Below are positions 1 through 64,000 of a DNA stretch of 64,000 nucleotides, one piece after another. This DNA comes from Pseudomonadota bacterium. GTDB lineage: Bacteria > Pseudomonadota > Alphaproteobacteria > JBCCHK01. Made by a program: the position numbers and the translations under genes. How positions within the stretch are numbered: position 1 is the stretch's first letter; each line of letters starts with the position of its first letter. The DNA is taken from the NCBI GenBank assembly GCA_039028835.1, contig JBCCHK010000008.1:6698-70697 (forward strand), in the 5' to 3' direction. The notes below the pieces were generated by a model that saw only the letters and a list, made by a program, of their open reading frames with translations, searched no databases and was not told the origin of the DNA.

Positions 1-3
1 CTG

Positions 4-933
4 GTGGTGGATATTGCCCCGGCGGTGGAAGACCAAAAAACATCCTCACCAGCGCCCGTGTCGCTTCCCGCTGTTGTGCCGCCCCCGCCGCCCCTGCTAC
101 CAGCCAAAACGGCGCCGCCTGTTGTGCCGCCCCTCTCATCTGCACCGGCCGCATCGTCCGACGCAGGTCCAACGCCGTTACGGCCACCGCGCTTTGCACC
201 TGGGCCATCCGCCCCACAATCTCCGGCATGGCAAGAGCCGGTATGGCAAGAGCGGGTCCTGGTGGTGATCGATGCGGGGCACGGCGGGCGCGATCCTGGT
301 GCGCAAGGGTTTGACGGTAGCCAAGAAAAAGATATTGTCCTGGCGGCGACCAAGATTATCAGCGAGGTTATGACCGCATCGGGTCGCTATGAGGTTGTCC
401 TTACCCGCGAGTCGGATCGCTATATTGGCCTGCGCGAGCGGGTAGAAAAAGCGCGCAGTGCAGATGCAGATATTTTCATCTCCCTTCATGCGGATAGCCT
501 GCATGATAATTCTATCTACGGTGTTCATGTTTACACGCTGACGGATGAGGCGGGTGATGAAGAAGCGCAACAACTGCTTGGCCAGGAAGACACGCAAAAT
601 GTCATGGCCGATGAGGCGTTGGAGAACAATGATCCGATGCTTGCGTGGATTTTGCTGGACTTAACCCAACGGGCGACCATGCACGACAGCCGCCGCTTGG
701 CCTATCATATTGTGCGGCAATTACAAGAGCGCGTGCCGATGACGCGCAATGCCCACCGCCATGCCGGATTTATGGTCTTACGTGCGGTGGACGTCCCTTC
801 TGTGTTGATCGAGCTTGGTTTTCTATCCAATCCGCGTGACGTTAGGGCCCTCAATGATCCGGCTTATATTTCGCGTATAGCGCAAGGATTGGTGCAAGCA
901 TTAGACCAGTACGTCCAAGAAACCAACGGATAA
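4..933 (+). CDS. amiC: N-acetylmuramoyl-L-alanine amidase (Amidase_3, AmiC-like). The 5' end is truncated by the window edge and there is a Pro-rich N-terminal linker.
   Basis: The 'VVIDAGHGGRDPGA' amidase_3 signature and 'LHADS' are present. The ORF runs off the window start. Confidence 0.8.
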   Translation: MVDIAPAVEDQKTSSPAPVSLPAVVPPPPPLLPAKTAPPVVPPLSSAPAASSDAGPTPLRPPRFAPGPSAPQSPAWQEPVWQERVLVVIDAGHGGRDPGAQGFDGSQEKDIVLAATKIISEVMTASGRYEVVLTRESDRYIGLRERVEKARSADADIFISLHADSLHDNSIYGVHVYTLTDEAGDEEAQQLLGQEDTQNVMADEALENNDPMLAWILLDLTQRATMHDSRRLAYHIVRQLQERVPMTRNAHRHAGFMVLRAVDVPSVLIELGFLSNPRDVRALNDPAYISRIAQGLVQALDQYVQETNG

Positions 934-947
934 TCGGGTTTCGCAGT

Positions 948-1892
948 CTATTTTTGCTTATGGGCAAGAGGATGATGGGTTTGCACCAGAGACATCATGT
1001 CAGCCTGTTGCACGTGAGTATAGATTTGCGTGGTGGCAATATCAGCATGCCCCAGCATCATCTGCACCGAGCGTAAGTCCGCGCCACCCTCAAGCAGGTG
1101 CGTGGCGAAGGTGTGGCGCAGGGTATGGGGCGAGACCTGCTGCGGGTCAATCGCCGCACGCAGGCATAGATTTTTAAGCATCTGGGCGAAGTGTTGGCGT
1201 GTTAGATGTCCTTGCCGGGCCGCGCGCGAGGGAAAAAGAAAAGGGTTTTCTATATCTTGAGTCTCAGTGGATCGGTATGCCAGATAGGTCTTTAACGCCT
1301 GCGTGCACGAAGGGGCGAGCGGCACCATGCGGGTACGTCCGCCCTTGCCGGTAATCGTCAACCATGGGTCTTTGCCTTGGCTGATGGCGCTCATCGGTAG
1401 GCTCACGAGCTCACTGATGCGCAGGCCCGTACTATAGAGAATCTCTAAAAAGACGACCATTCGTGCTCCTGGTGCTCCCTCCATTTGATAGGCGCAGTCC
1501 AGTAGCGCGGTGACTTGCTCTAGGGATAAAACCTTTGGCAAGCTACGCGGGATTTTTGGGCTGGCCAGGCGTTCGGTGGGATTGTCCGAGCGCAACCGTT
1601 CGGCCAGGGCAAAACTATAAAAACCGCGCAAGGTTGAGCGCATGCGCGAGTGTGAGCGCGGCGAGTCCTCGCGCATGGCAAGAAAAGTGTGGAGATCATC
1701 GGCCTTAACGCCGAGTATATCCTGCGGCGCGAGCCAAACCGCAAGGGCACGCAGATCACTAAAATAAGCCGCGCAGGTATTCATCGACACCCCACGCTCG
1801 GCCACCAAGGCTTCTAGAAAATGTTCGATAGACCGTAGCGAGGCGGCAGGAATCGCCTTAGAAATCGCTTTGGGGCGGGCATGGTTTTTCAT
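948..1892 (-). CDS. xerD: Tyrosine site-specific recombinase XerD.
   Basis: The C-terminal 'LRHTFATHLLEGGADLRSVQMMLGHADIATTQIYTHV' catalytic box (R..HxxR..Y) is closer to XerD than XerC. It sits in a housekeeping context, not a mobile-element context. Confidence 0.75.
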   Translation of the reverse strand: MKNHARPKAISKAIPAASLRSIEHFLEALVAERGVSMNTCAAYFSDLRALAVWLAPQDILGVKADDLHTFLAMREDSPRSHSRMRSTLRGFYSFALAERLRSDNPTERLASPKIPRSLPKVLSLEQVTALLDCAYQMEGAPGARMVVFLEILYSTGLRISELVSLPMSAISQGKDPWLTITGKGGRTRMVPLAPSCTQALKTYLAYRSTETQDIENPFLFPSRAARQGHLTRQHFAQMLKNLCLRAAIDPQQVSPHTLRHTFATHLLEGGADLRSVQMMLGHADIATTQIYTHVQQADMMSLVQTHHPLAHKQK

Positions 1893-1904
1893 GGATTTTA
1901 TATA

Positions 1905-2636
1905 TCACGAATCCGCCCGATATGCCACGAGCTCGAGCAGTTGGCTACAGATTTTACCGTATGCAGGATCATGCCGGACCTGATCGGTACGTTCGGCAGG
2001 CAGATCGATGGTTTGAGCACGGTAGATTGTGCCTGGTTTCGGTGTCATGACAAGGGTACGGGTCGATAAAAACCCGGCTTCAAAAGGGCTATGCGTCACC
2101 ATCAGAGCGGTAAAGTTTTGCGCGCGCCAGAGATCATGCACCAAGGTTTGCAAACTAAGGCGGGTAATCTCATCCATGTGGGCAAAGGGCTCGTCCATCA
2201 GCAAGAGAGTCGGCCGTGTGACCAACGCGCGGGCAAGAGCCACGCGCATGCTCATACCGCCGGACAGCTGTGCAGGCTTGCTGTGATGACTATCGGGCAA
2301 TCGCACGGCCGCAAGCATCTCATCGATCACCGGACGCGCTTGGCTGCGCGATTGTCCCGCAAGGCGTAAGGGCAGATAGACGTTATCGAAAACATCGGCC
2401 CAGGGCATCAGGCTGGGGGACTGAAACACCATCGCGATGTTCTCGGTGCGGCGGTCGATCTGGCCGGTGGTCGGTCGCTCTAAGCCTGCAAGAAGGCGCA
2501 GCAACGTAGATTTGCCACACCCCGATTGGCCAAGGAGGCAGACAAACTCGCCTGCTTGGATGCGAAACGAGACATCACGCAAGGCCTGCCCCGTATGCGG
2601 ATAGCGATGCGTGAGGGTCTCACAAGAAAGCATCAT
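1905..2636 (-). CDS. ABC transporter ATP-binding protein of the nitrate/sulfonate/taurine (NitT/TauT) family.
   Basis: Walker A 'GQSGCGKST', the 'LSGGM' signature and Walker B 'LLLMDEPF' are present. Confidence 0.8.
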   Translation of the reverse strand: MMLSCETLTHRYPHTGQALRDVSFRIQAGEFVCLLGQSGCGKSTLLRLLAGLERPTTGQIDRRTENIAMVFQSPSLMPWADVFDNVYLPLRLAGQSRSQARPVIDEMLAAVRLPDSHHSKPAQLSGGMSMRVALARALVTRPTLLLMDEPFAHMDEITRLSLQTLVHDLWRAQNFTALMVTHSPFEAGFLSTRTLVMTPKPGTIYRAQTIDLPAERTDQVRHDPAYGKICSQLLELVAYRADS

Positions 2637-3454
2637 CCGCGCGGCGCGGTAGAATGATGATGCGTGGCATGATTGTGTTCGCTGTCTTGTACGCCGTCTT
2701 GTACGTTATCTTGCGCGCTTTCATGCCAGCCTTGTAACAATCTACGCGAGAGAACAGCAAGGATCAGATGAAACGCAATACCAGTCGCAGCGATCAGCAA
2801 TAAACTCACCCCCATCGCAGGGATATCGAGCCGATAGCTGGACTCCACCATCAAAAACGCAAGGCCAAAGCCGCCCCCGCCCGCAACCATCTCGGCAACC
2901 ACGGCGCCGATCAGGCTCAGCCCACCAGCGATGCGAACGCCGGTCATGGCATGGGGCAGGCTGGCGGGGCCACGCAGCAGGATCATGCGCTGGCGCAGGG
3001 TGGCGTGATAGAGCGTGAAAACATCCTCAAGGTTGCGATCAGCACTGCGCAAGCCCACCAGGGTATTAGCAAGGATGGGAAAAAACGCAACGATCCAAGC
3101 GCACAGGGTTTGCGCAACAAGCGGCGAGTCGACATAGATTAAAATGAGCGGCGCAATGGCCACCACCGGGGTGACCTGCAAGGTAACGGCATAGGGATAG
3201 ATTAAGTGCTCCAAGGTGCGCGAGAGACTCATCAGCAATGCGGCGCTGCTCCCCAATATGATCGCGGCGAGAAGGGCGAGCAAAGCGACACTGACGGTGG
3301 TGAGCCAGGCGCGGGCCCAAAGCGCGGGGTTTTCTATAAAACGCGCAAGAATATCACCAGGCGAGGGTAGAATATAGCTGGGGGTATTGGCCGCCCCGTA
3401 CTGCCATACCCCAAGTAAAACCAAGCCGCCTAAGACAGGGATGATCCGGCGCAT
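2633..3454 (-). CDS. ABC transporter permease (SsuC/TauC-like, BPD_transp_1).
   Basis: It is a polytopic hydrophobic protein that is translationally coupled to the ATPase. The start is probably the internal Met ('MRRIIPV'), because the long ORF overlaps the upstream SBP gene. Confidence 0.7.
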   Translation of the reverse strand: MRRIIPVLGGLVLLGVWQYGAANTPSYILPSPGDILARFIENPALWARAWLTTVSVALLALLAAIILGSSAALLMSLSRTLEHLIYPYAVTLQVTPVVAIAPLILIYVDSPLVAQTLCAWIVAFFPILANTLVGLRSADRNLEDVFTLYHATLRQRMILLRGPASLPHAMTGVRIAGGLSLIGAVVAEMVAGGGGFGLAFLMVESSYRLDIPAMGVSLLLIAATGIAFHLILAVLSRRLLQGWHESAQDNVQDGVQDSEHNHATHHHSTAPRG

Positions 3455-3464
3455 CAGGCGTTGG

Positions 3465-4463
3465 CTAAAGCCCACGGCCTTGATTGACAAACCGGGTCGT
3501 AAAGGCCTTGCTGACATCCAAGCCATCGGGCAAGGCGCCAGTTTTCACAATCAGCGCAAGGTGGTCTTGCCATTTTTCTTGAGTCATGGCGCCAATCCCC
3601 AAACGCTTGGCATCGCCCGATTGGATGATGCCATGCTCGATCATCGATCGATGGGAGTGTGTAAGGTGATCGGCGGTCATTTTTGGGTTTTCTTGTAAGA
3701 TAAGGTCATGGGCGGGGCTCGGGTCATCGTGCAAATAAGCATGCCAGCCATCAATCGATGCCTGGACGAACCGCTCGATAAGATCGGGGTCTTGTGCGAT
3801 CTTCGCGCGGGTGGTCTCAATGGTTGTCGCATAACCGGGCAGACCATGATCGGCGAGCAGAAAAACGGTTGCTTGTCGTCCAGTTTGTTGCTCAAAAGTG
3901 TAGGGTTCAGAAGTAAGATAGCCTTGCTGGGCATCGGCCTCGCGCGCAAGCAAAGGGGCCATGCTAAAGGTATAGGGACGAATATCTTCATCCTGCAGGT
4001 TATAGTTTTTCTGTAGCCAGGGCCAGAAAGTCACACGGCCAATTTGCGAGATCAAAATCGGCTTACCGCGCAGGTCTTGCAATGTTTTGATGCCGGCATC
4101 GGGATGAGCCATAATGATCTGTGGGTCTTTTTGAAAAAAGGCGGCAACAGTCACCAGCGGCGCATCTTGCCCGAGCGCGTTAAGGGCCGTGCCACTCCCC
4201 CCCATGCGCACGTCAAGCTTGCCGGCCAAAAGAGCCTGGGCGTGATAGGTGCGCGGGCCACCAGGGATGATCGATACCTCAAGCCCAGCGTCGCGATAAA
4301 GCCCTAACGCCAAGGCTTGATAGTGGCCGCCGTGTTCGGCCTGGGGATACCAGTTGGTGGCAAAGCGCACCGGCGTTGCCGCGCGCGCAATAAAGGGCGC
4401 TGCTATCATGCTGGTGGTGGCTATAGAAAACGTGCGCCGAGAGATGGCCATAGAGAGAGTCAT
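3465..4463 (-). CDS. ABC transporter periplasmic substrate-binding protein (NMT1/THI5-like) with a Tat-like signal.
   Basis: The N-terminal 'SRRTFSIATTSMIAAPFIARA' twin-arginine signal is present. It lies in an operon with the permease and ATPase. Confidence 0.7.
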   Translation of the reverse strand: MTLSMAISRRTFSIATTSMIAAPFIARAATPVRFATNWYPQAEHGGHYQALALGLYRDAGLEVSIIPGGPRTYHAQALLAGKLDVRMGGSGTALNALGQDAPLVTVAAFFQKDPQIIMAHPDAGIKTLQDLRGKPILISQIGRVTFWPWLQKNYNLQDEDIRPYTFSMAPLLAREADAQQGYLTSEPYTFEQQTGRQATVFLLADHGLPGYATTIETTRAKIAQDPDLIERFVQASIDGWHAYLHDDPSPAHDLILQENPKMTADHLTHSHRSMIEHGIIQSGDAKRLGIGAMTQEKWQDHLALIVKTGALPDGLDVSKAFTTRFVNQGRGL

Positions 4464-4590
4464 ATAGAAAATAAAAGCGATCTAGAAAACATATATGGGT
4501 TTCTTCGTATCGCACCTATCGCTTTTTTGTCCATCGTATTAAGGCCATAAGCACTATGACCAGAACCGTTATGCAAACAAACAGTCCGGG

Positions 4591-5427
4591 CTAACGACGA
4601 TTCGATACGTGTGAAAGCTGGGCTCCGATCCAAGCTAAAAACAAGGATATAAAAACCAGCCCCAAAGCGTACAAGATCTCATCGTTGTGCGCAATCCCCC
4701 AGAGCCACTGACCAAGGCCCGCGTGACTGATGGTGAACGTGCGACGGGCAAAATGAGTGATCCGGTCATCCTCATCGGTTGTCCAGGCATTGACAGTATA
4801 AACCCCGGGCCGGATCGAAGGCGGCAGGGTGACATCATAACGAAAGAGACGATTGCCGATAAAAGATACAGCTTGGGGATGAACGGCATAGAGCCCGGTC
4901 GCATTTTTTTCTTCCAGCAGGGCATCGACGAAGGGATCGACCCACTGGGGGTTGTCTTGGGTGCGCTCGATTTGCAGGCGCAGCGCATTTTCCCACGGTA
5001 GGGGTAAGATCACCTGATCCTGCGCGGCGGATCCAGGTCCCGAATCATCGCCCGCCATGCCGTCAGCCCGCAGATAAAATGAAGGAATACCGGGCAAGTG
5101 AACCTCATCGTAGGCGATCCATAGGTTTTTGACGGCACGGGCGCGCCGGATATTGACGTCGTGATTTTCGCCGGTGATCTCGATCCACAAGTGTTGCTGG
5201 GGCGCTTCGATGGCCCCGAAGATGACCATCTGGCGATCTTCTTTAAGCTGGAGCAAGCGCAAGCGCACGCTGTCGCGACTCACATCCAGATAAAAAGGTT
5301 CATGAGGGCCAGGCTCCTGCGCTTTGGCCTGGGGTGCGAGGAGTAGCGTGAAGACAAGGCAGGCACGCAGGCATAGATTAAGCGCCATCCCCCAGCGCGC
5401 GATGGATCGGGACAAGCATCGACTCAT
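4591..5427 (-). CDS. Hypothetical exported protein with a C-terminal transmembrane anchor. It is a conserved alphaproteobacterial partner of DUF81/TauE permeases (TIGR02186-like, called from memory).
   Basis: The signal peptide is 'MSRCLSRSIARWGMALNLCLRACLVFTLLLAPQAKA' and the C-terminal TM is 'ILYALGLVFISLFLAWIGAQL'. Its start overlaps the TauE stop by 4 nt (ATGA). No known catalytic motif was found. Confidence 0.5.
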   Translation of the reverse strand: MSRCLSRSIARWGMALNLCLRACLVFTLLLAPQAKAQEPGPHEPFYLDVSRDSVRLRLLQLKEDRQMVIFGAIEAPQQHLWIEITGENHDVNIRRARAVKNLWIAYDEVHLPGIPSFYLRADGMAGDDSGPGSAAQDQVILPLPWENALRLQIERTQDNPQWVDPFVDALLEEKNATGLYAVHPQAVSFIGNRLFRYDVTLPPSIRPGVYTVNAWTTDEDDRITHFARRTFTISHAGLGQWLWGIAHNDEILYALGLVFISLFLAWIGAQLSHVSNRR

Positions 5428-6371
5428 GGCGTAAACCTTGCATCGGGGGTCACCCGAATATCGATGATGGTGTACAGCTGTTCGGGCGGGATAATCATAT
5501 CGAAGATCAGCCACGCGGCGGTGGACAGCACCACCAAAGCCAGGCTGGTGCGTGCCCACACAGGCGAGACAACTGAGGTGCAAGATGCGCCCAACAGCGC
5601 ACCAAACACGCCGCCACAGATCAAGGTGATGGCCAGCACGGCATCCACCGACTGGGTCGCCAGGGCGTGGACCACGGTGGCAATGGCGCTGGCGATGGTG
5701 AGCTGCAACAGGGATGTGCCTGGCACCACCGACGGGCGCATACCGATGATGTAGATCATCGCCGGTACCAAAAGAAAGCCGCCGCCAATGCCCAGCACGG
5801 TGACCAGAATACCGCCCACCCCGCCGATAAACAGCGGCAACAGCGCGCTGGCATATAGGCCCGACTCAGCAAAGCGCATCTTAAAAGGCAGGTTGTGCAC
5901 AAAATAGTGCTGGTGGCGTTTCTTGCGCTTCTTGCGTCGGGTCCAGCTCACCGAGCTTTCCAAAAGCATACTCGAGCCAATGGTGGTTAACAGCAAAACG
6001 TAAGAGATGATGATGACAATGTTGAGCTGGCCGGTGCGTTGTAGCATTTGAAAAATCACGATGCCGATCATCGTGCCGACCAGGCTGCCGATGCTCATGA
6101 CCAGACCGATTTTGAAGTCCACCGAATGGCGGCGAATGTGCGAGAGCAAGCCGGCAAAGGACGAGGCGACCATATGGTTGGCCTGGGTGCCGATGGCAAA
6201 GGGCGGCGGGACGCCAAACAAAATCAACAGCGGCGTCATCAAAAAGCCGCCGCCAATACCAAACAAGCCAGACATGAAGCCAATCCCTAAACCGAGGAGC
6301 ATCATGATCTCGACGCGAATTGTCGTCTCGGCGATGGGTAGGTAGAGTTCCATGACTTGAGGCTTAAGCAC
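5424..6371 (-). CDS. Sulfite exporter TauE/SafE (TSUP, DUF81) family membrane protein.
   Basis: It has two 4-TM repeats rich in Gly ('GIGGGFLMTPLL', 'GIGGGFLLVPAMI') joined by a basic loop 'RRKKRKKRHQH'. Confidence 0.75.
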   Translation of the reverse strand: MLKPQVMELYLPIAETTIRVEIMMLLGLGIGFMSGLFGIGGGFLMTPLLILFGVPPPFAIGTQANHMVASSFAGLLSHIRRHSVDFKIGLVMSIGSLVGTMIGIVIFQMLQRTGQLNIVIIISYVLLLTTIGSSMLLESSVSWTRRKKRKKRHQHYFVHNLPFKMRFAESGLYASALLPLFIGGVGGILVTVLGIGGGFLLVPAMIYIIGMRPSVVPGTSLLQLTIASAIATVVHALATQSVDAVLAITLICGGVFGALLGASCTSVVSPVWARTSLALVVLSTAAWLIFDMIIPPEQLYTIIDIRVTPDARFTP

Positions 6372-6505
6372 GCACGGGGCGGCGGGGAATGGCGACCTAT
6401 GCTAGGTTTTCTAACTCATTCGGCGAATCTGAGCAATAGCCCCCAGGGTGGTCGCGAGATATCCAATAGCCACCGGCGGCGACCCACGCTATAAGATAAG
6501 ACGTT

Positions 6506-7906
6506 ATGGCAAACAAATCTCCCTCATCGATCAGCGGTTTTGTGGAATGGTCCCCAGGCCAAAAGGTCGTCGAAGCGCAGATGATCGCGCGGATGCGTGA
6601 GCTCTTTGGTTTGTTTGGCTTTGCGGAGCTAGAAACCAGCGCAGTGGAGCGGCTCGAGACTCTCTGCGCGAAGGGGGTTGCCCAGCACGAGATATACGCC
6701 CTGCAGCGTTTGGCGCGGGAGGATGAATCGGGCAAAGGCGGGAAAAGGGGCGAGACGCCGCCGCCGAGTTTGGGGTTGCATTTTGATCTGACGGTACCGC
6801 TGGCCCGTTACGTTGCCCAGCACAAGGATCGCCTGCCTTTTCCCTTTCGTCGCTATCAGATGCAAAAGGTCTGGCGGGGCGAGCGTCCGCAAGCGGGCCG
6901 TTTTCGCGAGTTTTATCAGTGTGATGCCGATATTATCGATCTAACGCGCCTGTCGCTGGTGCATGACGCGGATATCCTCGTGCTCGCCTCGCGCGTGCTT
7001 GCCGGATTGGACGTGGGTGATTTTACCATCCGGATCAATCATCGCCGGGTGCTGGAAGGGTTGATTCTCGCCCACGGCTATGCGTCCGCACAGGTCCCGC
7101 GCGTCATGCAGAGTCTGGATCGGCTGGACAAGGTCGGCACAGCGCGGGTCGCAGCAGATTTGGCCGATATCGCCAAGGCGGCTGATGGGCAGAGGTTACT
7201 CGCGACCGTGACTGCGCCTCGGCCCCTTGCTGCCCTGGATCACCTGGATCAGAGATCAGAGCCAGTAGCCTTGCCTGACAATACCCCTTTGACCACCGGT
7301 CTTGCCCAGTTGCGTGAACTTTTAGACCTGGTGGTTGCTCTGGGCGGGGAGCCGAGCCATTTTCAGGTGGATTTATCCATCGCCCGGGGGCTCGCCTACT
7401 ATACCGGCATGGTTTTTGAAACATCGTTGGCGGATTTTCCCGATTTAGGGAGCGTGTGCTCGGGCGGACGGTATGATGAGCTCGGCGGCCAGTTTGGCGG
7501 CGTATCCCTGCCGGGGGTGGGCATGTCGCTGGGGCTCAGTCGCTTGCTTGATGGCGTCTTTCGCCAGCGCGCGGCGCAGGATTTTCCAGGCGCGGCAGTC
7601 CTGGTGGTTGCGCTAGGGGCTGACCAGCGACCGGCGGCTCTGGCGGCGTTGAACCACTTGCGCCGTAGCGGGGTGGCGGCGGTCTACGACCCGGACGATC
7701 ACAAAAAGCCAGCGGATAAGCTCCGGCGAGCGGTACGCGGCGGTCATCGCCTGATCGCCTTGATCGGCGAACAAGAAGCCCAAGACCGGACGGTGAGCCT
7801 CAAGCGACTGTCCGACGGCTACCAGATCAAAGTGCCGGTCGATGCCCTTGCCGATCACGCCCAAGCACTGTTGCGCGAGTCATCCTCTCCTTCAAGAGGC
7901 TCATAA
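6506..7906 (+). CDS. hisS: Histidine--tRNA ligase.
   Basis: The class II aaRS motifs 'FREFYQCDADII' and 'GGRYDELGG' are present, together with a C-terminal anticodon-binding domain. The 466-aa length excludes HisZ. Confidence 0.8.
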   Translation: MANKSPSSISGFVEWSPGQKVVEAQMIARMRELFGLFGFAELETSAVERLETLCAKGVAQHEIYALQRLAREDESGKGGKRGETPPPSLGLHFDLTVPLARYVAQHKDRLPFPFRRYQMQKVWRGERPQAGRFREFYQCDADIIDLTRLSLVHDADILVLASRVLAGLDVGDFTIRINHRRVLEGLILAHGYASAQVPRVMQSLDRLDKVGTARVAADLADIAKAADGQRLLATVTAPRPLAALDHLDQRSEPVALPDNTPLTTGLAQLRELLDLVVALGGEPSHFQVDLSIARGLAYYTGMVFETSLADFPDLGSVCSGGRYDELGGQFGGVSLPGVGMSLGLSRLLDGVFRQRAAQDFPGAAVLVVALGADQRPAALAALNHLRRSGVAAVYDPDDHKKPADKLRRAVRGGHRLIALIGEQEAQDRTVSLKRLSDGYQIKVPVDALADHAQALLRESSSPSRGS

Positions 7907-7986
7907 ATTGGCATAAAACTTGCTCGGTATCATAACGGATCGGGGAAAATCCCTCTCTGGCCCTAACAACCCGTCGAACAAAAAGG

Positions 7987-9651
7987 TTGATGATGCGTGT
8001 CCCGAGCCTAGATTTGCATAACTATTTGCAGACTCGCACGACTGACTTGCGTGTCTCCCAGGTGGATGTCACCCGTCAGATCGCGTCTGCCAAGAAAAGC
8101 AAAACCGCAGGCGGTCTGGGGTTAGATGCGCAGTTTGCCCTGGGCCTGCGCCGCCAAGTCTCCACCCTAGACGCCTACGAGCGGGTGTCCACCAATGCCC
8201 TGCAGCGCCTTAAAACCGTCTCCATGTCCCTGCAGGCGATCAGCAACAACCTGCGCTCGGACGATGGTTTAAGTGAAGGACTGTTGGATCGCATGCGCGC
8301 AGGCAATGGCGAGGTCGACCGCCTCAATGGCTTAAATCGCCAGGCAGAAAATGACCTGAACGTCTACACCGGTCGCCTGAACAGCAATCACAGCGGGGTT
8401 TTCCTGTTTGGCGGGCAAAAAACCGATACCCCGCCCGTTGCTTACGCCAATGAGATTTTAGAAGGAACCGACACCCAGATCGGCCTACGCGAAGCGATCC
8501 GCCGGCGGGAATTGGCCGATGGTATCTCCGGGCTGGGGCGTCTTACCTTGACGGATATTCCAGACCTGGTCCCAGGCGCAACCGCCAATGCCGTGCCCGC
8601 AGAAACCGCTACATCCTTTACCCTGAGCGATATCCAAGGCCGCAATTCTGATCGGCCCATACCGCAAAACTTTGGCTTTCAAATCACCGCCATCGGCGGC
8701 GGCATGGCAAATAACGGGGTGGCCAGGCTAACCGAGGCTGATCCACAAAACGGCATCAACGCCGCCATCAGGATCGATACAGACCCGCCAGGGCCGTTGA
8801 ATTATCTCAATGGAGTCTCCCAACACCCCAGCACCATAAGCGTTGGGCAAACCTTACGAATCACCCTGCGCTTGCCCGATGGCACCGATAAGATCATCCA
8901 GCTTACCGCGCGGGCGGCGGGAGTCCCTGCCCAGGGCGAGGATACCTTTGAAGTGAGCGCCAGCGATCACATCGCCAATGCCCGCAACCTGCATAAAGCC
9001 TTGAATGATGCGTTCACCCGAGAAGCCGGGCGAAGCCTGAAGGCGGCCTCCAATCACCAAGCCTCGGTGGATATGTTTGCCTTCCCGTCGCGGGTGGTGG
9101 CTGATCCACAGATTTACCCTGATCCTGAGCTGATCGATCATCACGATGCCCGTTTTGATCTCGTGTCCTGGTATCGCGGTGAGCGCGCCAGCGAGGTGGA
9201 AGGACCCTTTGCGGCCCGTCCCTGGAACAGCGGTGAGGTGACCTACGGCGTCCGAGCCGATCAGCCAGACATTGCCTCGGTCCTGCGGATGACGAGCCTG
9301 ATGGCCGCGGTACAAACCCCGCCCGAGCAGGACCTGCGCGGCGAATCTCACCCCTATTATCTGCTCTTAGCGAAGCAAAACGACGGCGCGGGCGAAAGTG
9401 CCCCCATCGCCGAATCTCAGACAAATTTTCATCAACTGGAAGGACGGATCGGTCTGCAACAGCAACTCCTGCAAGAGGCCAAAGACCGAGCAAAAACCCT
9501 CAAAGATCTGTCCCAAACCCAGCTTAACGATGTCGAAGGCGCTGATATGGCCAAGGTTTCTTCCCTGGCTACCCAGTTGGATGTCGATATCAAAATCCTC
9601 AATCAGCTAACCGTGCGCTTGTTGCAAAACTCGCTGGTTAACCTGCTTTGA
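7987..9651 (+). CDS. Flagellin-domain protein (flagellin or hook-associated FlgL-like).
   Basis: The N-terminal flagellin-like helix is 'LQRLKTVSMSLQAISNNL'. The C-terminal flagellin_C-like helix is 'VSSLATQLDVDIKILNQLTVRLLQNSLVNLL'. Between them is a long variable central region. Confidence 0.6.
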   Translation: MMMRVPSLDLHNYLQTRTTDLRVSQVDVTRQIASAKKSKTAGGLGLDAQFALGLRRQVSTLDAYERVSTNALQRLKTVSMSLQAISNNLRSDDGLSEGLLDRMRAGNGEVDRLNGLNRQAENDLNVYTGRLNSNHSGVFLFGGQKTDTPPVAYANEILEGTDTQIGLREAIRRRELADGISGLGRLTLTDIPDLVPGATANAVPAETATSFTLSDIQGRNSDRPIPQNFGFQITAIGGGMANNGVARLTEADPQNGINAAIRIDTDPPGPLNYLNGVSQHPSTISVGQTLRITLRLPDGTDKIIQLTARAAGVPAQGEDTFEVSASDHIANARNLHKALNDAFTREAGRSLKAASNHQASVDMFAFPSRVVADPQIYPDPELIDHHDARFDLVSWYRGERASEVEGPFAARPWNSGEVTYGVRADQPDIASVLRMTSLMAAVQTPPEQDLRGESHPYYLLLAKQNDGAGESAPIAESQTNFHQLEGRIGLQQQLLQEAKDRAKTLKDLSQTQLNDVEGADMAKVSSLATQLDVDIKILNQLTVRLLQNSLVNLL

Positions 9652-9682
9652 TCGTATCTTTAACTGTTAGGGAGTCATCGAT

Positions 9683-10183
9683 ATGAGCTCTAATCTTGGC
9701 AATCAGCACAATCAAGGGTATACTCCCACCAAGGAAGATGCCGCAGTGACTGTCACGCAATACAAGACCGCTGTCTTTAACAACCAGGACCCTCTGGTCG
9801 TCGAGCAACAAGCCCTCAAGTGGGTGAACGACAAGCTCGGCATGGCGAAAGGGGCTGGGGCGAACAGCATCCAGATGATTACAGCCCTGCACGAAAATCG
9901 TGAGCTGTGGCTGTGCCTCATGCATGATGTGGCCAGTGATGACAATGGCCTGTCTAAAGAGCTGAAGGCAAACATTGCCTCTCTGGCTTTGTGGGTCTAC
10001 CAGCACAGTGCCCGCGTTTTAGACGATGAGGCGGATGTGGAAGACCTGATTCACGTCAACAGCCTTATTGCTGAAGGTCTGCGCCAGGCCATGGAAAATC
10101 GTGCTGCGCAAGCCCCTGGGGCCAGCAAAGCCGCCCAAGGAGATCCCTCAGCGACACCTGGGCGGATCAGTTCCGAAGTTTAA
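9683..10183 (+). CDS. flaF: Flagellar biosynthesis regulator FlaF.
   Basis: The 'NRELWLCLMHDVASDDNGLSKELKANIASLALWVYQHSARVL' block matches the FlaF family pattern and lies immediately downstream of a flagellin-like gene. No flbT partner is present. Confidence 0.6.
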   Translation: MSSNLGNQHNQGYTPTKEDAAVTVTQYKTAVFNNQDPLVVEQQALKWVNDKLGMAKGAGANSIQMITALHENRELWLCLMHDVASDDNGLSKELKANIASLALWVYQHSARVLDDEADVEDLIHVNSLIAEGLRQAMENRAAQAPGASKAAQGDPSATPGRISSEV

Positions 10184-10198
10184 CGACCTTTTGACGCT

Positions 10199-11194
10199 CT
10201 AGGCGCGGCGATCAGAGATTTGTCGCGCCAAGTCCGCCAGAAGATCGATAACCTCGGGCCGGGAGGTTTTTATCAGCGGCAGGCTCTCGATGGCTTTTTG
10301 GCTATATTCTTGTGCAAGGGCGCGGGTGTGCTCCAGGCCCTCATACTTTACGATCAATTCCTGGGCGCGGGGCAAGTCCCGGCGATTGCCCTTGCCTAAC
10401 GCCTTCTGCCAGAAGGCTTTTTCCGTTGCCGTGCCATTCTGATAGGCCAAAATGAGTGGCAAGGTCGGTTTGCCACTCAATAGGTCATGCCCTGTGGGTT
10501 TCCCCAAGGTCTGCACATCCGAATCATAATCCAAGGCATCGTCCGTCAATTGAAAAGCCATCCCGATATTCATCCCAAAAATACCGGCGGCCTCACAGGA
10601 CGCCTGGGGGGCGTCGGTGACCATCGCGCCCACAGCGCAGGCCGACTCAAACAGCACGGCTGTTTTTGAGCGGATGACCTCTAAATAACGCTCCTGGGTG
10701 AGGGCCGCGTCACCGCTGTGAATCATCTGGGTGACCTCACCGGCAGAGATGATCGCTGCCGTGCCCGAAAGCACCTCTAGAATACGGATATCGTCACTGC
10801 GCACCATCATTTGAAAGGCGCGGGCAAAGAAATAATCTCCCACCAGGACGCTCACTTGATTGCCAAAAATCATATGGGCACTCGTGCGCCCCCGCCGGGA
10901 CGGACTTTCGTCGATCACGTCGTCATGGAGCAAGGTGGCCGTATGAATTGCCTCAACCGCGGCGGCAAGCTCGATGTGATGGCCCCGTGGGTTGCGGGTG
11001 CCGGTGCACGCCGCAAACGCCAAGGTTAACAGTGGGCGAATCCGCTTGCCCCCAGCGGTAAAAATATAGGTGATAAGTTTGGGAATCAGAGCAATATCGC
11101 TCGCGGCCATGTCTTTGATGTGGCCATCCACCTGGGCAAGGTCATCGGCCAGCAAGGCGGTCAGGCGATCGATCGGGGCGGGTTCTTTCATCAA
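10199..11194 (-). CDS. ispB: Polyprenyl diphosphate synthase (octaprenyl diphosphate synthase-like).
   Basis: The first DDxxD motif 'LLHDDVIDES' and the second DD motif 'FQLTDDALD' identify the trans-IPPS fold. Confidence 0.8.
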   Translation of the reverse strand: MMKEPAPIDRLTALLADDLAQVDGHIKDMAASDIALIPKLITYIFTAGGKRIRPLLTLAFAACTGTRNPRGHHIELAAAVEAIHTATLLHDDVIDESPSRRGRTSAHMIFGNQVSVLVGDYFFARAFQMMVRSDDIRILEVLSGTAAIISAGEVTQMIHSGDAALTQERYLEVIRSKTAVLFESACAVGAMVTDAPQASCEAAGIFGMNIGMAFQLTDDALDYDSDVQTLGKPTGHDLLSGKPTLPLILAYQNGTATEKAFWQKALGKGNRRDLPRAQELIVKYEGLEHTRALAQEYSQKAIESLPLIKTSRPEVIDLLADLARQISDRRA

Positions 11195-11259
11195 GGTAGT
11201 CCGTTATACTAATCCATTGTTTGCGGGCAACTTTTTCTGCCCCTATAGTGTAGGCTAAG

Positions 11260-12645
11260 GTGTTGGTCGCGCGATGTCCTATGCGCTCGCGAGCCTTATT
11301 GACCTGTGACCCATGCGAGCTAAGTTTTTTTATGAAACAAAACCTCATAAGACGATGTTTGAGCCGATTTTATGGCACTGTCATAGTTCTGGCGATAGGG
11401 ACTTTGGTCTCATTGGTCAGTGCGGCGCAAAACAATGGCTCAAGCAATGCCCCAGCCAGCGCTCAAGACCTGCAGGGCATTGCCGCCATTGTTGGGGACG
11501 ATCTTATCACAATGGCGGATGTTCGTCGTCGCATGCAACTTGTGGCCACCACGTCCAACCTTAATCTGAGCCAAGAGCAGCTTAGGGGGTTTGCCCTTCA
11601 AACCACGCGTGAGCTGATCGATGAGCGCTTACAAACCAAGGCCGCTGATGATGTAGAGATCGACTTGCAGGAAGATTTTGTGAATGAGGCACTCGATACG
11701 GTTGCCCAACGCAACGGCTATCAGGGTGCTGCAGAACTGGCCCAAGTCTTACAAGCGGGCGGATCGGATATCGATGAGCTACGGGCACGGTTGCAAGTCG
11801 AAATTCGCTGGGTTGATGCCGTCAAACGGCGCTGGCAGGGGCAGGTTTTTATCAGCGAAGCCGCCATCGATGAGGAACTGGCTTCCCTCGAGCGCCTCAA
11901 GGGGGAGCGGGAATATCTGCTCAGTGAGTTATTTTTACCGGTCACTGCCGGGGATAATGAGGTATCTGTGCAACAGTTTGCCTATGACCTTCGCGCCCAA
12001 ATCAACAGCGAGCAGGATTTTGCACGCCTGGCGGCGCAGTTTTCTGCCGGGATCAACCAAACCGGTGATCTGGGCTGGGTGCGAGAGGGCTCGCTCTCCA
12101 GTATTCGTCAAGCCGCCCTTAAGGCTATGAGTGTGGGCGATGTGGTTGGCCCCATCCGTGTGCCGGAGGGGTACATTTTGCTGAACTTGCGCGCACAACG
12201 TTTGATTGGTGAAGCCTCGCCTTTGGATACAAGTGTATTATTGGCACGGCTGATGATCGGGGCGGGCGACCCGCGCGAGCCGGCGCGGTTGTTTGGTTCG
12301 ATACTCGCGCAAGCGGGGGGATGCGACCAACTTGCGGGATTGGCGGTGCAAAACAATCTGCCTGCCCAGGATATCATTCTTGGTCGGGGCCGTCTGGGCG
12401 ACTTGCCGCCAGACTATATCAATGCGGTGGCTGAGCTTGCTTTGGGGGAAGCCACCGAGATTATCGACTTTGGCGACATGACGGGTATTTTGATCGTTTG
12501 TGATCGGCAAGAGGCGCCGCCGCCATCCCCGCCCACACGCGATCAAGTGCGTTTCCAGCTTGAGAGTATGGCCTTTGATCTTGTCGCGCGGCGCTGGCTG
12601 GATGACTTACGCCGCGATACCTATGTAGAGATCCGCATTCAGTGA
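11260..12645 (+). CDS. surA: Periplasmic chaperone / peptidyl-prolyl isomerase SurA.
   Basis: A signal peptide, a SurA N-domain and a parvulin region are present. It heads the canonical surA-pdxA-rsmA cluster. The true start is probably an internal Met (~11333). Confidence 0.7.
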   Translation: MLVARCPMRSRALLTCDPCELSFFMKQNLIRRCLSRFYGTVIVLAIGTLVSLVSAAQNNGSSNAPASAQDLQGIAAIVGDDLITMADVRRRMQLVATTSNLNLSQEQLRGFALQTTRELIDERLQTKAADDVEIDLQEDFVNEALDTVAQRNGYQGAAELAQVLQAGGSDIDELRARLQVEIRWVDAVKRRWQGQVFISEAAIDEELASLERLKGEREYLLSELFLPVTAGDNEVSVQQFAYDLRAQINSEQDFARLAAQFSAGINQTGDLGWVREGSLSSIRQAALKAMSVGDVVGPIRVPEGYILLNLRAQRLIGEASPLDTSVLLARLMIGAGDPREPARLFGSILAQAGGCDQLAGLAVQNNLPAQDIILGRGRLGDLPPDYINAVAELALGEATEIIDFGDMTGILIVCDRQEAPPPSPPTRDQVRFQLESMAFDLVARRWLDDLRRDTYVEIRIQ

Positions 12646-13628
12646 CCGCCTTGTCTGCGCGTCTCCCGATTGCGCTCACGATGGGCGAGCCTTCGGGCAT
12701 CGGGCCCGATCTTATCTTATTAAGTTGGCGTGCGTTAAAAGCACCTTTTCTATGTGTTGGTGATCCGGCGGTACTCATTGAACGGTCAAAACTTTTATCC
12801 TGTCCGTTGCCTTCCATTGAGATTATAGAAAATCCGTCCCAAGCCGAGGCGTTATTTGGTAAGGCAATTCCTGTGACTCCTATACCGTTGCCGGGGAAAG
12901 TGCGTGCGGGTGTACCAAATATAGAAAACACCGCAGCAGTCATTGAGAGTTTGAAGAAAGCAGCGCAATGGGCCTGTGCAAGGCAAGTGCGCGCGCTAGT
13001 GACCGCACCAATCTTAAAGGCTGCGCTACGTGAGGGGGGCTTTGCTTTTGCCGGTCATACGGACTTTCTTGCTGCCCAGGCGGGAGGATGCAATCCGGTG
13101 ATGATCTTATATGCGCAGGATCTATGTGTTGTGCCGGCAACCATTCATCTGCCCCTTGCCGAGGTCCCTTCAGCGCTGAGTGTTCCGCTCTTGCTTGAGA
13201 CATTTTGTGCCACCGATCAGTTTTTGCGTGAGAGACTCGCGATCACCACCCCGCAGATTGCCGTGTGCGGCCTCAATCCTCACGCCGGAGAGGACGGTTG
13301 GCTTGGTCGAGAAGAGCAAGAGATTATCATTCCCGCGATCAAGGCCGCGCGTCATAAAGGCGTTTCGCTTTCTCAGCCTTTGGCTGCCGATGGGATCTTT
13401 GCCAGCAACCCGCACCAATGGGATGCCATTATCGGGATGTATCACGATCAAGTCCTTGCGCCGTTTAAGGCGTTGGCGTTCGATCAGGGGGTCAATATCA
13501 CGGCTAACTTGCCTTTCGTGCGCACCAGCCCTGATCATGGTACAGCTCTTTCACTGGCGGGCACTCAAAACATCGATCTCCGGAGTTTCCTTGCGGCCTT
13601 TGCCCTTGCGGATCGGCTTTCGGCGTGA
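12642..13628 (+). CDS. pdxA: 4-hydroxythreonine-4-phosphate dehydrogenase.
   Basis: The motifs 'MGEPSGIGPDL', 'GHTDFLA' and 'NPHAGE' are present. It overlaps surA by 4 nt. Confidence 0.85.
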   Translation: MTALSARLPIALTMGEPSGIGPDLILLSWRALKAPFLCVGDPAVLIERSKLLSCPLPSIEIIENPSQAEALFGKAIPVTPIPLPGKVRAGVPNIENTAAVIESLKKAAQWACARQVRALVTAPILKAALREGGFAFAGHTDFLAAQAGGCNPVMILYAQDLCVVPATIHLPLAEVPSALSVPLLLETFCATDQFLRERLAITTPQIAVCGLNPHAGEDGWLGREEQEIIIPAIKAARHKGVSLSQPLAADGIFASNPHQWDAIIGMYHDQVLAPFKALAFDQGVNITANLPFVRTSPDHGTALSLAGTQNIDLRSFLAAFALADRLSA

Positions 13629-14407
13629 TCCCGCGGGCCTACAAGTCTTATGGGCAGCATTTTTTGCTCAATCCGGTCATCTGTCGCGAGATTGTTGCCG
13701 GGGCAGGTGACCTTAGTAAGGCTTGGGTTGTGGAGGTGGGGCCAGGGCCGGGCACTCTCACCCAATGCTTGATCGACAGCGATGCACGCAAGATTATTGC
13801 GATTGAAAAAGATGGTCGATTTATAGAAAATATAAGAAGCCTGGATCAAGAGAAGCTCGAGGTCATTCATGAGGATGCGCTTGTATGGTTACGGACGTGG
13901 CAAGACCCGTGTCCTCATCGTCCTTTAGTTATGATTGCGAATCTTCCTTATAACATTTCTACCCCCTTACTCATCACATGTTTACGCAGAGGATTATTTG
14001 ATCGTCTGATTATCACCGTGCAAAAAGAGGTTGCAGACCGTCTCATCGCCAAGGTGGGCTCACGCAATTATTCACGATTATCAGTCATGGCCCAGTGGCG
14101 TGCGCAGGTGCAAAGGTTTCGAGTTTTACAGCCCGGTGCTTTTACACCGCCACCCAAAGTCCGTAGCGCGGTCGTGCGCATGGATGTTGCCAGAGCCGAT
14201 CCGTTGTGGGCGACGATGGAAATGGTGGTGGCGGCCGGATTTTCTCAGCGGCGTAAGACCCTGCGCGCCTCGTTGCGTCGCCTGGATCCGGACGGGGCGC
14301 ATCTCTCAGCGGCGAAGATTGATCCTGGATTGCGGGCGCAAAATCTCACGCCGGCGCAATTTTATGCGCTTGCCCGTCGCTTCGCCAAAACGGCATTACC
14401 AAAATAG
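13625..14407 (+). CDS. rsmA: 16S rRNA (adenine1518/1519-N6)-dimethyltransferase RsmA/KsgA.
   Basis: The motifs 'GQHFLLNP', 'VVEVGPGPGTLT' and 'ANLPYNISTP' are present. Confidence 0.85.
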   Translation: MIPRAYKSYGQHFLLNPVICREIVAGAGDLSKAWVVEVGPGPGTLTQCLIDSDARKIIAIEKDGRFIENIRSLDQEKLEVIHEDALVWLRTWQDPCPHRPLVMIANLPYNISTPLLITCLRRGLFDRLIITVQKEVADRLIAKVGSRNYSRLSVMAQWRAQVQRFRVLQPGAFTPPPKVRSAVVRMDVARADPLWATMEMVVAAGFSQRRKTLRASLRRLDPDGAHLSAAKIDPGLRAQNLTPAQFYALARRFAKTALPK

Positions 14408-14415
14408 ATTTTTAT

Positions 14416-15246
14416 CTATCCCGTAGGGGGCGTGTATTCGATAAATTCGCTGATCGGCAGGATGGTAATATTTTGCTGGGGCAAATTATCTATCCACGCT
14501 GCCAGTGTGGGAAGAATCTGTGGTGAGACATTGATATGCACAATGCCGCCACGGTTTCTATGAATCTCACGGCTTAGGCTGTTAAGAAATAGTTCAAAAT
14601 CCTGCGTGGATGGCCCCCACCAATAAGACCAGGTTATCCGTGTTGAATCGGTCGTCATTGTAATCAGTCTTGTCCCATCGATGATCGTTACAGATTCATC
14701 TGCAAAATAATCGACAACCTTTTCTATAATGGGGGAGTTTTTCTCAAAGTTCGCAATTCCGCCGCCCGGTACAGTCATCACAACCCCATTAATCATATTC
14801 TTTAATTTTAAGATCGGTTGGGCAAAAGAAAGATTCTCATTTTCTGTCAAGGTTGGCGAAAGGGCCATCGGTCCCGGATCATTGATGGGATATGTGGTGG
14901 ACTGCACGGGCAGCTCGATCAAGGTCTCACGTTGCAAGTTTCTATTGCGCGATAACCACCGTTCCAGATCGCTGGTATAAGGAGAAAAAACCAAGGTGAC
15001 CGAGGTCGGGAGCCCCTCGATCGTGGCGCGCATCACATCACGCGCAAGGCCGATGGGGCCAATCAGCAAGGCAATGGGGAGCATCCCATCGCTGGTTTGG
15101 ATATCGAGCTGCTCGGAAAACCTTTGGGCGCGCTCTTCACTCGGTTCGGTTTGGAACCCTAGCCACAAGGTGATCCCAATCCCAAGCGTAATCACGAGCG
15201 CAACAACGCAAATCAGAGCAACGACGTACAGCTTGAGGCGGATCAT
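14416..15246 (-). CDS. Divergent polysaccharide deacetylase family protein (YibQ-like).
   Basis: It is an N-terminal TM protein sitting immediately downstream of ctpA and envC, as E. coli yibQ does. Confidence 0.5.
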   Translation of the reverse strand: MIRLKLYVVALICVVALVITLGIGITLWLGFQTEPSEERAQRFSEQLDIQTSDGMLPIALLIGPIGLARDVMRATIEGLPTSVTLVFSPYTSDLERWLSRNRNLQRETLIELPVQSTTYPINDPGPMALSPTLTENENLSFAQPILKLKNMINGVVMTVPGGGIANFEKNSPIIEKVVDYFADESVTIIDGTRLITMTTDSTRITWSYWWGPSTQDFELFLNSLSREIHRNRGGIVHINVSPQILPTLAAWIDNLPQQNITILPISEFIEYTPPTG

Positions 15247-16652
15247 TACGGGGCGGCAGATAAGATGGCGTTGCTTTGCAAGATCTGTAGGGCAATTTTG
15301 AGTTGATAGTCGGTCTGGGGGTCGTAGATATTATCCAACGCACGTAGGGCACTGTTTTGTGGCAGTGCATTGTTGTCTTGGGAAGAATCCTCTTGAGAGT
15401 CCTTATCCTCAGACGTGCTTGGTTCGTCTTGTGTCTCATCTCGGGCGGACTCGTCGCGCTCATCACCTCGTTCTTGGCTCAGCGCACCGGTCAGGTCCGC
15501 CTCACGCAGATCGCTATGCTCATCTTCCACCAAGGTGGCCTCTTGAATTTCAATATCAGGGCTCACCCCCAAGGCTTGAATCGACCGCCCCGAAGGCGTG
15601 TAGTAACGTGCCGAGGTCAGTTTGATCGCGTGAGAGGGCGGCAGATCAAAGAGCGATTGCACCGAGCCCTTGCCGAAACTCCGGGTGCCCAAGATCAGTG
15701 CTCGTTGATGGTCTTGCAAGGCGCCGGCGACAATTTCCGAAGCTGATGCGGAACCGGCATTGATAATGATCACCAGCGGCAGACCATCGGTCATATCGCC
15801 GCGGGTTGCGTTATAGCGCTTGCCACTGCGGCGGTCACGAATAGACACAATCTCCCCTCGGCTTAAAAAGGTATCGCTGACACTGATGGCTTGTTCGAGC
15901 AAGCCGCCGGGGTTGTTGCGTAAATCGATCACCAGGCCAACGAGCGGCGGTTGATCGTTTGTGGTTTCACGCAGGCTTTTAATGGCATCGTGCAAACCGA
16001 CGGTGGTTTGGCCGGTAAAGTTACTGATGCGGATAATGCCGACCCCATCGATCCGCTGAAACCAAACAGAGGGCAAGGTGATGCTCTCGCGAACCAGGGT
16101 GACCTCAAAGGGTGCCCCCCCATCGCGCGCGATGGAGATCGTGATCGATGTGCCGACCTCGCCGCGGAGCAAACTGACAGCTTGTGATAAGCTCATGTCT
16201 TCAAAAGACACGTCATCGCCCGCTAAGATGACGTCTCCCGGTTGTAGGCCTGCGCGAAACGCTGGGGTGCCATCGATGGGCGAGACCACCACCAGCTCGC
16301 GATCGCGATAAGATAGCTCTAGGCCGATGCCGCCGAATGTGCCGCGATTAATCGTGGTGATGTCTTCCATTTCCTCCTTATCGAGCAAGGCTGAATGGGG
16401 ATCGAGCGAACTGAGCATGCCCTCAATGGCGGCATCGATGAGTTTTTCTTCATCAGGGGCTTCTACATAACGCTCCCGCACGTTTTCCAGCACTCGGACA
16501 AACAGATCGAGTTTTTCATAGATGGCATCGTCTTTTTCGCTGTCCGTTTGGCCATAGACGGCTCCCGTCATAAGCAAGGCAAGCGCGCATAAAGCTCCTA
16601 TAAGCGTGCGAGGCAGGGGCATCGAAGAAAACAAAGAGGACGATAAAAACAT
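15246..16652 (-). CDS. ctpA: Carboxyl-terminal processing protease (S41).
   Basis: A PDZ domain and the S41 core 'LVIDLRNNPGG' are present, with a signal peptide and an acidic C-terminal extension. Confidence 0.8.
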   Translation of the reverse strand: MFLSSSLFSSMPLPRTLIGALCALALLMTGAVYGQTDSEKDDAIYEKLDLFVRVLENVRERYVEAPDEEKLIDAAIEGMLSSLDPHSALLDKEEMEDITTINRGTFGGIGLELSYRDRELVVVSPIDGTPAFRAGLQPGDVILAGDDVSFEDMSLSQAVSLLRGEVGTSITISIARDGGAPFEVTLVRESITLPSVWFQRIDGVGIIRISNFTGQTTVGLHDAIKSLRETTNDQPPLVGLVIDLRNNPGGLLEQAISVSDTFLSRGEIVSIRDRRSGKRYNATRGDMTDGLPLVIIINAGSASASEIVAGALQDHQRALILGTRSFGKGSVQSLFDLPPSHAIKLTSARYYTPSGRSIQALGVSPDIEIQEATLVEDEHSDLREADLTGALSQERGDERDESARDETQDEPSTSEDKDSQEDSSQDNNALPQNSALRALDNIYDPQTDYQLKIALQILQSNAILSAAP

Positions 16653-16661
16653 CTGTTGGCC

Positions 16662-17543
16662 TTAGGTCTGGGGGCGAGCCAACACAAAAGTCGGTGCCGA
16701 AAGGGGGTCTATGGGCATGCCATGTTCACGGAGTTCAAAGTATACACTGGTCACAGGTGCAGAGGTCATGAGCGATGATCGGCGTGCTTGGGGACTTGCC
16801 TGGGCCACCACGGCCCCTTGCTCGAATTCCTGGCCGATTTCTGCCGCGACGTCGTCCACTCCCACGAACAGGGAATGATAGCCGTCAGGGTGCTCAATAA
16901 TCAAGGTGCGACCATAGCGGTCGATCTCGCCGACGAACTCGACAATACCCGGTAGGGGAGAGCGAATGCCCTCACCGGGGGTAGCGGTAAAGATAATCCC
17001 TAAGGACGAAGTACCGTTTGGTAACGCCTCGCCAAAGCGCACGATCATGTCTCCTTTAAGGGGCATTTGGATTTCGATTTGCTCAGCGGCGGGAGAAGGC
17101 AAGCGGGTGGGCTTAGGTAAACTCGCCAGACGTTTTTGCGCTTGGTTACGCAAGGCCAACAGCGCTTGAAGGCGCACGACCGACTCATGCAAATCCTGCC
17201 GATTGATCGGCGAGAGCGCCAGATGGTGCATGAGCGCATGGTAGCTGGCTTCCCGCTGTGGCTGCGGTGCGCGCAATAAACGCAGGATCAGGGACTGGTC
17301 GTCTTGGGTGGTGGTATAGGCAAGGGCGCCGCGTCGCCGTTTTTGGTGATCGTCGATACTCGCGATGCTTTGTTTGCGCTGGACATCCAGGGCGGCGATG
17401 TCTTGCTGCAGGGTTTCGATATAGGCCCGGAGCTCCTGTGCGGCCTGTTGCGGGCCTGGCTCCTGTGCAACCAACGCGCGGAACGGCATCACGCCTGTCA
17501 AGGTAGCGGCAATAAGCGTAGCGATCATAAAATCTCGGGGCAT
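16662..17543 (-). CDS. M23/LytM-domain murein hydrolase activator (EnvC-like).
   Basis: A coiled-coil N-region is followed by a C-terminal LytM domain ('HSLFVGVDD', 'YFELREHGMPIDP'). The start is shortened to an internal Met to avoid overlap with gpmI. Confidence 0.65.
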   Translation of the reverse strand: MPRDFMIATLIAATLTGVMPFRALVAQEPGPQQAAQELRAYIETLQQDIAALDVQRKQSIASIDDHQKRRRGALAYTTTQDDQSLILRLLRAPQPQREASYHALMHHLALSPINRQDLHESVVRLQALLALRNQAQKRLASLPKPTRLPSPAAEQIEIQMPLKGDMIVRFGEALPNGTSSLGIIFTATPGEGIRSPLPGIVEFVGEIDRYGRTLIIEHPDGYHSLFVGVDDVAAEIGQEFEQGAVVAQASPQARRSSLMTSAPVTSVYFELREHGMPIDPLSAPTFVLARPQT

Positions 17544-17569
17544 CGTTATACAAATCGTTATACAAAAGG

Positions 17570-19099
17570 TTAAGGCGATATCAAGGATTGCCCAGTCATA
17601 GGAGCGCTGACCGGTAGGTTCATCATGCCAAGCAACGTCGGCGCGAGATCGGCCAGGCGGCCATCGCGCAGGCGGGCCTCGGGGCGGCCGGCTAAAATGA
17701 TTGGCACCGGGTTTGTGGTGTGGGTTGTGTGGGGCTTGCCGTCCTCGTCTTCCATGCATTCGCAATTGCCATGATCGGCGGTGACGATCATCTGGCCGCC
17801 CTGTTGCTCCAGAGCCTTCCACAACCGTCCCAGACACCGATCCACTGTTTCGCAGGCGGTGATTGCAGACTTGAGATCGCCGGTGTGGCCAACCATGTCC
17901 GGGTTGGCGTAGTTCACCACCAGCAAGTCCGGGGGGTCGTTGTTAAGGCGCGCGATGAGTTTATCGGTGAGGGGCACGGCAGACATATCCGGGGCCTGGT
18001 CGTAGGTGGCAACCTTGGGGGAGGGGATGAAAATCCGATCTTCCCGGGCGAAGGGTTCTTCCCGTCCCCCGTTTAAGAAGTAGGTCACGTGGGGATACTT
18101 TTCGGTTTCGGCAGCGCGCACCTGACTGAGCCCGGCTTTGGCGACGAGCTCGCCGAGCACACCCGTGAGATTCTGCGCGGCAAACAGCACCTGAAGCGGG
18201 AGGGATAGGCCGTAGTCAGTCATGGTCACAGCCAGGCCAAGCCGGGGGGCATCATCGATGGCAAACGCGTTAAACTTTGGATCGAGCAAGGCGGTGAGGA
18301 TTTGCCGCACCCGGTCTGCGCGGAAATTGCCACAAAGCACGCCCTCGCCTTTTTGCATGCCTTGGTAGTTCCCGATCACCGTGGGTTTGATGTGCTCATC
18401 GCTTAGGCCCATCTCGTAACCTTGGCTGAGGGCAGCCTCGGCCGTCTCGGCGGGTACGATCGTTTGACCGTCGCAGGCGCGCTTGCCTTGGGTTAAAGCG
18501 CGCCAGGCCAGAGCTGTACGATCCCAGCGTCGATCCCGATCCATGGCATAAAACCGCCCGATGACGGTGGCGATGGTGATCTTGGGGTCATCGGCGCAGA
18601 GCTGGATAAAGGGTTTTATGTCTTGCGCCGCCATGCTCGGCGGGCGATCCCGCCCATCGCTCCATAGGTGCAGGAAAACCCGGCATCCCTTGACCGCCAG
18701 AGCCTTGGCCAGCGCGATGAGGTGATCACTGTGGGCATGAACGCCGCCAGTGGAGGCGAGTCCCATCAGATGACAGACCCCGGCCTTAGCCAGGCGGGCT
18801 AAGAGCAGGTGATCGGCGAGGGTGCCGTCGGTCACTGCGGTGCTGATCCGTGGCAAGTCTTGCATCACCACCCGTCCGGCGCCGATGTTCAGGTGGCCAA
18901 CCTCGGAGTTGCCAAACTGACCCGCGGGGAGTCCCACGTCTTCACCGTGGGTCGTTAACAGGGCATGGGGACAGGTGTGCCAGAGGTGATCCATCGTTGG
19001 GGTGCGGGCAAGCAAAGGCGCGTTGCCGCGATGGTCTTTGCGGTAACCCCAGCCATCGAGAATACATAAGGTCACAGAAGAGGCGGGAGAGGACGGCAT
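17570..19099 (-). CDS. gpmI: 2,3-bisphosphoglycerate-independent phosphoglycerate mutase.
   Basis: The N-terminus 'VTLCILDGWG' and the metalloenzyme-domain motifs 'GNSEVGHLNIGAGR' and 'TADHGN' are present. Confidence 0.85.
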   Translation of the reverse strand: MPSSPASSVTLCILDGWGYRKDHRGNAPLLARTPTMDHLWHTCPHALLTTHGEDVGLPAGQFGNSEVGHLNIGAGRVVMQDLPRISTAVTDGTLADHLLLARLAKAGVCHLMGLASTGGVHAHSDHLIALAKALAVKGCRVFLHLWSDGRDRPPSMAAQDIKPFIQLCADDPKITIATVIGRFYAMDRDRRWDRTALAWRALTQGKRACDGQTIVPAETAEAALSQGYEMGLSDEHIKPTVIGNYQGMQKGEGVLCGNFRADRVRQILTALLDPKFNAFAIDDAPRLGLAVTMTDYGLSLPLQVLFAAQNLTGVLGELVAKAGLSQVRAAETEKYPHVTYFLNGGREEPFAREDRIFIPSPKVATYDQAPDMSAVPLTDKLIARLNNDPPDLLVVNYANPDMVGHTGDLKSAITACETVDRCLGRLWKALEQQGGQMIVTADHGNCECMEDEDGKPHTTHTTNPVPIILAGRPEARLRDGRLADLAPTLLGMMNLPVSAPMTGQSLISP

Positions 19100-19186
19100 T
19101 GACCTGCAAGGTAAAACTTAATTATTAAGAGATGACAAGTAAGTATTTTCAATTTTGGCGCGATTCGGTACACTGTTGACGACATT

Positions 19187-19212
19187 GTTGTAAGTCACCG
19201 TTGTAAGTCACC
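19187..19212. repeat. 13-bp perfect tandem direct repeat ×2 (ttgtaagtcaccg) in the gpmI / Sel1-gene divergent intergenic region.
   Basis: Read directly from 'gacattgttgtaagtcaccgttgtaagtcaccgctc'. Confidence 0.85.
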
Positions 19213-19354
19213 GCTCAAGGGAATCATACCAGGAAAACGTCCCCGCGCATCCCCAAACGAGAAACCAGCGTCATAGTCGTGACGCAGTTATCCCAAATGT
19301 TTGCTTTGGCCCTACCCCTGGAAGGCCCCTTCACCGCACGATACCATAAGGCGT

Positions 19355-20623
19355 ATGAAAGATAAGCGTGAACAAGGATTTGGCTCTGTTGACCCCATCG
19401 AGGATGACTTTGACCTCTTTGGTGAGGAAACGGTGGCCATCAGCGGGTCCGTGCCGCGAGAGGAGCAGGCGGGCAAGTCTTCTAAGCGAGGGTTGTTCTT
19501 AGCCCTCGGCGGCGTCGTGCTGGGAGTGTTGATCCTGGGAGGTGGGTTTTTTGCCTATCAGCAGCTGAGTGCGCGCTGGGCACTCCAGGCTGAACTCCAG
19601 GCTATTGCTGAGCAAGCTGCCACAGGTGGGGGCACGACAGTTGTGTCTCAAGCAGACACCCAAGCGCAAGGCGGTCAGGACGCGGGACAAACTGGACAAG
19701 CCGTGCAAGATGGCTCTTCCTTGCGCGCCATCGTTGAGGCCCCTCCCGCGCAATGGGACGCGCCAGGAGAAAGCCAAAGCGGGGAAGTGGTTGCGGCGGT
19801 GTCCAGCCAGCCTCAGGTGACTGTAACCGGTCAAGGCGAGGTCTCCTCGGCTGTGATTACGGTGACCAACCAGCGGGATAACGACCGGGAGACCCGGCTC
19901 CGACAAGCGGCGGACACCGGCGAGCCAGAGGCCATGTTTGCGCTGGCGCAATACTATGACCAGGCGGCGCGCCCGGACTATGCCCGCGCCGCCCAATGGT
20001 ATCGCCGCGCGGGCGAGGCGGGGATCCCGGCGGCGGATTACCGTTTGGGGGAGATGCTACGGGAAGGGCGCGGGGTGGCGCGCAGTGATTCCGATGCTTT
20101 TGATGCGTTCTTGCGCGCCGGTCAGAGCGGCCACGATCAAGCGCAACTGGAGGTCGGGCGTGCCTATCGTCGCGGCTTCGGGGTGGATGCGGATCCGGTT
20201 CTGGCCGCGAACTGGTTTCAAATCGCACTGGGCAACGGCATGACCGATGCAGCGTTAGAGCTTGGCAAACTGTTTGAGGAAGGAGTCGGCGAGGGGGCGG
20301 ACTATGATGCAGCCTTGGGCTGGTACCAGTACGCCGCCCGTAGCGGCGTGATCGGTGCCCAGGCCGAGGCGGACCGGCTGGTGGCCCAGCAAGGTGCTCT
20401 GCCCCGCGAGGCCGAGCGTCCCCTCTCGGCGCAGGAGATTGCCGAGGTGCAGGCATTGCTCAATCAGCTGGGCTTTACGGCCGGCCCTGCCGATGGCCAG
20501 CCTGGCCCGCGTACCCGCCAGGCGATCAACGCCTTTAGTCAATCGCGCGGGGACGCGACCCAGGTGATCGACCGGAGCCTGTTGCGGAGTCTGCGCGCGG
20601 CGGCGCGCGAGGCAGCTTCCTAG
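19355..20623 (+). CDS. Membrane-anchored Sel1-repeat protein with a C-terminal peptidoglycan-binding domain.
   Basis: One TM helix is 'GLFLALGGVVLGVLILGGGFFAY'. There are repeated Sel1 units ('AAQWYRRAGEAG', 'ANWFQIALGNG', 'GWYQYAARSG') and a C-terminal PG_binding_1-like segment 'LNQLGFTAGPADGQPGPRTRQAINAFS'. Confidence 0.6.
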   Translation: MKDKREQGFGSVDPIEDDFDLFGEETVAISGSVPREEQAGKSSKRGLFLALGGVVLGVLILGGGFFAYQQLSARWALQAELQAIAEQAATGGGTTVVSQADTQAQGGQDAGQTGQAVQDGSSLRAIVEAPPAQWDAPGESQSGEVVAAVSSQPQVTVTGQGEVSSAVITVTNQRDNDRETRLRQAADTGEPEAMFALAQYYDQAARPDYARAAQWYRRAGEAGIPAADYRLGEMLREGRGVARSDSDAFDAFLRAGQSGHDQAQLEVGRAYRRGFGVDADPVLAANWFQIALGNGMTDAALELGKLFEEGVGEGADYDAALGWYQYAARSGVIGAQAEADRLVAQQGALPREAERPLSAQEIAEVQALLNQLGFTAGPADGQPGPRTRQAINAFSQSRGDATQVIDRSLLRSLRAAAREAAS

Positions 20624-20698
20624 CCTTAGTCCTGATCTCGCCCTTGATCTCGCCTCCTCCCTGAGCGGGTTCTCGATCCCCTTAATCTTCTTGATCCT

Positions 20699-20803
20699 CT
20701 TGATGAACTGGGGGACTATGGGGCGCGTGGGCCTGTAGTTCAGCGGTAGAACCCGCCGCTCATAACGGTGTTGTCGCAGGTTCGAATCCTGCCGGGCCCA
20801 CCA
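20699..20803 (+). repeat. Left copy of an ~105-bp imperfect direct repeat (tRNA-Met plus ~30 bp of leader). It brackets the nar island.
   Basis: 'tcttgatgaactgggggactatggggcgcgtgg...ttcgaatcctgccgggccc' is ~88% identical to the segment at 32710-32814. Confidence 0.7.
20729..20803 (+). tRNA. tRNA-Met (anticodon CAT), elongator type.
   Basis: A manually folded cloverleaf fits: acceptor GGGCCTG/CGGGCCC, U8A9, D-arm GTTC-AGCGGTA-GAAC, anticodon loop CTCATAA, T-arm GCAGG-TTCGAAT-CCTGC, discriminator A and encoded CCA. The paired 1:72 position argues against an initiator. Confidence 0.8.
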
Positions 20804-20822
20804 TGAAGCTTTTCAAAGAAGG

Positions 20823-20852
20823 TTTGTGCCTTAAAGTCCGCCATTCTCTGGC
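20823..20852 (+). terminator. Rho-independent terminator downstream of tRNA-Met.
   Basis: The hairpin CCGCCAttctcTGGCGG is followed by GGCTGTTTT. Confidence 0.5.
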
Positions 20853-21208
20853 GGGGCTGTTTTGTCGTTGACGGGTTTGCCCGGCAGAATCTAGCTATTT
20901 CTACGAATTTCATGATGATCTGGTGCCCATGCCGTTAAACGGCCCTCCCGCCAGGTTTATTCCTTTGCTGAAGTTGCGGCATTCATGGGGTGGCAGGTTG
21001 AGCGGATCATGATCTGCTGTCTGCGGTTTTAGCGTTATTGCACCTTTGTATGATCGGCGGATTGTGCAAGGAATAGAAAAGATATGATTTGAATAGTTTG
21101 TCGTAATTTTTATCGTATGTACAACGATACACGGTGTTGCCTAATCGATTATTATTTTATTGATATTTCTCCGTTCGTCTTTTCTATCTGCTCTATGTAT
21201 GCTGATTT

Positions 21209-22015
21209 TTAATAACGGATGCCTGCATGCGTAGGGCAGTGCGGGCAATCTTCCTTTGTTGCCAGGGTGCATTCATGCGCCGTATCCAAGTCGCAGAAAT
21301 GACAGAGCGCATAAGCGTCTTTCAAGCGAATTTTTTCACCTTTAATATCAATCCCCATTTTCTTGATTTGCGAAAGTGCACGGGAAAACGTTTCCGGGGT
21401 CATGCCCAGGTGATTGGCAATCGTTGATTTCTTAAATGGTAGCTCAAACTCCATGGTGTCTGAGTTTTGGGTGTCTGAGTTTTGGGTGTCTGAGTTTTGT
21501 TCCATGTGCTTTTGCAAGAAATAATATCCCACCCGTTGAACCGGTGATTTGATGGCCATGGCATCGATTTGGTGCATCGCGGTTTTATAGTGGTGTGTCA
21601 CAATTTTGAGCAGATTAGTCGCGAATTGATGATCTTGCAAAACGAATCTTTTAATAAACCCTCCTGGAATGAGCATGAGCTGGGCATCATCAACGACCTG
21701 AACCGCAATGGGTGACGGGCCACGCATAAAGAGCACAGCTTCCATACAAACCTCTCCTTGTCCAAGCATACGTATGGTGGCCTCACCACCATCTCTATTG
21801 GCTCTCAGCGTTCTTAACCGCCCTTCAACAATAAAATAGACATGCGTGGGTTGATCGCCTTGTTGTACGAGAAGGTGTCCGGCTTTGTAGTCCTGAAGGG
21901 TAGAGCTTTCCAGTATCTGCTGCAGAGCTTTCTCACTCAATCCTGTGAACAATTGAGGCTTTTTGCTGAGCTCAGCAAAGTTCCGAGGTTTCGCTATCGT
22001 GCTGTTTTTAATCAT
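21209..22015 (-). CDS. Crp/Fnr-family transcriptional regulator with a C-terminal cysteine cluster (NarR/Fnr-like).
   Basis: A cNMP-binding β-roll ('YFIVEGRLRT', 'GQGEVCMEAV') and an HTH ('KSTIANHLGMTPETFSRALSQ') are present. There are no N-terminal Cys residues. The C-terminal tail 'CHFCDLDTAHECTLATKEDCPHCP' has five Cys. A QNSDT tandem repeat sits in the linker. Confidence 0.75.
   Translation of the reverse strand: MIKNSTIAKPRNFAELSKKPQLFTGLSEKALQQILESSTLQDYKAGHLLVQQGDQPTHVYFIVEGRLRTLRANRDGGEATIRMLGQGEVCMEAVLFMRGPSPIAVQVVDDAQLMLIPGGFIKRFVLQDHQFATNLLKIVTHHYKTAMHQIDAMAIKSPVQRVGYYFLQKHMEQNSDTQNSDTQNSDTMEFELPFKKSTIANHLGMTPETFSRALSQIKKMGIDIKGEKIRLKDAYALCHFCDLDTAHECTLATKEDCPHCPTHAGIRY
21456..21500 (-). 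repeat. Perfect 15-bp tandem repeat ×3 (gtgtctgagttttgg) inside the Crp/Fnr gene. It encodes (QNSDT)3 in frame.
   Basis: Read directly: units at 21456-21470, 21471-21485 and 21486-21500, the last with one mismatch. Confidence 0.9.
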
Positions 22016-22063
22016 AGTTTATTGATTGCGCCACAAAAAAGATTCTTCTTAATTTGCATCAAC

Positions 22064-22077
22064 TTGATTTGAATCAA
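22064..22077. promoter_or_regulatory. Consensus FNR/Anr box TTGAT-N4-ATCAA in the divergent fnr-like/narK promoter.
   Basis: 'TTGATTTGAATCAA' is an exact match to the E. coli FNR consensus half-sites. It lies ~95 bp upstream of the narK start codon. Confidence 0.6.
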
Positions 22078-22145
22078 TTTCAACGTGCTCCAATCATGCC
22101 AAAAAACCTGTAATGATCAAGAAATAAGACGTATTTACAGGTCTT

Positions 22146-25094
22146 ATGCAAACAGGAGAGAGCAATGCCATGGTCACAAAGTCAGAACAAACACGGGCTC
22201 TGAGTTTAAGCACCTTTGCCTTTACCGCATGTTTTGCTGTTTGGACTATTTTTTCCATTATCGGCATTCAGATTAAGAGCGATTTGGGCCTCAATGATAC
22301 GCAGTTTGGCCTATTAGTCGCGACCCCGGTTCTCACGGGATCTTTAAGCCGTCTGCTTTTAGGGATTTGGGCAGACCAGTATGGCGGGCGCATTGTTTTT
22401 ACGCTGACAATGCTTGCCTCAGCATTATCGACGTGGCTTTTGTCCTCTGCCAACACTTACGAGATATTCTTGGTTGGCGCTTTGGGCGTTGGTTTGGCTG
22501 GCGGCGGGTTTGCCGTCGGCGTGGCCTATGTATCGCAATGGTATACGAAGGAAAAGCAAGGCACGGCCCTGGGGATTTTTGGTGTTGGTAATGTCGGGGC
22601 AGCCTTTACTAATTTTGGCGCGCCGTTTTTGTTAATCGCTTTAGGATGGGAAGGTACGGCCAGAGTCTACGCCATCATGCTTGCGATTGTTGCTCTCTTT
22701 TTCTTTGTCCTTACCAAGGATGATCCCAAGCTGGCGGTGCGCAAGAAAAATAAAGAAAAACCGCGCTCTGTTCTAGCGCAAATGGAGCCTTTGAAAAAAC
22801 TACAGGTCTGGCGGTTCTCGCTCTATTACTTTTTTGTTTTCGGGGCTTTTGTAGCGTTAGCGTTGTGGTTGCCGCGCTATTATGTCGGTGTTTATGGTCT
22901 GGATATTAAAATGGCCGGTATGTTGGCAGCCGCTTATGCGTTGCCGGGTTCGATTTTCCGAGCTCTGGGTGGATGGATGTCGGATCGCTACGGTGCACGG
23001 GCGGTCATGTATTGGACATTTATAGCTTGTGTGTTGGTTTGTTTTTTTCTTTCTTATCCCTATACGACCTATATCGTGCAAGGAGTTGAAGGGCCGATCC
23101 AGTTTGAGTTTGGCGTCAATCTGCCGACCTTTGTCGCGCTGACGGTTATTCTTGGTTTCTTTATGTCCTTGGGTAAAGCTGCGGTTTATAAGCATATTCC
23201 GGTTTACTACCCAGAGCATGTGGGTGCTGTCGGCGGGGTTGTCGGTTTGGTTGGTGGCTTGGGTGGCTTCTTCTTGCCGATTGTCTTTGGCTTTATGAAT
23301 GATGTGATTGGTGTCTGGACGAGCTGTTTTATGATGCTCTTCGGTATTACGGCATTTGCCCTTTTGTGGATGCATGCATCGATCCTGTTTATGGAAGGCA
23401 CAATCGAGAAACCGAAGTTCTTGCCGGAGCTTAAACTTTCTAAAGCAAAAGAAATAGAAAGTGTTGACAAAGCCACTGAGTTTAAGAATCAAGGGCTGGA
23501 AGACTGGAACCCTGAAAATGAAGAACAGTGGGCGCGTTGGGGTAAGAATGTTGCGTATCGCAATCTCTGGATCTCTATTCCTTCGTTGCTGTGTGGTTTT
23601 GCGGTCTGGCTTTATTGGGGCATCATCACGGTACAGATGCTTAATCTGGGTTTCCCGTTTGCCAAGGCCGATCTCTTCTCACTGATGGCAATCGCGGGCC
23701 TTTCAGGCGCGACATTACGTATCCCTTCGACCTTCTTTATTCGATTGGCGGGCGGGCGCAATACAATTTTTATGACGACGGCGCTATTGATTGTGCCAGC
23801 ACTGGGCGCGGGAATTGCGTTACAAGATCCAAACACACCGCTTTGGATATTCCAGGTATTAGCGCTGCTTTCTGGATTTGGCGGTGGTAACTTTGCATCT
23901 TCTATGTCCAATATCAGCTTTTTCTTTCCGAAGAAAAAGCAAGGTTTGGCATTAGGTCTCAATGCAGGCTTGGGCAACTTTGGTGTCACCACGATGCAGA
24001 TTTTGATCCCGTTGGTGATGACATTCGGTGTTTTTGGTGGCGCACCGATGGTGCTAGAAAGTACAAGCGGTACGCTAATTGGCAAGATTTCTGCCGGCAC
24101 CGATACTTATATTCACAATGCCGGTTTTGTTTGGTTGGTTTTCTTGATCCCCCTTTCTATCGCGGCATGGCTTGGGATGGATAATATCAAGGCCAAACAC
24201 GTGTCGCCGGGACTGGGCGCGCCGCCAATGGCATTTTTCCAGATTGGTGTCATGTTGCTCATCGGCTTAGGTGTTGGCGCCGCCGGGTTGTGGTTAATGT
24301 TGCCAGAAAGTGCCAATGGCTCTGGTTTTGATGTGAGCAAATATATTGTTCTGCCCTTGGTAATTGCCGCGACCGTGATGATACTCAAGATGTTACCAGG
24401 TGACATTGGTAGCAGCCTGAAACGTCAGTATCAAATTTTTAAGCATCCGCATACATGGGTGATGACCGTAATCTATACCATGACTTTCGGTTCCTTCATC
24501 GGGTTTGCTGCATCCTTTCCATTGGCGATCAAAGTGGTGTTTGGTTTCCAGCATGTTGCTGGCCCGGATGGCGTTGTAACCCATGATCTGGCTAACCCAA
24601 ACGGACCAAGTGCTTTGATGTTTGCCTGGATGGGGCCATTTATCGGCGCGTTGATTCGTCCTGTGGGTGGCTGGATTTCTGATCGGATGGGTGGGGCCCT
24701 GGTAACGCAGCTTTGCTCGATCGTGATGGTCGGTTCTACGCTGGGTGCTGCGTATTACATGAAACTTGCTTACGCTTCCGCCACGCCGGAAATCTATTTT
24801 TTGCCGTTCTTGGTGTTATTCCTTTTGCTTTTCACAGCAACCGGGATTGGCAACGGGTCCACGTTTCGCACCATCGCAATCGTGTTTAACAAGGAGCAGA
24901 CTGGCCCGGTACTTGGCTGGACCTCTGCGGTGGCTGCTTATGGTGCCTTCATTATTCCAAAAGTGTTGGGTGAGCAAATCAAGCTCACCACACCGGAAAT
25001 GGCGCTCTATGGCTTTGCAGCTTTCTATGCTCTTTGCGTGATTTTGAATTGGTTTGTTTATCTGCGCCCTGGTGCGAAACACAAAAACCCTTAA
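22146..25094 (+). CDS. narK: Fused two-domain nitrate/nitrite transporter NarK1-NarK2 (tandem MFS).
   Basis: It is 982 aa with about 24 TM segments in two MFS halves. An RBS-supported start is likely at 22170 (aggaga-N9-ATG). It lies immediately upstream of narG. Confidence 0.8.
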   Translation: MQTGESNAMVTKSEQTRALSLSTFAFTACFAVWTIFSIIGIQIKSDLGLNDTQFGLLVATPVLTGSLSRLLLGIWADQYGGRIVFTLTMLASALSTWLLSSANTYEIFLVGALGVGLAGGGFAVGVAYVSQWYTKEKQGTALGIFGVGNVGAAFTNFGAPFLLIALGWEGTARVYAIMLAIVALFFFVLTKDDPKLAVRKKNKEKPRSVLAQMEPLKKLQVWRFSLYYFFVFGAFVALALWLPRYYVGVYGLDIKMAGMLAAAYALPGSIFRALGGWMSDRYGARAVMYWTFIACVLVCFFLSYPYTTYIVQGVEGPIQFEFGVNLPTFVALTVILGFFMSLGKAAVYKHIPVYYPEHVGAVGGVVGLVGGLGGFFLPIVFGFMNDVIGVWTSCFMMLFGITAFALLWMHASILFMEGTIEKPKFLPELKLSKAKEIESVDKATEFKNQGLEDWNPENEEQWARWGKNVAYRNLWISIPSLLCGFAVWLYWGIITVQMLNLGFPFAKADLFSLMAIAGLSGATLRIPSTFFIRLAGGRNTIFMTTALLIVPALGAGIALQDPNTPLWIFQVLALLSGFGGGNFASSMSNISFFFPKKKQGLALGLNAGLGNFGVTTMQILIPLVMTFGVFGGAPMVLESTSGTLIGKISAGTDTYIHNAGFVWLVFLIPLSIAAWLGMDNIKAKHVSPGLGAPPMAFFQIGVMLLIGLGVGAAGLWLMLPESANGSGFDVSKYIVLPLVIAATVMILKMLPGDIGSSLKRQYQIFKHPHTWVMTVIYTMTFGSFIGFAASFPLAIKVVFGFQHVAGPDGVVTHDLANPNGPSALMFAWMGPFIGALIRPVGGWISDRMGGALVTQLCSIVMVGSTLGAAYYMKLAYASATPEIYFLPFLVLFLLLFTATGIGNGSTFRTIAIVFNKEQTGPVLGWTSAVAAYGAFIIPKVLGEQIKLTTPEMALYGFAAFYALCVILNWFVYLRPGAKHKNP

Positions 25095-25108
25095 GAGGAT
25101 ATAAAAAG

Positions 25109-28100
25109 ATGAGCTATTTCATCGACCGTATTTCATACTTTGCTCAAAGCCGTGAAAAGTTTTCTGATGGCCATGGCGTCACCACACAAGAAAACCGAGT
25201 TTGGGAAGAGGCGTACCGTGGTCGCTGGGCGCATGACAAAATTGTGCGCTCTACCCATGGCGTGAACTGTACAGGCTCTTGCTCTTGGAAAATCTATGTC
25301 AAAAACGGATTAATTACGTGGGAAACGCAGCAAACAGATTATCCGCGAACACGTCCCGGTTTGCCAAACCATGAGCCACGGGGCTGTTCACGTGGGGCAA
25401 GCTATAGTTGGTATATCTATGCTGCTAATCGCCTGAAATATCCGTTGATCCGCAAGCGTCTTTTGAAGATGTGGCGGCGCATGAAAGCGCAGCATGGCGA
25501 TCCTGTAGAGACATGGAAAGCCATTCAAGCCGATCCGATTTTGCGCACTGAATATCAAAAACTTCGTGGGCGGGGCGGATTTGTTCGTGCTGAGTGGGAT
25601 GAGGTGAACGAAATCATTGCAGCGTCCAACATTCACACAATTAAGGAGCATGGGCCGGATCGTGTTATCGGATTTTCCCCCATTCCGGCCATGTCGATGG
25701 TGTCGTATGCGGCTGGCTCGCGCTACCTTTCGTTGATTGGTGGTGTATGTATGAGTTTTTATGACTGGTACTGCGATTTGCCGCCAGCCTCGCCGATGAC
25801 ATGGGGTGAACAAACCGACGTTCCGGAAAGCGCAGATTGGTATAACTCAGGCTTTATTATGATGTGGGGCTCTAACGTTCCGCAAACAAGAACGCCTGAT
25901 GCACACTTTATGACTGAGGCGCGCTATAAGGGGACGCAAGTGGTCACAATCACGCCGGATTATTCGGAAGCCTCTAAGTTTGGCGATATCTGGCTCAACC
26001 CGAAACAGGGTACGGATGCGGCCGTTGGCATGGCGATGGGGCATGTGATTCTCAAAGAGTTCCACCTTGAAAATACGTCTGAATATTTTGACGACTATAC
26101 CCGTCAATACTCCGATTTCCCCTTCCTTGTGAAACTAGAGAAACGCGACGGGCGTTATGTGCCGGGTCGTATGGTGCGCGCTTCTGATTTTGAGGGCGCT
26201 TTGGGGCAAAAAAACAACCCTCAATGGAAAACGGTTTGCCTGGATGAAAAAACAGGCACTCTCGTTGTTCCCACCGGTTCCATCGGTTTTCGCTGGGGTG
26301 AAGATGAGAAGAAAACCGGGCAATGGAACATTGCGCCCCTCGATTCCAAAACCAAGAAAGAGATTCGTCCGCAAAAGACTTTGCTCGGCTCTCATGATGA
26401 AGTTCTCACTGTGGGCTTCCCATACTTTGCCAACGCTGAGCATGAGCATGGTTATTTTGCAGGTAATCAACAAGATGAGATTTTAGATCGTCATCTGCCC
26501 GTCAAGTATCTGGAGATTAATGGCGAGAATGTACCAGTTGTGACGGTCTTTGATCTGGTTTGTGCGAATTACGGTATCGCTCGTGAGGGGCTTGGTGGCG
26601 ATAATGTGGCCTCACGCTACGATGAGAACGTGCCGTATACGCCGAAATGGCAGGAACGGATCACCGGTGTTCCCGCGGATAACATTACCTACGTCGCGCG
26701 TGCCTTTGCTGATAATGCGGATAAGACCAAAGGTAAATCGATGATTATCATCGGCGCGGCGATGAATCACTGGTATCACATGGATATGAATTATCGAGCA
26801 TGCATCAACATGCTCGTATTCTGTGGCTGTGTTGGTCAATCGGGCGGTGGTTGGTCGCATTACGTAGGGCAGGAAAAACTGCGACCACAGACCGGATGGC
26901 TGCCGCTTGCGTTCGCGCTGGACTGGAACCGTCCACCGCGCCAGCAAAACTCAACCTCGTTCTTTTATGCGCATACAGATCAGTGGCGTTATGAAACGTT
27001 GGGCGTGGATGAGATTTTGTCGCCGACAGCAGACAGATCGCGCTGGCAAGGTTCGCTGATTGATTGCAATATCCGCGCCGAGCGTATGGGTTGGTTGCCC
27101 TCCGCACCACAGCTGGAGGAAAACCCGATTGGGCTTGTCAAGAAGGCTGGCAAGAAAAATCCAGTCGAGTATGTCACAGAGCGTCTCTCCCGTGGCGATT
27201 TGCGCATGTCCTGCGAGGATCCAGATCATCCAGCAAACTGGCCGCGTAATTTATTTGTCTGGCGTTCGAACCTCTTGGGTTCTTCGGGTAAAGGGCATGA
27301 GTATTTCCTCAAGCATTTTCTAGGGACACAGCACGGTGTGCAGGGCAAGGACCTCGGTGAAGAAGGAAAAAGCGCGTCCAGGGATGTCGTCTGGCATGAT
27401 AAAGCGCCGGAGGGAAAACTTGATCTGGTGGTCACCCTCGACTTTCGGATGTCTACGACATGTATGTATTCTGATATCGTTCTACCGACGGCGAGTTGGT
27501 ATGAGAAGAATGATCTCAATACCTCGGACATGCACCCTTTTATTCACCCGCTGTCTAAGGCCATTGACCCAGTATGGCAGAGCCGCAGTGACTGGGATAT
27601 TTACAAAGGATTAGCAAAGAAGTTCTCCGAGCTTGCACCAGGTCATCTGGGGATCGAAAAAGAAATCGTCCTCACGCCCATCCAGCATGATACACCGGGC
27701 GAACTTGCGCAAAACGATGTGAAAGAGTGGCGTAAAGGGCAGTGCGATCTTGTGCCCGGCGTAACCGCGCCTGCCATGAAAGTGGTGGAGCGAGATTATC
27801 CGGCAACGTATGAGCGTTTTACCTCTCTTGGCCCGCTCATGGAAACGTTGGGTAATGGCGGTAAGGGCATTGGTTGGAATACCAGCCAGGAGGTGGCTTT
27901 CCTGAAAGCTCTGAATGGTGAAAATAGACAAAATTGCGCAAACATCCAAAGTGATATTGATGCTTGCGAAACGGTGATGACCTTAGCGCCGGAAACCAAT
28001 GGTGATGTGGCTGTCAAGGCGTGGGAGGCTTTGGGTAAAATTACGGGCCGTGACCATACCCATTTGGCGCTGCCGAAAAAAGAAGAAAAAATCCGCTTCC

Positions 28101-28849
28101 ACGACATTCAGGCGCAACCGCGTAAAATTATCTCATCACCCACATGGAGTGGGCTGGAATCCGAGCACGTTTGTTATAATGCAGGTTATACCAACGTGCA
28201 CGAATATATCCCTTGGCGCACACTGACCGGGCGACAACAGCTTTACCAGGATCACCCGTGGATGCTGGATTTTGGCGAGGGACTGGTTTCCTATAAACCG
28301 CCGATCAATACGGCAACGATCCACACCATGCTCGAAAAGCATGGTGGTGAGGATACCCCGCATGTGACGCTCAACTTTATTACACCGCACCAGAAATGGG
28401 GTATTCACTCGACCTATTCTGACAATTTACACATGCTCACGCTTTCCCGTGGCGGGCCAATTGTTTGGATGAGTGAAAACGATGCTAAAAAAGTAGCGAT
28501 CAAAGATAATGACTGGGTTGAAGTCTTCAATACCAATGGGGCCATTACCGCGCGGGCAGTGGTATCTCAACGTGTCAATGACGGGATGCTGCTCATGTAT
28601 CACGCACAGGAAAAAATCGTCAATACACCGGGCAGTAAAATCACCAACGCCCGTGGCGGCATTCATAACTCTGTGACACGGGCAACGGTTAAGCCGACTC
28701 ATATGATCGGGGCGTATGCACAACAATCATACGGCTTTAACTATTATGGCACAGTGGGATCAAACCGTGATGAGTTCGTGATTGTACGCAAGATTGAAGA
28801 TCAGGATATCGACTGGATGGAAGAACCATTAAAGGCGGTAGAACAATGA
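25109..28849 (+). CDS. narG: Respiratory nitrate reductase alpha subunit.
   Basis: The N-terminal FeS0 motif 'HGVNCTGSCSWKIY' (H-x3-C-x3-C) is present, and the ~1246-aa size fits. The start was moved to 'MSYFIDR' with the RBS aagagga. Confidence 0.9.
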   Translation: MSYFIDRISYFAQSREKFSDGHGVTTQENRVWEEAYRGRWAHDKIVRSTHGVNCTGSCSWKIYVKNGLITWETQQTDYPRTRPGLPNHEPRGCSRGASYSWYIYAANRLKYPLIRKRLLKMWRRMKAQHGDPVETWKAIQADPILRTEYQKLRGRGGFVRAEWDEVNEIIAASNIHTIKEHGPDRVIGFSPIPAMSMVSYAAGSRYLSLIGGVCMSFYDWYCDLPPASPMTWGEQTDVPESADWYNSGFIMMWGSNVPQTRTPDAHFMTEARYKGTQVVTITPDYSEASKFGDIWLNPKQGTDAAVGMAMGHVILKEFHLENTSEYFDDYTRQYSDFPFLVKLEKRDGRYVPGRMVRASDFEGALGQKNNPQWKTVCLDEKTGTLVVPTGSIGFRWGEDEKKTGQWNIAPLDSKTKKEIRPQKTLLGSHDEVLTVGFPYFANAEHEHGYFAGNQQDEILDRHLPVKYLEINGENVPVVTVFDLVCANYGIAREGLGGDNVASRYDENVPYTPKWQERITGVPADNITYVARAFADNADKTKGKSMIIIGAAMNHWYHMDMNYRACINMLVFCGCVGQSGGGWSHYVGQEKLRPQTGWLPLAFALDWNRPPRQQNSTSFFYAHTDQWRYETLGVDEILSPTADRSRWQGSLIDCNIRAERMGWLPSAPQLEENPIGLVKKAGKKNPVEYVTERLSRGDLRMSCEDPDHPANWPRNLFVWRSNLLGSSGKGHEYFLKHFLGTQHGVQGKDLGEEGKSASRDVVWHDKAPEGKLDLVVTLDFRMSTTCMYSDIVLPTASWYEKNDLNTSDMHPFIHPLSKAIDPVWQSRSDWDIYKGLAKKFSELAPGHLGIEKEIVLTPIQHDTPGELAQNDVKEWRKGQCDLVPGVTAPAMKVVERDYPATYERFTSLGPLMETLGNGGKGIGWNTSQEVAFLKALNGENRQNCANIQSDIDACETVMTLAPETNGDVAVKAWEALGKITGRDHTHLALPKKEEKIRFHDIQAQPRKIISSPTWSGLESEHVCYNAGYTNVHEYIPWRTLTGRQQLYQDHPWMLDFGEGLVSYKPPINTATIHTMLEKHGGEDTPHVTLNFITPHQKWGIHSTYSDNLHMLTLSRGGPIVWMSENDAKKVAIKDNDWVEVFNTNGAITARAVVSQRVNDGMLLMYHAQEKIVNTPGSKITNARGGIHNSVTRATVKPTHMIGAYAQQSYGFNYYGTVGSNRDEFVIVRKIEDQDIDWMEEPLKAVEQ

Positions 28850-30453
28850 AAATACGTGCGCAAATAGGCATGGTGCTTAATCTCGATAAATGTATTGGGT
28901 GTCACACCTGCTCAGTCACTTGTAAGAATGTCTGGACGTCTCGCGAGGGCATGGAATATGCCTGGTTCAATAATGTTGAAACCAAGCCTGGTGTTGGCTT
29001 TCCTAAGCAATGGGAGAATCAGGAACAATGGCATGGCGGGTGGCACCGCACAAAGAGTGGAAAAATCCATCCCAAACAAGGGGGACGCTGGCGCATTTTG
29101 GCGAAGATTTTTGGCAATCCAGATATGCCAGAAATTGATGATTATTACGAGCCGTTTACTTTCGATTATGACCATCTTCAAAACGCCCCTGAGTCAAAAA
29201 ATATGCCAACGGCACGGCCACGATCCTTAGTGTCCGGGCAGCGCATGGAGAAGATTGAATGGGGGCCAAATTGGGAGGAAATTTTAGGCACTGAGTTTGA
29301 ACACCGGCGCAAGGATTATAATTTTAAGAATATGGAAGAGCAGATGTATGGAGAGTTTGAAAACACCTTCATGATGTATCTTCCGCGCTTGTGTGAACAT
29401 TGTCTGAATCCAACCTGTGTGGCGTCCTGTCCATCGGGCTCTATTTATAAACGTGAAGAAGATGGTGTGGTTCTGGTCGATCAGGATAAATGTCGCGGCT
29501 GGCGCATGTGCGTATCGGGCTGTCCGTATAAGAAGATTTATTATAACTGGAAATCCGGTAAGGCAGAAAAGTGCACGTTATGCTATCCGCGTCTTGAAAA
29601 CGGAGAGCCAACGGTATGTTCAGAGACCTGTGTCGGGCGCATTCGATATCTGGGTGTGATTTTATACGATGCAGACCGTATCGAGCAGGCCGCAAGCGTT
29701 GCCAATGAGGAGGATCTTTATCAGGCACAGTGCAACATCTTCCTTGATCCCCATGATGCAAAGGTCATAGCCCAGGCACGAAAAGACGGCATTCCTGGGA
29801 ACTGGATTGAGGGGGCGCAAACCTCACCAGTGTACAAAATGGCGATAGACTGGAAAGTAGCCTTCCCGTTGCATCCTGAATATAGAACTTTACCGATGGT
29901 TTGGTATGTTCCGCCGCTGTCTCCCGTGCAAAATGCAATCCAAACAGGAAAACTACCGACAAAAGGCATTTTGCCTGATGTGGATAAAATGCGCATTCCG
30001 GTGAAATATTTGGCCAATATGCTCACCGGCGGCAAGGAAGAACCGGTTGTTTTGGCTCTTAAACGCTTGATGGCGATGCGTCATTTTATGCGAGGCGAGT
30101 TGACCCAGGGCAAGGCCGATCCGAAGGTATTACAAGAGGTCGGCCTTACTGCGTCTTTGGTGAAGGATATGTACAAAACGATGGCACTTGCTAACTATGA
30201 AGATCGCTACGTGATACCGACCGGTCACCGTGAGGAAACGCTGGATGCTTACGGCGAAAGCGGTGCTTGCGGCTTTAGCTTCGGCAATGGTTGTGCTTTG
30301 CATTCCCATAGTGATGTTGATCTCTTTGAAAATCCAATGAACTGGCGCGGTCGTAGTGCTTCTGGCAAAGACAACCGTGTGAATACATTGTTCACCCAAG
30401 GAAAAACAAGCACATCAGGCGGCTGCGGTAGCGGCGGCTGTGGTTGTAATTAG
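28846..30453 (+). CDS. narH: Respiratory nitrate reductase beta subunit.
   Basis: The N-terminus 'MKIRAQIGMVLNLDKCIGCHTCSVTCKNVW' is near-identical to the enterobacterial NarH start. Multiple Cys ferredoxin clusters are present. There is an unusual Cys/Gly-rich C-terminal extension. Confidence 0.9.
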   Translation: MKIRAQIGMVLNLDKCIGCHTCSVTCKNVWTSREGMEYAWFNNVETKPGVGFPKQWENQEQWHGGWHRTKSGKIHPKQGGRWRILAKIFGNPDMPEIDDYYEPFTFDYDHLQNAPESKNMPTARPRSLVSGQRMEKIEWGPNWEEILGTEFEHRRKDYNFKNMEEQMYGEFENTFMMYLPRLCEHCLNPTCVASCPSGSIYKREEDGVVLVDQDKCRGWRMCVSGCPYKKIYYNWKSGKAEKCTLCYPRLENGEPTVCSETCVGRIRYLGVILYDADRIEQAASVANEEDLYQAQCNIFLDPHDAKVIAQARKDGIPGNWIEGAQTSPVYKMAIDWKVAFPLHPEYRTLPMVWYVPPLSPVQNAIQTGKLPTKGILPDVDKMRIPVKYLANMLTGGKEEPVVLALKRLMAMRHFMRGELTQGKADPKVLQEVGLTASLVKDMYKTMALANYEDRYVIPTGHREETLDAYGESGACGFSFGNGCALHSHSDVDLFENPMNWRGRSASGKDNRVNTLFTQGKTSTSGGCGSGGCGCN

Positions 30454-30464
30454 GGAATAGGACA

Positions 30465-31172
30465 ATGAAGACATTAAAAGTTTTGGGCGTTCTGCTGACG
30501 TATCCCTCGGCCGATTTGATGAAAGCTTTACCGGAGTTGCAGAAAATCCTGAAAAAAGAAAAATGGTTGTCAGAAAAATCGTTAAAAACGCTTGGCCATT
30601 TGATGGATTGGATGAGTGCGCAGGACTTGCTAGATTTACAAGAAGAGTTTGTTGCGCTGTTTGATCGTACGCCGTCGCTTTGTTTACATTTGTTTGAGCA
30701 TGTCCATGGCGACTCGCGTGATCGCGGGCAGGCTCTGGCTGATCTCTCAGAGATTTATAAAGACGCAGGTCTGCTTATTAATACTGAAGAAATGCCTGAT
30801 TTTCTGCCGCTGTTTTTAGAGTATCTTTCTGTGATTGATGCGCAAGAGTCACGCCAGAACTTGGGAGAGATTGCCAATGTTCTGGGTGTTTTAGCCAGGC
30901 GTTTGAACAGTAGGCGCTCACCTTATGCTTGTGTGTTTGAAGGGCTCATTGAGGCGGCGGCCCGTAAGCCTGATAAAAAGGCTGTTGAAGCGGCCCTTAA
31001 AGATGCGACCGGTAAGGCAGGGACGTTTGAGGAGCTGGATCAATCATGGGAAGAGCAGAACGCTTTCGAGAACTCCTTACAAACCATAGAGCAGAATATG
31101 AGCGGCGGTTGTCCAAAGGCCGAGGCCATGTTGGCGCAGATGAACCTACCAAAAGAAAACGAGGAGGTATAG
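30465..31172 (+). CDS. narJ: Nitrate reductase molybdenum cofactor assembly chaperone.
   Basis: Its position between narH and narI, its size and the TorD-like N-terminus support the call. Confidence 0.8.
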   Translation: MKTLKVLGVLLTYPSADLMKALPELQKILKKEKWLSEKSLKTLGHLMDWMSAQDLLDLQEEFVALFDRTPSLCLHLFEHVHGDSRDRGQALADLSEIYKDAGLLINTEEMPDFLPLFLEYLSVIDAQESRQNLGEIANVLGVLARRLNSRRSPYACVFEGLIEAAARKPDKKAVEAALKDATGKAGTFEELDQSWEEQNAFENSLQTIEQNMSGGCPKAEAMLAQMNLPKENEEV

Positions 31173-31176
31173 AGCT

Positions 31177-31851
31177 GTGGATTTCTTTTTATTTCAGATT
31201 TTCCCTTATATTGCGATCGCTGTTTTTGCGTTGGGGAGCATTCTGCGGTTTGACCGTGATCCTTATTCGTGGCGCTCAAAATCTAGCCAGCTTCTAAGAC
31301 GAAAACAATTCATTGTTGGTAGTATTCTGTTTCATTGCGGGATTATCACGATTTTGCTCGGGCATATTGTGGGGCTACTAACCCCGATTGCGGTGTTTGA
31401 TGCTGTGGGCATTTCCCATGGTGTAAAGCAGATTTTGGCGATGACGGCTGGCGGGATTGCGGGAGTATTTTGCTTTATCGGGCTGGTTATGTTGCTTCAT
31501 CGTCGTTTGGTTGATCCGCGTATTCGTGCGACCAGTTCTTTTTCGGATATTGCTGTATTGGTTTTGCTTTTGGCGCAGCTTTGTCTGGGGATGTATACGA
31601 TTACGGAATCGATGAAGCATTTAGACGGGCATGAAATGGTTAAGTTCATGGAATGGGCCCAGCATATCGCAACACTCCGTGGTGGGGCTCATCATTATGT
31701 TTCTGATGTGGCGTGGGTATTCAAAGTGCACCTGGTGCTGGGGATGTTTATTCTCTTTGTCTGGCCCTTCACAAGGCTTGTACATGTGTTCAGTGCACCG
31801 GTCGGATTTGTGTTCCGGCCTTATCAAATTGTTCGTAAAAGGGAGATTTAG
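31177..31851 (+). CDS. narI: Respiratory nitrate reductase gamma subunit (cytochrome b).
   Basis: It is 224 aa with five TM helices carrying the conserved His ligands. Confidence 0.85.
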   Translation: MDFFLFQIFPYIAIAVFALGSILRFDRDPYSWRSKSSQLLRRKQFIVGSILFHCGIITILLGHIVGLLTPIAVFDAVGISHGVKQILAMTAGGIAGVFCFIGLVMLLHRRLVDPRIRATSSFSDIAVLVLLLAQLCLGMYTITESMKHLDGHEMVKFMEWAQHIATLRGGAHHYVSDVAWVFKVHLVLGMFILFVWPFTRLVHVFSAPVGFVFRPYQIVRKREI

Positions 31852-31854
31852 GAG

Positions 31855-32616
31855 ATGGTTGCTGCGCCCAGTATTAGCGTAAATGGTATCAAAATTACAC
31901 CTCAGCAAATTAATGCGGAGGCGCAATATCATCCGGCTGAAAGTTTTTTTAGTGCCCAATATGAAGCCACGCAGGCTTTGGTCGTACGGGAGCTTTTAAT
32001 CCAGCGGGCGGTTGATTTGGGGCTTTGTCAACACGACGCAGGGATCAAAAATCCGGATGACGTTTTGGTAGCATTGTTTGAAAAAGAAATAGTGCTTCCT
32101 GAAGCAGATGAGCAAACATGCCGGCGTTTTTATGAGCAGAATAAAAAGCGATTTTTTACTGCACCCTTATTCGAAGCAGCGCACATCTTATACCCAGCCC
32201 CGCCGGGGGATAAGCAGGCCCGCGACGCTGCCTTAGAAAAAGCACAAAAAGCGTTGGTGCGGATTATGCAAAAGCCAGAGTGTTTTAAGACAATTGCGAG
32301 AACAGAGTCGGCGTGTTCATCTGCCAAAATGGGCGGGCATCTTGGGCAGATCACCAAAGGGCAGACGGCGCCCGCTTTCGAGGCAGCATTGCTTGATATG
32401 CAAGAGGGGGATCTTTCCGAACAGCCCCTAGCCAGTGAGTTTGGCTATCATTTGATTAAGGTTCATAAACGTCTTGAAGGCAAACAATTGCCTTTTGGTG
32501 CCGTGCATGAATGGATTGTCGATTATCTGCAGCAGCAAAGCTGGCAGAGGGCTTTTCGTCAGTATGTTCAGCTTTTGGCAGGACAGGCCAAGGTAAGCGG
32601 ATTCCAGCCAGGCTGA
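31855..32616 (+). CDS. PpiC-type (parvulin) peptidyl-prolyl cis-trans isomerase, nar-associated.
   Basis: A parvulin domain ('SAKMGGHLGQITKGQTAPAFEAA', 'FGYHLIKV') is present. From memory, this is the same position as the PpiC-type gene after narI in Pseudomonas nar clusters. Confidence 0.65.
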   Translation: MVAAPSISVNGIKITPQQINAEAQYHPAESFFSAQYEATQALVVRELLIQRAVDLGLCQHDAGIKNPDDVLVALFEKEIVLPEADEQTCRRFYEQNKKRFFTAPLFEAAHILYPAPPGDKQARDAALEKAQKALVRIMQKPECFKTIARTESACSSAKMGGHLGQITKGQTAPAFEAALLDMQEGDLSEQPLASEFGYHLIKVHKRLEGKQLPFGAVHEWIVDYLQQQSWQRAFRQYVQLLAGQAKVSGFQPG

Positions 32617-32709
32617 CAGTCCGCTTGTACAGTAATACTTGCACGATGTGATCGCCGCTTTTTGAGCAGGGTTTCCTACGTGGGGATTTTCTGGCCTTGT
32701 ACCTGATTC

Positions 32710-32814
32710 TCTTAATGAACAGGGGAACGATGGGGCGCGTGGCCTTGTGGTTCAGCGGTAGACCCCGCCGCTCATAACGGTGTTGTCGTAGGTTCGAATC
32801 CTGCCGGGCCACCC
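32710..32814 (+). repeat. Right copy of the ~105-bp direct repeat (tRNA-Met-like plus leader) bracketing the nar island.
   Basis: It aligns to 20699-20803. Confidence 0.7.
32741..32814 (+). tRNA. tRNA-Met(CAT)-like sequence, probably a degenerate copy or pseudo-tRNA.
   Basis: It is ~90% identical to the tRNA at 20729-20803 and has the same CAT anticodon loop. However, the acceptor stem (GGCCTTG vs CGGGCCA) has a G1:A72 and a C3:C70 mismatch, the D-stem has a mismatch, and there is no encoded CCA. Confidence 0.45.
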
Positions 32815-33109
32815 GTGTGCTACCACCCGCAAAAAATCACAAAAAATCATAAAAAAAGACGCAAAAACGGCCAAAATCCCGCAAATACTGTGAATGGCGC
32901 GTTGGTAGGGGCGCGGGTCGGTGTATACTGGCACCGGAAGGTCCTTATGGTCGTTTTTTCTCGAAAAGCCTTCACAAAAACCGTTCAAGAAAAAATGGCG
33001 ATAACGACGGAGAATCAGCCGATAATCCGATCCTCATGCGGCTTGACCTTCCTCGCCGCGCACCTCGCCCTTGCTTCATCCCAAAACGATGCGGGTTTCC
33101 TGCCCATGA

Positions 33110-35617
<2,508 letters not shown>

Positions 35618-35621
35618 AGGC

Positions 35622-36881
35622 GTGGACGTCGTTCGCATAATCCCTGCGCCATCGCCCCTTTGTGGGACGTTGACTCTGCCCGGCAGTAAATCGATCACCA
35701 ATCGGGCGTTATTGTTAGCCGCCCTCGCACCGGGGTCAAAACCGGTGCGCCTATCAGGCATGCTCGAAAGCGACGATACCCGCCACATGGTCAAGGCTTT
35801 ACGCGCCTGGGGGGTGCAGATCACGCAAGGCTCCAGCAACGACGAGGTTAAACTGGTCTCGCCGCCCACATTCCAGCCGCCCCCCGCGCCGATCGACGTG
35901 GGCAATGCAGGCACCGCCATGCGCTTTCTTACCGCCGCTGCCGCTCTTGTGCCTGGGGTTATCACCCTGACGGGCGATCGCTATATGCGCCGCCGTCCGA
36001 TCGGCGCGCTGGCTGAGGCTCTTGCTCAATGGGGTATCAAAACCCGCACCGAAGACGGTTGTCCGCCGATCACCATCGACGGTTCCGGCACGCTTGCATC
36101 TGCATCGATCACGGTGCAGGCAGATCTCTCCAGCCAATTTGTCTCGGCCCTCTTGATGGTCGCGCCTCGTGCGGAAGGGCCGGTCGATATCCTCGTACCC
36201 GCCGATATTCCCGCCCAGGGATACGTGGATTTAACCGTCCAGATGATGGCCGCCTTTGGCGTTGCGCCCGTTCGCACTGAGAGCGGTTATCGCGTCCAGG
36301 GGCGCTACCACGCGCCTGAGTCCTACGCGATTGAGCCTGATGCGTCGACGGCGACCTATTTTTGGGCGGCGCAAGCTCTCACCAAAGGACACATTACCCT
36401 ATCCGGCAAAGGCGCCACAATGGGCGATCTGCAACCTGATGCCGCCAGTCGCGCCTTGATCGAGCGGTTCCCGGATTTTCCTGAGCGCATCGACGGCGCA
36501 CAGATGCAGGATGCCGTGCCGACCCTGGCGGTTATGGCGGCCTTTGTGCCGCGGCCTGTGCGTTTTGTTGGGATTAGCAACTTGCGGGTTAAGGAATGTG
36601 ATCGCATTGCGGTGCTGCGTCGGGAGCTCCAGCGAGTCCAGCCCGATCTCGCCCATGAGGAGGGCGACGCGCTTGTCATCAAAGGCGATCCTCATCTTGC
36701 CCCGCACGCGCCTGAGACGATGATCGATCCCGAAGGGGACCATCGTATGGCCATGGCTCTTGCGCTCTTGGGCTTGCGCTGTGAGGGAATCACCATCACC
36801 GAGCCCGATTGTGTCAGCAAGACCTTTCCTGGCTATTGGCAGGCTCTGGCTCAAGTGGGCGCGAGACTCCAGCGTGGTTAG
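35622..36881 (+). CDS. aroA: 3-phosphoshikimate 1-carboxyvinyltransferase (EPSP synthase).
   Basis: The motif 'LPGSKSITNRALLLAALA' is present. The start is set to the in-frame GTG just after the gyrB stop. Confidence 0.8.
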   Translation: MDVVRIIPAPSPLCGTLTLPGSKSITNRALLLAALAPGSKPVRLSGMLESDDTRHMVKALRAWGVQITQGSSNDEVKLVSPPTFQPPPAPIDVGNAGTAMRFLTAAAALVPGVITLTGDRYMRRRPIGALAEALAQWGIKTRTEDGCPPITIDGSGTLASASITVQADLSSQFVSALLMVAPRAEGPVDILVPADIPAQGYVDLTVQMMAAFGVAPVRTESGYRVQGRYHAPESYAIEPDASTATYFWAAQALTKGHITLSGKGATMGDLQPDAASRALIERFPDFPERIDGAQMQDAVPTLAVMAAFVPRPVRFVGISNLRVKECDRIAVLRRELQRVQPDLAHEEGDALVIKGDPHLAPHAPETMIDPEGDHRMAMALALLGLRCEGITITEPDCVSKTFPGYWQALAQVGARLQRG

Positions 36882-36927
36882 GCACGAACCTTCGCAGGTC
36901 GCTTTGTTATGGTGTAGGATCAAGAGC

Positions 36928-38592
36928 ATGAGATACTTTGTTTTGTTCAGTATGCTGTGCACTTGGGCAGTCTTGATGCCCACCTCGGCGAGCGCATCGC
37001 GTGCCGATTATGCCTTTATGGCGGGGAGTTTTGCCGTCGTCCGAGGCGATGATCGCCGGGCCTATGATCTGCTTCGAGATATCGATGAAGATATCATCCG
37101 CGCCCAGCCCTTGCTTGCCCGGCGTGCCTTGCAAGCCATGGTGCGCTATGGCGATATGGCGGCGGCGACCCGCTTGGGCGACCACTTGTGGCGCGAAGAG
37201 CAGATCCAGAGTGATCTCTTTTTGCTCCACATCGCGCGCCGTCTCAGTCAAGGTGATGACCTTGATCCCTGGCCATCGGCTGTCAGCACCGATTCTCACC
37301 TGTGGCAAATTATCGCTGCCTGGCACGCTTTGGAGCGTGAGGATACAGCCACGGCCATGGCTTTTGCTGATCGTGCGGGGGATAGCTTTTTTGCCCTTGC
37401 GCACCGGGTGATGATCGCCAGCATGGCCGAGCAACCGGTCCCGCAAGCGTTTATCGATACCCTGGTGGATGAGGCCATTAATGTTGATGAGCAGTATCTG
37501 CCCTTGGTGGTTGCTGCGATGATCCAGCACGGGCAGACTGACCGAGCGCGAGAAACAATCCGCCGGGTTCGTGAAGCCTTTGCCCCCTATTCCTGGCAAT
37601 ACAAGATGGCGCATTTTCTATCTGACTCTCTGGAGCAGCGAGATAGTATAAGTTTTTTGATCGACAACCCACGTCAAGGGCTTGCCCATGCTCTTGCCCA
37701 AGGGGCATCCTTGTGGCGGTCAGTGGGACAATCTCCGCGCGCTTTGCTCGCCGCGCGGGTAGCTAGCTATCTCGCCCCCAACACGCCGCACCATATCTAT
37801 ATCACCGGCCAAACCCTTGCAGACTTGGGAAGCTATCACCTGGCGGTCGATGCGTTTTCTTCCCTAGAGCGGGCAAGTTTTCAGTTTCTACCCTCGCGCT
37901 TTGACCTGATCGATGTCTTGCTCACCACGGATCGTGATGATGATGCGATGCGAATCATCGACGGCTTGCTCAATGACGAACCTGATCCCTATACCTTATG
38001 GCAGATTGCGAACGCTTTGGCTGTGCATGGCGAAGACAAACAGGCATTAGAGCTGTACGACAGGGCACAAGAGATGCAGGATGATATTACCGATAATTGG
38101 TCTTTTCTATACTATCGCGGGGCAACCTTGCATCGGCTTGATATGTGGGATCGTGCGCTACAGGATTTTTCTGCCGCGGTCAAACTCAATCAAAATGATG
38201 CGGAACTGCTTAACTATGTGGGCTATTCCTTGCTCGAGCGGCTCATTGAAATAGAGCTCGGCGGTGATTTGGTCAAGCGCGCGTTTGAGCTTGCGCCAGA
38301 GGACCCTTTTATCGCCGATAGTGTCGGCTGGTATTATTATCTCACCGAGCAATACGATAAGGCCATCGAGTATATCGAGTTTTCTGTCACCCAGCTGCCC
38401 TATGACCCGACGGTCAATGACCATTTGGGCGATGCCTACTGGCGGGCCGGGCGGGTGCGTGAAGCGGCCTATCAATGGCAACGGGCGATCAATAATTCCG
38501 ATGATCCTGCCTTCATCGAAACGGTGATAGAAAAACTGGATGAGGGTTTGGGCGCGCATATTATCTTCTCCACCGAAAGCCAAGAGATTTAA
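36928..38592 (+). CDS. Secreted tetratricopeptide-repeat protein.
   Basis: The signal peptide is 'MRYFVLFSMLCTWAVLMPTSASA'. TPR-like repeats are present toward the C-terminus. Confidence 0.6.
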   Translation: MRYFVLFSMLCTWAVLMPTSASASRADYAFMAGSFAVVRGDDRRAYDLLRDIDEDIIRAQPLLARRALQAMVRYGDMAAATRLGDHLWREEQIQSDLFLLHIARRLSQGDDLDPWPSAVSTDSHLWQIIAAWHALEREDTATAMAFADRAGDSFFALAHRVMIASMAEQPVPQAFIDTLVDEAINVDEQYLPLVVAAMIQHGQTDRARETIRRVREAFAPYSWQYKMAHFLSDSLEQRDSISFLIDNPRQGLAHALAQGASLWRSVGQSPRALLAARVASYLAPNTPHHIYITGQTLADLGSYHLAVDAFSSLERASFQFLPSRFDLIDVLLTTDRDDDAMRIIDGLLNDEPDPYTLWQIANALAVHGEDKQALELYDRAQEMQDDITDNWSFLYYRGATLHRLDMWDRALQDFSAAVKLNQNDAELLNYVGYSLLERLIEIELGGDLVKRAFELAPEDPFIADSVGWYYYLTEQYDKAIEYIEFSVTQLPYDPTVNDHLGDAYWRAGRVREAAYQWQRAINNSDDPAFIETVIEKLDEGLGAHIIFSTESQEI

Positions 38593-38597
38593 TCATA

Positions 38598-39527
38598 TTG
38601 AGGTCTATGCCGCCGCCTTTTAAGACCTGTCCGGCTAAAATTAACCTGTGTTTGCATGTTCGGGGACGACGGGATGATGGCTATCATGATTTATGCTCGC
38701 TCACTGCTTTTGCCCGGTTTGGCGACGCCCTCGCGCTTGAGATCACGCCTGCCCAGACCTGGTCCGCAGACTTGCAGATCATGGCATCAGACGATTCACA
38801 AGCAGACCCACAAGACTGGACCGCTCTTCCCATAGATGACAGAAACCTTGCCCTGAAGGCCGCGCGATTGTTTGGTGAGACCTTTGCACTGAGCGGGCGG
38901 GTGCGGATCACCTTGCACAAACAGATTCCTCTCGGGGCAGGTTTGGGCGGCGGTTCGGCTGATGCCGCGGGGGTGCTCCGTGCGCTGAGTGCGGCGTTTA
39001 CCGGGCGGCGGCTTCCAACAGGCGCGATCGCCGGGATCGGCGCCGATGTGCCCGTGTGCATGACGCCCGCCACGCAGTGGCTGACGGGCAAAGGCGAGCA
39101 CAGTCGCCCGGGACCGGTGCTTAGGGGTACGCCGCTGGTGCTGGCGTACCCGAGGATATCGCTGGCCACCGGAAAAGTGTTTGCCGCCCTGGACAAAAAG
39201 CAGCCGGCTTCGCCGCAGGCAAGGCAAGTAGGGCCGTTGGTGGATCGGTGCGGGTGCGATGACCTACCCGATCATCCCGCGCCTGAGCATTTGGCCAAGG
39301 CCTTAGGACGTTGCGGCAATGATCTGCAAACCTCGGCTAGTGCGTTATGTCCAGACATCGAACGGTTGCGCGAGGACGTTCGACGCCAGGCGGGGTGTTT
39401 GCTTGCCCGCATGACCGGGAGCGGGTCAGCGTGTTTTGGGATTTTTACGGATCAGGCGCAGGCGGATCGAGCGATGAATGTCTTGCGCAAAGATGGTTGG
39501 TGGGCGATATCGACCGCGCTACTTTAA
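38598..39527 (+). CDS. ispE: 4-diphosphocytidyl-2-C-methyl-D-erythritol kinase.
   Basis: 'KINLCLHVRGRRDDGYH' and the GHMP kinase motif 'PLGAGLGGGSADAA' are present. Confidence 0.85.
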   Translation: MRSMPPPFKTCPAKINLCLHVRGRRDDGYHDLCSLTAFARFGDALALEITPAQTWSADLQIMASDDSQADPQDWTALPIDDRNLALKAARLFGETFALSGRVRITLHKQIPLGAGLGGGSADAAGVLRALSAAFTGRRLPTGAIAGIGADVPVCMTPATQWLTGKGEHSRPGPVLRGTPLVLAYPRISLATGKVFAALDKKQPASPQARQVGPLVDRCGCDDLPDHPAPEHLAKALGRCGNDLQTSASALCPDIERLREDVRRQAGCLLARMTGSGSACFGIFTDQAQADRAMNVLRKDGWWAISTALL

Positions 39528-39536
39528 CAGTATATG

Positions 39537-40793
39537 TTACTGATTCATTTTCTCAAAGAAGCTGGCGTTGGAGGGTGCGCCGCGCAGTTTTTCTAGCAAA
39601 AACTCCATCGCTTCGGTCACGCCCATGGGCATCAATATCCGGCGTAGCACCCACATCTTCGTCAGGGTCGCACGATCCACCAGCAGCTCTTCCTTGCGGG
39701 TACCGGACTTGCCGATATCGATGGCCGGGAAGACCCGTTTATCGGCCAGTTTGCGGTCGAGCACAATCTCAGAGTTACCCGTGCCCTTAAACTCTTCGAA
39801 GATGACTTCGTCCATGCGGCTGCCGGTGTCAATTAGCGCGGTGGCGATGATCGTGAGTGAGCCCCCTTCTTCTATATTCCGCGCGGCACCGAAAAAGCGC
39901 TTAGGCCGTTGTAAGGCATTGGCGTCTACCCCGCCGGTGAGCACCTTCCCAGAAGAGGGCACGACGGTGTTATAGGCGCGTGCCAAGCGGGTGATTGAAT
40001 CGAGCAAGATCACCACGTCGCGCTTGTGTTCGACCAAACGCTTGGCTCGAGAGATGACGATTTCTGCGATCTGTACGTGGCGGGTTGCGGGCTCATCAAA
40101 GGTCGAGGCAATCACATCGCCCTTGACCGAACGCTCCATATCGGTGACCTCTTCGGGACGTTCATCGATCAGCAGAACGATCAGATGCGCGTCCGGATGA
40201 TTGCTTTCAATCGAGTGGGCAATTTTTTGCAACATGACCGTTTTCCCTGTACGCGGTGGGGCGACGATCAGGGCGCGCTGACCTTTGCCGAGCGGGGAAA
40301 CCAGATCGATCACCCGCGCCAGCAGCTGGCCTTTGCTTTCTTCCTTGCTTTCCATCTGCAGGGATTGATCAGGATAGAGCGGCGTGCAGTTATCAAAATG
40401 TAGGCGATGACGGGCGGACTCGACCTCATCCTTGTTGATAGACTCGATTTTATAAAGGGCAAAATACCGTTCATTGTCTTTGGGGGCGTGAATTTGGCCG
40501 TCGACCAGATCCCCAGTGCGTAGGCCATAGCGTCGTACTTGGGTCGGCGAGACGTATATATCATCGGGGCCAGGTAGGTAATTTGAATCGCTTGAGCGTA
40601 AAAAGCCAAAGCCATCGGAGAGAACCTCGATGACGCCTGAGCCAAAGATGGGCACATCTTGCCATGCCAATTGCTTGAGTACGGCAAAGACAATGTCTTG
40701 CTTGCGCAGTGTGTGGGCGTTGTCGATTTCCAGCTCTTGTGCGAGTTCCATAAGCTGGGCAGGGGGTTTTGCTTTTAACTCTTCAAGGTGCAT
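39537..40793 (-). CDS. rho: Transcription termination factor Rho.
   Basis: A Rho N-terminal/CSD domain and RecA-like ATPase are present ('[15 protein letters not shown]', '[15 protein letters not shown]'). Confidence 0.9.
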
Positions 40794-41164
40794 AACCTAA
40801 TCCGTTGTTGCAGGAGAATGGAGCGAGATAAGGGGTAGAAAAAGAAAGTCGAGGATCGGCCGAAAGTTCGTAAAGTGACGATAGTAAAGGCGTTAGAGAT
40901 TCAAAAGAAAGGGACGCCACGAAGCGCAGGGGAGAGGAGCTTGAACAAGGGCGGGCAGACCCGACGACGTGATCGGAAAGCCGTCAACATCGCATCACTG
41001 ACATCGCATCATAATGCGTAAGCGTGACAAATAAGCGTGAGAAACAAGCGTAGCAAGGAGGTGTGTTTGGAAATACCGGCAAGCAACGCGGCAAGGTCAC
41101 CTCTTAGGGTGGTCTTTGCCGACTGATTTGTCAAGTGGTAAAATCTATCTTGTTATTCAAGCAG

Positions 41165-41830
41165 TTACGAGTACACATCATAGATGGAAAAGAGCGAAGG
41201 CGCGAGCTCTGGTGCGGGCCGCAGGTCAATCAGGGTGATTTGGGTCGTCTGCTGGTGGGCGTCGACGATGGTCCAACCCTCCAAGGTAAGGTCGTCGTCA
41301 GCCTGGCGAAAGCTGAGTGTCACATAGCCTTGCTCGGGTGCGGTGGTGGAGATAAAGGTGGCAGCGAGGGAGTCTTGGGTGATGGATTTTTCTACCATGG
41401 CGAAGTCTTGCCCGAGCACGTCGGGGTTTGAGATGAGCGGATAGGCCAAGGTGTCAGCCAGATCGATAATCGTGCGGCTTTCAAGGGAGCGATCAAAAAA
41501 GGCAAGGACGTGACCGTTGGCGATAATCAAGTTGGGATTGGGCGGGTGGTAGTCCATGCGCAAAAAACCGCCCCGCTGGAGAAAGAAATTCCCTTGCGCG
41601 AGGGGCTCGCCTGGGGCGATTTGAATAAAGCCTGCTTGTAGGCTGTCTACCGCGCTTAGGTAGGTTTGGATGCGCGCAAGCACCTGCGCGTCGGTTTGGT
41701 TCTCGTTTGCTTGGGCTTGCCCCGCTGCGCCGATGGCAAACCCCAGGTAAAGGGCGAGCGCGAAGAGCGTTACGGTTTTCAGCGTATTTCTTAAAGGCGC
41801 AACAAGAAGGGCAAGGCAAGTTAAGGTCAT
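41165..41830 (-). CDS. lolA: Outer-membrane lipoprotein carrier protein LolA family.
   Basis: The signal peptide and the overall LolA-like composition support the call. The start is trimmed to the internal Met. Confidence 0.55.
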   Translation of the reverse strand: MTLTCLALLVAPLRNTLKTVTLFALALYLGFAIGAAGQAQANENQTDAQVLARIQTYLSAVDSLQAGFIQIAPGEPLAQGNFFLQRGGFLRMDYHPPNPNLIIANGHVLAFFDRSLESRTIIDLADTLAYPLISNPDVLGQDFAMVEKSITQDSLAATFISTTAPEQGYVTLSFRQADDDLTLEGWTIVDAHQQTTQITLIDLRPAPELAPSLFSIYDVYS

Positions 41831-42539
41831 TAGCGCGTGGGTATGATGATAAGGGGTCTTTAGGATGCGATAAGGCGGGCGTTTGGGCAAGGGGGTCGCA
41901 AGGGGGTCGTAAGAGGGTTTGGATAAGAGGGTTTGATGATCGTAGGCGGCGTGCTGAGGCGTTATAATTTTATAAAAAGAATAAAATAAAGAATAATCAA
42001 GGAGTTAAAAATTCATGTTTTTATTGACAAATGAGAAATTTTAATTCATTATAACAAAATAATGATGCCAAGATAAACCTACTTATCTCAAGATAAAAGG
42101 TCATCCTCGCATCAGCCGGCCCCACCTCGCCAGTCCCGGTTTGTACATTCATAACAATGTATGGCTCTGTTTTTCATATTGCTGATCGATCCCTTTTCAT
42201 ATCCTTTAGGGATCGATGAGCAAAACAAAGGGAGCAAACAAGGGCGATGTCATCTTAGGGCCGGTAGCCTCCTACTCTTTACAGTCTACCTAGACGTTTG
42301 ATGGCTTGTTTGTCGTGCCTTCGTGCACGACGAGCACCGTAAGAAGTGCGTAAGCGTTTCTTACATCTAATGAGCAACGAATAGACCTTAGGCGCTGGTG
42401 TGCCGGTTTTTTGTTCCGTGGCGAGCGTAATCTTATCAGTCATTTTCTTAAGGTGATGACGCTAGCACCACCAACAGAAAAAAGGTACCCCTCTCGCTTA
42501 AGGTCTATTCATCCAACAAAATAGAAAAAGGTTGTATGA

Positions 42540-43397
42540 ATGAGTACACAAATCAACAAATGGTTCATCGAAGAGTTTCAAACAGATGTCCATGCCGCTT
42601 ATCAACAGCAAGGGGCGCGTCTGCGTCATACCGTGAGAACAAAAAATAATGTCCGCGGCGAAAAAACACACTTCAACACAGCAGGTATCGTCGGTGTTGG
42701 CGATAAAGCACGCGGCGGTAACGTCCCCATTATCACCGGCGGCCGAGGCCGAGTCGAGTGCACCCTGATTTCAAAATATGGCGGCGACTATGTGGAAGAT
42801 ATCGATGAGCTGAAAACCAATATCGATGAAAAACAAGTCATCGCCATGTCTTTTGCTTGGGCGCATGGTCGCCATACGGACAATTTGATTATCGAGGCGA
42901 TCACCCAAGACACCAATACGCACCGGGTCAACGATGCAAACATCGCCACAGGCCTTAAGTCTGCCCATGTTCAAGAGGCGCTGGAAAAACTCAACCAAGC
43001 TGATGTGCCGGATGACGGCGCGCGCACGGCACTTGTCACGCCCCATGCGTGGGAAGAGCTTTTGGCTATCGATGCCTTTGCCAAGGCGGATTATATCGGC
43101 AAGGAGTCCTTGCCGTGGCTTGGTGGCTCGGAAGCCAAACGGTGGCGCAACTGTCTGTGGATGATGCATACCGGTTTGCCGATCAATACGGAAAACAAAG
43201 TCGCAAGCTGTGTGATTTTTCACAAAACTGCGGTCGGTCATGCGATTGGCAAGGAACTGGAAGCACAATGGTCTTGGGAAAATACAAAATCCGCATGGTT
43301 TTTGAATACCCGCATGTTGCAAGGGGCCTGTCTGATCGATCCTAAAGGTGTGGTGAAGATCCATGTCAAAAACAATCAACCCATCAGCACCTCATAA
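42540..43397 (+). CDS. Phage major capsid protein (T7 gp10-like).
   Basis: The C-terminal blocks 'VIFHKTAVGHAIGKEL' and 'MLQGACLIDPKGVVKIHV' parallel T7 gp10 'LFMHRSAVGTVKLRDL' and 'AMGHGGLRPEAAGAVVFKV', as recalled from memory. Confidence 0.6.
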   Translation: MSTQINKWFIEEFQTDVHAAYQQQGARLRHTVRTKNNVRGEKTHFNTAGIVGVGDKARGGNVPIITGGRGRVECTLISKYGGDYVEDIDELKTNIDEKQVIAMSFAWAHGRHTDNLIIEAITQDTNTHRVNDANIATGLKSAHVQEALEKLNQADVPDDGARTALVTPHAWEELLAIDAFAKADYIGKESLPWLGGSEAKRWRNCLWMMHTGLPINTENKVASCVIFHKTAVGHAIGKELEAQWSWENTKSAWFLNTRMLQGACLIDPKGVVKIHVKNNQPISTS

Positions 43398-43421
43398 CGA
43401 TCTATAGAAAGGACCTAATCA

Positions 43422-43667
43422 ATGGCTTTTAGTAAAAAAAATCTCGCGGCCATCGCGTACGCAGATGGACAAACCACTTGGCAATACAAAACCGATGATG
43501 ACGCAAATGCGATCCAGGGAAAAGGTTATTTTAATGATGCCTCCCATATGCTCAAGGAAAAGGATTTCATCCTTATCTCCTATAACGGCGGGTTTGCGAT
43601 TTATCAAGTCAAGACCAGCACCGGCGGTGCTGTGACGTTGGAAACGGCCAAGATCACGTCCGAATAG
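43422..43667 (+). CDS. Small phage protein (possible capsid decoration or minor capsid).
   Basis: It is 81 aa and sits in the gp10B-equivalent position. It has no motifs. Confidence 0.35.
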   Translation: MAFSKKNLAAIAYADGQTTWQYKTDDDANAIQGKGYFNDASHMLKEKDFILISYNGGFAIYQVKTSTGGAVTLETAKITSE

Positions 43668-43755
43668 CACATACAAAAACACAAAGGGGGAGGGAGAATC
43701 GGGTCTTTATCTCCTTACCTGATATCTTCCTCCCCCGACGTGCCCACCGGAGTCG

Positions 43756-44331
43756 ATGACAATGAATCCCTATCAACTATGCTCGCGCGCCTTGATTAAA
43801 ATCGGCGCCAACCCAATTCACAGTTTTCAAGAAGGCACAGCCGAATCAGACGTGGCGGGTCTTCTTTATGATATGACTCGCGATGGGTTGTTGTCCATGC
43901 ATCCGTGGTCTTTTGCCACGGCCCATAAATCTTTGCCGCGCCTACAAGCGCCACCCCTTGCCGATTACAGCTATGCCTATCAACTTCCTGTTGATTTTTT
44001 GCGTGCCCTTTCGGTGGGGAATCACGATCTGAACACGGCGCAAAGGGGTGATTACCGTATCCATCAAAACCTGATCCATACGGACCTCACACAAGTCATG
44101 CTCAGTTATATTTTTAGGCCGTCTGAGGATTCATTACCGCCTTTTTTTCTGGGAGCGCTTATCACGCGCCTCGCGGCGGAGTTTTGCTTGCCAATCACCG
44201 AAAATACGTCGCGCGCCAAAGAGCTTTACAGACTCGCCCAAGACGAGCTGCGCCTTGCTAAGGGAATCGATAGCCAACAGCAAATCCCGCGTCAGCTTAG
44301 TGACTTTACCCTCATTAACGTACGAGGATAG
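43756..44331 (+). CDS. Phage tail tubular protein A (T7 gp11-like).
   Basis: It is 191 aa against 196 aa for T7 gp11. The N-terminal pattern 'ALIKIGANPIHSFQEGTAESDVAGLL...HPWSF' matches T7 '[28 protein letters not shown]...RGWTF'. Confidence 0.6.
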   Translation: MTMNPYQLCSRALIKIGANPIHSFQEGTAESDVAGLLYDMTRDGLLSMHPWSFATAHKSLPRLQAPPLADYSYAYQLPVDFLRALSVGNHDLNTAQRGDYRIHQNLIHTDLTQVMLSYIFRPSEDSLPPFFLGALITRLAAEFCLPITENTSRAKELYRLAQDELRLAKGIDSQQQIPRQLSDFTLINVRG

Positions 44332-44336
44332 CCATC

Positions 44337-46067
44337 ATGGGTCGTGCCCCCGTACAACAATTCAGTTTCACCTCAGGTATGTTGGATGACTCGCTGGAGG
44401 CTCGCTCTGATCTTGCGTCGTACTACAGCGGTGGGCGTGAAATCCTTAACATGCTGATCTTACCCCAAGGAGGACTTTATACCCGTAGCGGTCTTGCCTT
44501 CATCAGCGAGCAACCCGAAGCCTTTGCGGGTGCTCGGCTCGCACGTTTTGAGTTTTCACCAGCGCAGCGATATTTGCATGTATTTACTCATAGAAAACTT
44601 CATGTTTATTACCAAGATAAACCCGTTGCGACTATCGCCACACCCTGGACAACGCAGCAATTAGCGCAGATAGATTGGGCACAGTCACTCGATACGATGA
44701 TTGTCGTGCATCCCGATGTGCCACCCCAGAAAATTATGCGCGCCGGCGCGCATAACAGCTGGTCTTGTGGGCCGCTTACCCTTAAAAACGTTCCTAAGCA
44801 TACGTTTGCTGGCACGCGCAAAGAAGCGGCGTGGTCTGATGCGCGAGGTTGGCCCCGCAGCGTGTGCCTTTATCAGGGGCGGATGTATTTTGGTGGATCA
44901 AAAGGTCGTCCGCAAACCATCTGGGGTTCCAGTTCTAATCATTTTTTTGATTTTAGGGTCACGAGCGGCCAGCCATTGGATGATGACTCGGTGGAGATGA
45001 CATTGGATAGCGATCAGATTGCTACCTTTGAGCAACTCTATCCTCGCGCCGGGTTGCTTGCGTTTACGACTAGCGGCTTGTTTTTCCAAAAAGAAAGTCC
45101 AGTCACGCCAAAAAACTTTATTTTTAGCCGGCACGTCAATTTGCCAGCCGCAAGGATTAAACCCGTCGAGTTAGAAGGGGAGATCCTGTTCGTCCGTCGC
45201 GGCGAGGACGGCCACCATCAATCGGTTCATGAACTGGTATTTGATGAGGGTCGGCAGATTTACACAACCCAGGACATTGCGCTGCTTTCATCAAGGCTCA
45301 TGCGCGCGCCGATCCGTATGGCGGCCCGTTATGGTGATGAATCACAGTCCAATCATCATCTTTATATCGTGAATGGGCGCGATGGTACGCTCGCTGTTTT
45401 TAATTCACGGCGCAAACAAAACGTCAGCGGCTGGAGCTTGCTCCAGACTGCAGGAAAATTCAAAGATATCGCTGTGCTCGGAACGCATGTCTACTTTCTT
45501 GTCGAGCGCACAATTAATAATAAACGCAAGGTTTTTATAGAAAAAATGGATCCTGAACATAGATTGGATTTCTCAATACGGCAAACATCTAAAACAGCAA
45601 AGACTGACTGGTCTGGATTATCTCATCTTTCTGGCATGACAGTTCATGTTATGGGCAATGGGGTCGATATGGGGGTTCAATCTGTTGAAGATGGGCAAAT
45701 ACGAACGCCCCATCCTGTCAATGATATGCAGGCCGGTTTGGCCTTTGATTGGGCGGTGGAGACCATGCCGCTTGCGGCCAAACTTGCTGATGGCTCTCTT
45801 GTCGCGGCGCGTCACCGCATCGTGCAAGCAGGCATTTATGTGCAAGACACGATTACGCTTAAGGTCAATGGCCGGGCGGTATCGTTTGCACGACTCGATA
45901 AACCAGGGATATTGGATGCACCACCAACGCCTTTTACGGGATTAAAAACCGTTCGGTTTTTTGGCTGGTCAGGCGGGGCTCACTCGCGGGGCGGCGGTAC
46001 GGTGCGATTAACAGGAACATCAACGGGACCGGCAACGATCCTATCTATAACAGCGGAGGTATCCTAA
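44337..46067 (+). CDS. Phage tail tubular protein B-like (gp12 position).
   Basis: It is a large protein immediately after gp11-like and translationally coupled to it. The call rests on synteny only. Confidence 0.45.
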   Translation: MGRAPVQQFSFTSGMLDDSLEARSDLASYYSGGREILNMLILPQGGLYTRSGLAFISEQPEAFAGARLARFEFSPAQRYLHVFTHRKLHVYYQDKPVATIATPWTTQQLAQIDWAQSLDTMIVVHPDVPPQKIMRAGAHNSWSCGPLTLKNVPKHTFAGTRKEAAWSDARGWPRSVCLYQGRMYFGGSKGRPQTIWGSSSNHFFDFRVTSGQPLDDDSVEMTLDSDQIATFEQLYPRAGLLAFTTSGLFFQKESPVTPKNFIFSRHVNLPAARIKPVELEGEILFVRRGEDGHHQSVHELVFDEGRQIYTTQDIALLSSRLMRAPIRMAARYGDESQSNHHLYIVNGRDGTLAVFNSRRKQNVSGWSLLQTAGKFKDIAVLGTHVYFLVERTINNKRKVFIEKMDPEHRLDFSIRQTSKTAKTDWSGLSHLSGMTVHVMGNGVDMGVQSVEDGQIRTPHPVNDMQAGLAFDWAVETMPLAAKLADGSLVAARHRIVQAGIYVQDTITLKVNGRAVSFARLDKPGILDAPPTPFTGLKTVRFFGWSGGAHSRGGGTVRLTGTSTGPATILSITAEVS

Positions 46068-46069
46068 TC

Positions 46070-46465
46070 ATGGGTGGAAGTTTTATCTATAAGGCCCTTC
46101 CCTTGGCCCTTGGCGCAAGCCAACAAAACCAAGCAATACGGGCGCAAGAGCAGCAAGCACGTTTGCAAGCATCCCAGCGCCAGCTGACGCTCGCGCAACG
46201 TAAACAAGAACAGCAGCGTAAATTGCGTGAGTCTCTAGCTACACAAAACAATCGGTATGCGGCCATGGGCGTAAGCCGAAGAAGTGGCTCGGCGCACCGC
46301 CTTGCACGCGCAACGCAAAGCGACTCCCATCGCGCGCTTGGCCTGCTCACGCAAAAAGGCGAGAACGAAGATACTCGCCATCGCCTTACCTTACAAGGAC
46401 TCAAACACAAGCGACATTCTTTGTATAGAAAATCTATGTTTGATCTTCTCAAAAGAGAGCGCTAA
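46070..46465 (+). CDS. Phage hypothetical protein with a Gln/Arg-rich coiled N-terminus.
   Basis: Its position after the tail tubular genes is the only support, and it has no motifs. Confidence 0.35.
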   Translation: MGGSFIYKALPLALGASQQNQAIRAQEQQARLQASQRQLTLAQRKQEQQRKLRESLATQNNRYAAMGVSRRSGSAHRLARATQSDSHRALGLLTQKGENEDTRHRLTLQGLKHKRHSLYRKSMFDLLKRER

Positions 46466-46474
46466 CGGCCTACG

Positions 46475-46681
46475 ATGAATAAAATACGCAAAACCTATGA
46501 AGAAGGCTTACAAGAAGGACGAATTGAAGCCATGAAAAGTACCCTTGACCGGCACGATCTTCGCCTAACCGATCATGCGCGACGTCTGCAAATCCTAGAA
46601 CGGCTGTTTTGGGCATGCGTTGGGATTGTCGCCTTTGTGCAGGTCTGGCCAGACCTGCAACGTTTTCTTTTAGGTGATTGA
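46475..46681 (+). CDS. Small phage membrane protein (holin or antiholin candidate).
   Basis: A coiled N-terminus is followed by a single C-terminal TM 'LFWACVGIVAFVQVW'. It overlaps the endolysin start. Confidence 0.35.
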   Translation: MNKIRKTYEEGLQEGRIEAMKSTLDRHDLRLTDHARRLQILERLFWACVGIVAFVQVWPDLQRFLLGD

Positions 46682-47241
46682 CAATGAGCATAGAAAAAAG
46701 GCCACAAATAAACACAGAAACGATGATTGATGATGTGATCTCCCGTGAGGGCGGTTTCGTCAATCATCCTGATGATCGGGGCGGGGCGACAAACTATGGT
46801 ATTACCCAGGCAACTCTCTCGGCTTGGCTTGGCCGGCGTGCGCGGCTCGCCGAAGTACAGAATCTTGATATCGATACTGCACGGGCGATTTATGCGAGGC
46901 GATATCTGTCAGCGCCGCGCATCGATACGCTCACTCAAAGGATTGTGCCCTTTGTTTTTGATACGGCGGTATTGCATGGTCCGCGCAGTGCGATCCGGCT
47001 TCTTCAGCGGGTGCTGAACCGGGCAGGATTTGGCAAGGTTTGTGTCGATGGCGTGATCGGCCCGCAAACCCGCAAGGCTTGCGAGGCCGCCGATCGTGTG
47101 ATGGGCCCTTACCTGCTTGATGCGTTGTGTGAGCAGCGCCGGGCAATCTATCACCGCATTGTTGCGAGAAATCCTTCACAAAAGGTTTTTCTTCGTGGCT
47201 GGCTTAACAGACTTAAACATTTTAAGGATGAAACATCATGA
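46678..47241 (+). CDS. Endolysin of the GH108 family with a C-terminal PG_binding_3 domain.
   Basis: 'VISREGGFVNHPDDRGGATNYGITQATL' is the GH108 N-terminal signature with its catalytic Glu. 'VDGVIGPQT' is peptidoglycan-binding-like. Confidence 0.75.
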   Translation: MTMSIEKRPQINTETMIDDVISREGGFVNHPDDRGGATNYGITQATLSAWLGRRARLAEVQNLDIDTARAIYARRYLSAPRIDTLTQRIVPFVFDTAVLHGPRSAIRLLQRVLNRAGFGKVCVDGVIGPQTRKACEAADRVMGPYLLDALCEQRRAIYHRIVARNPSQKVFLRGWLNRLKHFKDETS

Positions 47242-47831
47242 ATCTACTTGCAGGACTACAAGGACTTCTCACCGGCGGCAAGTTCGCCCTCCCTGAGATT
47301 GCCAAGATCATCAAACCGCTCGCTGGTGATCGCGGCCAACGCGATCAAGCGGCGCATCAAGAAAATATCGCAACCTATGACCAATTCAAAGCGGAGTTTC
47401 AAAACAGCGGGATGACCTGGTTTGATCGTGTCGTTAATGGTTTTAATCGCTTGCCGCGGCCGGTTATTGTAAGTTTGGTTATTCTATATTTTATTCTGTC
47501 TTTTGTGGATCCGTTGCTGTTTCAACAGATCAACAATGGATTGGATAGCGTGCCTGATAATATGTGGATTATCGCGGGCGGGATTATCAGCTTTTATTTT
47601 GTCGTGCGTGAGATTAACCACAAGCGCATGTCGCAATCAGCCAAAGAGTTTGACCAGCGCATGGCGCGCCATGATGCGCTGCAAGAGCGGCGCCAAAACC
47701 GGCAACGCCAAGCACAAGAGATACATCAAGAGGGCGCGCAATTTGATCCGGCGCAAACCGATCATGACTTTGCCAATGAGCAAGCAAACCACGGGCAAGA
47801 ATCGCAGCCAGACGAGCCACGCGCGGGCTAG
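47238..47831 (+). CDS. Phage holin (3TM/GTA-holin-like membrane protein).
   Basis: The TM helices are 'RPVIVSLVILYFILSFV' and 'MWIIAGGIISFYFVV', followed by a charged C-terminal tail. It is coupled to the endolysin. Confidence 0.5.
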   Translation: MNLLAGLQGLLTGGKFALPEIAKIIKPLAGDRGQRDQAAHQENIATYDQFKAEFQNSGMTWFDRVVNGFNRLPRPVIVSLVILYFILSFVDPLLFQQINNGLDSVPDNMWIIAGGIISFYFVVREINHKRMSQSAKEFDQRMARHDALQERRQNRQRQAQEIHQEGAQFDPAQTDHDFANEQANHGQESQPDEPRAG

Positions 47832-48721
47832 CCCATAGGCTTGGCACGCATTTTTGTGCGCTTGCCTAGCACGTGGGCGACTTGCGCTATTGCGGGCGAG
47901 TCGAAGGATAAGAGAGACAAGACAGACTGGTCATAGTGACTAAATGCGGTGGCTTCTTCACAAGAGCAGCCAAACCATACCGGTTGGCGGTGGATCGTTG
48001 TCTCCATGTGGGCGCGTGGTTGGTTGGTGGTCGCGGCCGCAAGGGAGAGGGCTGGCGGTGTTTCGTGCTTGTTCTTCCCTTGGCGAGTATAGACGAGTCC
48101 TTGTTGTTGGGCTGCACGACTGGACTTCGCCCAGGTTATTTTTTTATGCTGGCAGTGGATCAGCACGCACGTTCGGCTGGTATGCTCAATCCAGCGCAGG
48201 GCCATGGCAACCAGTGATACGCCATAGTGATCGGCGCAGGCGCTCAAGTCTTCAAGGTCAATATGCTCATTAGCGGGTAGCGTAGAGCGCAGGTCATCGA
48301 TGGGCATGAGCAAAGCCGAGGCGAAGTTGTTGGCCTGATGTTCTACTTGCGAATAGGTGGCCCAGGTAAAATCCTCATCGCGGCAATGTAACCCTTTGGG
48401 ATAGGTGGCGCGGTGCATGAGGTAATGGCCGAACTCGTGGGCGAGGGTGAAGCGGATGCGCCCTTGGGATTTGATATCGTGGTTATAGATAATGCCCCAT
48501 CCTTTCTCGCCGCGCGGATCAGGGATGAGCCCGCCATCAAAGCCGGGCAAGGATGCCCCTTTGATCATGGTGATGGCATCAGTGGGGTATTTAAGAGCAG
48601 TATAGGATTTTGCAAGACGTGCGACGTTAACGGGAAACCTATTCTCGCCGGTGGTGCGTTTGTGGGCAAGCGAGATGATGCTTGCCCACCTGTGTGGCGG
48701 ATGGGAGGCCGGTTGCGTCAT
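47828..48721 (-). CDS. ImmA/IrrE-family metallopeptidase (DUF955) with an extended Cys-containing C-terminus.
   Basis: The HEXXH motif 'LAHEFGHYLMH' is present. It lies downstream of an XRE regulator on the same strand. Confidence 0.75.
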   Translation of the reverse strand: MTQPASHPPHRWASIISLAHKRTTGENRFPVNVARLAKSYTALKYPTDAITMIKGASLPGFDGGLIPDPRGEKGWGIIYNHDIKSQGRIRFTLAHEFGHYLMHRATYPKGLHCRDEDFTWATYSQVEHQANNFASALLMPIDDLRSTLPANEHIDLEDLSACADHYGVSLVAMALRWIEHTSRTCVLIHCQHKKITWAKSSRAAQQQGLVYTRQGKNKHETPPALSLAAATTNQPRAHMETTIHRQPVWFGCSCEEATAFSHYDQSVLSLLSFDSPAIAQVAHVLGKRTKMRAKPMG

Positions 48722-48744
48722 GGTGTTGTTGTTGACCGAAGTTA

Positions 48745-49152
48745 CTACCAGAGTTCCGCAATTTTACGGATTTTCTTTTTCACATCGGGTGAGAGTTTAC
48801 GATATTTGCGAAAGAACATTTGATCGACCGCATCGGCTTCCTTGATTTTATCTTCGTCATCGAGAAGATAGTTAATTGTGACGCCAAGGGCAGCGGCAAT
48901 TTTCAAGAGTTTGTCTGCGGACGGGTGTGGGAGGTTATTGTTTTCTATTTCCCAAATGTGGCTTTTGCTGGAGTCCGTCAAGTTGGCAAGGGTGTCCAGG
49001 GTGAAGCTCTTTTCTTTGCGCAGCTTGTAGATTTTATCGCCGAGGGTCTCTCTTCCTCTGCTGATGATGCGCTTGGCGGGTGGCCGCCCGCGCGGGCGCT
49101 TGGGTTTGCTTGGTTTTAGTATGGGCTTGAGTCTTGTGGCTGCTTTGGGCAT
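48745..49152 (-). CDS. XRE-family HTH transcriptional regulator (phage repressor-like) with an N-terminal AT-hook-like basic segment.
   Basis: The HTH is 'FTLDTLANLTDSSKSHIWEIENNNLPHPSADKLLKIAAALGVTINYLL'. The N-terminus carries 'KPKRPRGRPPAKR'. The start is trimmed to an internal Met. Confidence 0.7.
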   Translation of the reverse strand: MPKAATRLKPILKPSKPKRPRGRPPAKRIISRGRETLGDKIYKLRKEKSFTLDTLANLTDSSKSHIWEIENNNLPHPSADKLLKIAAALGVTINYLLDDEDKIKEADAVDQMFFRKYRKLSPDVKKKIRKIAELW

Positions 49153-49718
49153 GAGTATCTCCTCGTCATCATGGGTCAAGGCTACGTTACTGGCTTTTGA
49201 TAAAGGCGCATACCTCAAGGGGGCTTTCCAGAGGCTTACCTATTCACTTTACATAAATCAAAATACCCGATGAACGCAAGGGTTTTCTTTTGATTTTTGC
49301 GATTTTCGTCCATTTTATCACGCATTTTTTCATTATTTTTTCCAAAAGATGAAAATAATTTTATATTTTAAACAATACACCTATGGCTCGGGCATGTAAG
49401 GCCTTTATTTCGACTCCCTTCCCGTCATTCCTGCGTAGGCCGGAATCCAGGAGATGGTGCAACCCACACGATATCTGCAAAGACATGCGCGTCGATGTTA
49501 GCAAGCGCCAATGGATCATGAACCCTTGGTCAAGGCCGGTCTTGGCCAGACGGGCAGGATTCCGTGTTGTATCTGTGCTTGTGGTCACCCACGTGAGGTC
49601 CCGAGTAAGCACCGTGGTTGTTGCTAAGGCCGCGCCTTGCCGGTCTCTTGCGCTACCTCCCTAATCGATCTTTAATGGAAGGCTGATAGCTCACCTTTTC
49701 CACAACCCTGAGGCTTTT

Positions 49719-50870
49719 ATGCAAGCCCTTGAGATTAAAGACCTTTATCGCCAGGCGCGGCGGCGGGTACCGCGCATGTTTTTTGACTATGCGGATTCCG
49801 GGTCGTGGCGCGAGGCCACCTATGCCGCGAATGAGCGAGACCTACAAGATATTCTTTTTCGTCAGCGGGTTGCGGTTGATATCGAGGAGCGAACAACGAG
49901 CGGCACGATGGTCGGGCAATCGGTGCGGATGCCGGTGGCTCTCTCGCCGGTTGGCATGTGCGGCATGCAGTATGCGGATGGGGAGATTCACGCGGCGAAG
50001 GCGGCGCAAGACTTTGGGGTGCCCTTTTGTTTATCGACGATGAGTATTTGTTCGATCGAGGATGTCGCGGATCACACGGATACGCCTTTTTGGTTTCAGC
50101 TGTATGTGATGCGGGATCGGGACTTTGCCGCAAGTCTGATTGCCCGGGCACGTAGGGCGGCGTGTTCGGCCTTGGTTCTCACGTTGGATTTACAGGTCTT
50201 AGGCCAGCGGCATAGGGACTTGCGCAATGGGCTTGCGGCGCCGCCAAAGCTTAACCTCAATACTCTTTCCCAGCTGGCGTCCTGTCCGATGTGGTGTTGG
50301 CGGATGCTGAGGACCTCGCGGCGGTCGTTTGGCAACATCGTCGGTCATGCCAAGGGGGTCACGAACTTGAGTTCCTTAGCCGCTTGGACGCACGAGCAGT
50401 TTGACCCCACCCTTTCGTGGGAGGATGTAGGCTGGATTCGTGGGCAGTGGGAAGGTCCGTTGATTCTTAAGGGGATCATGGATCCAGAAGACGCCCGCGC
50501 GGCGGTGGCGGCGGGGGCAGATGCAATCATTGTCTCTAACCATGGTGGTCGTCAGCTTGATGGGGCGCCTTCATCTATTGCGGCGTTGAGTGAGATTGTG
50601 GCGGCGGTCGGCAATCAGATCGAGGTGCATGTCGATGGTGGTATTCGTAGTGGGCAGGATGTGTTGCGCGCCTTATGCCTGGGGGCGAGGGGTTGTTATA
50701 TCGGTCGCGCGTATCTCTATGGGCTGGGGGCAGGCGGTGAGATGGGCGTGACACGCGCGCTGGAGATTATAGAAAACGAGCTCTCGATCACCTTAGGTTT
50801 GTGTGGCGAGCGGGATATCAACACTGTGGGTCGCCATAACTTGGCCTACGTACCAGCCTTTATGGGCTAG
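49719..50870 (+). CDS. lldD: FMN-dependent alpha-hydroxy acid dehydrogenase (L-lactate dehydrogenase LldD-like).
   Basis: 'SNHGGRQLDG' and a TIM-barrel FMN-binding region are present. The GC content is host-like. Confidence 0.75.
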   Translation: MQALEIKDLYRQARRRVPRMFFDYADSGSWREATYAANERDLQDILFRQRVAVDIEERTTSGTMVGQSVRMPVALSPVGMCGMQYADGEIHAAKAAQDFGVPFCLSTMSICSIEDVADHTDTPFWFQLYVMRDRDFAASLIARARRAACSALVLTLDLQVLGQRHRDLRNGLAAPPKLNLNTLSQLASCPMWCWRMLRTSRRSFGNIVGHAKGVTNLSSLAAWTHEQFDPTLSWEDVGWIRGQWEGPLILKGIMDPEDARAAVAAGADAIIVSNHGGRQLDGAPSSIAALSEIVAAVGNQIEVHVDGGIRSGQDVLRALCLGARGCYIGRAYLYGLGAGGEMGVTRALEIIENELSITLGLCGERDINTVGRHNLAYVPAFMG

Positions 50871-51129
50871 GGTTTTTCTATTCTCTACCAAGGGAATCGC
50901 GCCGTGGTTAACCTGTGGTTAGTATGGGCCACGTGCGGCGGATCACAAGGTTGCAGGGTATATGTTGTCAAAGGCCATATACCGCAAAGGGTGTTATCAC
51001 AAAGAGCGTTACTGTATCTCCCCGTCGATAGGGTGGGAATACCCGTTTTAGGACCCCAAAGACCAGCCTAAGAGCCGATATCGGTGTGGGCTGTCGCGCA
51101 TTATATTTCCATTAAAATAAAAATAATAG

Positions 51130-51165
51130 TTGACAAATGGTAAATACTGCGGTATAGCATGAACA
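51130..51165 (+). promoter_or_regulatory. Sigma70-like promoter element TTGACA-N17-TATAGC.
   Basis: The hexamers and their spacing were read directly from 'agTTGACAaatggtaaatactgcggTATAGCatg'. Its orientation is antisense to the downstream minus-strand membrane gene, so its function is uncertain. Confidence 0.3.
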
Positions 51166-51235
51166 TAATGTCTTTTTTATTGAATAATAATGCGAAAAAG
51201 CCAAGGTTCTGCTTGGGGGTGGTTTTCTTTGCTAC

Positions 51236-52105
51236 CTACAGCCCCCATAGGCGGGCACTCCTGAGGCATTGCAAGCCACAAAGGCCGAAGATGAGAGCGC
51301 TGAACACTGTCCAATCGACCTCGAAGAAAAAACGCTCAAAGCGAACATCGGGAATAGGAGCACTGCCGAATATTGCTACCAGAAACTCGCTGAAGAAGAG
51401 GAAAGAAAGTAAGGCCGTGATAATCAGTAAGGGGCGTGCAAACCTTGGTGTGGGAACGAGAAAGGTTATACAAGTCATGCAAGCGAGCATAAGAACGAAC
51501 CAAATCAAAAACGCATCCGAAACTTGTAAGACAAAAAAAGAAAACGCAACCAAACCAAAAAAAGTCAGATACAAGATTTTTACGACGCGACCAGAGTCAC
51601 CACCAGGTGAGAGACCGATCCAGCTTCTCCGTTGTAGGCCGTTATACCCGCGCATATTCATGCGATCCAGTCGTCTCATGGCCTGTGCGCGGGAATTATC
51701 ATCAGAAATAAACTTGGAAAGGTATTCCCGCCAGATGAGCACAACGATGAATATGAGCGGAAAACCGATTGTTTGTAATTTTAATCCACGGTCGTACGTC
51801 TCACCCATCTGCGATACAGACCAAGCGAGCCCCGCCACGGCGAGCAAGGTTGTGGCTTTATTCAGCCAAGGCTTAAAGGTCGGCACAGGGTAAAAGGACC
51901 AGAATGCGATGCCGCTCCAAATGAAGAAGATCATCATGACCAAGAAAAGCCATCTCGTCAGTTCGATCGTTGGGGCTAGGGTCATGTGGGAAACCGCGAG
52001 GATCACAAGGGCGAAGACAGCCCAGTACAGGATCAAGCCCGCCCAGCGACGGCCAGGATTCTTGATTTTAGGGCGTTCTAGTTTCTTAGGGCGCTCTAGT
52101 TTCAC
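51236..52105 (-). CDS. Hypothetical polytopic membrane protein (~8 TM). The N-terminus may be shorter.
   Basis: Strongly hydrophobic TM segments are present throughout. It lies in a low-GC segment divergent from the 781-aa ORF. The annotated N-terminus 'KLERPKKLERPK' derives from a 17-bp tandem DNA repeat and may be upstream regulatory DNA. Confidence 0.45.
   Translation of the reverse strand: MKLERPKKLERPKIKNPGRRWAGLILYWAVFALVILAVSHMTLAPTIELTRWLFLVMMIFFIWSGIAFWSFYPVPTFKPWLNKATTLLAVAGLAWSVSQMGETYDRGLKLQTIGFPLIFIVVLIWREYLSKFISDDNSRAQAMRRLDRMNMRGYNGLQRRSWIGLSPGGDSGRVVKILYLTFFGLVAFSFFVLQVSDAFLIWFVLMLACMTCITFLVPTPRFARPLLIITALLSFLFFSEFLVAIFGSAPIPDVRFERFFFEVDWTVFSALIFGLCGLQCLRSARLWGL
52066..52099. 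repeat. 17-bp tandem direct repeat ×2 (tagggcgYtctagtttc) in the divergent intergenic region or the N-terminus of the membrane gene.
   Basis: Read directly from 'cttagggcgttctagtttcttagggcgctctagtttc'. Confidence 0.8.
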
Positions 52106-52167
52106 GACATAACCTTTTATTTTTTTTAACTACTTTATCAAAAAAATTTAACTTTAGGAGTTTTATC

Positions 52168-54513
52168 ATGGCCTATTCACAGTTTCAAAGCGGCGAGAAA
52201 AAGGTCGACTTAGAAAACGATATCGGGGCTAAGGTTCTGGAGGAGGTGGCATGGGCTCTAGTGAGTGGTGTAGAAGCTGCTGCCAAGGATGTCGTCGGTG
52301 AAAAAGGCGAATTCATCGATGGTGGTCCTAAAACACGCGCTGGTAAAATTGCCAGTCAGATCACGCGATACGGCATTTTCTTTGCATCATTCTTCACGGG
52401 TGTGGGGGCTGTCGCAAGAGTTATGCAGGGTGCGCGATTGGCCCGTGCGTTACACGGTACACGATTAGCGGGTGCGGTGCCTAAGATCCAGACTGCGGGA
52501 CGCGCTATCGAGAAGGAACGAGCTTTTATCGCCGCTGATGCCACTGATTTTCTTACGCGTGAGGAACCCTATGACACCAGTGAAAGGGTTATGAGCATAA
52601 CAAGAGGTCTTAATGTCAATCGCTTCGGCGATAATATCCTCAAGCACGCAGATAAAGACTCGCTCGTCAGAAAATTACTGGAAAATGAAGAAGTTCAAAA
52701 GACTGTTAAGTCTGCGGATATCATCTTGGGAAGCACTGTTATAGAAAATATCGCTGAAATAATAGCCGGGGATGACATCCCCCCCAGGGATGTAACCAAC
52801 GTTATCATTAACGTAACAGCACAAAGTTTTGATAAGAATATCAGGCAAGCGATCAAAGAAGGAAAGATCGAAGAGCCCGTCGACAATCTCTCACGATTGT
52901 CCGGTCTTTCCCCGGAGGAGCTGATGGACCTGCACGAAGGAAAAACAGACCCCGTCCAGATTGTTGCCATCAATGAAGCCCTGACCCTCGGCCCAAAAGC
53001 CTATACCACCATCGCCGAGGTCACAAAATCAGCCGGCCCCCTCGGCCAGCTTCAGGCATACAACACCCACAGCACCTTTACCCTGATGCAAGGCATCGCC
53101 AGAAAAGAACCCAAGCAAATCAATCAAGCAATGCAAAACCTTGACCGAACATCCCAAGCCCAGCAAGCCATCGGCTTGACCACAGACAAAAACAAGCAAC
53201 GCGAGATTGTCTTTGCGTGCCTTGGTGATGAGGGAGTCGATATGACCTATCACCTGGTGCAATCAGCGAGCAAAATCGCACAAGAAAAACCTGACAGATT
53301 CGGGGAGTTCATCCATGATGCCAACAGGTCGATAGATACCGAAGAACTTGGCAACGTCCATAAAGGATACCTCACTGATGATCCTTATGACCGCTTTGAG
53401 GACTATCGATCCTTACGCGAAAGGCAGAATAAATTCGATCCGGAACAAGGTACGCCTCTTCAGATCAATGATGTGCCAGAAAATCTCATTCCCGTTAAAA
53501 TGAAACGCGCACAGCAAGCCCAAGAAAACGCACAAGAAAGCGCACAGAAAAACACGCCAGCAGGGCAACAACAAAACCAATCACAACCAGCCAAAAACCA
53601 GCAACAAGCCCAAGCCCAGCGCTCCGCACCCAACGCGGGGGCAAAGCCTGGCCAGCAGTATTCAGCCGCCGATCAGCGGCTCATCGCCCTTGCCCAAGTC
53701 ATCGCCCAAGCGAAGGCCCAGCAGCAACAAAACCAAGCCCAAGCGCAACCCCAGACAGACACAAAACCCAATCCACAGCGCATCGGCCAGGCTGCCGCCC
53801 GACACCTCGCAGAGCTTGAGCAGGCCGCCGCGCAAAGGCGCCAAGCCCGCGCCAAAATCGCCGAACGACATGATGCTCAGACCATGGCCAAAGAAACAGA
53901 ACTCATCAAAGCCATCACAGAAGGTCAGCGCAGAGCCGACGCCCAGGCAAGAGCCGCCCAAGCCCAACAGCAACAAGCCAACGAGGCGCAAGCAACGCAA
54001 CCTTTCGAAGAGGAACAAGCCCAAGAGCGATACCCCGCCGGATCACGATACCGCCCCGCGCCACGTTCAAAGACCTTAGGCGGCGGTAACGTCCAAGCGG
54101 GCCGCAACCGCGGACGCAACCTGATGGCGTCGGTCGGAGGCTCCTCCTCTTCCTCTACAGCATCAAGCCGCCCCCAACGCCCGGCCAGCCAGCAACAGAA
54201 TGACAACCGTGATGATAACCGTTCGGACAGCACACGTTACGTCCAAAACAGGCGTAAGGCCAATTCCAATGCGCCCTATCATCCGCTTTACAATCCCTAC
54301 CGGCGGGAGCCTTCCCGTTCGGGCGGCGATACCCAAAACAGGCCCTCCCGCACCCCATCGCGGCGGCGCGGGCTTAGCGGTTATGAACGATATCGCGATC
54401 ATATCAGTGACCGAAGCCCTTCGAGTCCGTCAAATAAAGCAAATAAGTCAAGTCGCTCGCGTTCCCGCAGCACCTACTCGGGCTATGGGCGGTTTGGAGG
54501 ATCCGGACGGTAA
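52168..54513 (+). CDS. Large hypothetical protein (781 aa). It has a globular N-terminal ~450 aa, a Gln/Ala-rich coiled region and an Arg/Ser/Gly-rich basic disordered C-terminus.
   Basis: A strong RBS (taggag-N7-ATG) precedes it. No signal peptide is present. The low-complexity central region is 'AQAQQQQNQAQAQPQ...' and the C-terminus is 'SRSRSRSTYSGYGRFGGSGR'. It has no recognisable catalytic motif. Confidence 0.55.
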   Translation: MAYSQFQSGEKKVDLENDIGAKVLEEVAWALVSGVEAAAKDVVGEKGEFIDGGPKTRAGKIASQITRYGIFFASFFTGVGAVARVMQGARLARALHGTRLAGAVPKIQTAGRAIEKERAFIAADATDFLTREEPYDTSERVMSITRGLNVNRFGDNILKHADKDSLVRKLLENEEVQKTVKSADIILGSTVIENIAEIIAGDDIPPRDVTNVIINVTAQSFDKNIRQAIKEGKIEEPVDNLSRLSGLSPEELMDLHEGKTDPVQIVAINEALTLGPKAYTTIAEVTKSAGPLGQLQAYNTHSTFTLMQGIARKEPKQINQAMQNLDRTSQAQQAIGLTTDKNKQREIVFACLGDEGVDMTYHLVQSASKIAQEKPDRFGEFIHDANRSIDTEELGNVHKGYLTDDPYDRFEDYRSLRERQNKFDPEQGTPLQINDVPENLIPVKMKRAQQAQENAQESAQKNTPAGQQQNQSQPAKNQQQAQAQRSAPNAGAKPGQQYSAADQRLIALAQVIAQAKAQQQQNQAQAQPQTDTKPNPQRIGQAAARHLAELEQAAAQRRQARAKIAERHDAQTMAKETELIKAITEGQRRADAQARAAQAQQQQANEAQATQPFEEEQAQERYPAGSRYRPAPRSKTLGGGNVQAGRNRGRNLMASVGGSSSSSTASSRPQRPASQQQNDNRDDNRSDSTRYVQNRRKANSNAPYHPLYNPYRREPSRSGGDTQNRPSRTPSRRRGLSGYERYRDHISDRSPSSPSNKANKSSRSRSRSTYSGYGRFGGSGR

Positions 54514-54653
54514 CCCGCTACCGTCACAACCGCTATCCCCGCCCCGTCGCCCAAGCGGGTGCCTATCACGATACGCCCATCGCTAGGCGGACAGGGATTT
54601 TCGCGCTATCATCACCCGTCTTTTAATATGACGGCTTTGATGATGGCGATGAT

Positions 54654-55997
54654 GTGATGTCCTCCCCCCACCCTCCTGTGGCTCTGTTTGATCTGGCGCA
54701 CCTGGCCCCGGATCAACGGGCGGCCTTACTCGTCCGCGCCGAAGATGACCTGACCGACTTCATAGAAAAAGTCCAGCCGATCATCGATGCCGTACGGACC
54801 CAAGGCGATGCGGCCCTGATCCGTTTTGCCCAAGCGTTTGACGGTGCAAGCCTCACGCACCTCGCTGTCACGCCCGAGGAACGCAAAGCCGCCCGCGCGG
54901 CCCTAGAGCCGGCGATGATCGAGACCCTCACCTATGCGGCTGAGAACATTCGCCGCTTTCATCAGGCGCAAATGCCGGCCCCCCAGTGGACGATCGACAT
55001 CCGCCCCGGGGCGCAGGTCGGGGAGCGAGTCACCCCCATCGACCGGGTTGCGCTCTATGTCCCGCGCGGCAAGGGGGCTTTTCCTTCGGTGACCTTGATG
55101 GCGGCAATTCCGGCGGTGGTCGCCGGGGTGCCAGAGCCGATCCTCTTGACCCCGCCAGGACCAGACGGCCAGGTCGATGCCGCCACACTCATCGCGGCCG
55201 AGCTCGCGGGGGTGCGCGATATCTATAAGGTCGGTGGCGCCGCCGCTGTGGCCGCTGCGGCGTTCGGCACCGACACGATTGCCCGATGCGATAAAATCGA
55301 AGGCCCCGGCAGCCCGTGGTTTGCTGCCGCGCGGCGGGTGCTTGCGGATACCATTGCCTCGCGCCTGCCCGCCGGGCCAAGCGAAAGCATCATTTTTGCT
55401 GATGAAACCGCCGATCCCCACACTGCCGCCCTGGATACCTTGATAGAATCCGAACACGGTCCCGATAGTTCTGTTTTTCTATTAACCACGAGTCCCGATC
55501 TTGCTCACCAGGTGCGCGAGATCATCCCAAGCCTATGGGAGTCTCTCTCGCCTGAACGGGCTAGGTTTTCTGCTACGGTACTCAGCGGTATTGACCAAGG
55601 GAGTCCCGGCGGGATTATTCTTGCCCCGAACGCAAGGGCCGCTTACGGTTTTATCAACGACTACGCCCCTGAGCACCTGCAGATCCTCTCACACAATCCC
55701 GATACACATCTGCCCTTTGTTCGTCACGCGGGCGAGATTTTATTGGGGATGTATACCGCCGGCTCTATTGCAAACTATCTGCTGGGGCCGAACTGTGTGT
55801 TGCCCACCGCTGGTGCGGCCCGGGTGCATGGGCCGCTCGGGGTGCGGGACTTTCTTAAAACCACCTCAATCGGACGGCTTGACCGAACCGGCTATCAGGC
55901 CATGGCGCCCCATACCCATCGTTTTGCCACGTACGAGGGGTTTGATGCTCACGCCAACGCCGTCTCGAGCTTCAGAAACCTCCCCGATGATCCCTAA
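54654..55997 (+). CDS. hisD: Histidinol dehydrogenase.
   Basis: 'AGPSESIIFADETADPHTAALDTLIESEHG' and the Zn/NAD-binding regions are present. Confidence 0.8.
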   Translation: MMSSPHPPVALFDLAHLAPDQRAALLVRAEDDLTDFIEKVQPIIDAVRTQGDAALIRFAQAFDGASLTHLAVTPEERKAARAALEPAMIETLTYAAENIRRFHQAQMPAPQWTIDIRPGAQVGERVTPIDRVALYVPRGKGAFPSVTLMAAIPAVVAGVPEPILLTPPGPDGQVDAATLIAAELAGVRDIYKVGGAAAVAAAAFGTDTIARCDKIEGPGSPWFAAARRVLADTIASRLPAGPSESIIFADETADPHTAALDTLIESEHGPDSSVFLLTTSPDLAHQVREIIPSLWESLSPERARFSATVLSGIDQGSPGGIILAPNARAAYGFINDYAPEHLQILSHNPDTHLPFVRHAGEILLGMYTAGSIANYLLGPNCVLPTAGAARVHGPLGVRDFLKTTSIGRLDRTGYQAMAPHTHRFATYEGFDAHANAVSSFRNLPDDP

Positions 55998-56023
55998 GGA
56001 CAACAACGTAAGGATACGCCGTC

Positions 56024-57514
56024 GTGCAAGAAAGTTATATCGCGATCGATCAGGGCACCACCAGCTCCCGCGCCATTGCCTTTGACCGTGCGGGCAACCC
56101 CATCGGCCAAGCCCAGCAAGAGTTCAAGCAACACTATCCGGATTCGGGCTGGGTTGAGCACGACCCGCAAGACCTGTGGAGCACGACCAAAGACACCGCC
56201 AACCAGGTCATCGCCCAAGCCAAGACCGCCGGCAAACCCGCCAAGGCTGTCGGGATTACCAATCAGCGGGAAACCACGATCATCTGGGATAGAAAAACCG
56301 GCAAGCCTATTTATAACGCGATTGTTTGGCAAGACCGACGTACCGTGGATATGTGCCGAGATCTCCTTAAGACGGGAATCGAGGATACCGTCGCCGAAAA
56401 AGCAGGCTTGGTTGTCGATCCTTACTTTAGCGCATCTAAAATCGCCTGGATTTTGGATCACGTAGACGGTGCGCGTGCGCGGGCGGAGGCCGGTAAACTC
56501 GCCTTTGGTACGGTCGATACCTTTTTAATCTGGCATCTCACCGGCGGCAAAGTCCACGCCACCGACGCCACCAATGCGTGCCGGACGAGTCTTTATAACC
56601 TGCGGACAAACCAGTGGGATGAGGACCTGCTGAAAATCTTTCGCGTGCCTGCGGCCATCTTGCCTGAGATTCGTGATAGCGCGGCAGACTTTGGCGAAAC
56701 TGATGCGCTGGATCAAAAACTACCCATCCGCGCCGTGCTCGGCGACCAGCAAGCTGCCGCCGTCGGCCAGGCCTGCTTCACCCCGGGGAGTATTAAATCC
56801 ACCTATGGCACCGGCTGCTTTGTCATTCTTAATACGGGCGATCGTCCTGTGTTCTCTCAGCATCGTTTGCTCACTACAGTGGGGTATCGGGTGGTTGGGA
56901 AAACCAGCTATGCGCTTGAGGGCTCTATTTTTATCGCTGGCGCAGTCATGCAGTGGCTTCGCGATGAGCTCAAGATGATAGAAAACACGGCCGCTTCGGG
57001 CCGCATGGCCGAGCAAAGTGCGCGCAAGGGTGATGGCGGTGTCTATCTTGTGCCTGCGTTCACGGGCCTGGGTGCGCCCTATTGGGATGCCGATGCGCGT
57101 GGCGCGATGTTTGGCTTGACTCGCAATACCGGGCCAGCAGATTTTGTGCGCGCAGGATTGGAATCGGTTGTCTATCAAACCCGTGATCTGTTTGCTGCCA
57201 TGACCCAAGATGGCATCAGGCCTACGGCTGTGCGCGTCGATGGCGGTATGACTCTTAACAATTGGTTTTTGCAGTTTTTAACCGACATTCTTAGAATAGA
57301 GGTCCATCGCCCGAAGGTCACAGAGACCACCGCCCTGGGGGTGGCGATGCTGGCCGCGGTAGAAATCGGCGACCTCAGCGGCTTTGATGACATGACCCGC
57401 CTGTGGCAGGCGGATCGGCATTTTACCCCGGCCATGGCCGCGTCTGAACGCGCACGTCGTTTGGCCGGATGGGATCAGGCGATTGCCCGTACGCGCATGC
57501 GTCTAGGTGCGTAG
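56024..57514 (+). CDS. glpK: Glycerol kinase.
   Basis: The N-terminus 'YIAIDQGTTSSRAIAFD' and the FGGY family motifs are present. Confidence 0.9.
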   Translation: MQESYIAIDQGTTSSRAIAFDRAGNPIGQAQQEFKQHYPDSGWVEHDPQDLWSTTKDTANQVIAQAKTAGKPAKAVGITNQRETTIIWDRKTGKPIYNAIVWQDRRTVDMCRDLLKTGIEDTVAEKAGLVVDPYFSASKIAWILDHVDGARARAEAGKLAFGTVDTFLIWHLTGGKVHATDATNACRTSLYNLRTNQWDEDLLKIFRVPAAILPEIRDSAADFGETDALDQKLPIRAVLGDQQAAAVGQACFTPGSIKSTYGTGCFVILNTGDRPVFSQHRLLTTVGYRVVGKTSYALEGSIFIAGAVMQWLRDELKMIENTAASGRMAEQSARKGDGGVYLVPAFTGLGAPYWDADARGAMFGLTRNTGPADFVRAGLESVVYQTRDLFAAMTQDGIRPTAVRVDGGMTLNNWFLQFLTDILRIEVHRPKVTETTALGVAMLAAVEIGDLSGFDDMTRLWQADRHFTPAMAASERARRLAGWDQAIARTRMRLGA

Positions 57515-59048
57515 GCGAAGAATGATGAGCGGCGGCAATCATCTTTTCGATGCGCTGTTCGCACCGCATGTAGCCAGCACGCGCCTTTTTATCGATCAAA
57601 GTATCGATCAAGGGGAAGGTCTTACCTATCAAGATTTTCTATCTTTAAGCACGCGGTATGCGGCGTCTTTGCGCCAGCGCGGGATCACCCCTGGCGATCG
57701 GGTGGCCGTGCAGGCAAAAAAAAGCCTTGCGGTCTTGGCCGTGTATGCCGCTTGTGTGCAAACAGGGGCCATCTTCTTGCCGCTCAATACGGCCTATACC
57801 CCGGCTGAGATGAGTTATTTCTTGCAAGACTCTGGGGCGGCTTTGCTGATCTGTGATCCGGCGGCATACCAAAACCTTGCCCCTATAGCGCGGATCACTC
57901 AGACAAAAATCGTAACGATAGGTGAGGGGGGTGATTTCGTTCCCATTGCGAGCCCAACCTCGCCCGTCGTCCCCCGCAGCGGCGATGATCTGGCGGCCCT
58001 TTTATATACGTCCGGCACCACAGGCCGTGCCAAGGGTGCAATGCTCACGCACGAGAACCTTTTATCCAATGCCCGAGCTCTTGTCCGAGCATGGGATTTT
58101 AGCGCAGATGATATTTTGCTTCATGCGTTGCCGATTTTTCACACCCACGGCTTGTTTGTGGCGGTGAATACTTGCCTTTTGACAGGTTGCTCGATGATTT
58201 TTCATGCCTCTTTCGATACCGATCAGGTTTTGCAGGACCTGCCGCGTGCGAGCGTCATGATGGGGGTGCCGACCTTTTACACCCGCTTGCTGGACTCGGG
58301 CCGTTTGCCTTCTTTGGCGATGCCCTCGATGCGCCTTTTTATCTCTGGCAGTGCACCGCTTTTAGCGCAGACTCACCGCGCCTTTCACGCGCAAACCGGC
58401 CATCAGATTTTGGAGCGATACGGCATGACCGAAACGGGGATGCTCACCTCCAATCCTTACCATGGTATGCGTAAGCCCGGTGCGGTCGGGCCACCCCTTG
58501 CGGGTGTCGACGTGCAGATCAGCGACTGCGAGACGAACGTGCCGCTCGGGACTGGCAGTATTGGCATGATTAAGGTGCGTGGCGCGGGCATGTTCGTGGG
58601 CTATTGGGGTATGCCAGAGAAAACAAAGCAGGACTTCGATGAGGCTGGGTTTTTTATCACCGGTGATCTGGGTCTGATCGATAATCAGGGATACGTGCAG
58701 ATCACAGGTCGCGCGAAAGATGTGATTATTTCTGGCGGCTATAATATCTACCCCAAAGAAATCGAGCAGGTGCTGGATGCCTTGCCAAACGTGCGTGAGT
58801 CAGCGATCTTTGGCGCCCCCCATAAAGATTTCGGTGAAGCGGTGGTGGCTGTCATCGTGCTGCATGATCCGGACTCGTATGATCCTGATACCGATAGGCA
58901 AAATGATATTCTCAGCCAGATTAAAGATAGCCTCGCATCTTTCAAAAGGCCGCGGCAGATTTATTTTACAGAAAACTTACCCCGCAACGCTATGGGCAAG
59001 GTGCAAAAGCATCTACTGCGCAAAACCTATCACCATGCCTTTTCGTAA
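57507..59048 (+). CDS. matB: Malonyl-CoA synthetase (AMP-dependent ligase, MatB-like).
   Basis: 'NHLFDA', 'PGDRVAVQ', 'LPLNTAYT' and the AMP-binding motif 'YTSGTTGRAKG' resemble Rhizobium MatB. Confidence 0.7.
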   Translation: MRRRRMMSGGNHLFDALFAPHVASTRLFIDQSIDQGEGLTYQDFLSLSTRYAASLRQRGITPGDRVAVQAKKSLAVLAVYAACVQTGAIFLPLNTAYTPAEMSYFLQDSGAALLICDPAAYQNLAPIARITQTKIVTIGEGGDFVPIASPTSPVVPRSGDDLAALLYTSGTTGRAKGAMLTHENLLSNARALVRAWDFSADDILLHALPIFHTHGLFVAVNTCLLTGCSMIFHASFDTDQVLQDLPRASVMMGVPTFYTRLLDSGRLPSLAMPSMRLFISGSAPLLAQTHRAFHAQTGHQILERYGMTETGMLTSNPYHGMRKPGAVGPPLAGVDVQISDCETNVPLGTGSIGMIKVRGAGMFVGYWGMPEKTKQDFDEAGFFITGDLGLIDNQGYVQITGRAKDVIISGGYNIYPKEIEQVLDALPNVRESAIFGAPHKDFGEAVVAVIVLHDPDSYDPDTDRQNDILSQIKDSLASFKRPRQIYFTENLPRNAMGKVQKHLLRKTYHHAFS

Positions 59049-59078
59049 TTTTCTATTTCAATAACCTAAAGGCGTCCC

Positions 59079-59879
59079 ATGTTCGATGTCACCGATATTC
59101 TCATCCTTGCCTGTGCGGCCTGCATGGCAGGTTTTACCGCCGGGCTGCTGGGTGTGGGTGGCGGTATGGTCATGGTGCCGACTCTCTTGTTGTTTCATCA
59201 ATCGCTCGGGTTTGCGCCGGATTATATTGTGCACACGGCCTTTGCCACGTCCTTGGCAACGGTGGTGCCGATTTCTATCACCTCAGCACTCTCTCATTAT
59301 CGCCGCGGCAATCTGGATCTTGCAATCTGGCGGCGATGGGTCGTTTTTGTGGGGCTTGGCGGCATTGTTGGCGGGTTGATCGTGCGTTGGTTTGAAAGCC
59401 GCACGCTGGAGGTCATGTTTGCCTGTCTTGCCTTGTTGGTGGCGGCTAATCTTTTGCGTTTAAGGCCTGTGATTATCTGGTCTTCGCCGCCGCGCGGACT
59501 GATCTGGCAAGGCGCATTGCCAAGTTTATTTGGTTGTTTGGGCGCGATGTTTGGTATCGGCGGCGGGACATTTAACGTGCCCTATCTGTCTGCTATGTCG
59601 GTTCCGATTCATCGAGCTATTGGGACAGCGGCGGGCTTGGGCTTAGGCTTGGCTGTGCCGGGCGTGATCGGTTTTGCCCTTGGCGAATTCACCACCCCGG
59701 ACCTGCCAGCAGGGCAAATTGGATTCATCAGCTTGCTTGGGGTGGCAGTTATGGCGCCACTGGCGGTGCTCGTAACGCCGCTGGGGGCGAGATTAAACTC
59801 GATGATTCCCGCACGGCCTTTGCGCGTCATTTTTGCCGTCTATATCAGTATCGTTGCCTTGCGGTTGCTTTTTTTCTAA
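59079..59879 (+). CDS. TSUP/TauE-SafE family membrane transporter.
   Basis: It is a DUF81 4+4 TM repeat protein with 'GVGGGMVMVPTLL' and 'GIGGGTFNVPYL'. Confidence 0.7.
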   Translation: MFDVTDILILACAACMAGFTAGLLGVGGGMVMVPTLLLFHQSLGFAPDYIVHTAFATSLATVVPISITSALSHYRRGNLDLAIWRRWVVFVGLGGIVGGLIVRWFESRTLEVMFACLALLVAANLLRLRPVIIWSSPPRGLIWQGALPSLFGCLGAMFGIGGGTFNVPYLSAMSVPIHRAIGTAAGLGLGLAVPGVIGFALGEFTTPDLPAGQIGFISLLGVAVMAPLAVLVTPLGARLNSMIPARPLRVIFAVYISIVALRLLFF

Positions 59880-60360
59880 TCGTCGTTTTGTTATCTTTAC
59901 CTACATGAGAAAGAGGCAGGGCGGTGGTGTATTTGATTTCCTCCATGGCAAAGAACGAGGACACGTTAGAGATCGGGACTTGGGCGATCAGCCGTTTGTA
60001 AAAATCGTCATAGGCACGGATGCTGGGCACAACCACCCGCATGAGGTAATCGATATCCCCGCCCAGGCGATATAGCTCCACCACTTCGGGCATGTCCATC
60101 GCAATGGTGGCAAACTTTTCTAGCCATTCGGCATTGTGTTGATCGGTCTTGATGGTCACAAAAATCACCGTATCAGCCTGGATTTTTTTTGCATTTAACA
60201 AAGCCACACAACGGTCAATCACGCCTGTTTGCTCTAGCTTTTTAACGCGCCGCCAGCACGGCGTGTGAGACAGCCCGACGCGCTTGGCGATTTGCTGGGT
60301 CGTGACCGTACAGTCCTTTTGTAAAATTTCTAAAATAGCCTTGTCGATGGCATCAAGCAT
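59845..60360 (-). CDS. lrp: Lrp/AsnC family transcriptional regulator.
   Basis: The N-terminal HTH is 'ILEILQKDCTVTTQQIAKRVGLSHTPCWRRVKKLEQTGVI', followed by a RAM domain. Confidence 0.8.
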   Translation of the reverse strand: MLDAIDKAILEILQKDCTVTTQQIAKRVGLSHTPCWRRVKKLEQTGVIDRCVALLNAKKIQADTVIFVTIKTDQHNAEWLEKFATIAMDMPEVVELYRLGGDIDYLMRVVVPSIRAYDDFYKRLIAQVPISNVSSFFAMEEIKYTTALPLSHVGKDNKTTIRKKATARQRY

Positions 60361-60508
60361 GAAACGCCTCTGTCGGGAAAGTGAAAAAGAAAGCCTAAAG
60401 AGAGATCAACACGATACTCCGATCCACAGCTATTGACTAGCAACGCATATTCCGGCATAAAACCCTGGTCGTTGCCCGCTAAGGGGTAAGGCCAGTAGGA
60501 GTTGCACG

Positions 60509-60634
60509 ATGAAGGTCGTATCTTCGCTCAAAAGTCTTAAATCACGCCACCGGGAATGCCGGGTGGTGCGCCGTCGCGGTCGCGTTTACGTGATTAACAA
60601 AAAGAACCCGCGCTTTAAGGCCCGCCAGGGCTAA
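60509..60634 (+). CDS. rpmJ: 50S ribosomal protein L36. It is absent from the supplied ORF track because it is only 41 aa.
   Basis: The translation is '[41 protein letters not shown]', with the RBS ggag upstream. Confidence 0.85.
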
Positions 60635-60642
60635 TCCTGTCT

Positions 60643-61257
60643 ATGTCCCCGGATTGGGGCTTTGATGATCGGACCTCACGCCAGACCGGGCGTGCGGTGA
60701 TCGGCGTCGATGAAGTCGGGCGCGGTCCTTTGTTTGGCCCTGTGGTGGCCGCTGCTGTTCAGATTCCCCACGCCGCTCGCCCCGCCCTTGCAGGCTTGGG
60801 GATCGATGATTCCAAAAGAGTCTCCCCAGCGCGGCGCACGCGCATTTTCAGAGCATTGCTCGACCATGCTCACATCGGCATTGGCGCGGCCTGCGCGGGC
60901 GAGATCGATGCGGTGGGGATTGGGGTCGCAACGATGCTGGCGATGAAACGTGCCCTTAGGGCCTTTGCCGATGAGGCCGGGGTGGCCCTGATCGACGGGC
61001 GTTTTTGTCCACCAGGTTTGCGCCAACCAAGCCAAGCGGTGATCGGTGGGGATCGCCAAAGCATGGCGATTGCGTCCGCCTCGATCATCGCCAAAGTTGC
61101 GCGAGACCGTTCTTTAGGCAACTTTGCGCGGTTTTGGCCGGACTATAGCCTGCAACAAAACAAAGGCTATCCGACCGCCGCTCATCGGCAAGCGCTCAAG
61201 GTGTTTGGTCTTACGCCCGCCCACCGGCGCAGTTTTCGGTGCGGTATCTCGGCCTAG
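60643..61257 (+). CDS. rnhB: Ribonuclease HII.
   Basis: 'VIGVDEVGRGPLFGPVVAAAV' carries the catalytic D-E motif. Confidence 0.85.
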   Translation: MSPDWGFDDRTSRQTGRAVIGVDEVGRGPLFGPVVAAAVQIPHAARPALAGLGIDDSKRVSPARRTRIFRALLDHAHIGIGAACAGEIDAVGIGVATMLAMKRALRAFADEAGVALIDGRFCPPGLRQPSQAVIGGDRQSMAIASASIIAKVARDRSLGNFARFWPDYSLQQNKGYPTAAHRQALKVFGLTPAHRRSFRCGISA

Positions 61258-62366
61258 CTTTCTGTGAGCTTAACGACGTCATGCACATCGCTTTCCGAGC
61301 GGCCCGCGCCGGTGATGCGAATGAACTGCGCTCGCGCGGGCAAGTCGGCCAGGTGCGCACACCCCAGATAGCCCATGGTGGCCTGAAGCCCACCGGTAAA
61401 ACGAGCGAAGGCATCGGCGGCGGGGCCAATGGCGCGTACGAGGCTTTCGACTCCTTCACTGGTGAGTTTGCGTTGGCTGGGGTCTTGGAAATAACGATCC
61501 GCCGAGCCTTCTTTCATCGCCGCATGGGAGCCCATGCCGCGATAGTAACGATAGGCGACGCCATTGTGGATCTCTTGCCGGCCAGGGGCTTCATCGCAAG
61601 CGGCAAAGATCGAGCCGAGCATGACCGCATGGGCCCCGGCCGCGAGGGCCTTGGCCGCATCGCCGGGCTGGTGGATGCCACCATCGGCGATGACCGTGAC
61701 CGGATGATCCTTGGCGTAAGCCATGACCTCCATAATGGCGGACAACTGGGGAACGCCGACCCCGGTAATGGTTCGAGTGGTGCAGATCGAGCCGGGCCCC
61801 ACACCGACCTTGATGCATTGTGCGCCCGCCTCGATGAGGTCCGCCGCCGCTTGGGCGGTGACGATGTTACCGGCACCCAGGGGAATGTTTGGATGAGCGG
61901 CGCACAATGCGCGAACGGTCTCAAGGACGCTGGCACTGTGACCGTGGGCGGTGTCGACGATCAGCATGTCGACCTGCGCGCGCGCTAGGGCGTTCGCCCG
62001 CTCGCGCGCTTGCGCTCCGACACCGACAGCCGCGGCAACACACAGCCGTCCCGTCGAATCGCAGCAGCCGCCCTTCGCGGGTGGCTCGGCGGTTTTGACC
62101 TGCTGGACTTCGTCGGCCTGTTGCGTAGCGGTCATGTTGCGGTGAATCACCCCCAGCCCGCCAGATCGGGCGAGCGCAATGGCTAGCGGGGCGGTGGTCA
62201 CCGTATCCATCGCCGCCGATAAAAAAGGCGCAGAGAGAACAAGCTGGGGGGTTAGGCGTGTGGTCGTGTCGGCCTGGGCGGGCACCACCGTTGAGTGCTG
62301 GGGCACCAACAACACATCATCAAAGGTCAAATAAAACGGGAAAGAATCAACCATCGCCTCATCCAT
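61254..62366 (-). CDS. IMP dehydrogenase/GMP reductase family protein lacking CBS domains.
   Basis: The N-terminus '[10 protein letters not shown]', the catalytic loop '[11 protein letters not shown]' and 'IADGGI' are present. The length suggests no CBS pair. The start is trimmed to an internal Met. Confidence 0.7.
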
Positions 62367-62487
62367 CGGATTGATACTTGGTATACTTGTTATCCTTGGG
62401 ACGTGATACCCTTGCGCATCGTCTATCCACACAGAACTTTTCTTCGCTCTTGCTCTCTGGTCAAAACGGGGCAAGGACACTGCCGTT

Positions 62488-63453
62488 ATGAGCCATTCTT
62501 CAGCAAACCCGCAATTAAACCCTTTGGCTGACCCGCAAGATGCGGCCATCATCATCGAGGGATTGCAAAAGACCTATGCGGGTGGCACCCATGCTGTTCG
62601 TGATGTGAGTTTGACTGTCGCGCGTGGATCGATTTTTGGTCTGTTGGGGCCGAACGGCGCGGGCAAATCGACGATCATCAACATTCTTGCGGGTACGGTG
62701 AAGAAGTCCGCCGGACAAGTCATCATCGACGGCTATGATATTGATCGTCATGGGTTGCTCGCGCGGCAGCGGATCGGGATTGTGCCCCAGGAAACCAATT
62801 TTGATCCGTTTTTTAGTCCCTTCGAGACACTAGAGACCCAAGCCGGATATTTTGGGGTGCGCAAGGCTGACCGGCGCACCCAAGAGCTGTTGGAGGTCAT
62901 GGGGCTGGGCGATAAGGTCCACGCCAACACCCGTGATTTATCAGGCGGGATGCGCCGCCGACTCATGGTGGCCAAGGCGCTCGTCCACGATCCGCCGATC
63001 TTGGTGCTAGACGAGCCTACTGCAGGCGTCGATGTAGAGTTACGCAATAAACTTTGGGCGTATGTTTCTGAGTTGCGCAACAAAGGAGTCACGATCATTC
63101 TGACGACTCATTATCTGTATGAGTCCGAAAAGCTGTGCGATACCCTGGCCATTGTCAACAAGGGCACCATCATCGCACTGGATCAAAAAGATGCGTTGCT
63201 CGCCCGTTTGGGCACCAAGAAGATTACGGTGCAGCTGCGCGAGTCGATTACCGACTTGCCCGAAGGATTGGCAGAGATCGGCGGGGCTATCGATGACGAG
63301 GGACAGGTTGTGGTGACCTACGGGCGAGAAGGCGAGGGCCAGATCGAAACCGTCTTGGCGAAAATTCAATCCGCAGGCCTTGCGATCACCGACATTAAAA
63401 CCAGTCAAACCTCACTCGAGGACATATTTGTCGAGCTCACCGGCGAACAATAG
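62488..63453 (+). CDS. ABC transporter ATP-binding protein (ABC-2 exporter type).
   Basis: Walker A 'GPNGAGKST', signature 'LSGGMRRRL' and Walker B 'ILVLDEPTAGVD' are present. Confidence 0.8.
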   Translation: MSHSSANPQLNPLADPQDAAIIIEGLQKTYAGGTHAVRDVSLTVARGSIFGLLGPNGAGKSTIINILAGTVKKSAGQVIIDGYDIDRHGLLARQRIGIVPQETNFDPFFSPFETLETQAGYFGVRKADRRTQELLEVMGLGDKVHANTRDLSGGMRRRLMVAKALVHDPPILVLDEPTAGVDVELRNKLWAYVSELRNKGVTIILTTHYLYESEKLCDTLAIVNKGTIIALDQKDALLARLGTKKITVQLRESITDLPEGLAEIGGAIDDEGQVVVTYGREGEGQIETVLAKIQSAGLAITDIKTSQTSLEDIFVELTGEQ

Positions 63454-63483
63454 GAAACGATGTAGCTTTTAGTCTGCAGATCG

Positions 63484-63987
63484 CTAAAAACGGCCACAGT
63501 CGACCTTCATCATATCCCCGGTCACGGCAGAGGATAGATCACTGGCATAAAACAGAGCGGCGCGGGCGACTTCTTGAGGATTGACCCACCGCTTAAGGGC
63601 GGCAACATCTGTGTAGCTTTCTTTTTCAATCTCAGCTGCTGGTCGGCCTTCGGCCTTGGATCGCGTGTGTAAAATGCGATCCATATTCTCGCCTGAGACC
63701 GCGCCGGGAAGAAGGGCATTGACCCGCACCCCTTTAGGCCCAAGTTCTCGCGCCATGGTTTGGGTGATGCCAATTAAGGCAAACTTAGAGGCCACATACG
63801 CCGAGCGCATGGGATAGCCCACGATTCCCATCAAGGATGACATATTGATGATCGAGCCATGACCTTGCGCGGCCATGATCCGCGCCGCGTGTTGTAAGCC
63901 ATACATGCCGCCGATCACGTTGGTCTGCAAACAAGCGATCCACGCATCCATATCGACCTCAGCCACCGACGCGATGGGGCCTGGCAC
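63484..63987 (-). CDS. SDR family oxidoreductase (short-chain dehydrogenase). The N-terminus lies beyond the window edge.
   Basis: The catalytic 'YVASKFAL' (YxxxK) and 'LLPGAV' are present. Confidence 0.75.
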   Translation of the reverse strand: MPGPIASVAEVDMDAWIACLQTNVIGGMYGLQHAARIMAAQGHGSIINMSSLMGIVGYPMRSAYVASKFALIGITQTMARELGPKGVRVNALLPGAVSGENMDRILHTRSKAEGRPAAEIEKESYTDVAALKRWVNPQEVARAALFYASDLSSAVTGDMMKVDCGRF

Positions 63988-64000
63988 ACCGGCATTGTTC

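Follow-up and report, generated by a model that had tools for sequence, protein, structure and literature searches.

A true orphan gene for a predicted helical protein with a disordered polycationic tail, begun in compositionally foreign DNA and paired with a divergent membrane-protein gene

The 781-aa open reading frame that lies between an lldD-like gene for an FMN-dependent dehydrogenase and a hisD-like gene for a homologue of histidinol dehydrogenase in the 64-kb window, by which we mean the whole stretch of DNA that was analysed, is a real and intact gene without detectable relatives, and its first part lies in DNA of foreign composition. Its product joins a predicted all-helical N-terminal region, a Q/A-rich low-complexity region and a polycationic disordered tail (Table 1). 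We tentatively favour a reading in which this gene and the neighbouring gene for a polytopic membrane protein form a lineage-restricted orphan pair on a foreign insert, brought in as cargo of a mobile element, with the 781-aa product possibly serving as a non-catalytic membrane tether or scaffold whose tail would bind a polyanion. The identity of the two flanking genes agrees with the initial annotation of this DNA.

Table 1. Features of the orphan gene, its divergent neighbour and the surrounding segment (positions in the window)
Feature	Coordinates	Strand	Details
Compositionally foreign segment, GC 0.46-0.51	50871..53500		right boundary inside the 781-aa ORF
Terminator-like hairpin and T-run	51201..51216	-	CCAAGCAGAACCTTGG then CTTTTTCGCA; just 3' of the membrane-gene stop
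Polytopic membrane protein, 289 aa from GTG 52105	51236..52105	-	PGAP: 235 aa, MEM7047239.1
Tandem repeat, 18 bp x 2	52068..52103		TTAGGGCGYTCTAGTTTC; Tandem Repeats Finder
AT-rich divergent intergenic region, 62 bp	52106..52167		~220 bp with the membrane-gene start of PGAP
Ribosome-binding site AGGAG	52156..52160	+	7 nt 5' of the ATG, read from the sequence
Orphan ORF, 781 aa, ATG start	52168..54513	+	including stop; MEM7047240.1, locus tag AAF442_06280
Residues 1-445, N-terminal region	52168..53502	+	composition ordinary and foldable; all-helical by prediction; without internal repeats
Residues 65-88, sole hydrophobic helix	52360..52431	+	ITRYGIFFASFFTGVGAVARVMQG; Kyte-Doolittle 19-residue mean 1.3-1.4
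Residues 446-620, Q/A-rich low-complexity region	53503..54027	+	50% Q+A
Residues 536-608, single long A/Q/R/E-rich helix (predicted)	53773..53991	+	pLDDT 70-86
Residues 621-781, polycationic disordered tail	54028..54510	+	S31, R30, G17, P13, N13, Y10; net +25

The reality of the gene follows from the length of its frame (781 open codons at ~54% GC being far beyond chance), the AGGAG sequence before its ATG, a coding-type GC1>GC3>GC2 pattern that appears in frame 0 only (GC1/GC2/GC3 = 0.62/0.45/0.54), and the identity of the sequence between the NCBI MAG and the Logan assembly of SRR22824298, a run for which a literature search returned nothing. The length and the strong ribosome-binding site given by the initial annotation are borne out, and the peptides that it quoted are found in the translation. 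It was also right that a signal peptide is lacking, the N-terminus being free of any hydrophobic or signal-like stretch and its first 50 residues carrying a net charge of -5. Disruption of the frame in close relatives had been raised as a sign of a pseudogene; the ORF is intact and the same in both assemblies, and no close relatives have been sequenced for comparison.

Searches of profile, protein, phage, plasmid and metagenome collections return only the protein itself, in keeping with the earlier failure to recognise its family. The whole protein has no match in Pfam, PHROGs, NCBIfam or PADLOC, nor do its four segments, compared separately with the profile libraries at E<=10 (Pfam, PHROGs). 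A word-indexed search of the full-length protein against 5.8 billion clustered proteins recovered the self-match only; as the candidate list of that search was probably dominated by Q/A words, an exhaustive phmmer search with residues 1-460 against 1.84 billion representatives was added, with the self-match again the sole return. The best match among PDB sequences (E 0.35) is noise, tblastn of the N-terminal domain and the C-terminal half against 50,697 phage records yields none at E<=1, and the N-terminal domain is without a match in plasmids (tblastn) and in IMG/VR and JGI metagenomes. Homology to a housekeeping family had been named as a check on the initial proposal: FliK, TolA and PopZ give no match in Pfam or NCBIfam (E<=0.1 for the whole protein, E<=10 for the segments), ZipA gives none in Pfam or NCBIfam, and no RRM or KH domain is matched in Pfam. 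Taken together, these comparisons of sequence strongly confirm that the protein is a true orphan. This status is made less remarkable by the isolation of the host MAG, which has no sequenced close relatives, its nearest GyrB being 59-60% and its nearest hisD homologue 61-62% identical. The loci of 32 hisD homologues in GTDB species genomes contain no match to lldD, glpK, the 781-aa ORF or its partner, and by these comparisons neither usable synteny nor a close relative is available.

Within the protein, the foldable N-terminal region, the Q/A-rich middle and the basic disordered tail of the initial annotation are all recognisable, whereas its coiled coil and RGG elements are not. The N-terminal ~420-445 residues are helical and foldable-looking according to the models: charge-hydropathy classifies most 40-aa blocks as folded up to about residue 360, residues 1-445 are helical in single-sequence AlphaFold2 models (pLDDT 30-49), and the best self-diagonal score for internal repeats is no higher than in shuffled sequences. 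Without an alignment the models are of low confidence overall (pLDDT 37 for residues 1-460, 41 for the full length), and a Foldseek search of the PDB with the N-domain model at pLDDT 37, of the kind that had been suggested earlier, returned only noise (best E 1.3, TM<0.2), as was to be expected from such a model. The sole hydrophobic helix is preceded by 64 residues with a net charge of -3 and followed by ~35 residues rich in R/K, and it is possibly an N-out/C-in membrane anchor or else a buried core helix; its insertion in the membrane is uncertain because its uncharged core comprises only 15 residues (Y68-A82, between R67 and R83). The earlier description mentioned neither this helix nor the Arg/Lys-rich stretch after it.

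The Q/A-rich region contains 45 Q and 43 A among its 175 residues and is mostly predicted to be disordered, except for helices at 500-521 and 536-608 in the AlphaFold2 model; part of the DNA that encodes it (53503-53768) carries imperfect repeats with periods of 12, 23 and 33. The helix at 536-608, with disorder on both sides, is the sole confidently modelled element of the entire protein. Its sequence does not fit a canonical coiled coil, as no heptad register places more than 3/21 I/L/V/M/F residues at the a/d positions, and the 'coiled middle' of the initial annotation has to be given up. The last 161 residues, described earlier as basic and rich in Arg, Ser, Gly and Tyr, do have that character, being 'disordered' by charge-hydropathy and free of secondary structure in the AlphaFold2 model. 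The proposed SR/RGG likeness is half correct: the protein has 19 SR/RS dipeptides, 13 of them in the last ~160 residues, but not a single RGG tripeptide. The final 50 residues include 13 K/R and 3 D/E (net +10) with RSRSR at 763-767, and the extreme C-terminus carries the STYSGYGRFGGSG motif.

The divergent neighbour had been described as an ~8-TM membrane protein, and its translation does show a positive-inside pattern across seven to eight hydrophobic segments. Judging by these segments and by the hairpin behind its stop codon, it looks like a genuine membrane protein with its own terminator. No homologues of it are found in Pfam, PHROGs, NCBIfam or PADLOC, or by tblastn against phages and plasmids. 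The 17-bp tandem repeats reported from the shared promoter are present, but the unit is 18 bp and occurs twice; in the 289-aa reading it codes for KLERPK x2, and it is intergenic only by the shorter PGAP call. The 62-bp intergenic region has no match to the sigma-70 consensus, no inverted repeats and no operator-like motifs that also occur in the control regions of the nearby prophage remnant.

The region from 51.0 to 53.5 kb is foreign in composition. A low-GC pocket had been drawn from 50.9 to 54.6 kb; it is real up to ~53.4 kb, whereas the DNA at 53.5-54.5 kb has 60% GC. The DNA around the segment has a GC of 0.54-0.66, and the tetranucleotide correlation of the segment with the core pool is 0.48, where random core chunks of equal size give 0.90 +/- 0.03. 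Sliding 1-kb windows give r values of 0.32-0.46 at 51.0-53.5 kb and of 0.71-0.73 from 53.0 kb onward, compared with a mean of 0.79 and a minimum of 0.50 in 300 random core windows. The genes of the island have a GC3 of 0.51-0.58 and a codon-bias score of ~0, against ~0.1 in core genes. The right boundary falls within the ORF, where GC rises from 0.49 to 0.60 at ~53.4-53.5 kb, the point at which the helical domain gives way to low complexity; the C-terminal half resembles the host in k-mer composition and has a coding-like codon-position GC of 0.67/0.55/0.58.

A decayed late module of a T7/pelagiphage-like podovirus, together with ImmA/XRE, occupies 42.5-49.2 kb, that is, 3 kb upstream of the ORF, with the compositionally native lldD in between. 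It retains the capsid protein, tail tubular proteins A and B and, among the internal virion proteins, a gp14-like one (phrog_418, E 1.4e-6), and is without the large gp15/gp16-type proteins that come after gp14 in its relatives. The tetranucleotide correlation between the foreign segment and this remnant is 0.71; as the nar operon gives 0.69, the likeness may just mirror a common lower GC. For the non-coding GC-rich stretch at 49370-49700, folding is no better than in shuffled sequences (z +0.96), and the palindromic motif of this stretch occurs once. On present sequences, no homology ties the remnant to the 781-aa gene.

The reading that we tentatively favour would account for these features as follows. 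The ORF and its 8-TM neighbour would constitute a pair on an insert of ~2.6 kb between the native lldD-like and hisD-like genes, most likely the cargo of a mobile element, for which the prophage is the prime suspect. The protein would consist of an acidic N-tail of 64 residues, a weakly hydrophobic helix, an Arg/Lys cluster, an all-helical region of ~330 residues, a flexible spacer rich in Q/A/N, with a single helix of ~70 residues, and the polycationic tail. If helix 65-88 inserts in the membrane, the positive-inside rule predicts that the bulk of the protein is cytoplasmic. A structural mode of action appears likelier than a catalytic one, given that there is no enzymatic motif and that the protein has 1 Cys and 1 Trp only; no catalytic or nucleotide-binding motif is found along its length. 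The N-terminal part may bring the protein to the membrane, possibly beside its partner, and the long spacer would project the tail for electrostatic binding of a polyanion, with nucleic acid the obvious candidate. Such a tether or scaffold would be comparable to the internal or DNA-entry proteins of phages and to the disordered RNA/DNA-binding tails of bacterial proteins. Several points count against parts of this reading: the island has no integrase, tRNA or convincing att-like flanking direct repeats (Rfam finds two tRNAs only in the whole window), and the native lldD separates it from the prophage; the putative anchor is short and only moderately hydrophobic; acquisition in a single piece leaves the host-like C-terminal half unexplained; and the AlphaFold2 models and the fold search give the architecture no firmer footing.

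The position of the compositional boundary points to an alternative that is unlikely but is the best placed among the others, namely that an acquired gene of ~440 aa gained a functionless C-terminus of 340 aa in situ, so that the ORF would be a relic or a recently extended frame. Stop-codon loss with read-through and repeat expansion are the two routes by which such an extension might arise. The boundary of the foreign segment coincides exactly with the helical/low-complexity junction and with the GC jump, imperfect tandem DNA repeats follow directly behind it, and the single sequence in existence does not allow purifying selection to be assessed. Against this, 336 codons are unlikely to stay open by chance at 60% GC unless by selection or very recent origin, and the codon-position pattern of this half remains that of a coding sequence. 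The alternative-frame ORFs beneath it have no family match, which gives no sign of an older, overprinted gene, and a composition of Q, A, R, S and G could by itself yield the k-mer shift.

We consider it improbable that the gene encodes a displaced internal virion protein of a T7/HTVC010P-like prophage, a core or ejection protein of the gp15 type whose tail would contact packaged DNA and whose helix would contact the envelope. The proposal draws on the adjacent remnant, which keeps a gp14-like protein and lacks the gp15/gp16-type ones, and on the Pelagibacter phage EXVC031P Hodr (OQ414635.1), in which the ORFs after tail tubular B measure 159, 783 and 1247 aa. T7 gp15 is all-helical, as the 781-aa product is predicted to be in the low-confidence models, and the gp14, gp15 and gp16 proteins of T7 and their pelagiphage counterparts are alike with it in size class, predicted all-helical structure and rapid evolution. 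Such proteins evolve very fast, the gp14-like protein of the window itself having no tblastn match in 80 related viral loci. In the 781-aa protein, the gp14-like protein and the 159-aa protein of Hodr alike, a Q/A/R-rich helix comes after a hydrophobic segment. Nevertheless, there is no sequence or profile similarity to the internal virion proteins: BLASTP against the 783-aa protein of Hodr gives a best E of 2.0, and Hodr, MEP301 and 80 IMG/VR loci with the capsid-TTA-TTB block contain no homologue of the ORF or its partner, in line with the phage-record and PHROGs searches above. The similarity in length to the 783-aa protein is probably a coincidence. The gene also lies outside the structural module, in which proteins of this type are encoded immediately behind tail tubular B and the gp14-like gene and ahead of the tail fibre, the gp14-like gene ending at 46465 and the ORF starting 5.7 kb further on, beyond the lysis genes, ImmA/XRE and lldD, and its divergent pairing with a polytopic membrane gene is not a structural-module arrangement. 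The disordered half of 340 aa with its polycationic tail is not a feature of the T7 and pelagiphage proteins, including the counterparts in Hodr and MEP301. A compositional screen for analogous large ORFs with basic tails recovered only spurious ORFs in contigs of 75% GC.

Similarly improbable is a native, fast-evolving and lineage-specific scaffold, for instance an organiser of the pole or of division, an envelope spacer in the style of TolA, ZipA or FliK, or a condensate-forming nucleic-acid binder. In a host as isolated as this one any fast-evolving gene would seem an orphan, and the C-terminal half has host-like k-mers. The layout of the 781-aa protein, with a putative anchor helix, a long helical or disordered spacer and a charged tail, resembles that of bacterial scaffold proteins. 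The C-terminal scaffold of alphaproteobacterial RNase E contains AR-type RNA-binding segments and a membrane-targeting helix and forms condensates; it resembles the 781-aa protein in having a long disordered region with Arg-rich segments and one membrane-associating helix, putative in the latter. Electrostatic nucleic-acid binding is plausible for both proteins, and the composition of the tail is compatible with the nucleic-acid-binding scaffold of the initial annotation. Unlike RNase E, the 781-aa protein has no S1, RNase H-like or catalytic domain, its segments come in another order, it is rich in S/G/Y/N with a Q/A spacer, and it begins on a foreign island. Bitopic envelope spacers of the TolA, ZipA and FtsN type, built from an N-terminal anchor and a long helical or Q/P-rich linker, likewise have one N-terminal hydrophobic helix before a long helical or low-complexity spacer, but they end in a conserved globular part and have Pfam/NCBIfam models, whereas here the end is disordered and basic, no model of these families matches, the globular part comes first and the tail last, in reverse of the order in TolA/ZipA, and the positive-inside pattern predicts that the bulk of the protein is cytoplasmic. 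Further points against a native origin are given by the N-terminal two thirds and the partner, whose r values fall below the minimum of the core windows, and by codon usage unlike that of core genes.

More doubtful still is a new protein family in which a membrane-tethered helical domain with a eukaryote-like SR/[S/G]Y[S/G] tail would organise nucleic acid at the membrane, for example as a condensate-forming tether or as a DNA-entry or exclusion device together with the 8-TM partner, or would be delivered to a eukaryotic host as a splicing-factor mimic. The likeness to eukaryotic SR domains and to FUS-like [G/S]Y[G/S] domains is compositional only, as the 781-aa protein is without an RRM or other RNA-recognition domain and without RGG, nor does anything point to homology or phosphoregulation that would link its tail to them.

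The initial annotation had put forward a host-directed effector, exported through a type IV (VirB/D4-type) or other system that would recognise the basic C-terminus; this we regard as very unlikely. The Agrobacterium VirB/D4 substrates (VirE2, VirE3, VirF, VirD5) have positive, Arg-rich C-termini comparable to the RSRSRS at 762-767 and to the positive charge of the last 50 residues. Foreign DNA, orphan status, few Cys/Trp and eukaryote-like low-complexity tails are common among effectors, and all of them are found in this gene or its product. However, a basic C-terminus is very unspecific, and while the VirB/D4 substrates carry a short terminal signal on an ordinary protein, here the whole of the last 161 residues is basic and disordered. 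No effector domain is recognisable, and the annotated ORFs of the 64-kb window include no gene for a T4SS or other secretion system, for a chaperone or for a coupling protein. The gene content of the window points to a Rhodospirillales-like bacterium that is flagellated and respires nitrate, and gives no indication of life in association with a host. The positive-inside pattern at the hydrophobic helix also suggests retention in the inner membrane. The effector reading finds no support here. That the pair is a moron-like cassette for phage exclusion or another conflict function, in which the membrane protein would be the effector and the large protein the sensor or scaffold, is just as remote, for despite its divergent arrangement on foreign DNA near a prophage remnant and ImmA/XRE, its apparent own expression signals and the frequency of membrane proteins among superinfection-exclusion factors, neither protein matches PADLOC-DB 2.0 at E<=1, no nuclease, NTPase, protease or other sensor/effector motif is present, and the pair is not adjacent to ImmA/XRE.

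The functional alternatives are inseparable because there is not one homologue to work from. The situation is a familiar one, with long orphan genes on small foreign inserts beside decayed prophages, and the exhaustive sequence-homology searches applied here do not assign them; at present a single sequence from a single metagenome represents the protein, and its lineage is without sequenced close relatives. The foreign/native boundary inside the ORF is a modest but concrete lead on how low-complexity tails may originate. Should the protein prove functional, it would offer a rare case in bacteria of a disordered region of ~340 aa with an SR/Tyr-Gly-rich polycationic tail on a possibly membrane-anchored domain, and would be useful for the study of nucleic-acid tethering, bacterial condensates or the biology of phage DNA entry.

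The 781-aa ORF lies, as the initial annotation had stated, between an FMN-dependent dehydrogenase (lldD-like) and a histidinol-dehydrogenase homologue, and the best-supported statement about it is that it is a real, intact gene. A strong ribosome-binding site does precede its start, and its sequence (MEM7047240.1, locus tag AAF442_06280, 'Pseudomonadota bacterium') is the same in the NCBI MAG and in the Logan assembly made independently from run SRR22824298, with 0 mismatches over 21,468 compared bases. The GC content by codon position (GC1/GC2/GC3 = 0.62/0.45/0.54) follows the order GC1>GC3>GC2 in frame 0 only, the pattern typical of genes of the host genome, and chance cannot account for an open frame this long at ~54% GC. 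The earlier description of the gene was largely right. Taken as a whole, the reading we tentatively favor is that this intact gene is an orphan restricted to its lineage, that it lies on a small insert of foreign DNA which is probably mobile-element cargo, and that it encodes a non-enzymatic protein whose function we can only infer.

Features of the orphan gene, its protein, its divergent partner and the nearby podovirus remnant
Feature	Position	Strand	Basis or details
781-aa ORF	52168-54513	+	ATG start
AGGAG, 7 nt 5' of ORF start	52156-52160	+	read in sequence
Acidic N-terminal segment, net -3	residues 1-64		composition
Sole hydrophobic helix, ITRYGIFFASFFTGVGAVARVMQG	residues 65-88		Kyte-Doolittle 1.3-1.4
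Ordinary-composition region	residues 89 to ~420		predicted all-helical (low confidence); no internal repeats
Q/A-rich region	residues 446-620		Q+A = 50%; mainly predicted disordered
Predicted helix in Q/A-rich region	residues 500-521		AlphaFold2
Long predicted helix	residues 536-608		AlphaFold2, pLDDT 70-86
Polycationic tail, net +25	residues 621-781		S31 R30 G17 P13 N13 Y10; no predicted secondary structure
Divergent membrane-protein ORF	51236-52105	-	~8 hydrophobic segments; positive-inside pattern
Tandem repeat, 18 bp x 2	52068-52103		encodes KLERPK twice in 289-aa reading
Podovirus late module, T7/HTVC010P-type	42.5-47.8 kb		capsid (PF19821), 81-aa ORF, tail tubular A (TTA; phrog_394), tail tubular B (TTB; phrog_376), gp14-like (phrog_418), 68-aa ORF, GH108 lysin, 3-TM GTA-type holin
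gp14-like internal virion protein	46070-46465		phrog_418
ImmA/IrrE + XRE pair	after late module	opposite	
Whole podovirus remnant, including ImmA/IrrE + XRE	42540-49218		

The segment at 50.9-53.5 kb is compositionally foreign, with a GC of 0.46-0.51, a GC3 of 0.51-0.58, a codon-bias score of ~0 against ~0.1 in core genes, and a tetranucleotide correlation to the core pool of 0.48 against 0.90 +/- 0.03 for equally long chunks drawn at random from the core. In 1-kb windows this correlation is 0.32-0.46 between 51.0 and 53.5 kb, lower than in any of 300 random core windows, and is back to 0.71-0.73 from 53.0-54.0 kb onward. This drop and recovery indicate a compositional boundary inside the ORF, at 53000-54500, where the helical domain meets the low-complexity half of the protein (~residue 420-445). 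The low-GC pocket, previously drawn at 50.9-54.6 kb, is present but ends near 53.4 kb, the final kilobase of the ORF having 60% GC. On the coding strand, AT skew rises to +0.71 between 53.5 and 54.0 kb. Either amino-acid composition produces the boundary, or an acquired ~440-aa gene was extended in situ to give the tail; an in-situ origin of the tail may apply, and alternative-frame ORFs beneath it matched no family. That the ORF is a relic, or was extended in situ with a tail that is not under selection, is unlikely. The insert is without integrase, tRNA or flanking repeats, the lldD gene between it and the prophage remnant is compositionally native, and the regulatory sequences of the orphan pair have no motif in common with those of the prophage beyond chance.

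Every search recovered the 781-aa protein alone, and the claim that it is an orphan is robust. No match was found in Pfam, PHROGs, NCBIfam or PADLOC, including searches with four separate segments at E<=10; 5.8 billion protein clusters, and an exhaustive phmmer search of 1.84 billion representatives with residues 1-460, returned only itself; and PDB sequences, 50,697 phage records and 72,556 plasmids searched by tblastn, and IMG/VR and JGI metagenome scans yielded no relative. The window has no paralogues, and compositional analogues from a screen were artefacts in 75% GC contigs. The host appears to be a deep-branching alphaproteobacterium without a sequenced close relative: its GyrB (33125-35617) reaches no more than 59-60% identity across the 5.8 billion clusters, with best matches in Rhodospirillaceae, Inquilinaceae and Dongiaceae MAGs (Rhodospirillales-like alphaproteobacteria), and the best identity of the hisD homologue is 61-62%, with no synteny retained among its homologue loci. 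As the lineage is isolated, any fast-evolving gene in it would look like an orphan, and the orphan result is therefore less significant. We regard a native, fast-evolving scaffold as a quite improbable identity for this protein.

The podovirus module upstream is a decayed remnant lacking terminase, portal, scaffold, large internal virion proteins (gp15/gp16-like) and fibers. Among phages, it comes closest to Pelagibacter phage Hodr (38% identity in the capsid) and to Methylophilales phage MEP301 (35% identity in TTB). In Hodr, TTB is followed by genes for products of 159, 783 and 1247 aa, which is the gp14/15/16 pattern. Since the 783 aa of the second product nearly coincide with 781, and the remnant lacks its large internal virion proteins, the orphan could be pictured as a displaced podovirus core protein; however, BLASTP between the two showed no similarity, and no homologue of the ORF or its partner occurs in any of 80 IMG/VR loci with the capsid-TTA-TTB block, making this origin rather doubtful. 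The capsid-81aa-TTA-TTB block itself is shared by more than 70 IMG/VR loci, among which are several short contigs (10-19 kb) of isolate genomes.

The divergent ~8-TM partner was confirmed, and is equally an orphan, without homologues, including by tblastn against phages and plasmids. PGAP starts the protein at a TTG (residue 55), which leaves 235 aa and removes the first transmembrane helix; the gene caller of Logan starts it at GTG 52105, for 289 aa. This longer form has a basic N-terminus with a duplicated KLERPK and a consistent 8-TM positive-inside topology. The tandem repeat reported from the shared promoter region exists, but its unit is 18 rather than 17 bp, and it is intergenic only if the PGAP start is taken. 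A terminator-like hairpin lies 3' of the partner's stop codon. A good sigma-70-like promoter (TTGACA-17 nt-TATAGC, 51130-51158, + strand) reads either antisense into the membrane gene, entering at its 3' end, or towards the 781-aa gene at a distance of 1 kb; it has the 10-mer TTGACAAATG in common with 42024-42033, upstream of the capsid operon (chance expectation between these regions ~0.5). That the two orphans form a two-gene conflict system is very unlikely.

Within the protein, the N-terminal region, which had been described as foldable in appearance, has ordinary composition over residues 89 to ~420. The middle had been described as coiled, a reading that is unsupported because the long helix, the sole part modeled by AlphaFold2 with pLDDT 70-86, has no heptad hydrophobic register. 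The basic, disordered C-terminus holds as described in its SR component (19 SR/RS dipeptides) but contains no RGG tripeptide. Walker A, HExxH, DEAD, CxxC and LPxTG motifs are absent, and there is one Cys and one Trp. As no alignment can be built, the AlphaFold2 models are poor (pLDDT 37 and 41). The fold search returned only noise. An Arg/Lys-rich stretch follows the hydrophobic helix; the inner membrane may hold the N-terminal part, and the positive-inside pattern would place the bulk of the protein in the cytoplasm. A long spacer would then present the strongly polycationic tail, for which a polyanion, for instance nucleic acid, is in our inference the most plausible ligand. The 64-kb window contains no secretion-system gene, its core alphaproteobacterial genes being hisS, pdxA, ksgA, gyrB, aroA, rho, lolA, flaF and the flagellin/FlgL-like ORF. 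A secreted effector, for which the basic C-terminus is the sole and unspecific positive evidence, is neither favored nor refuted by this window, and we rate it as highly improbable.

Elsewhere in the window, a respiratory nitrate reductase cluster (22146-32616) encodes a 982-aa double-MFS NarK fusion, NarG, NarH, NarJ, NarI and a PpiC-type isomerase, and is followed by a tRNA-Met (32740-32814); given its GC3 of 0.46-0.53 and a tetranucleotide correlation to the core pool of just 0.60, the narK-narGHJI cluster was probably acquired horizontally. Directly 5' of flaF (9683-10183), a 554-aa ORF (7987-9651) without a Pfam match at 1e-5 has N-terminal and C-terminal helices resembling those of flagellin/FlgL; its product is probably a highly diverged member of the flagellin family or a hook-associated protein. 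A GC-rich, gene-free stretch of ~300 bp (49370-49700) lies between the XRE gene and lldD and bears the palindromic motif CATTCCTGCGTAGGCCGGAATCCAGG, which occurs once in the window; the stretch has no Rfam match, and shuffled versions of it fold just as well (z +0.96).

The 781-aa ORF is a single sequence of a single metagenome; its lineage is isolated and a decayed prophage lies beside it, a setting that is usual for orphan genes.
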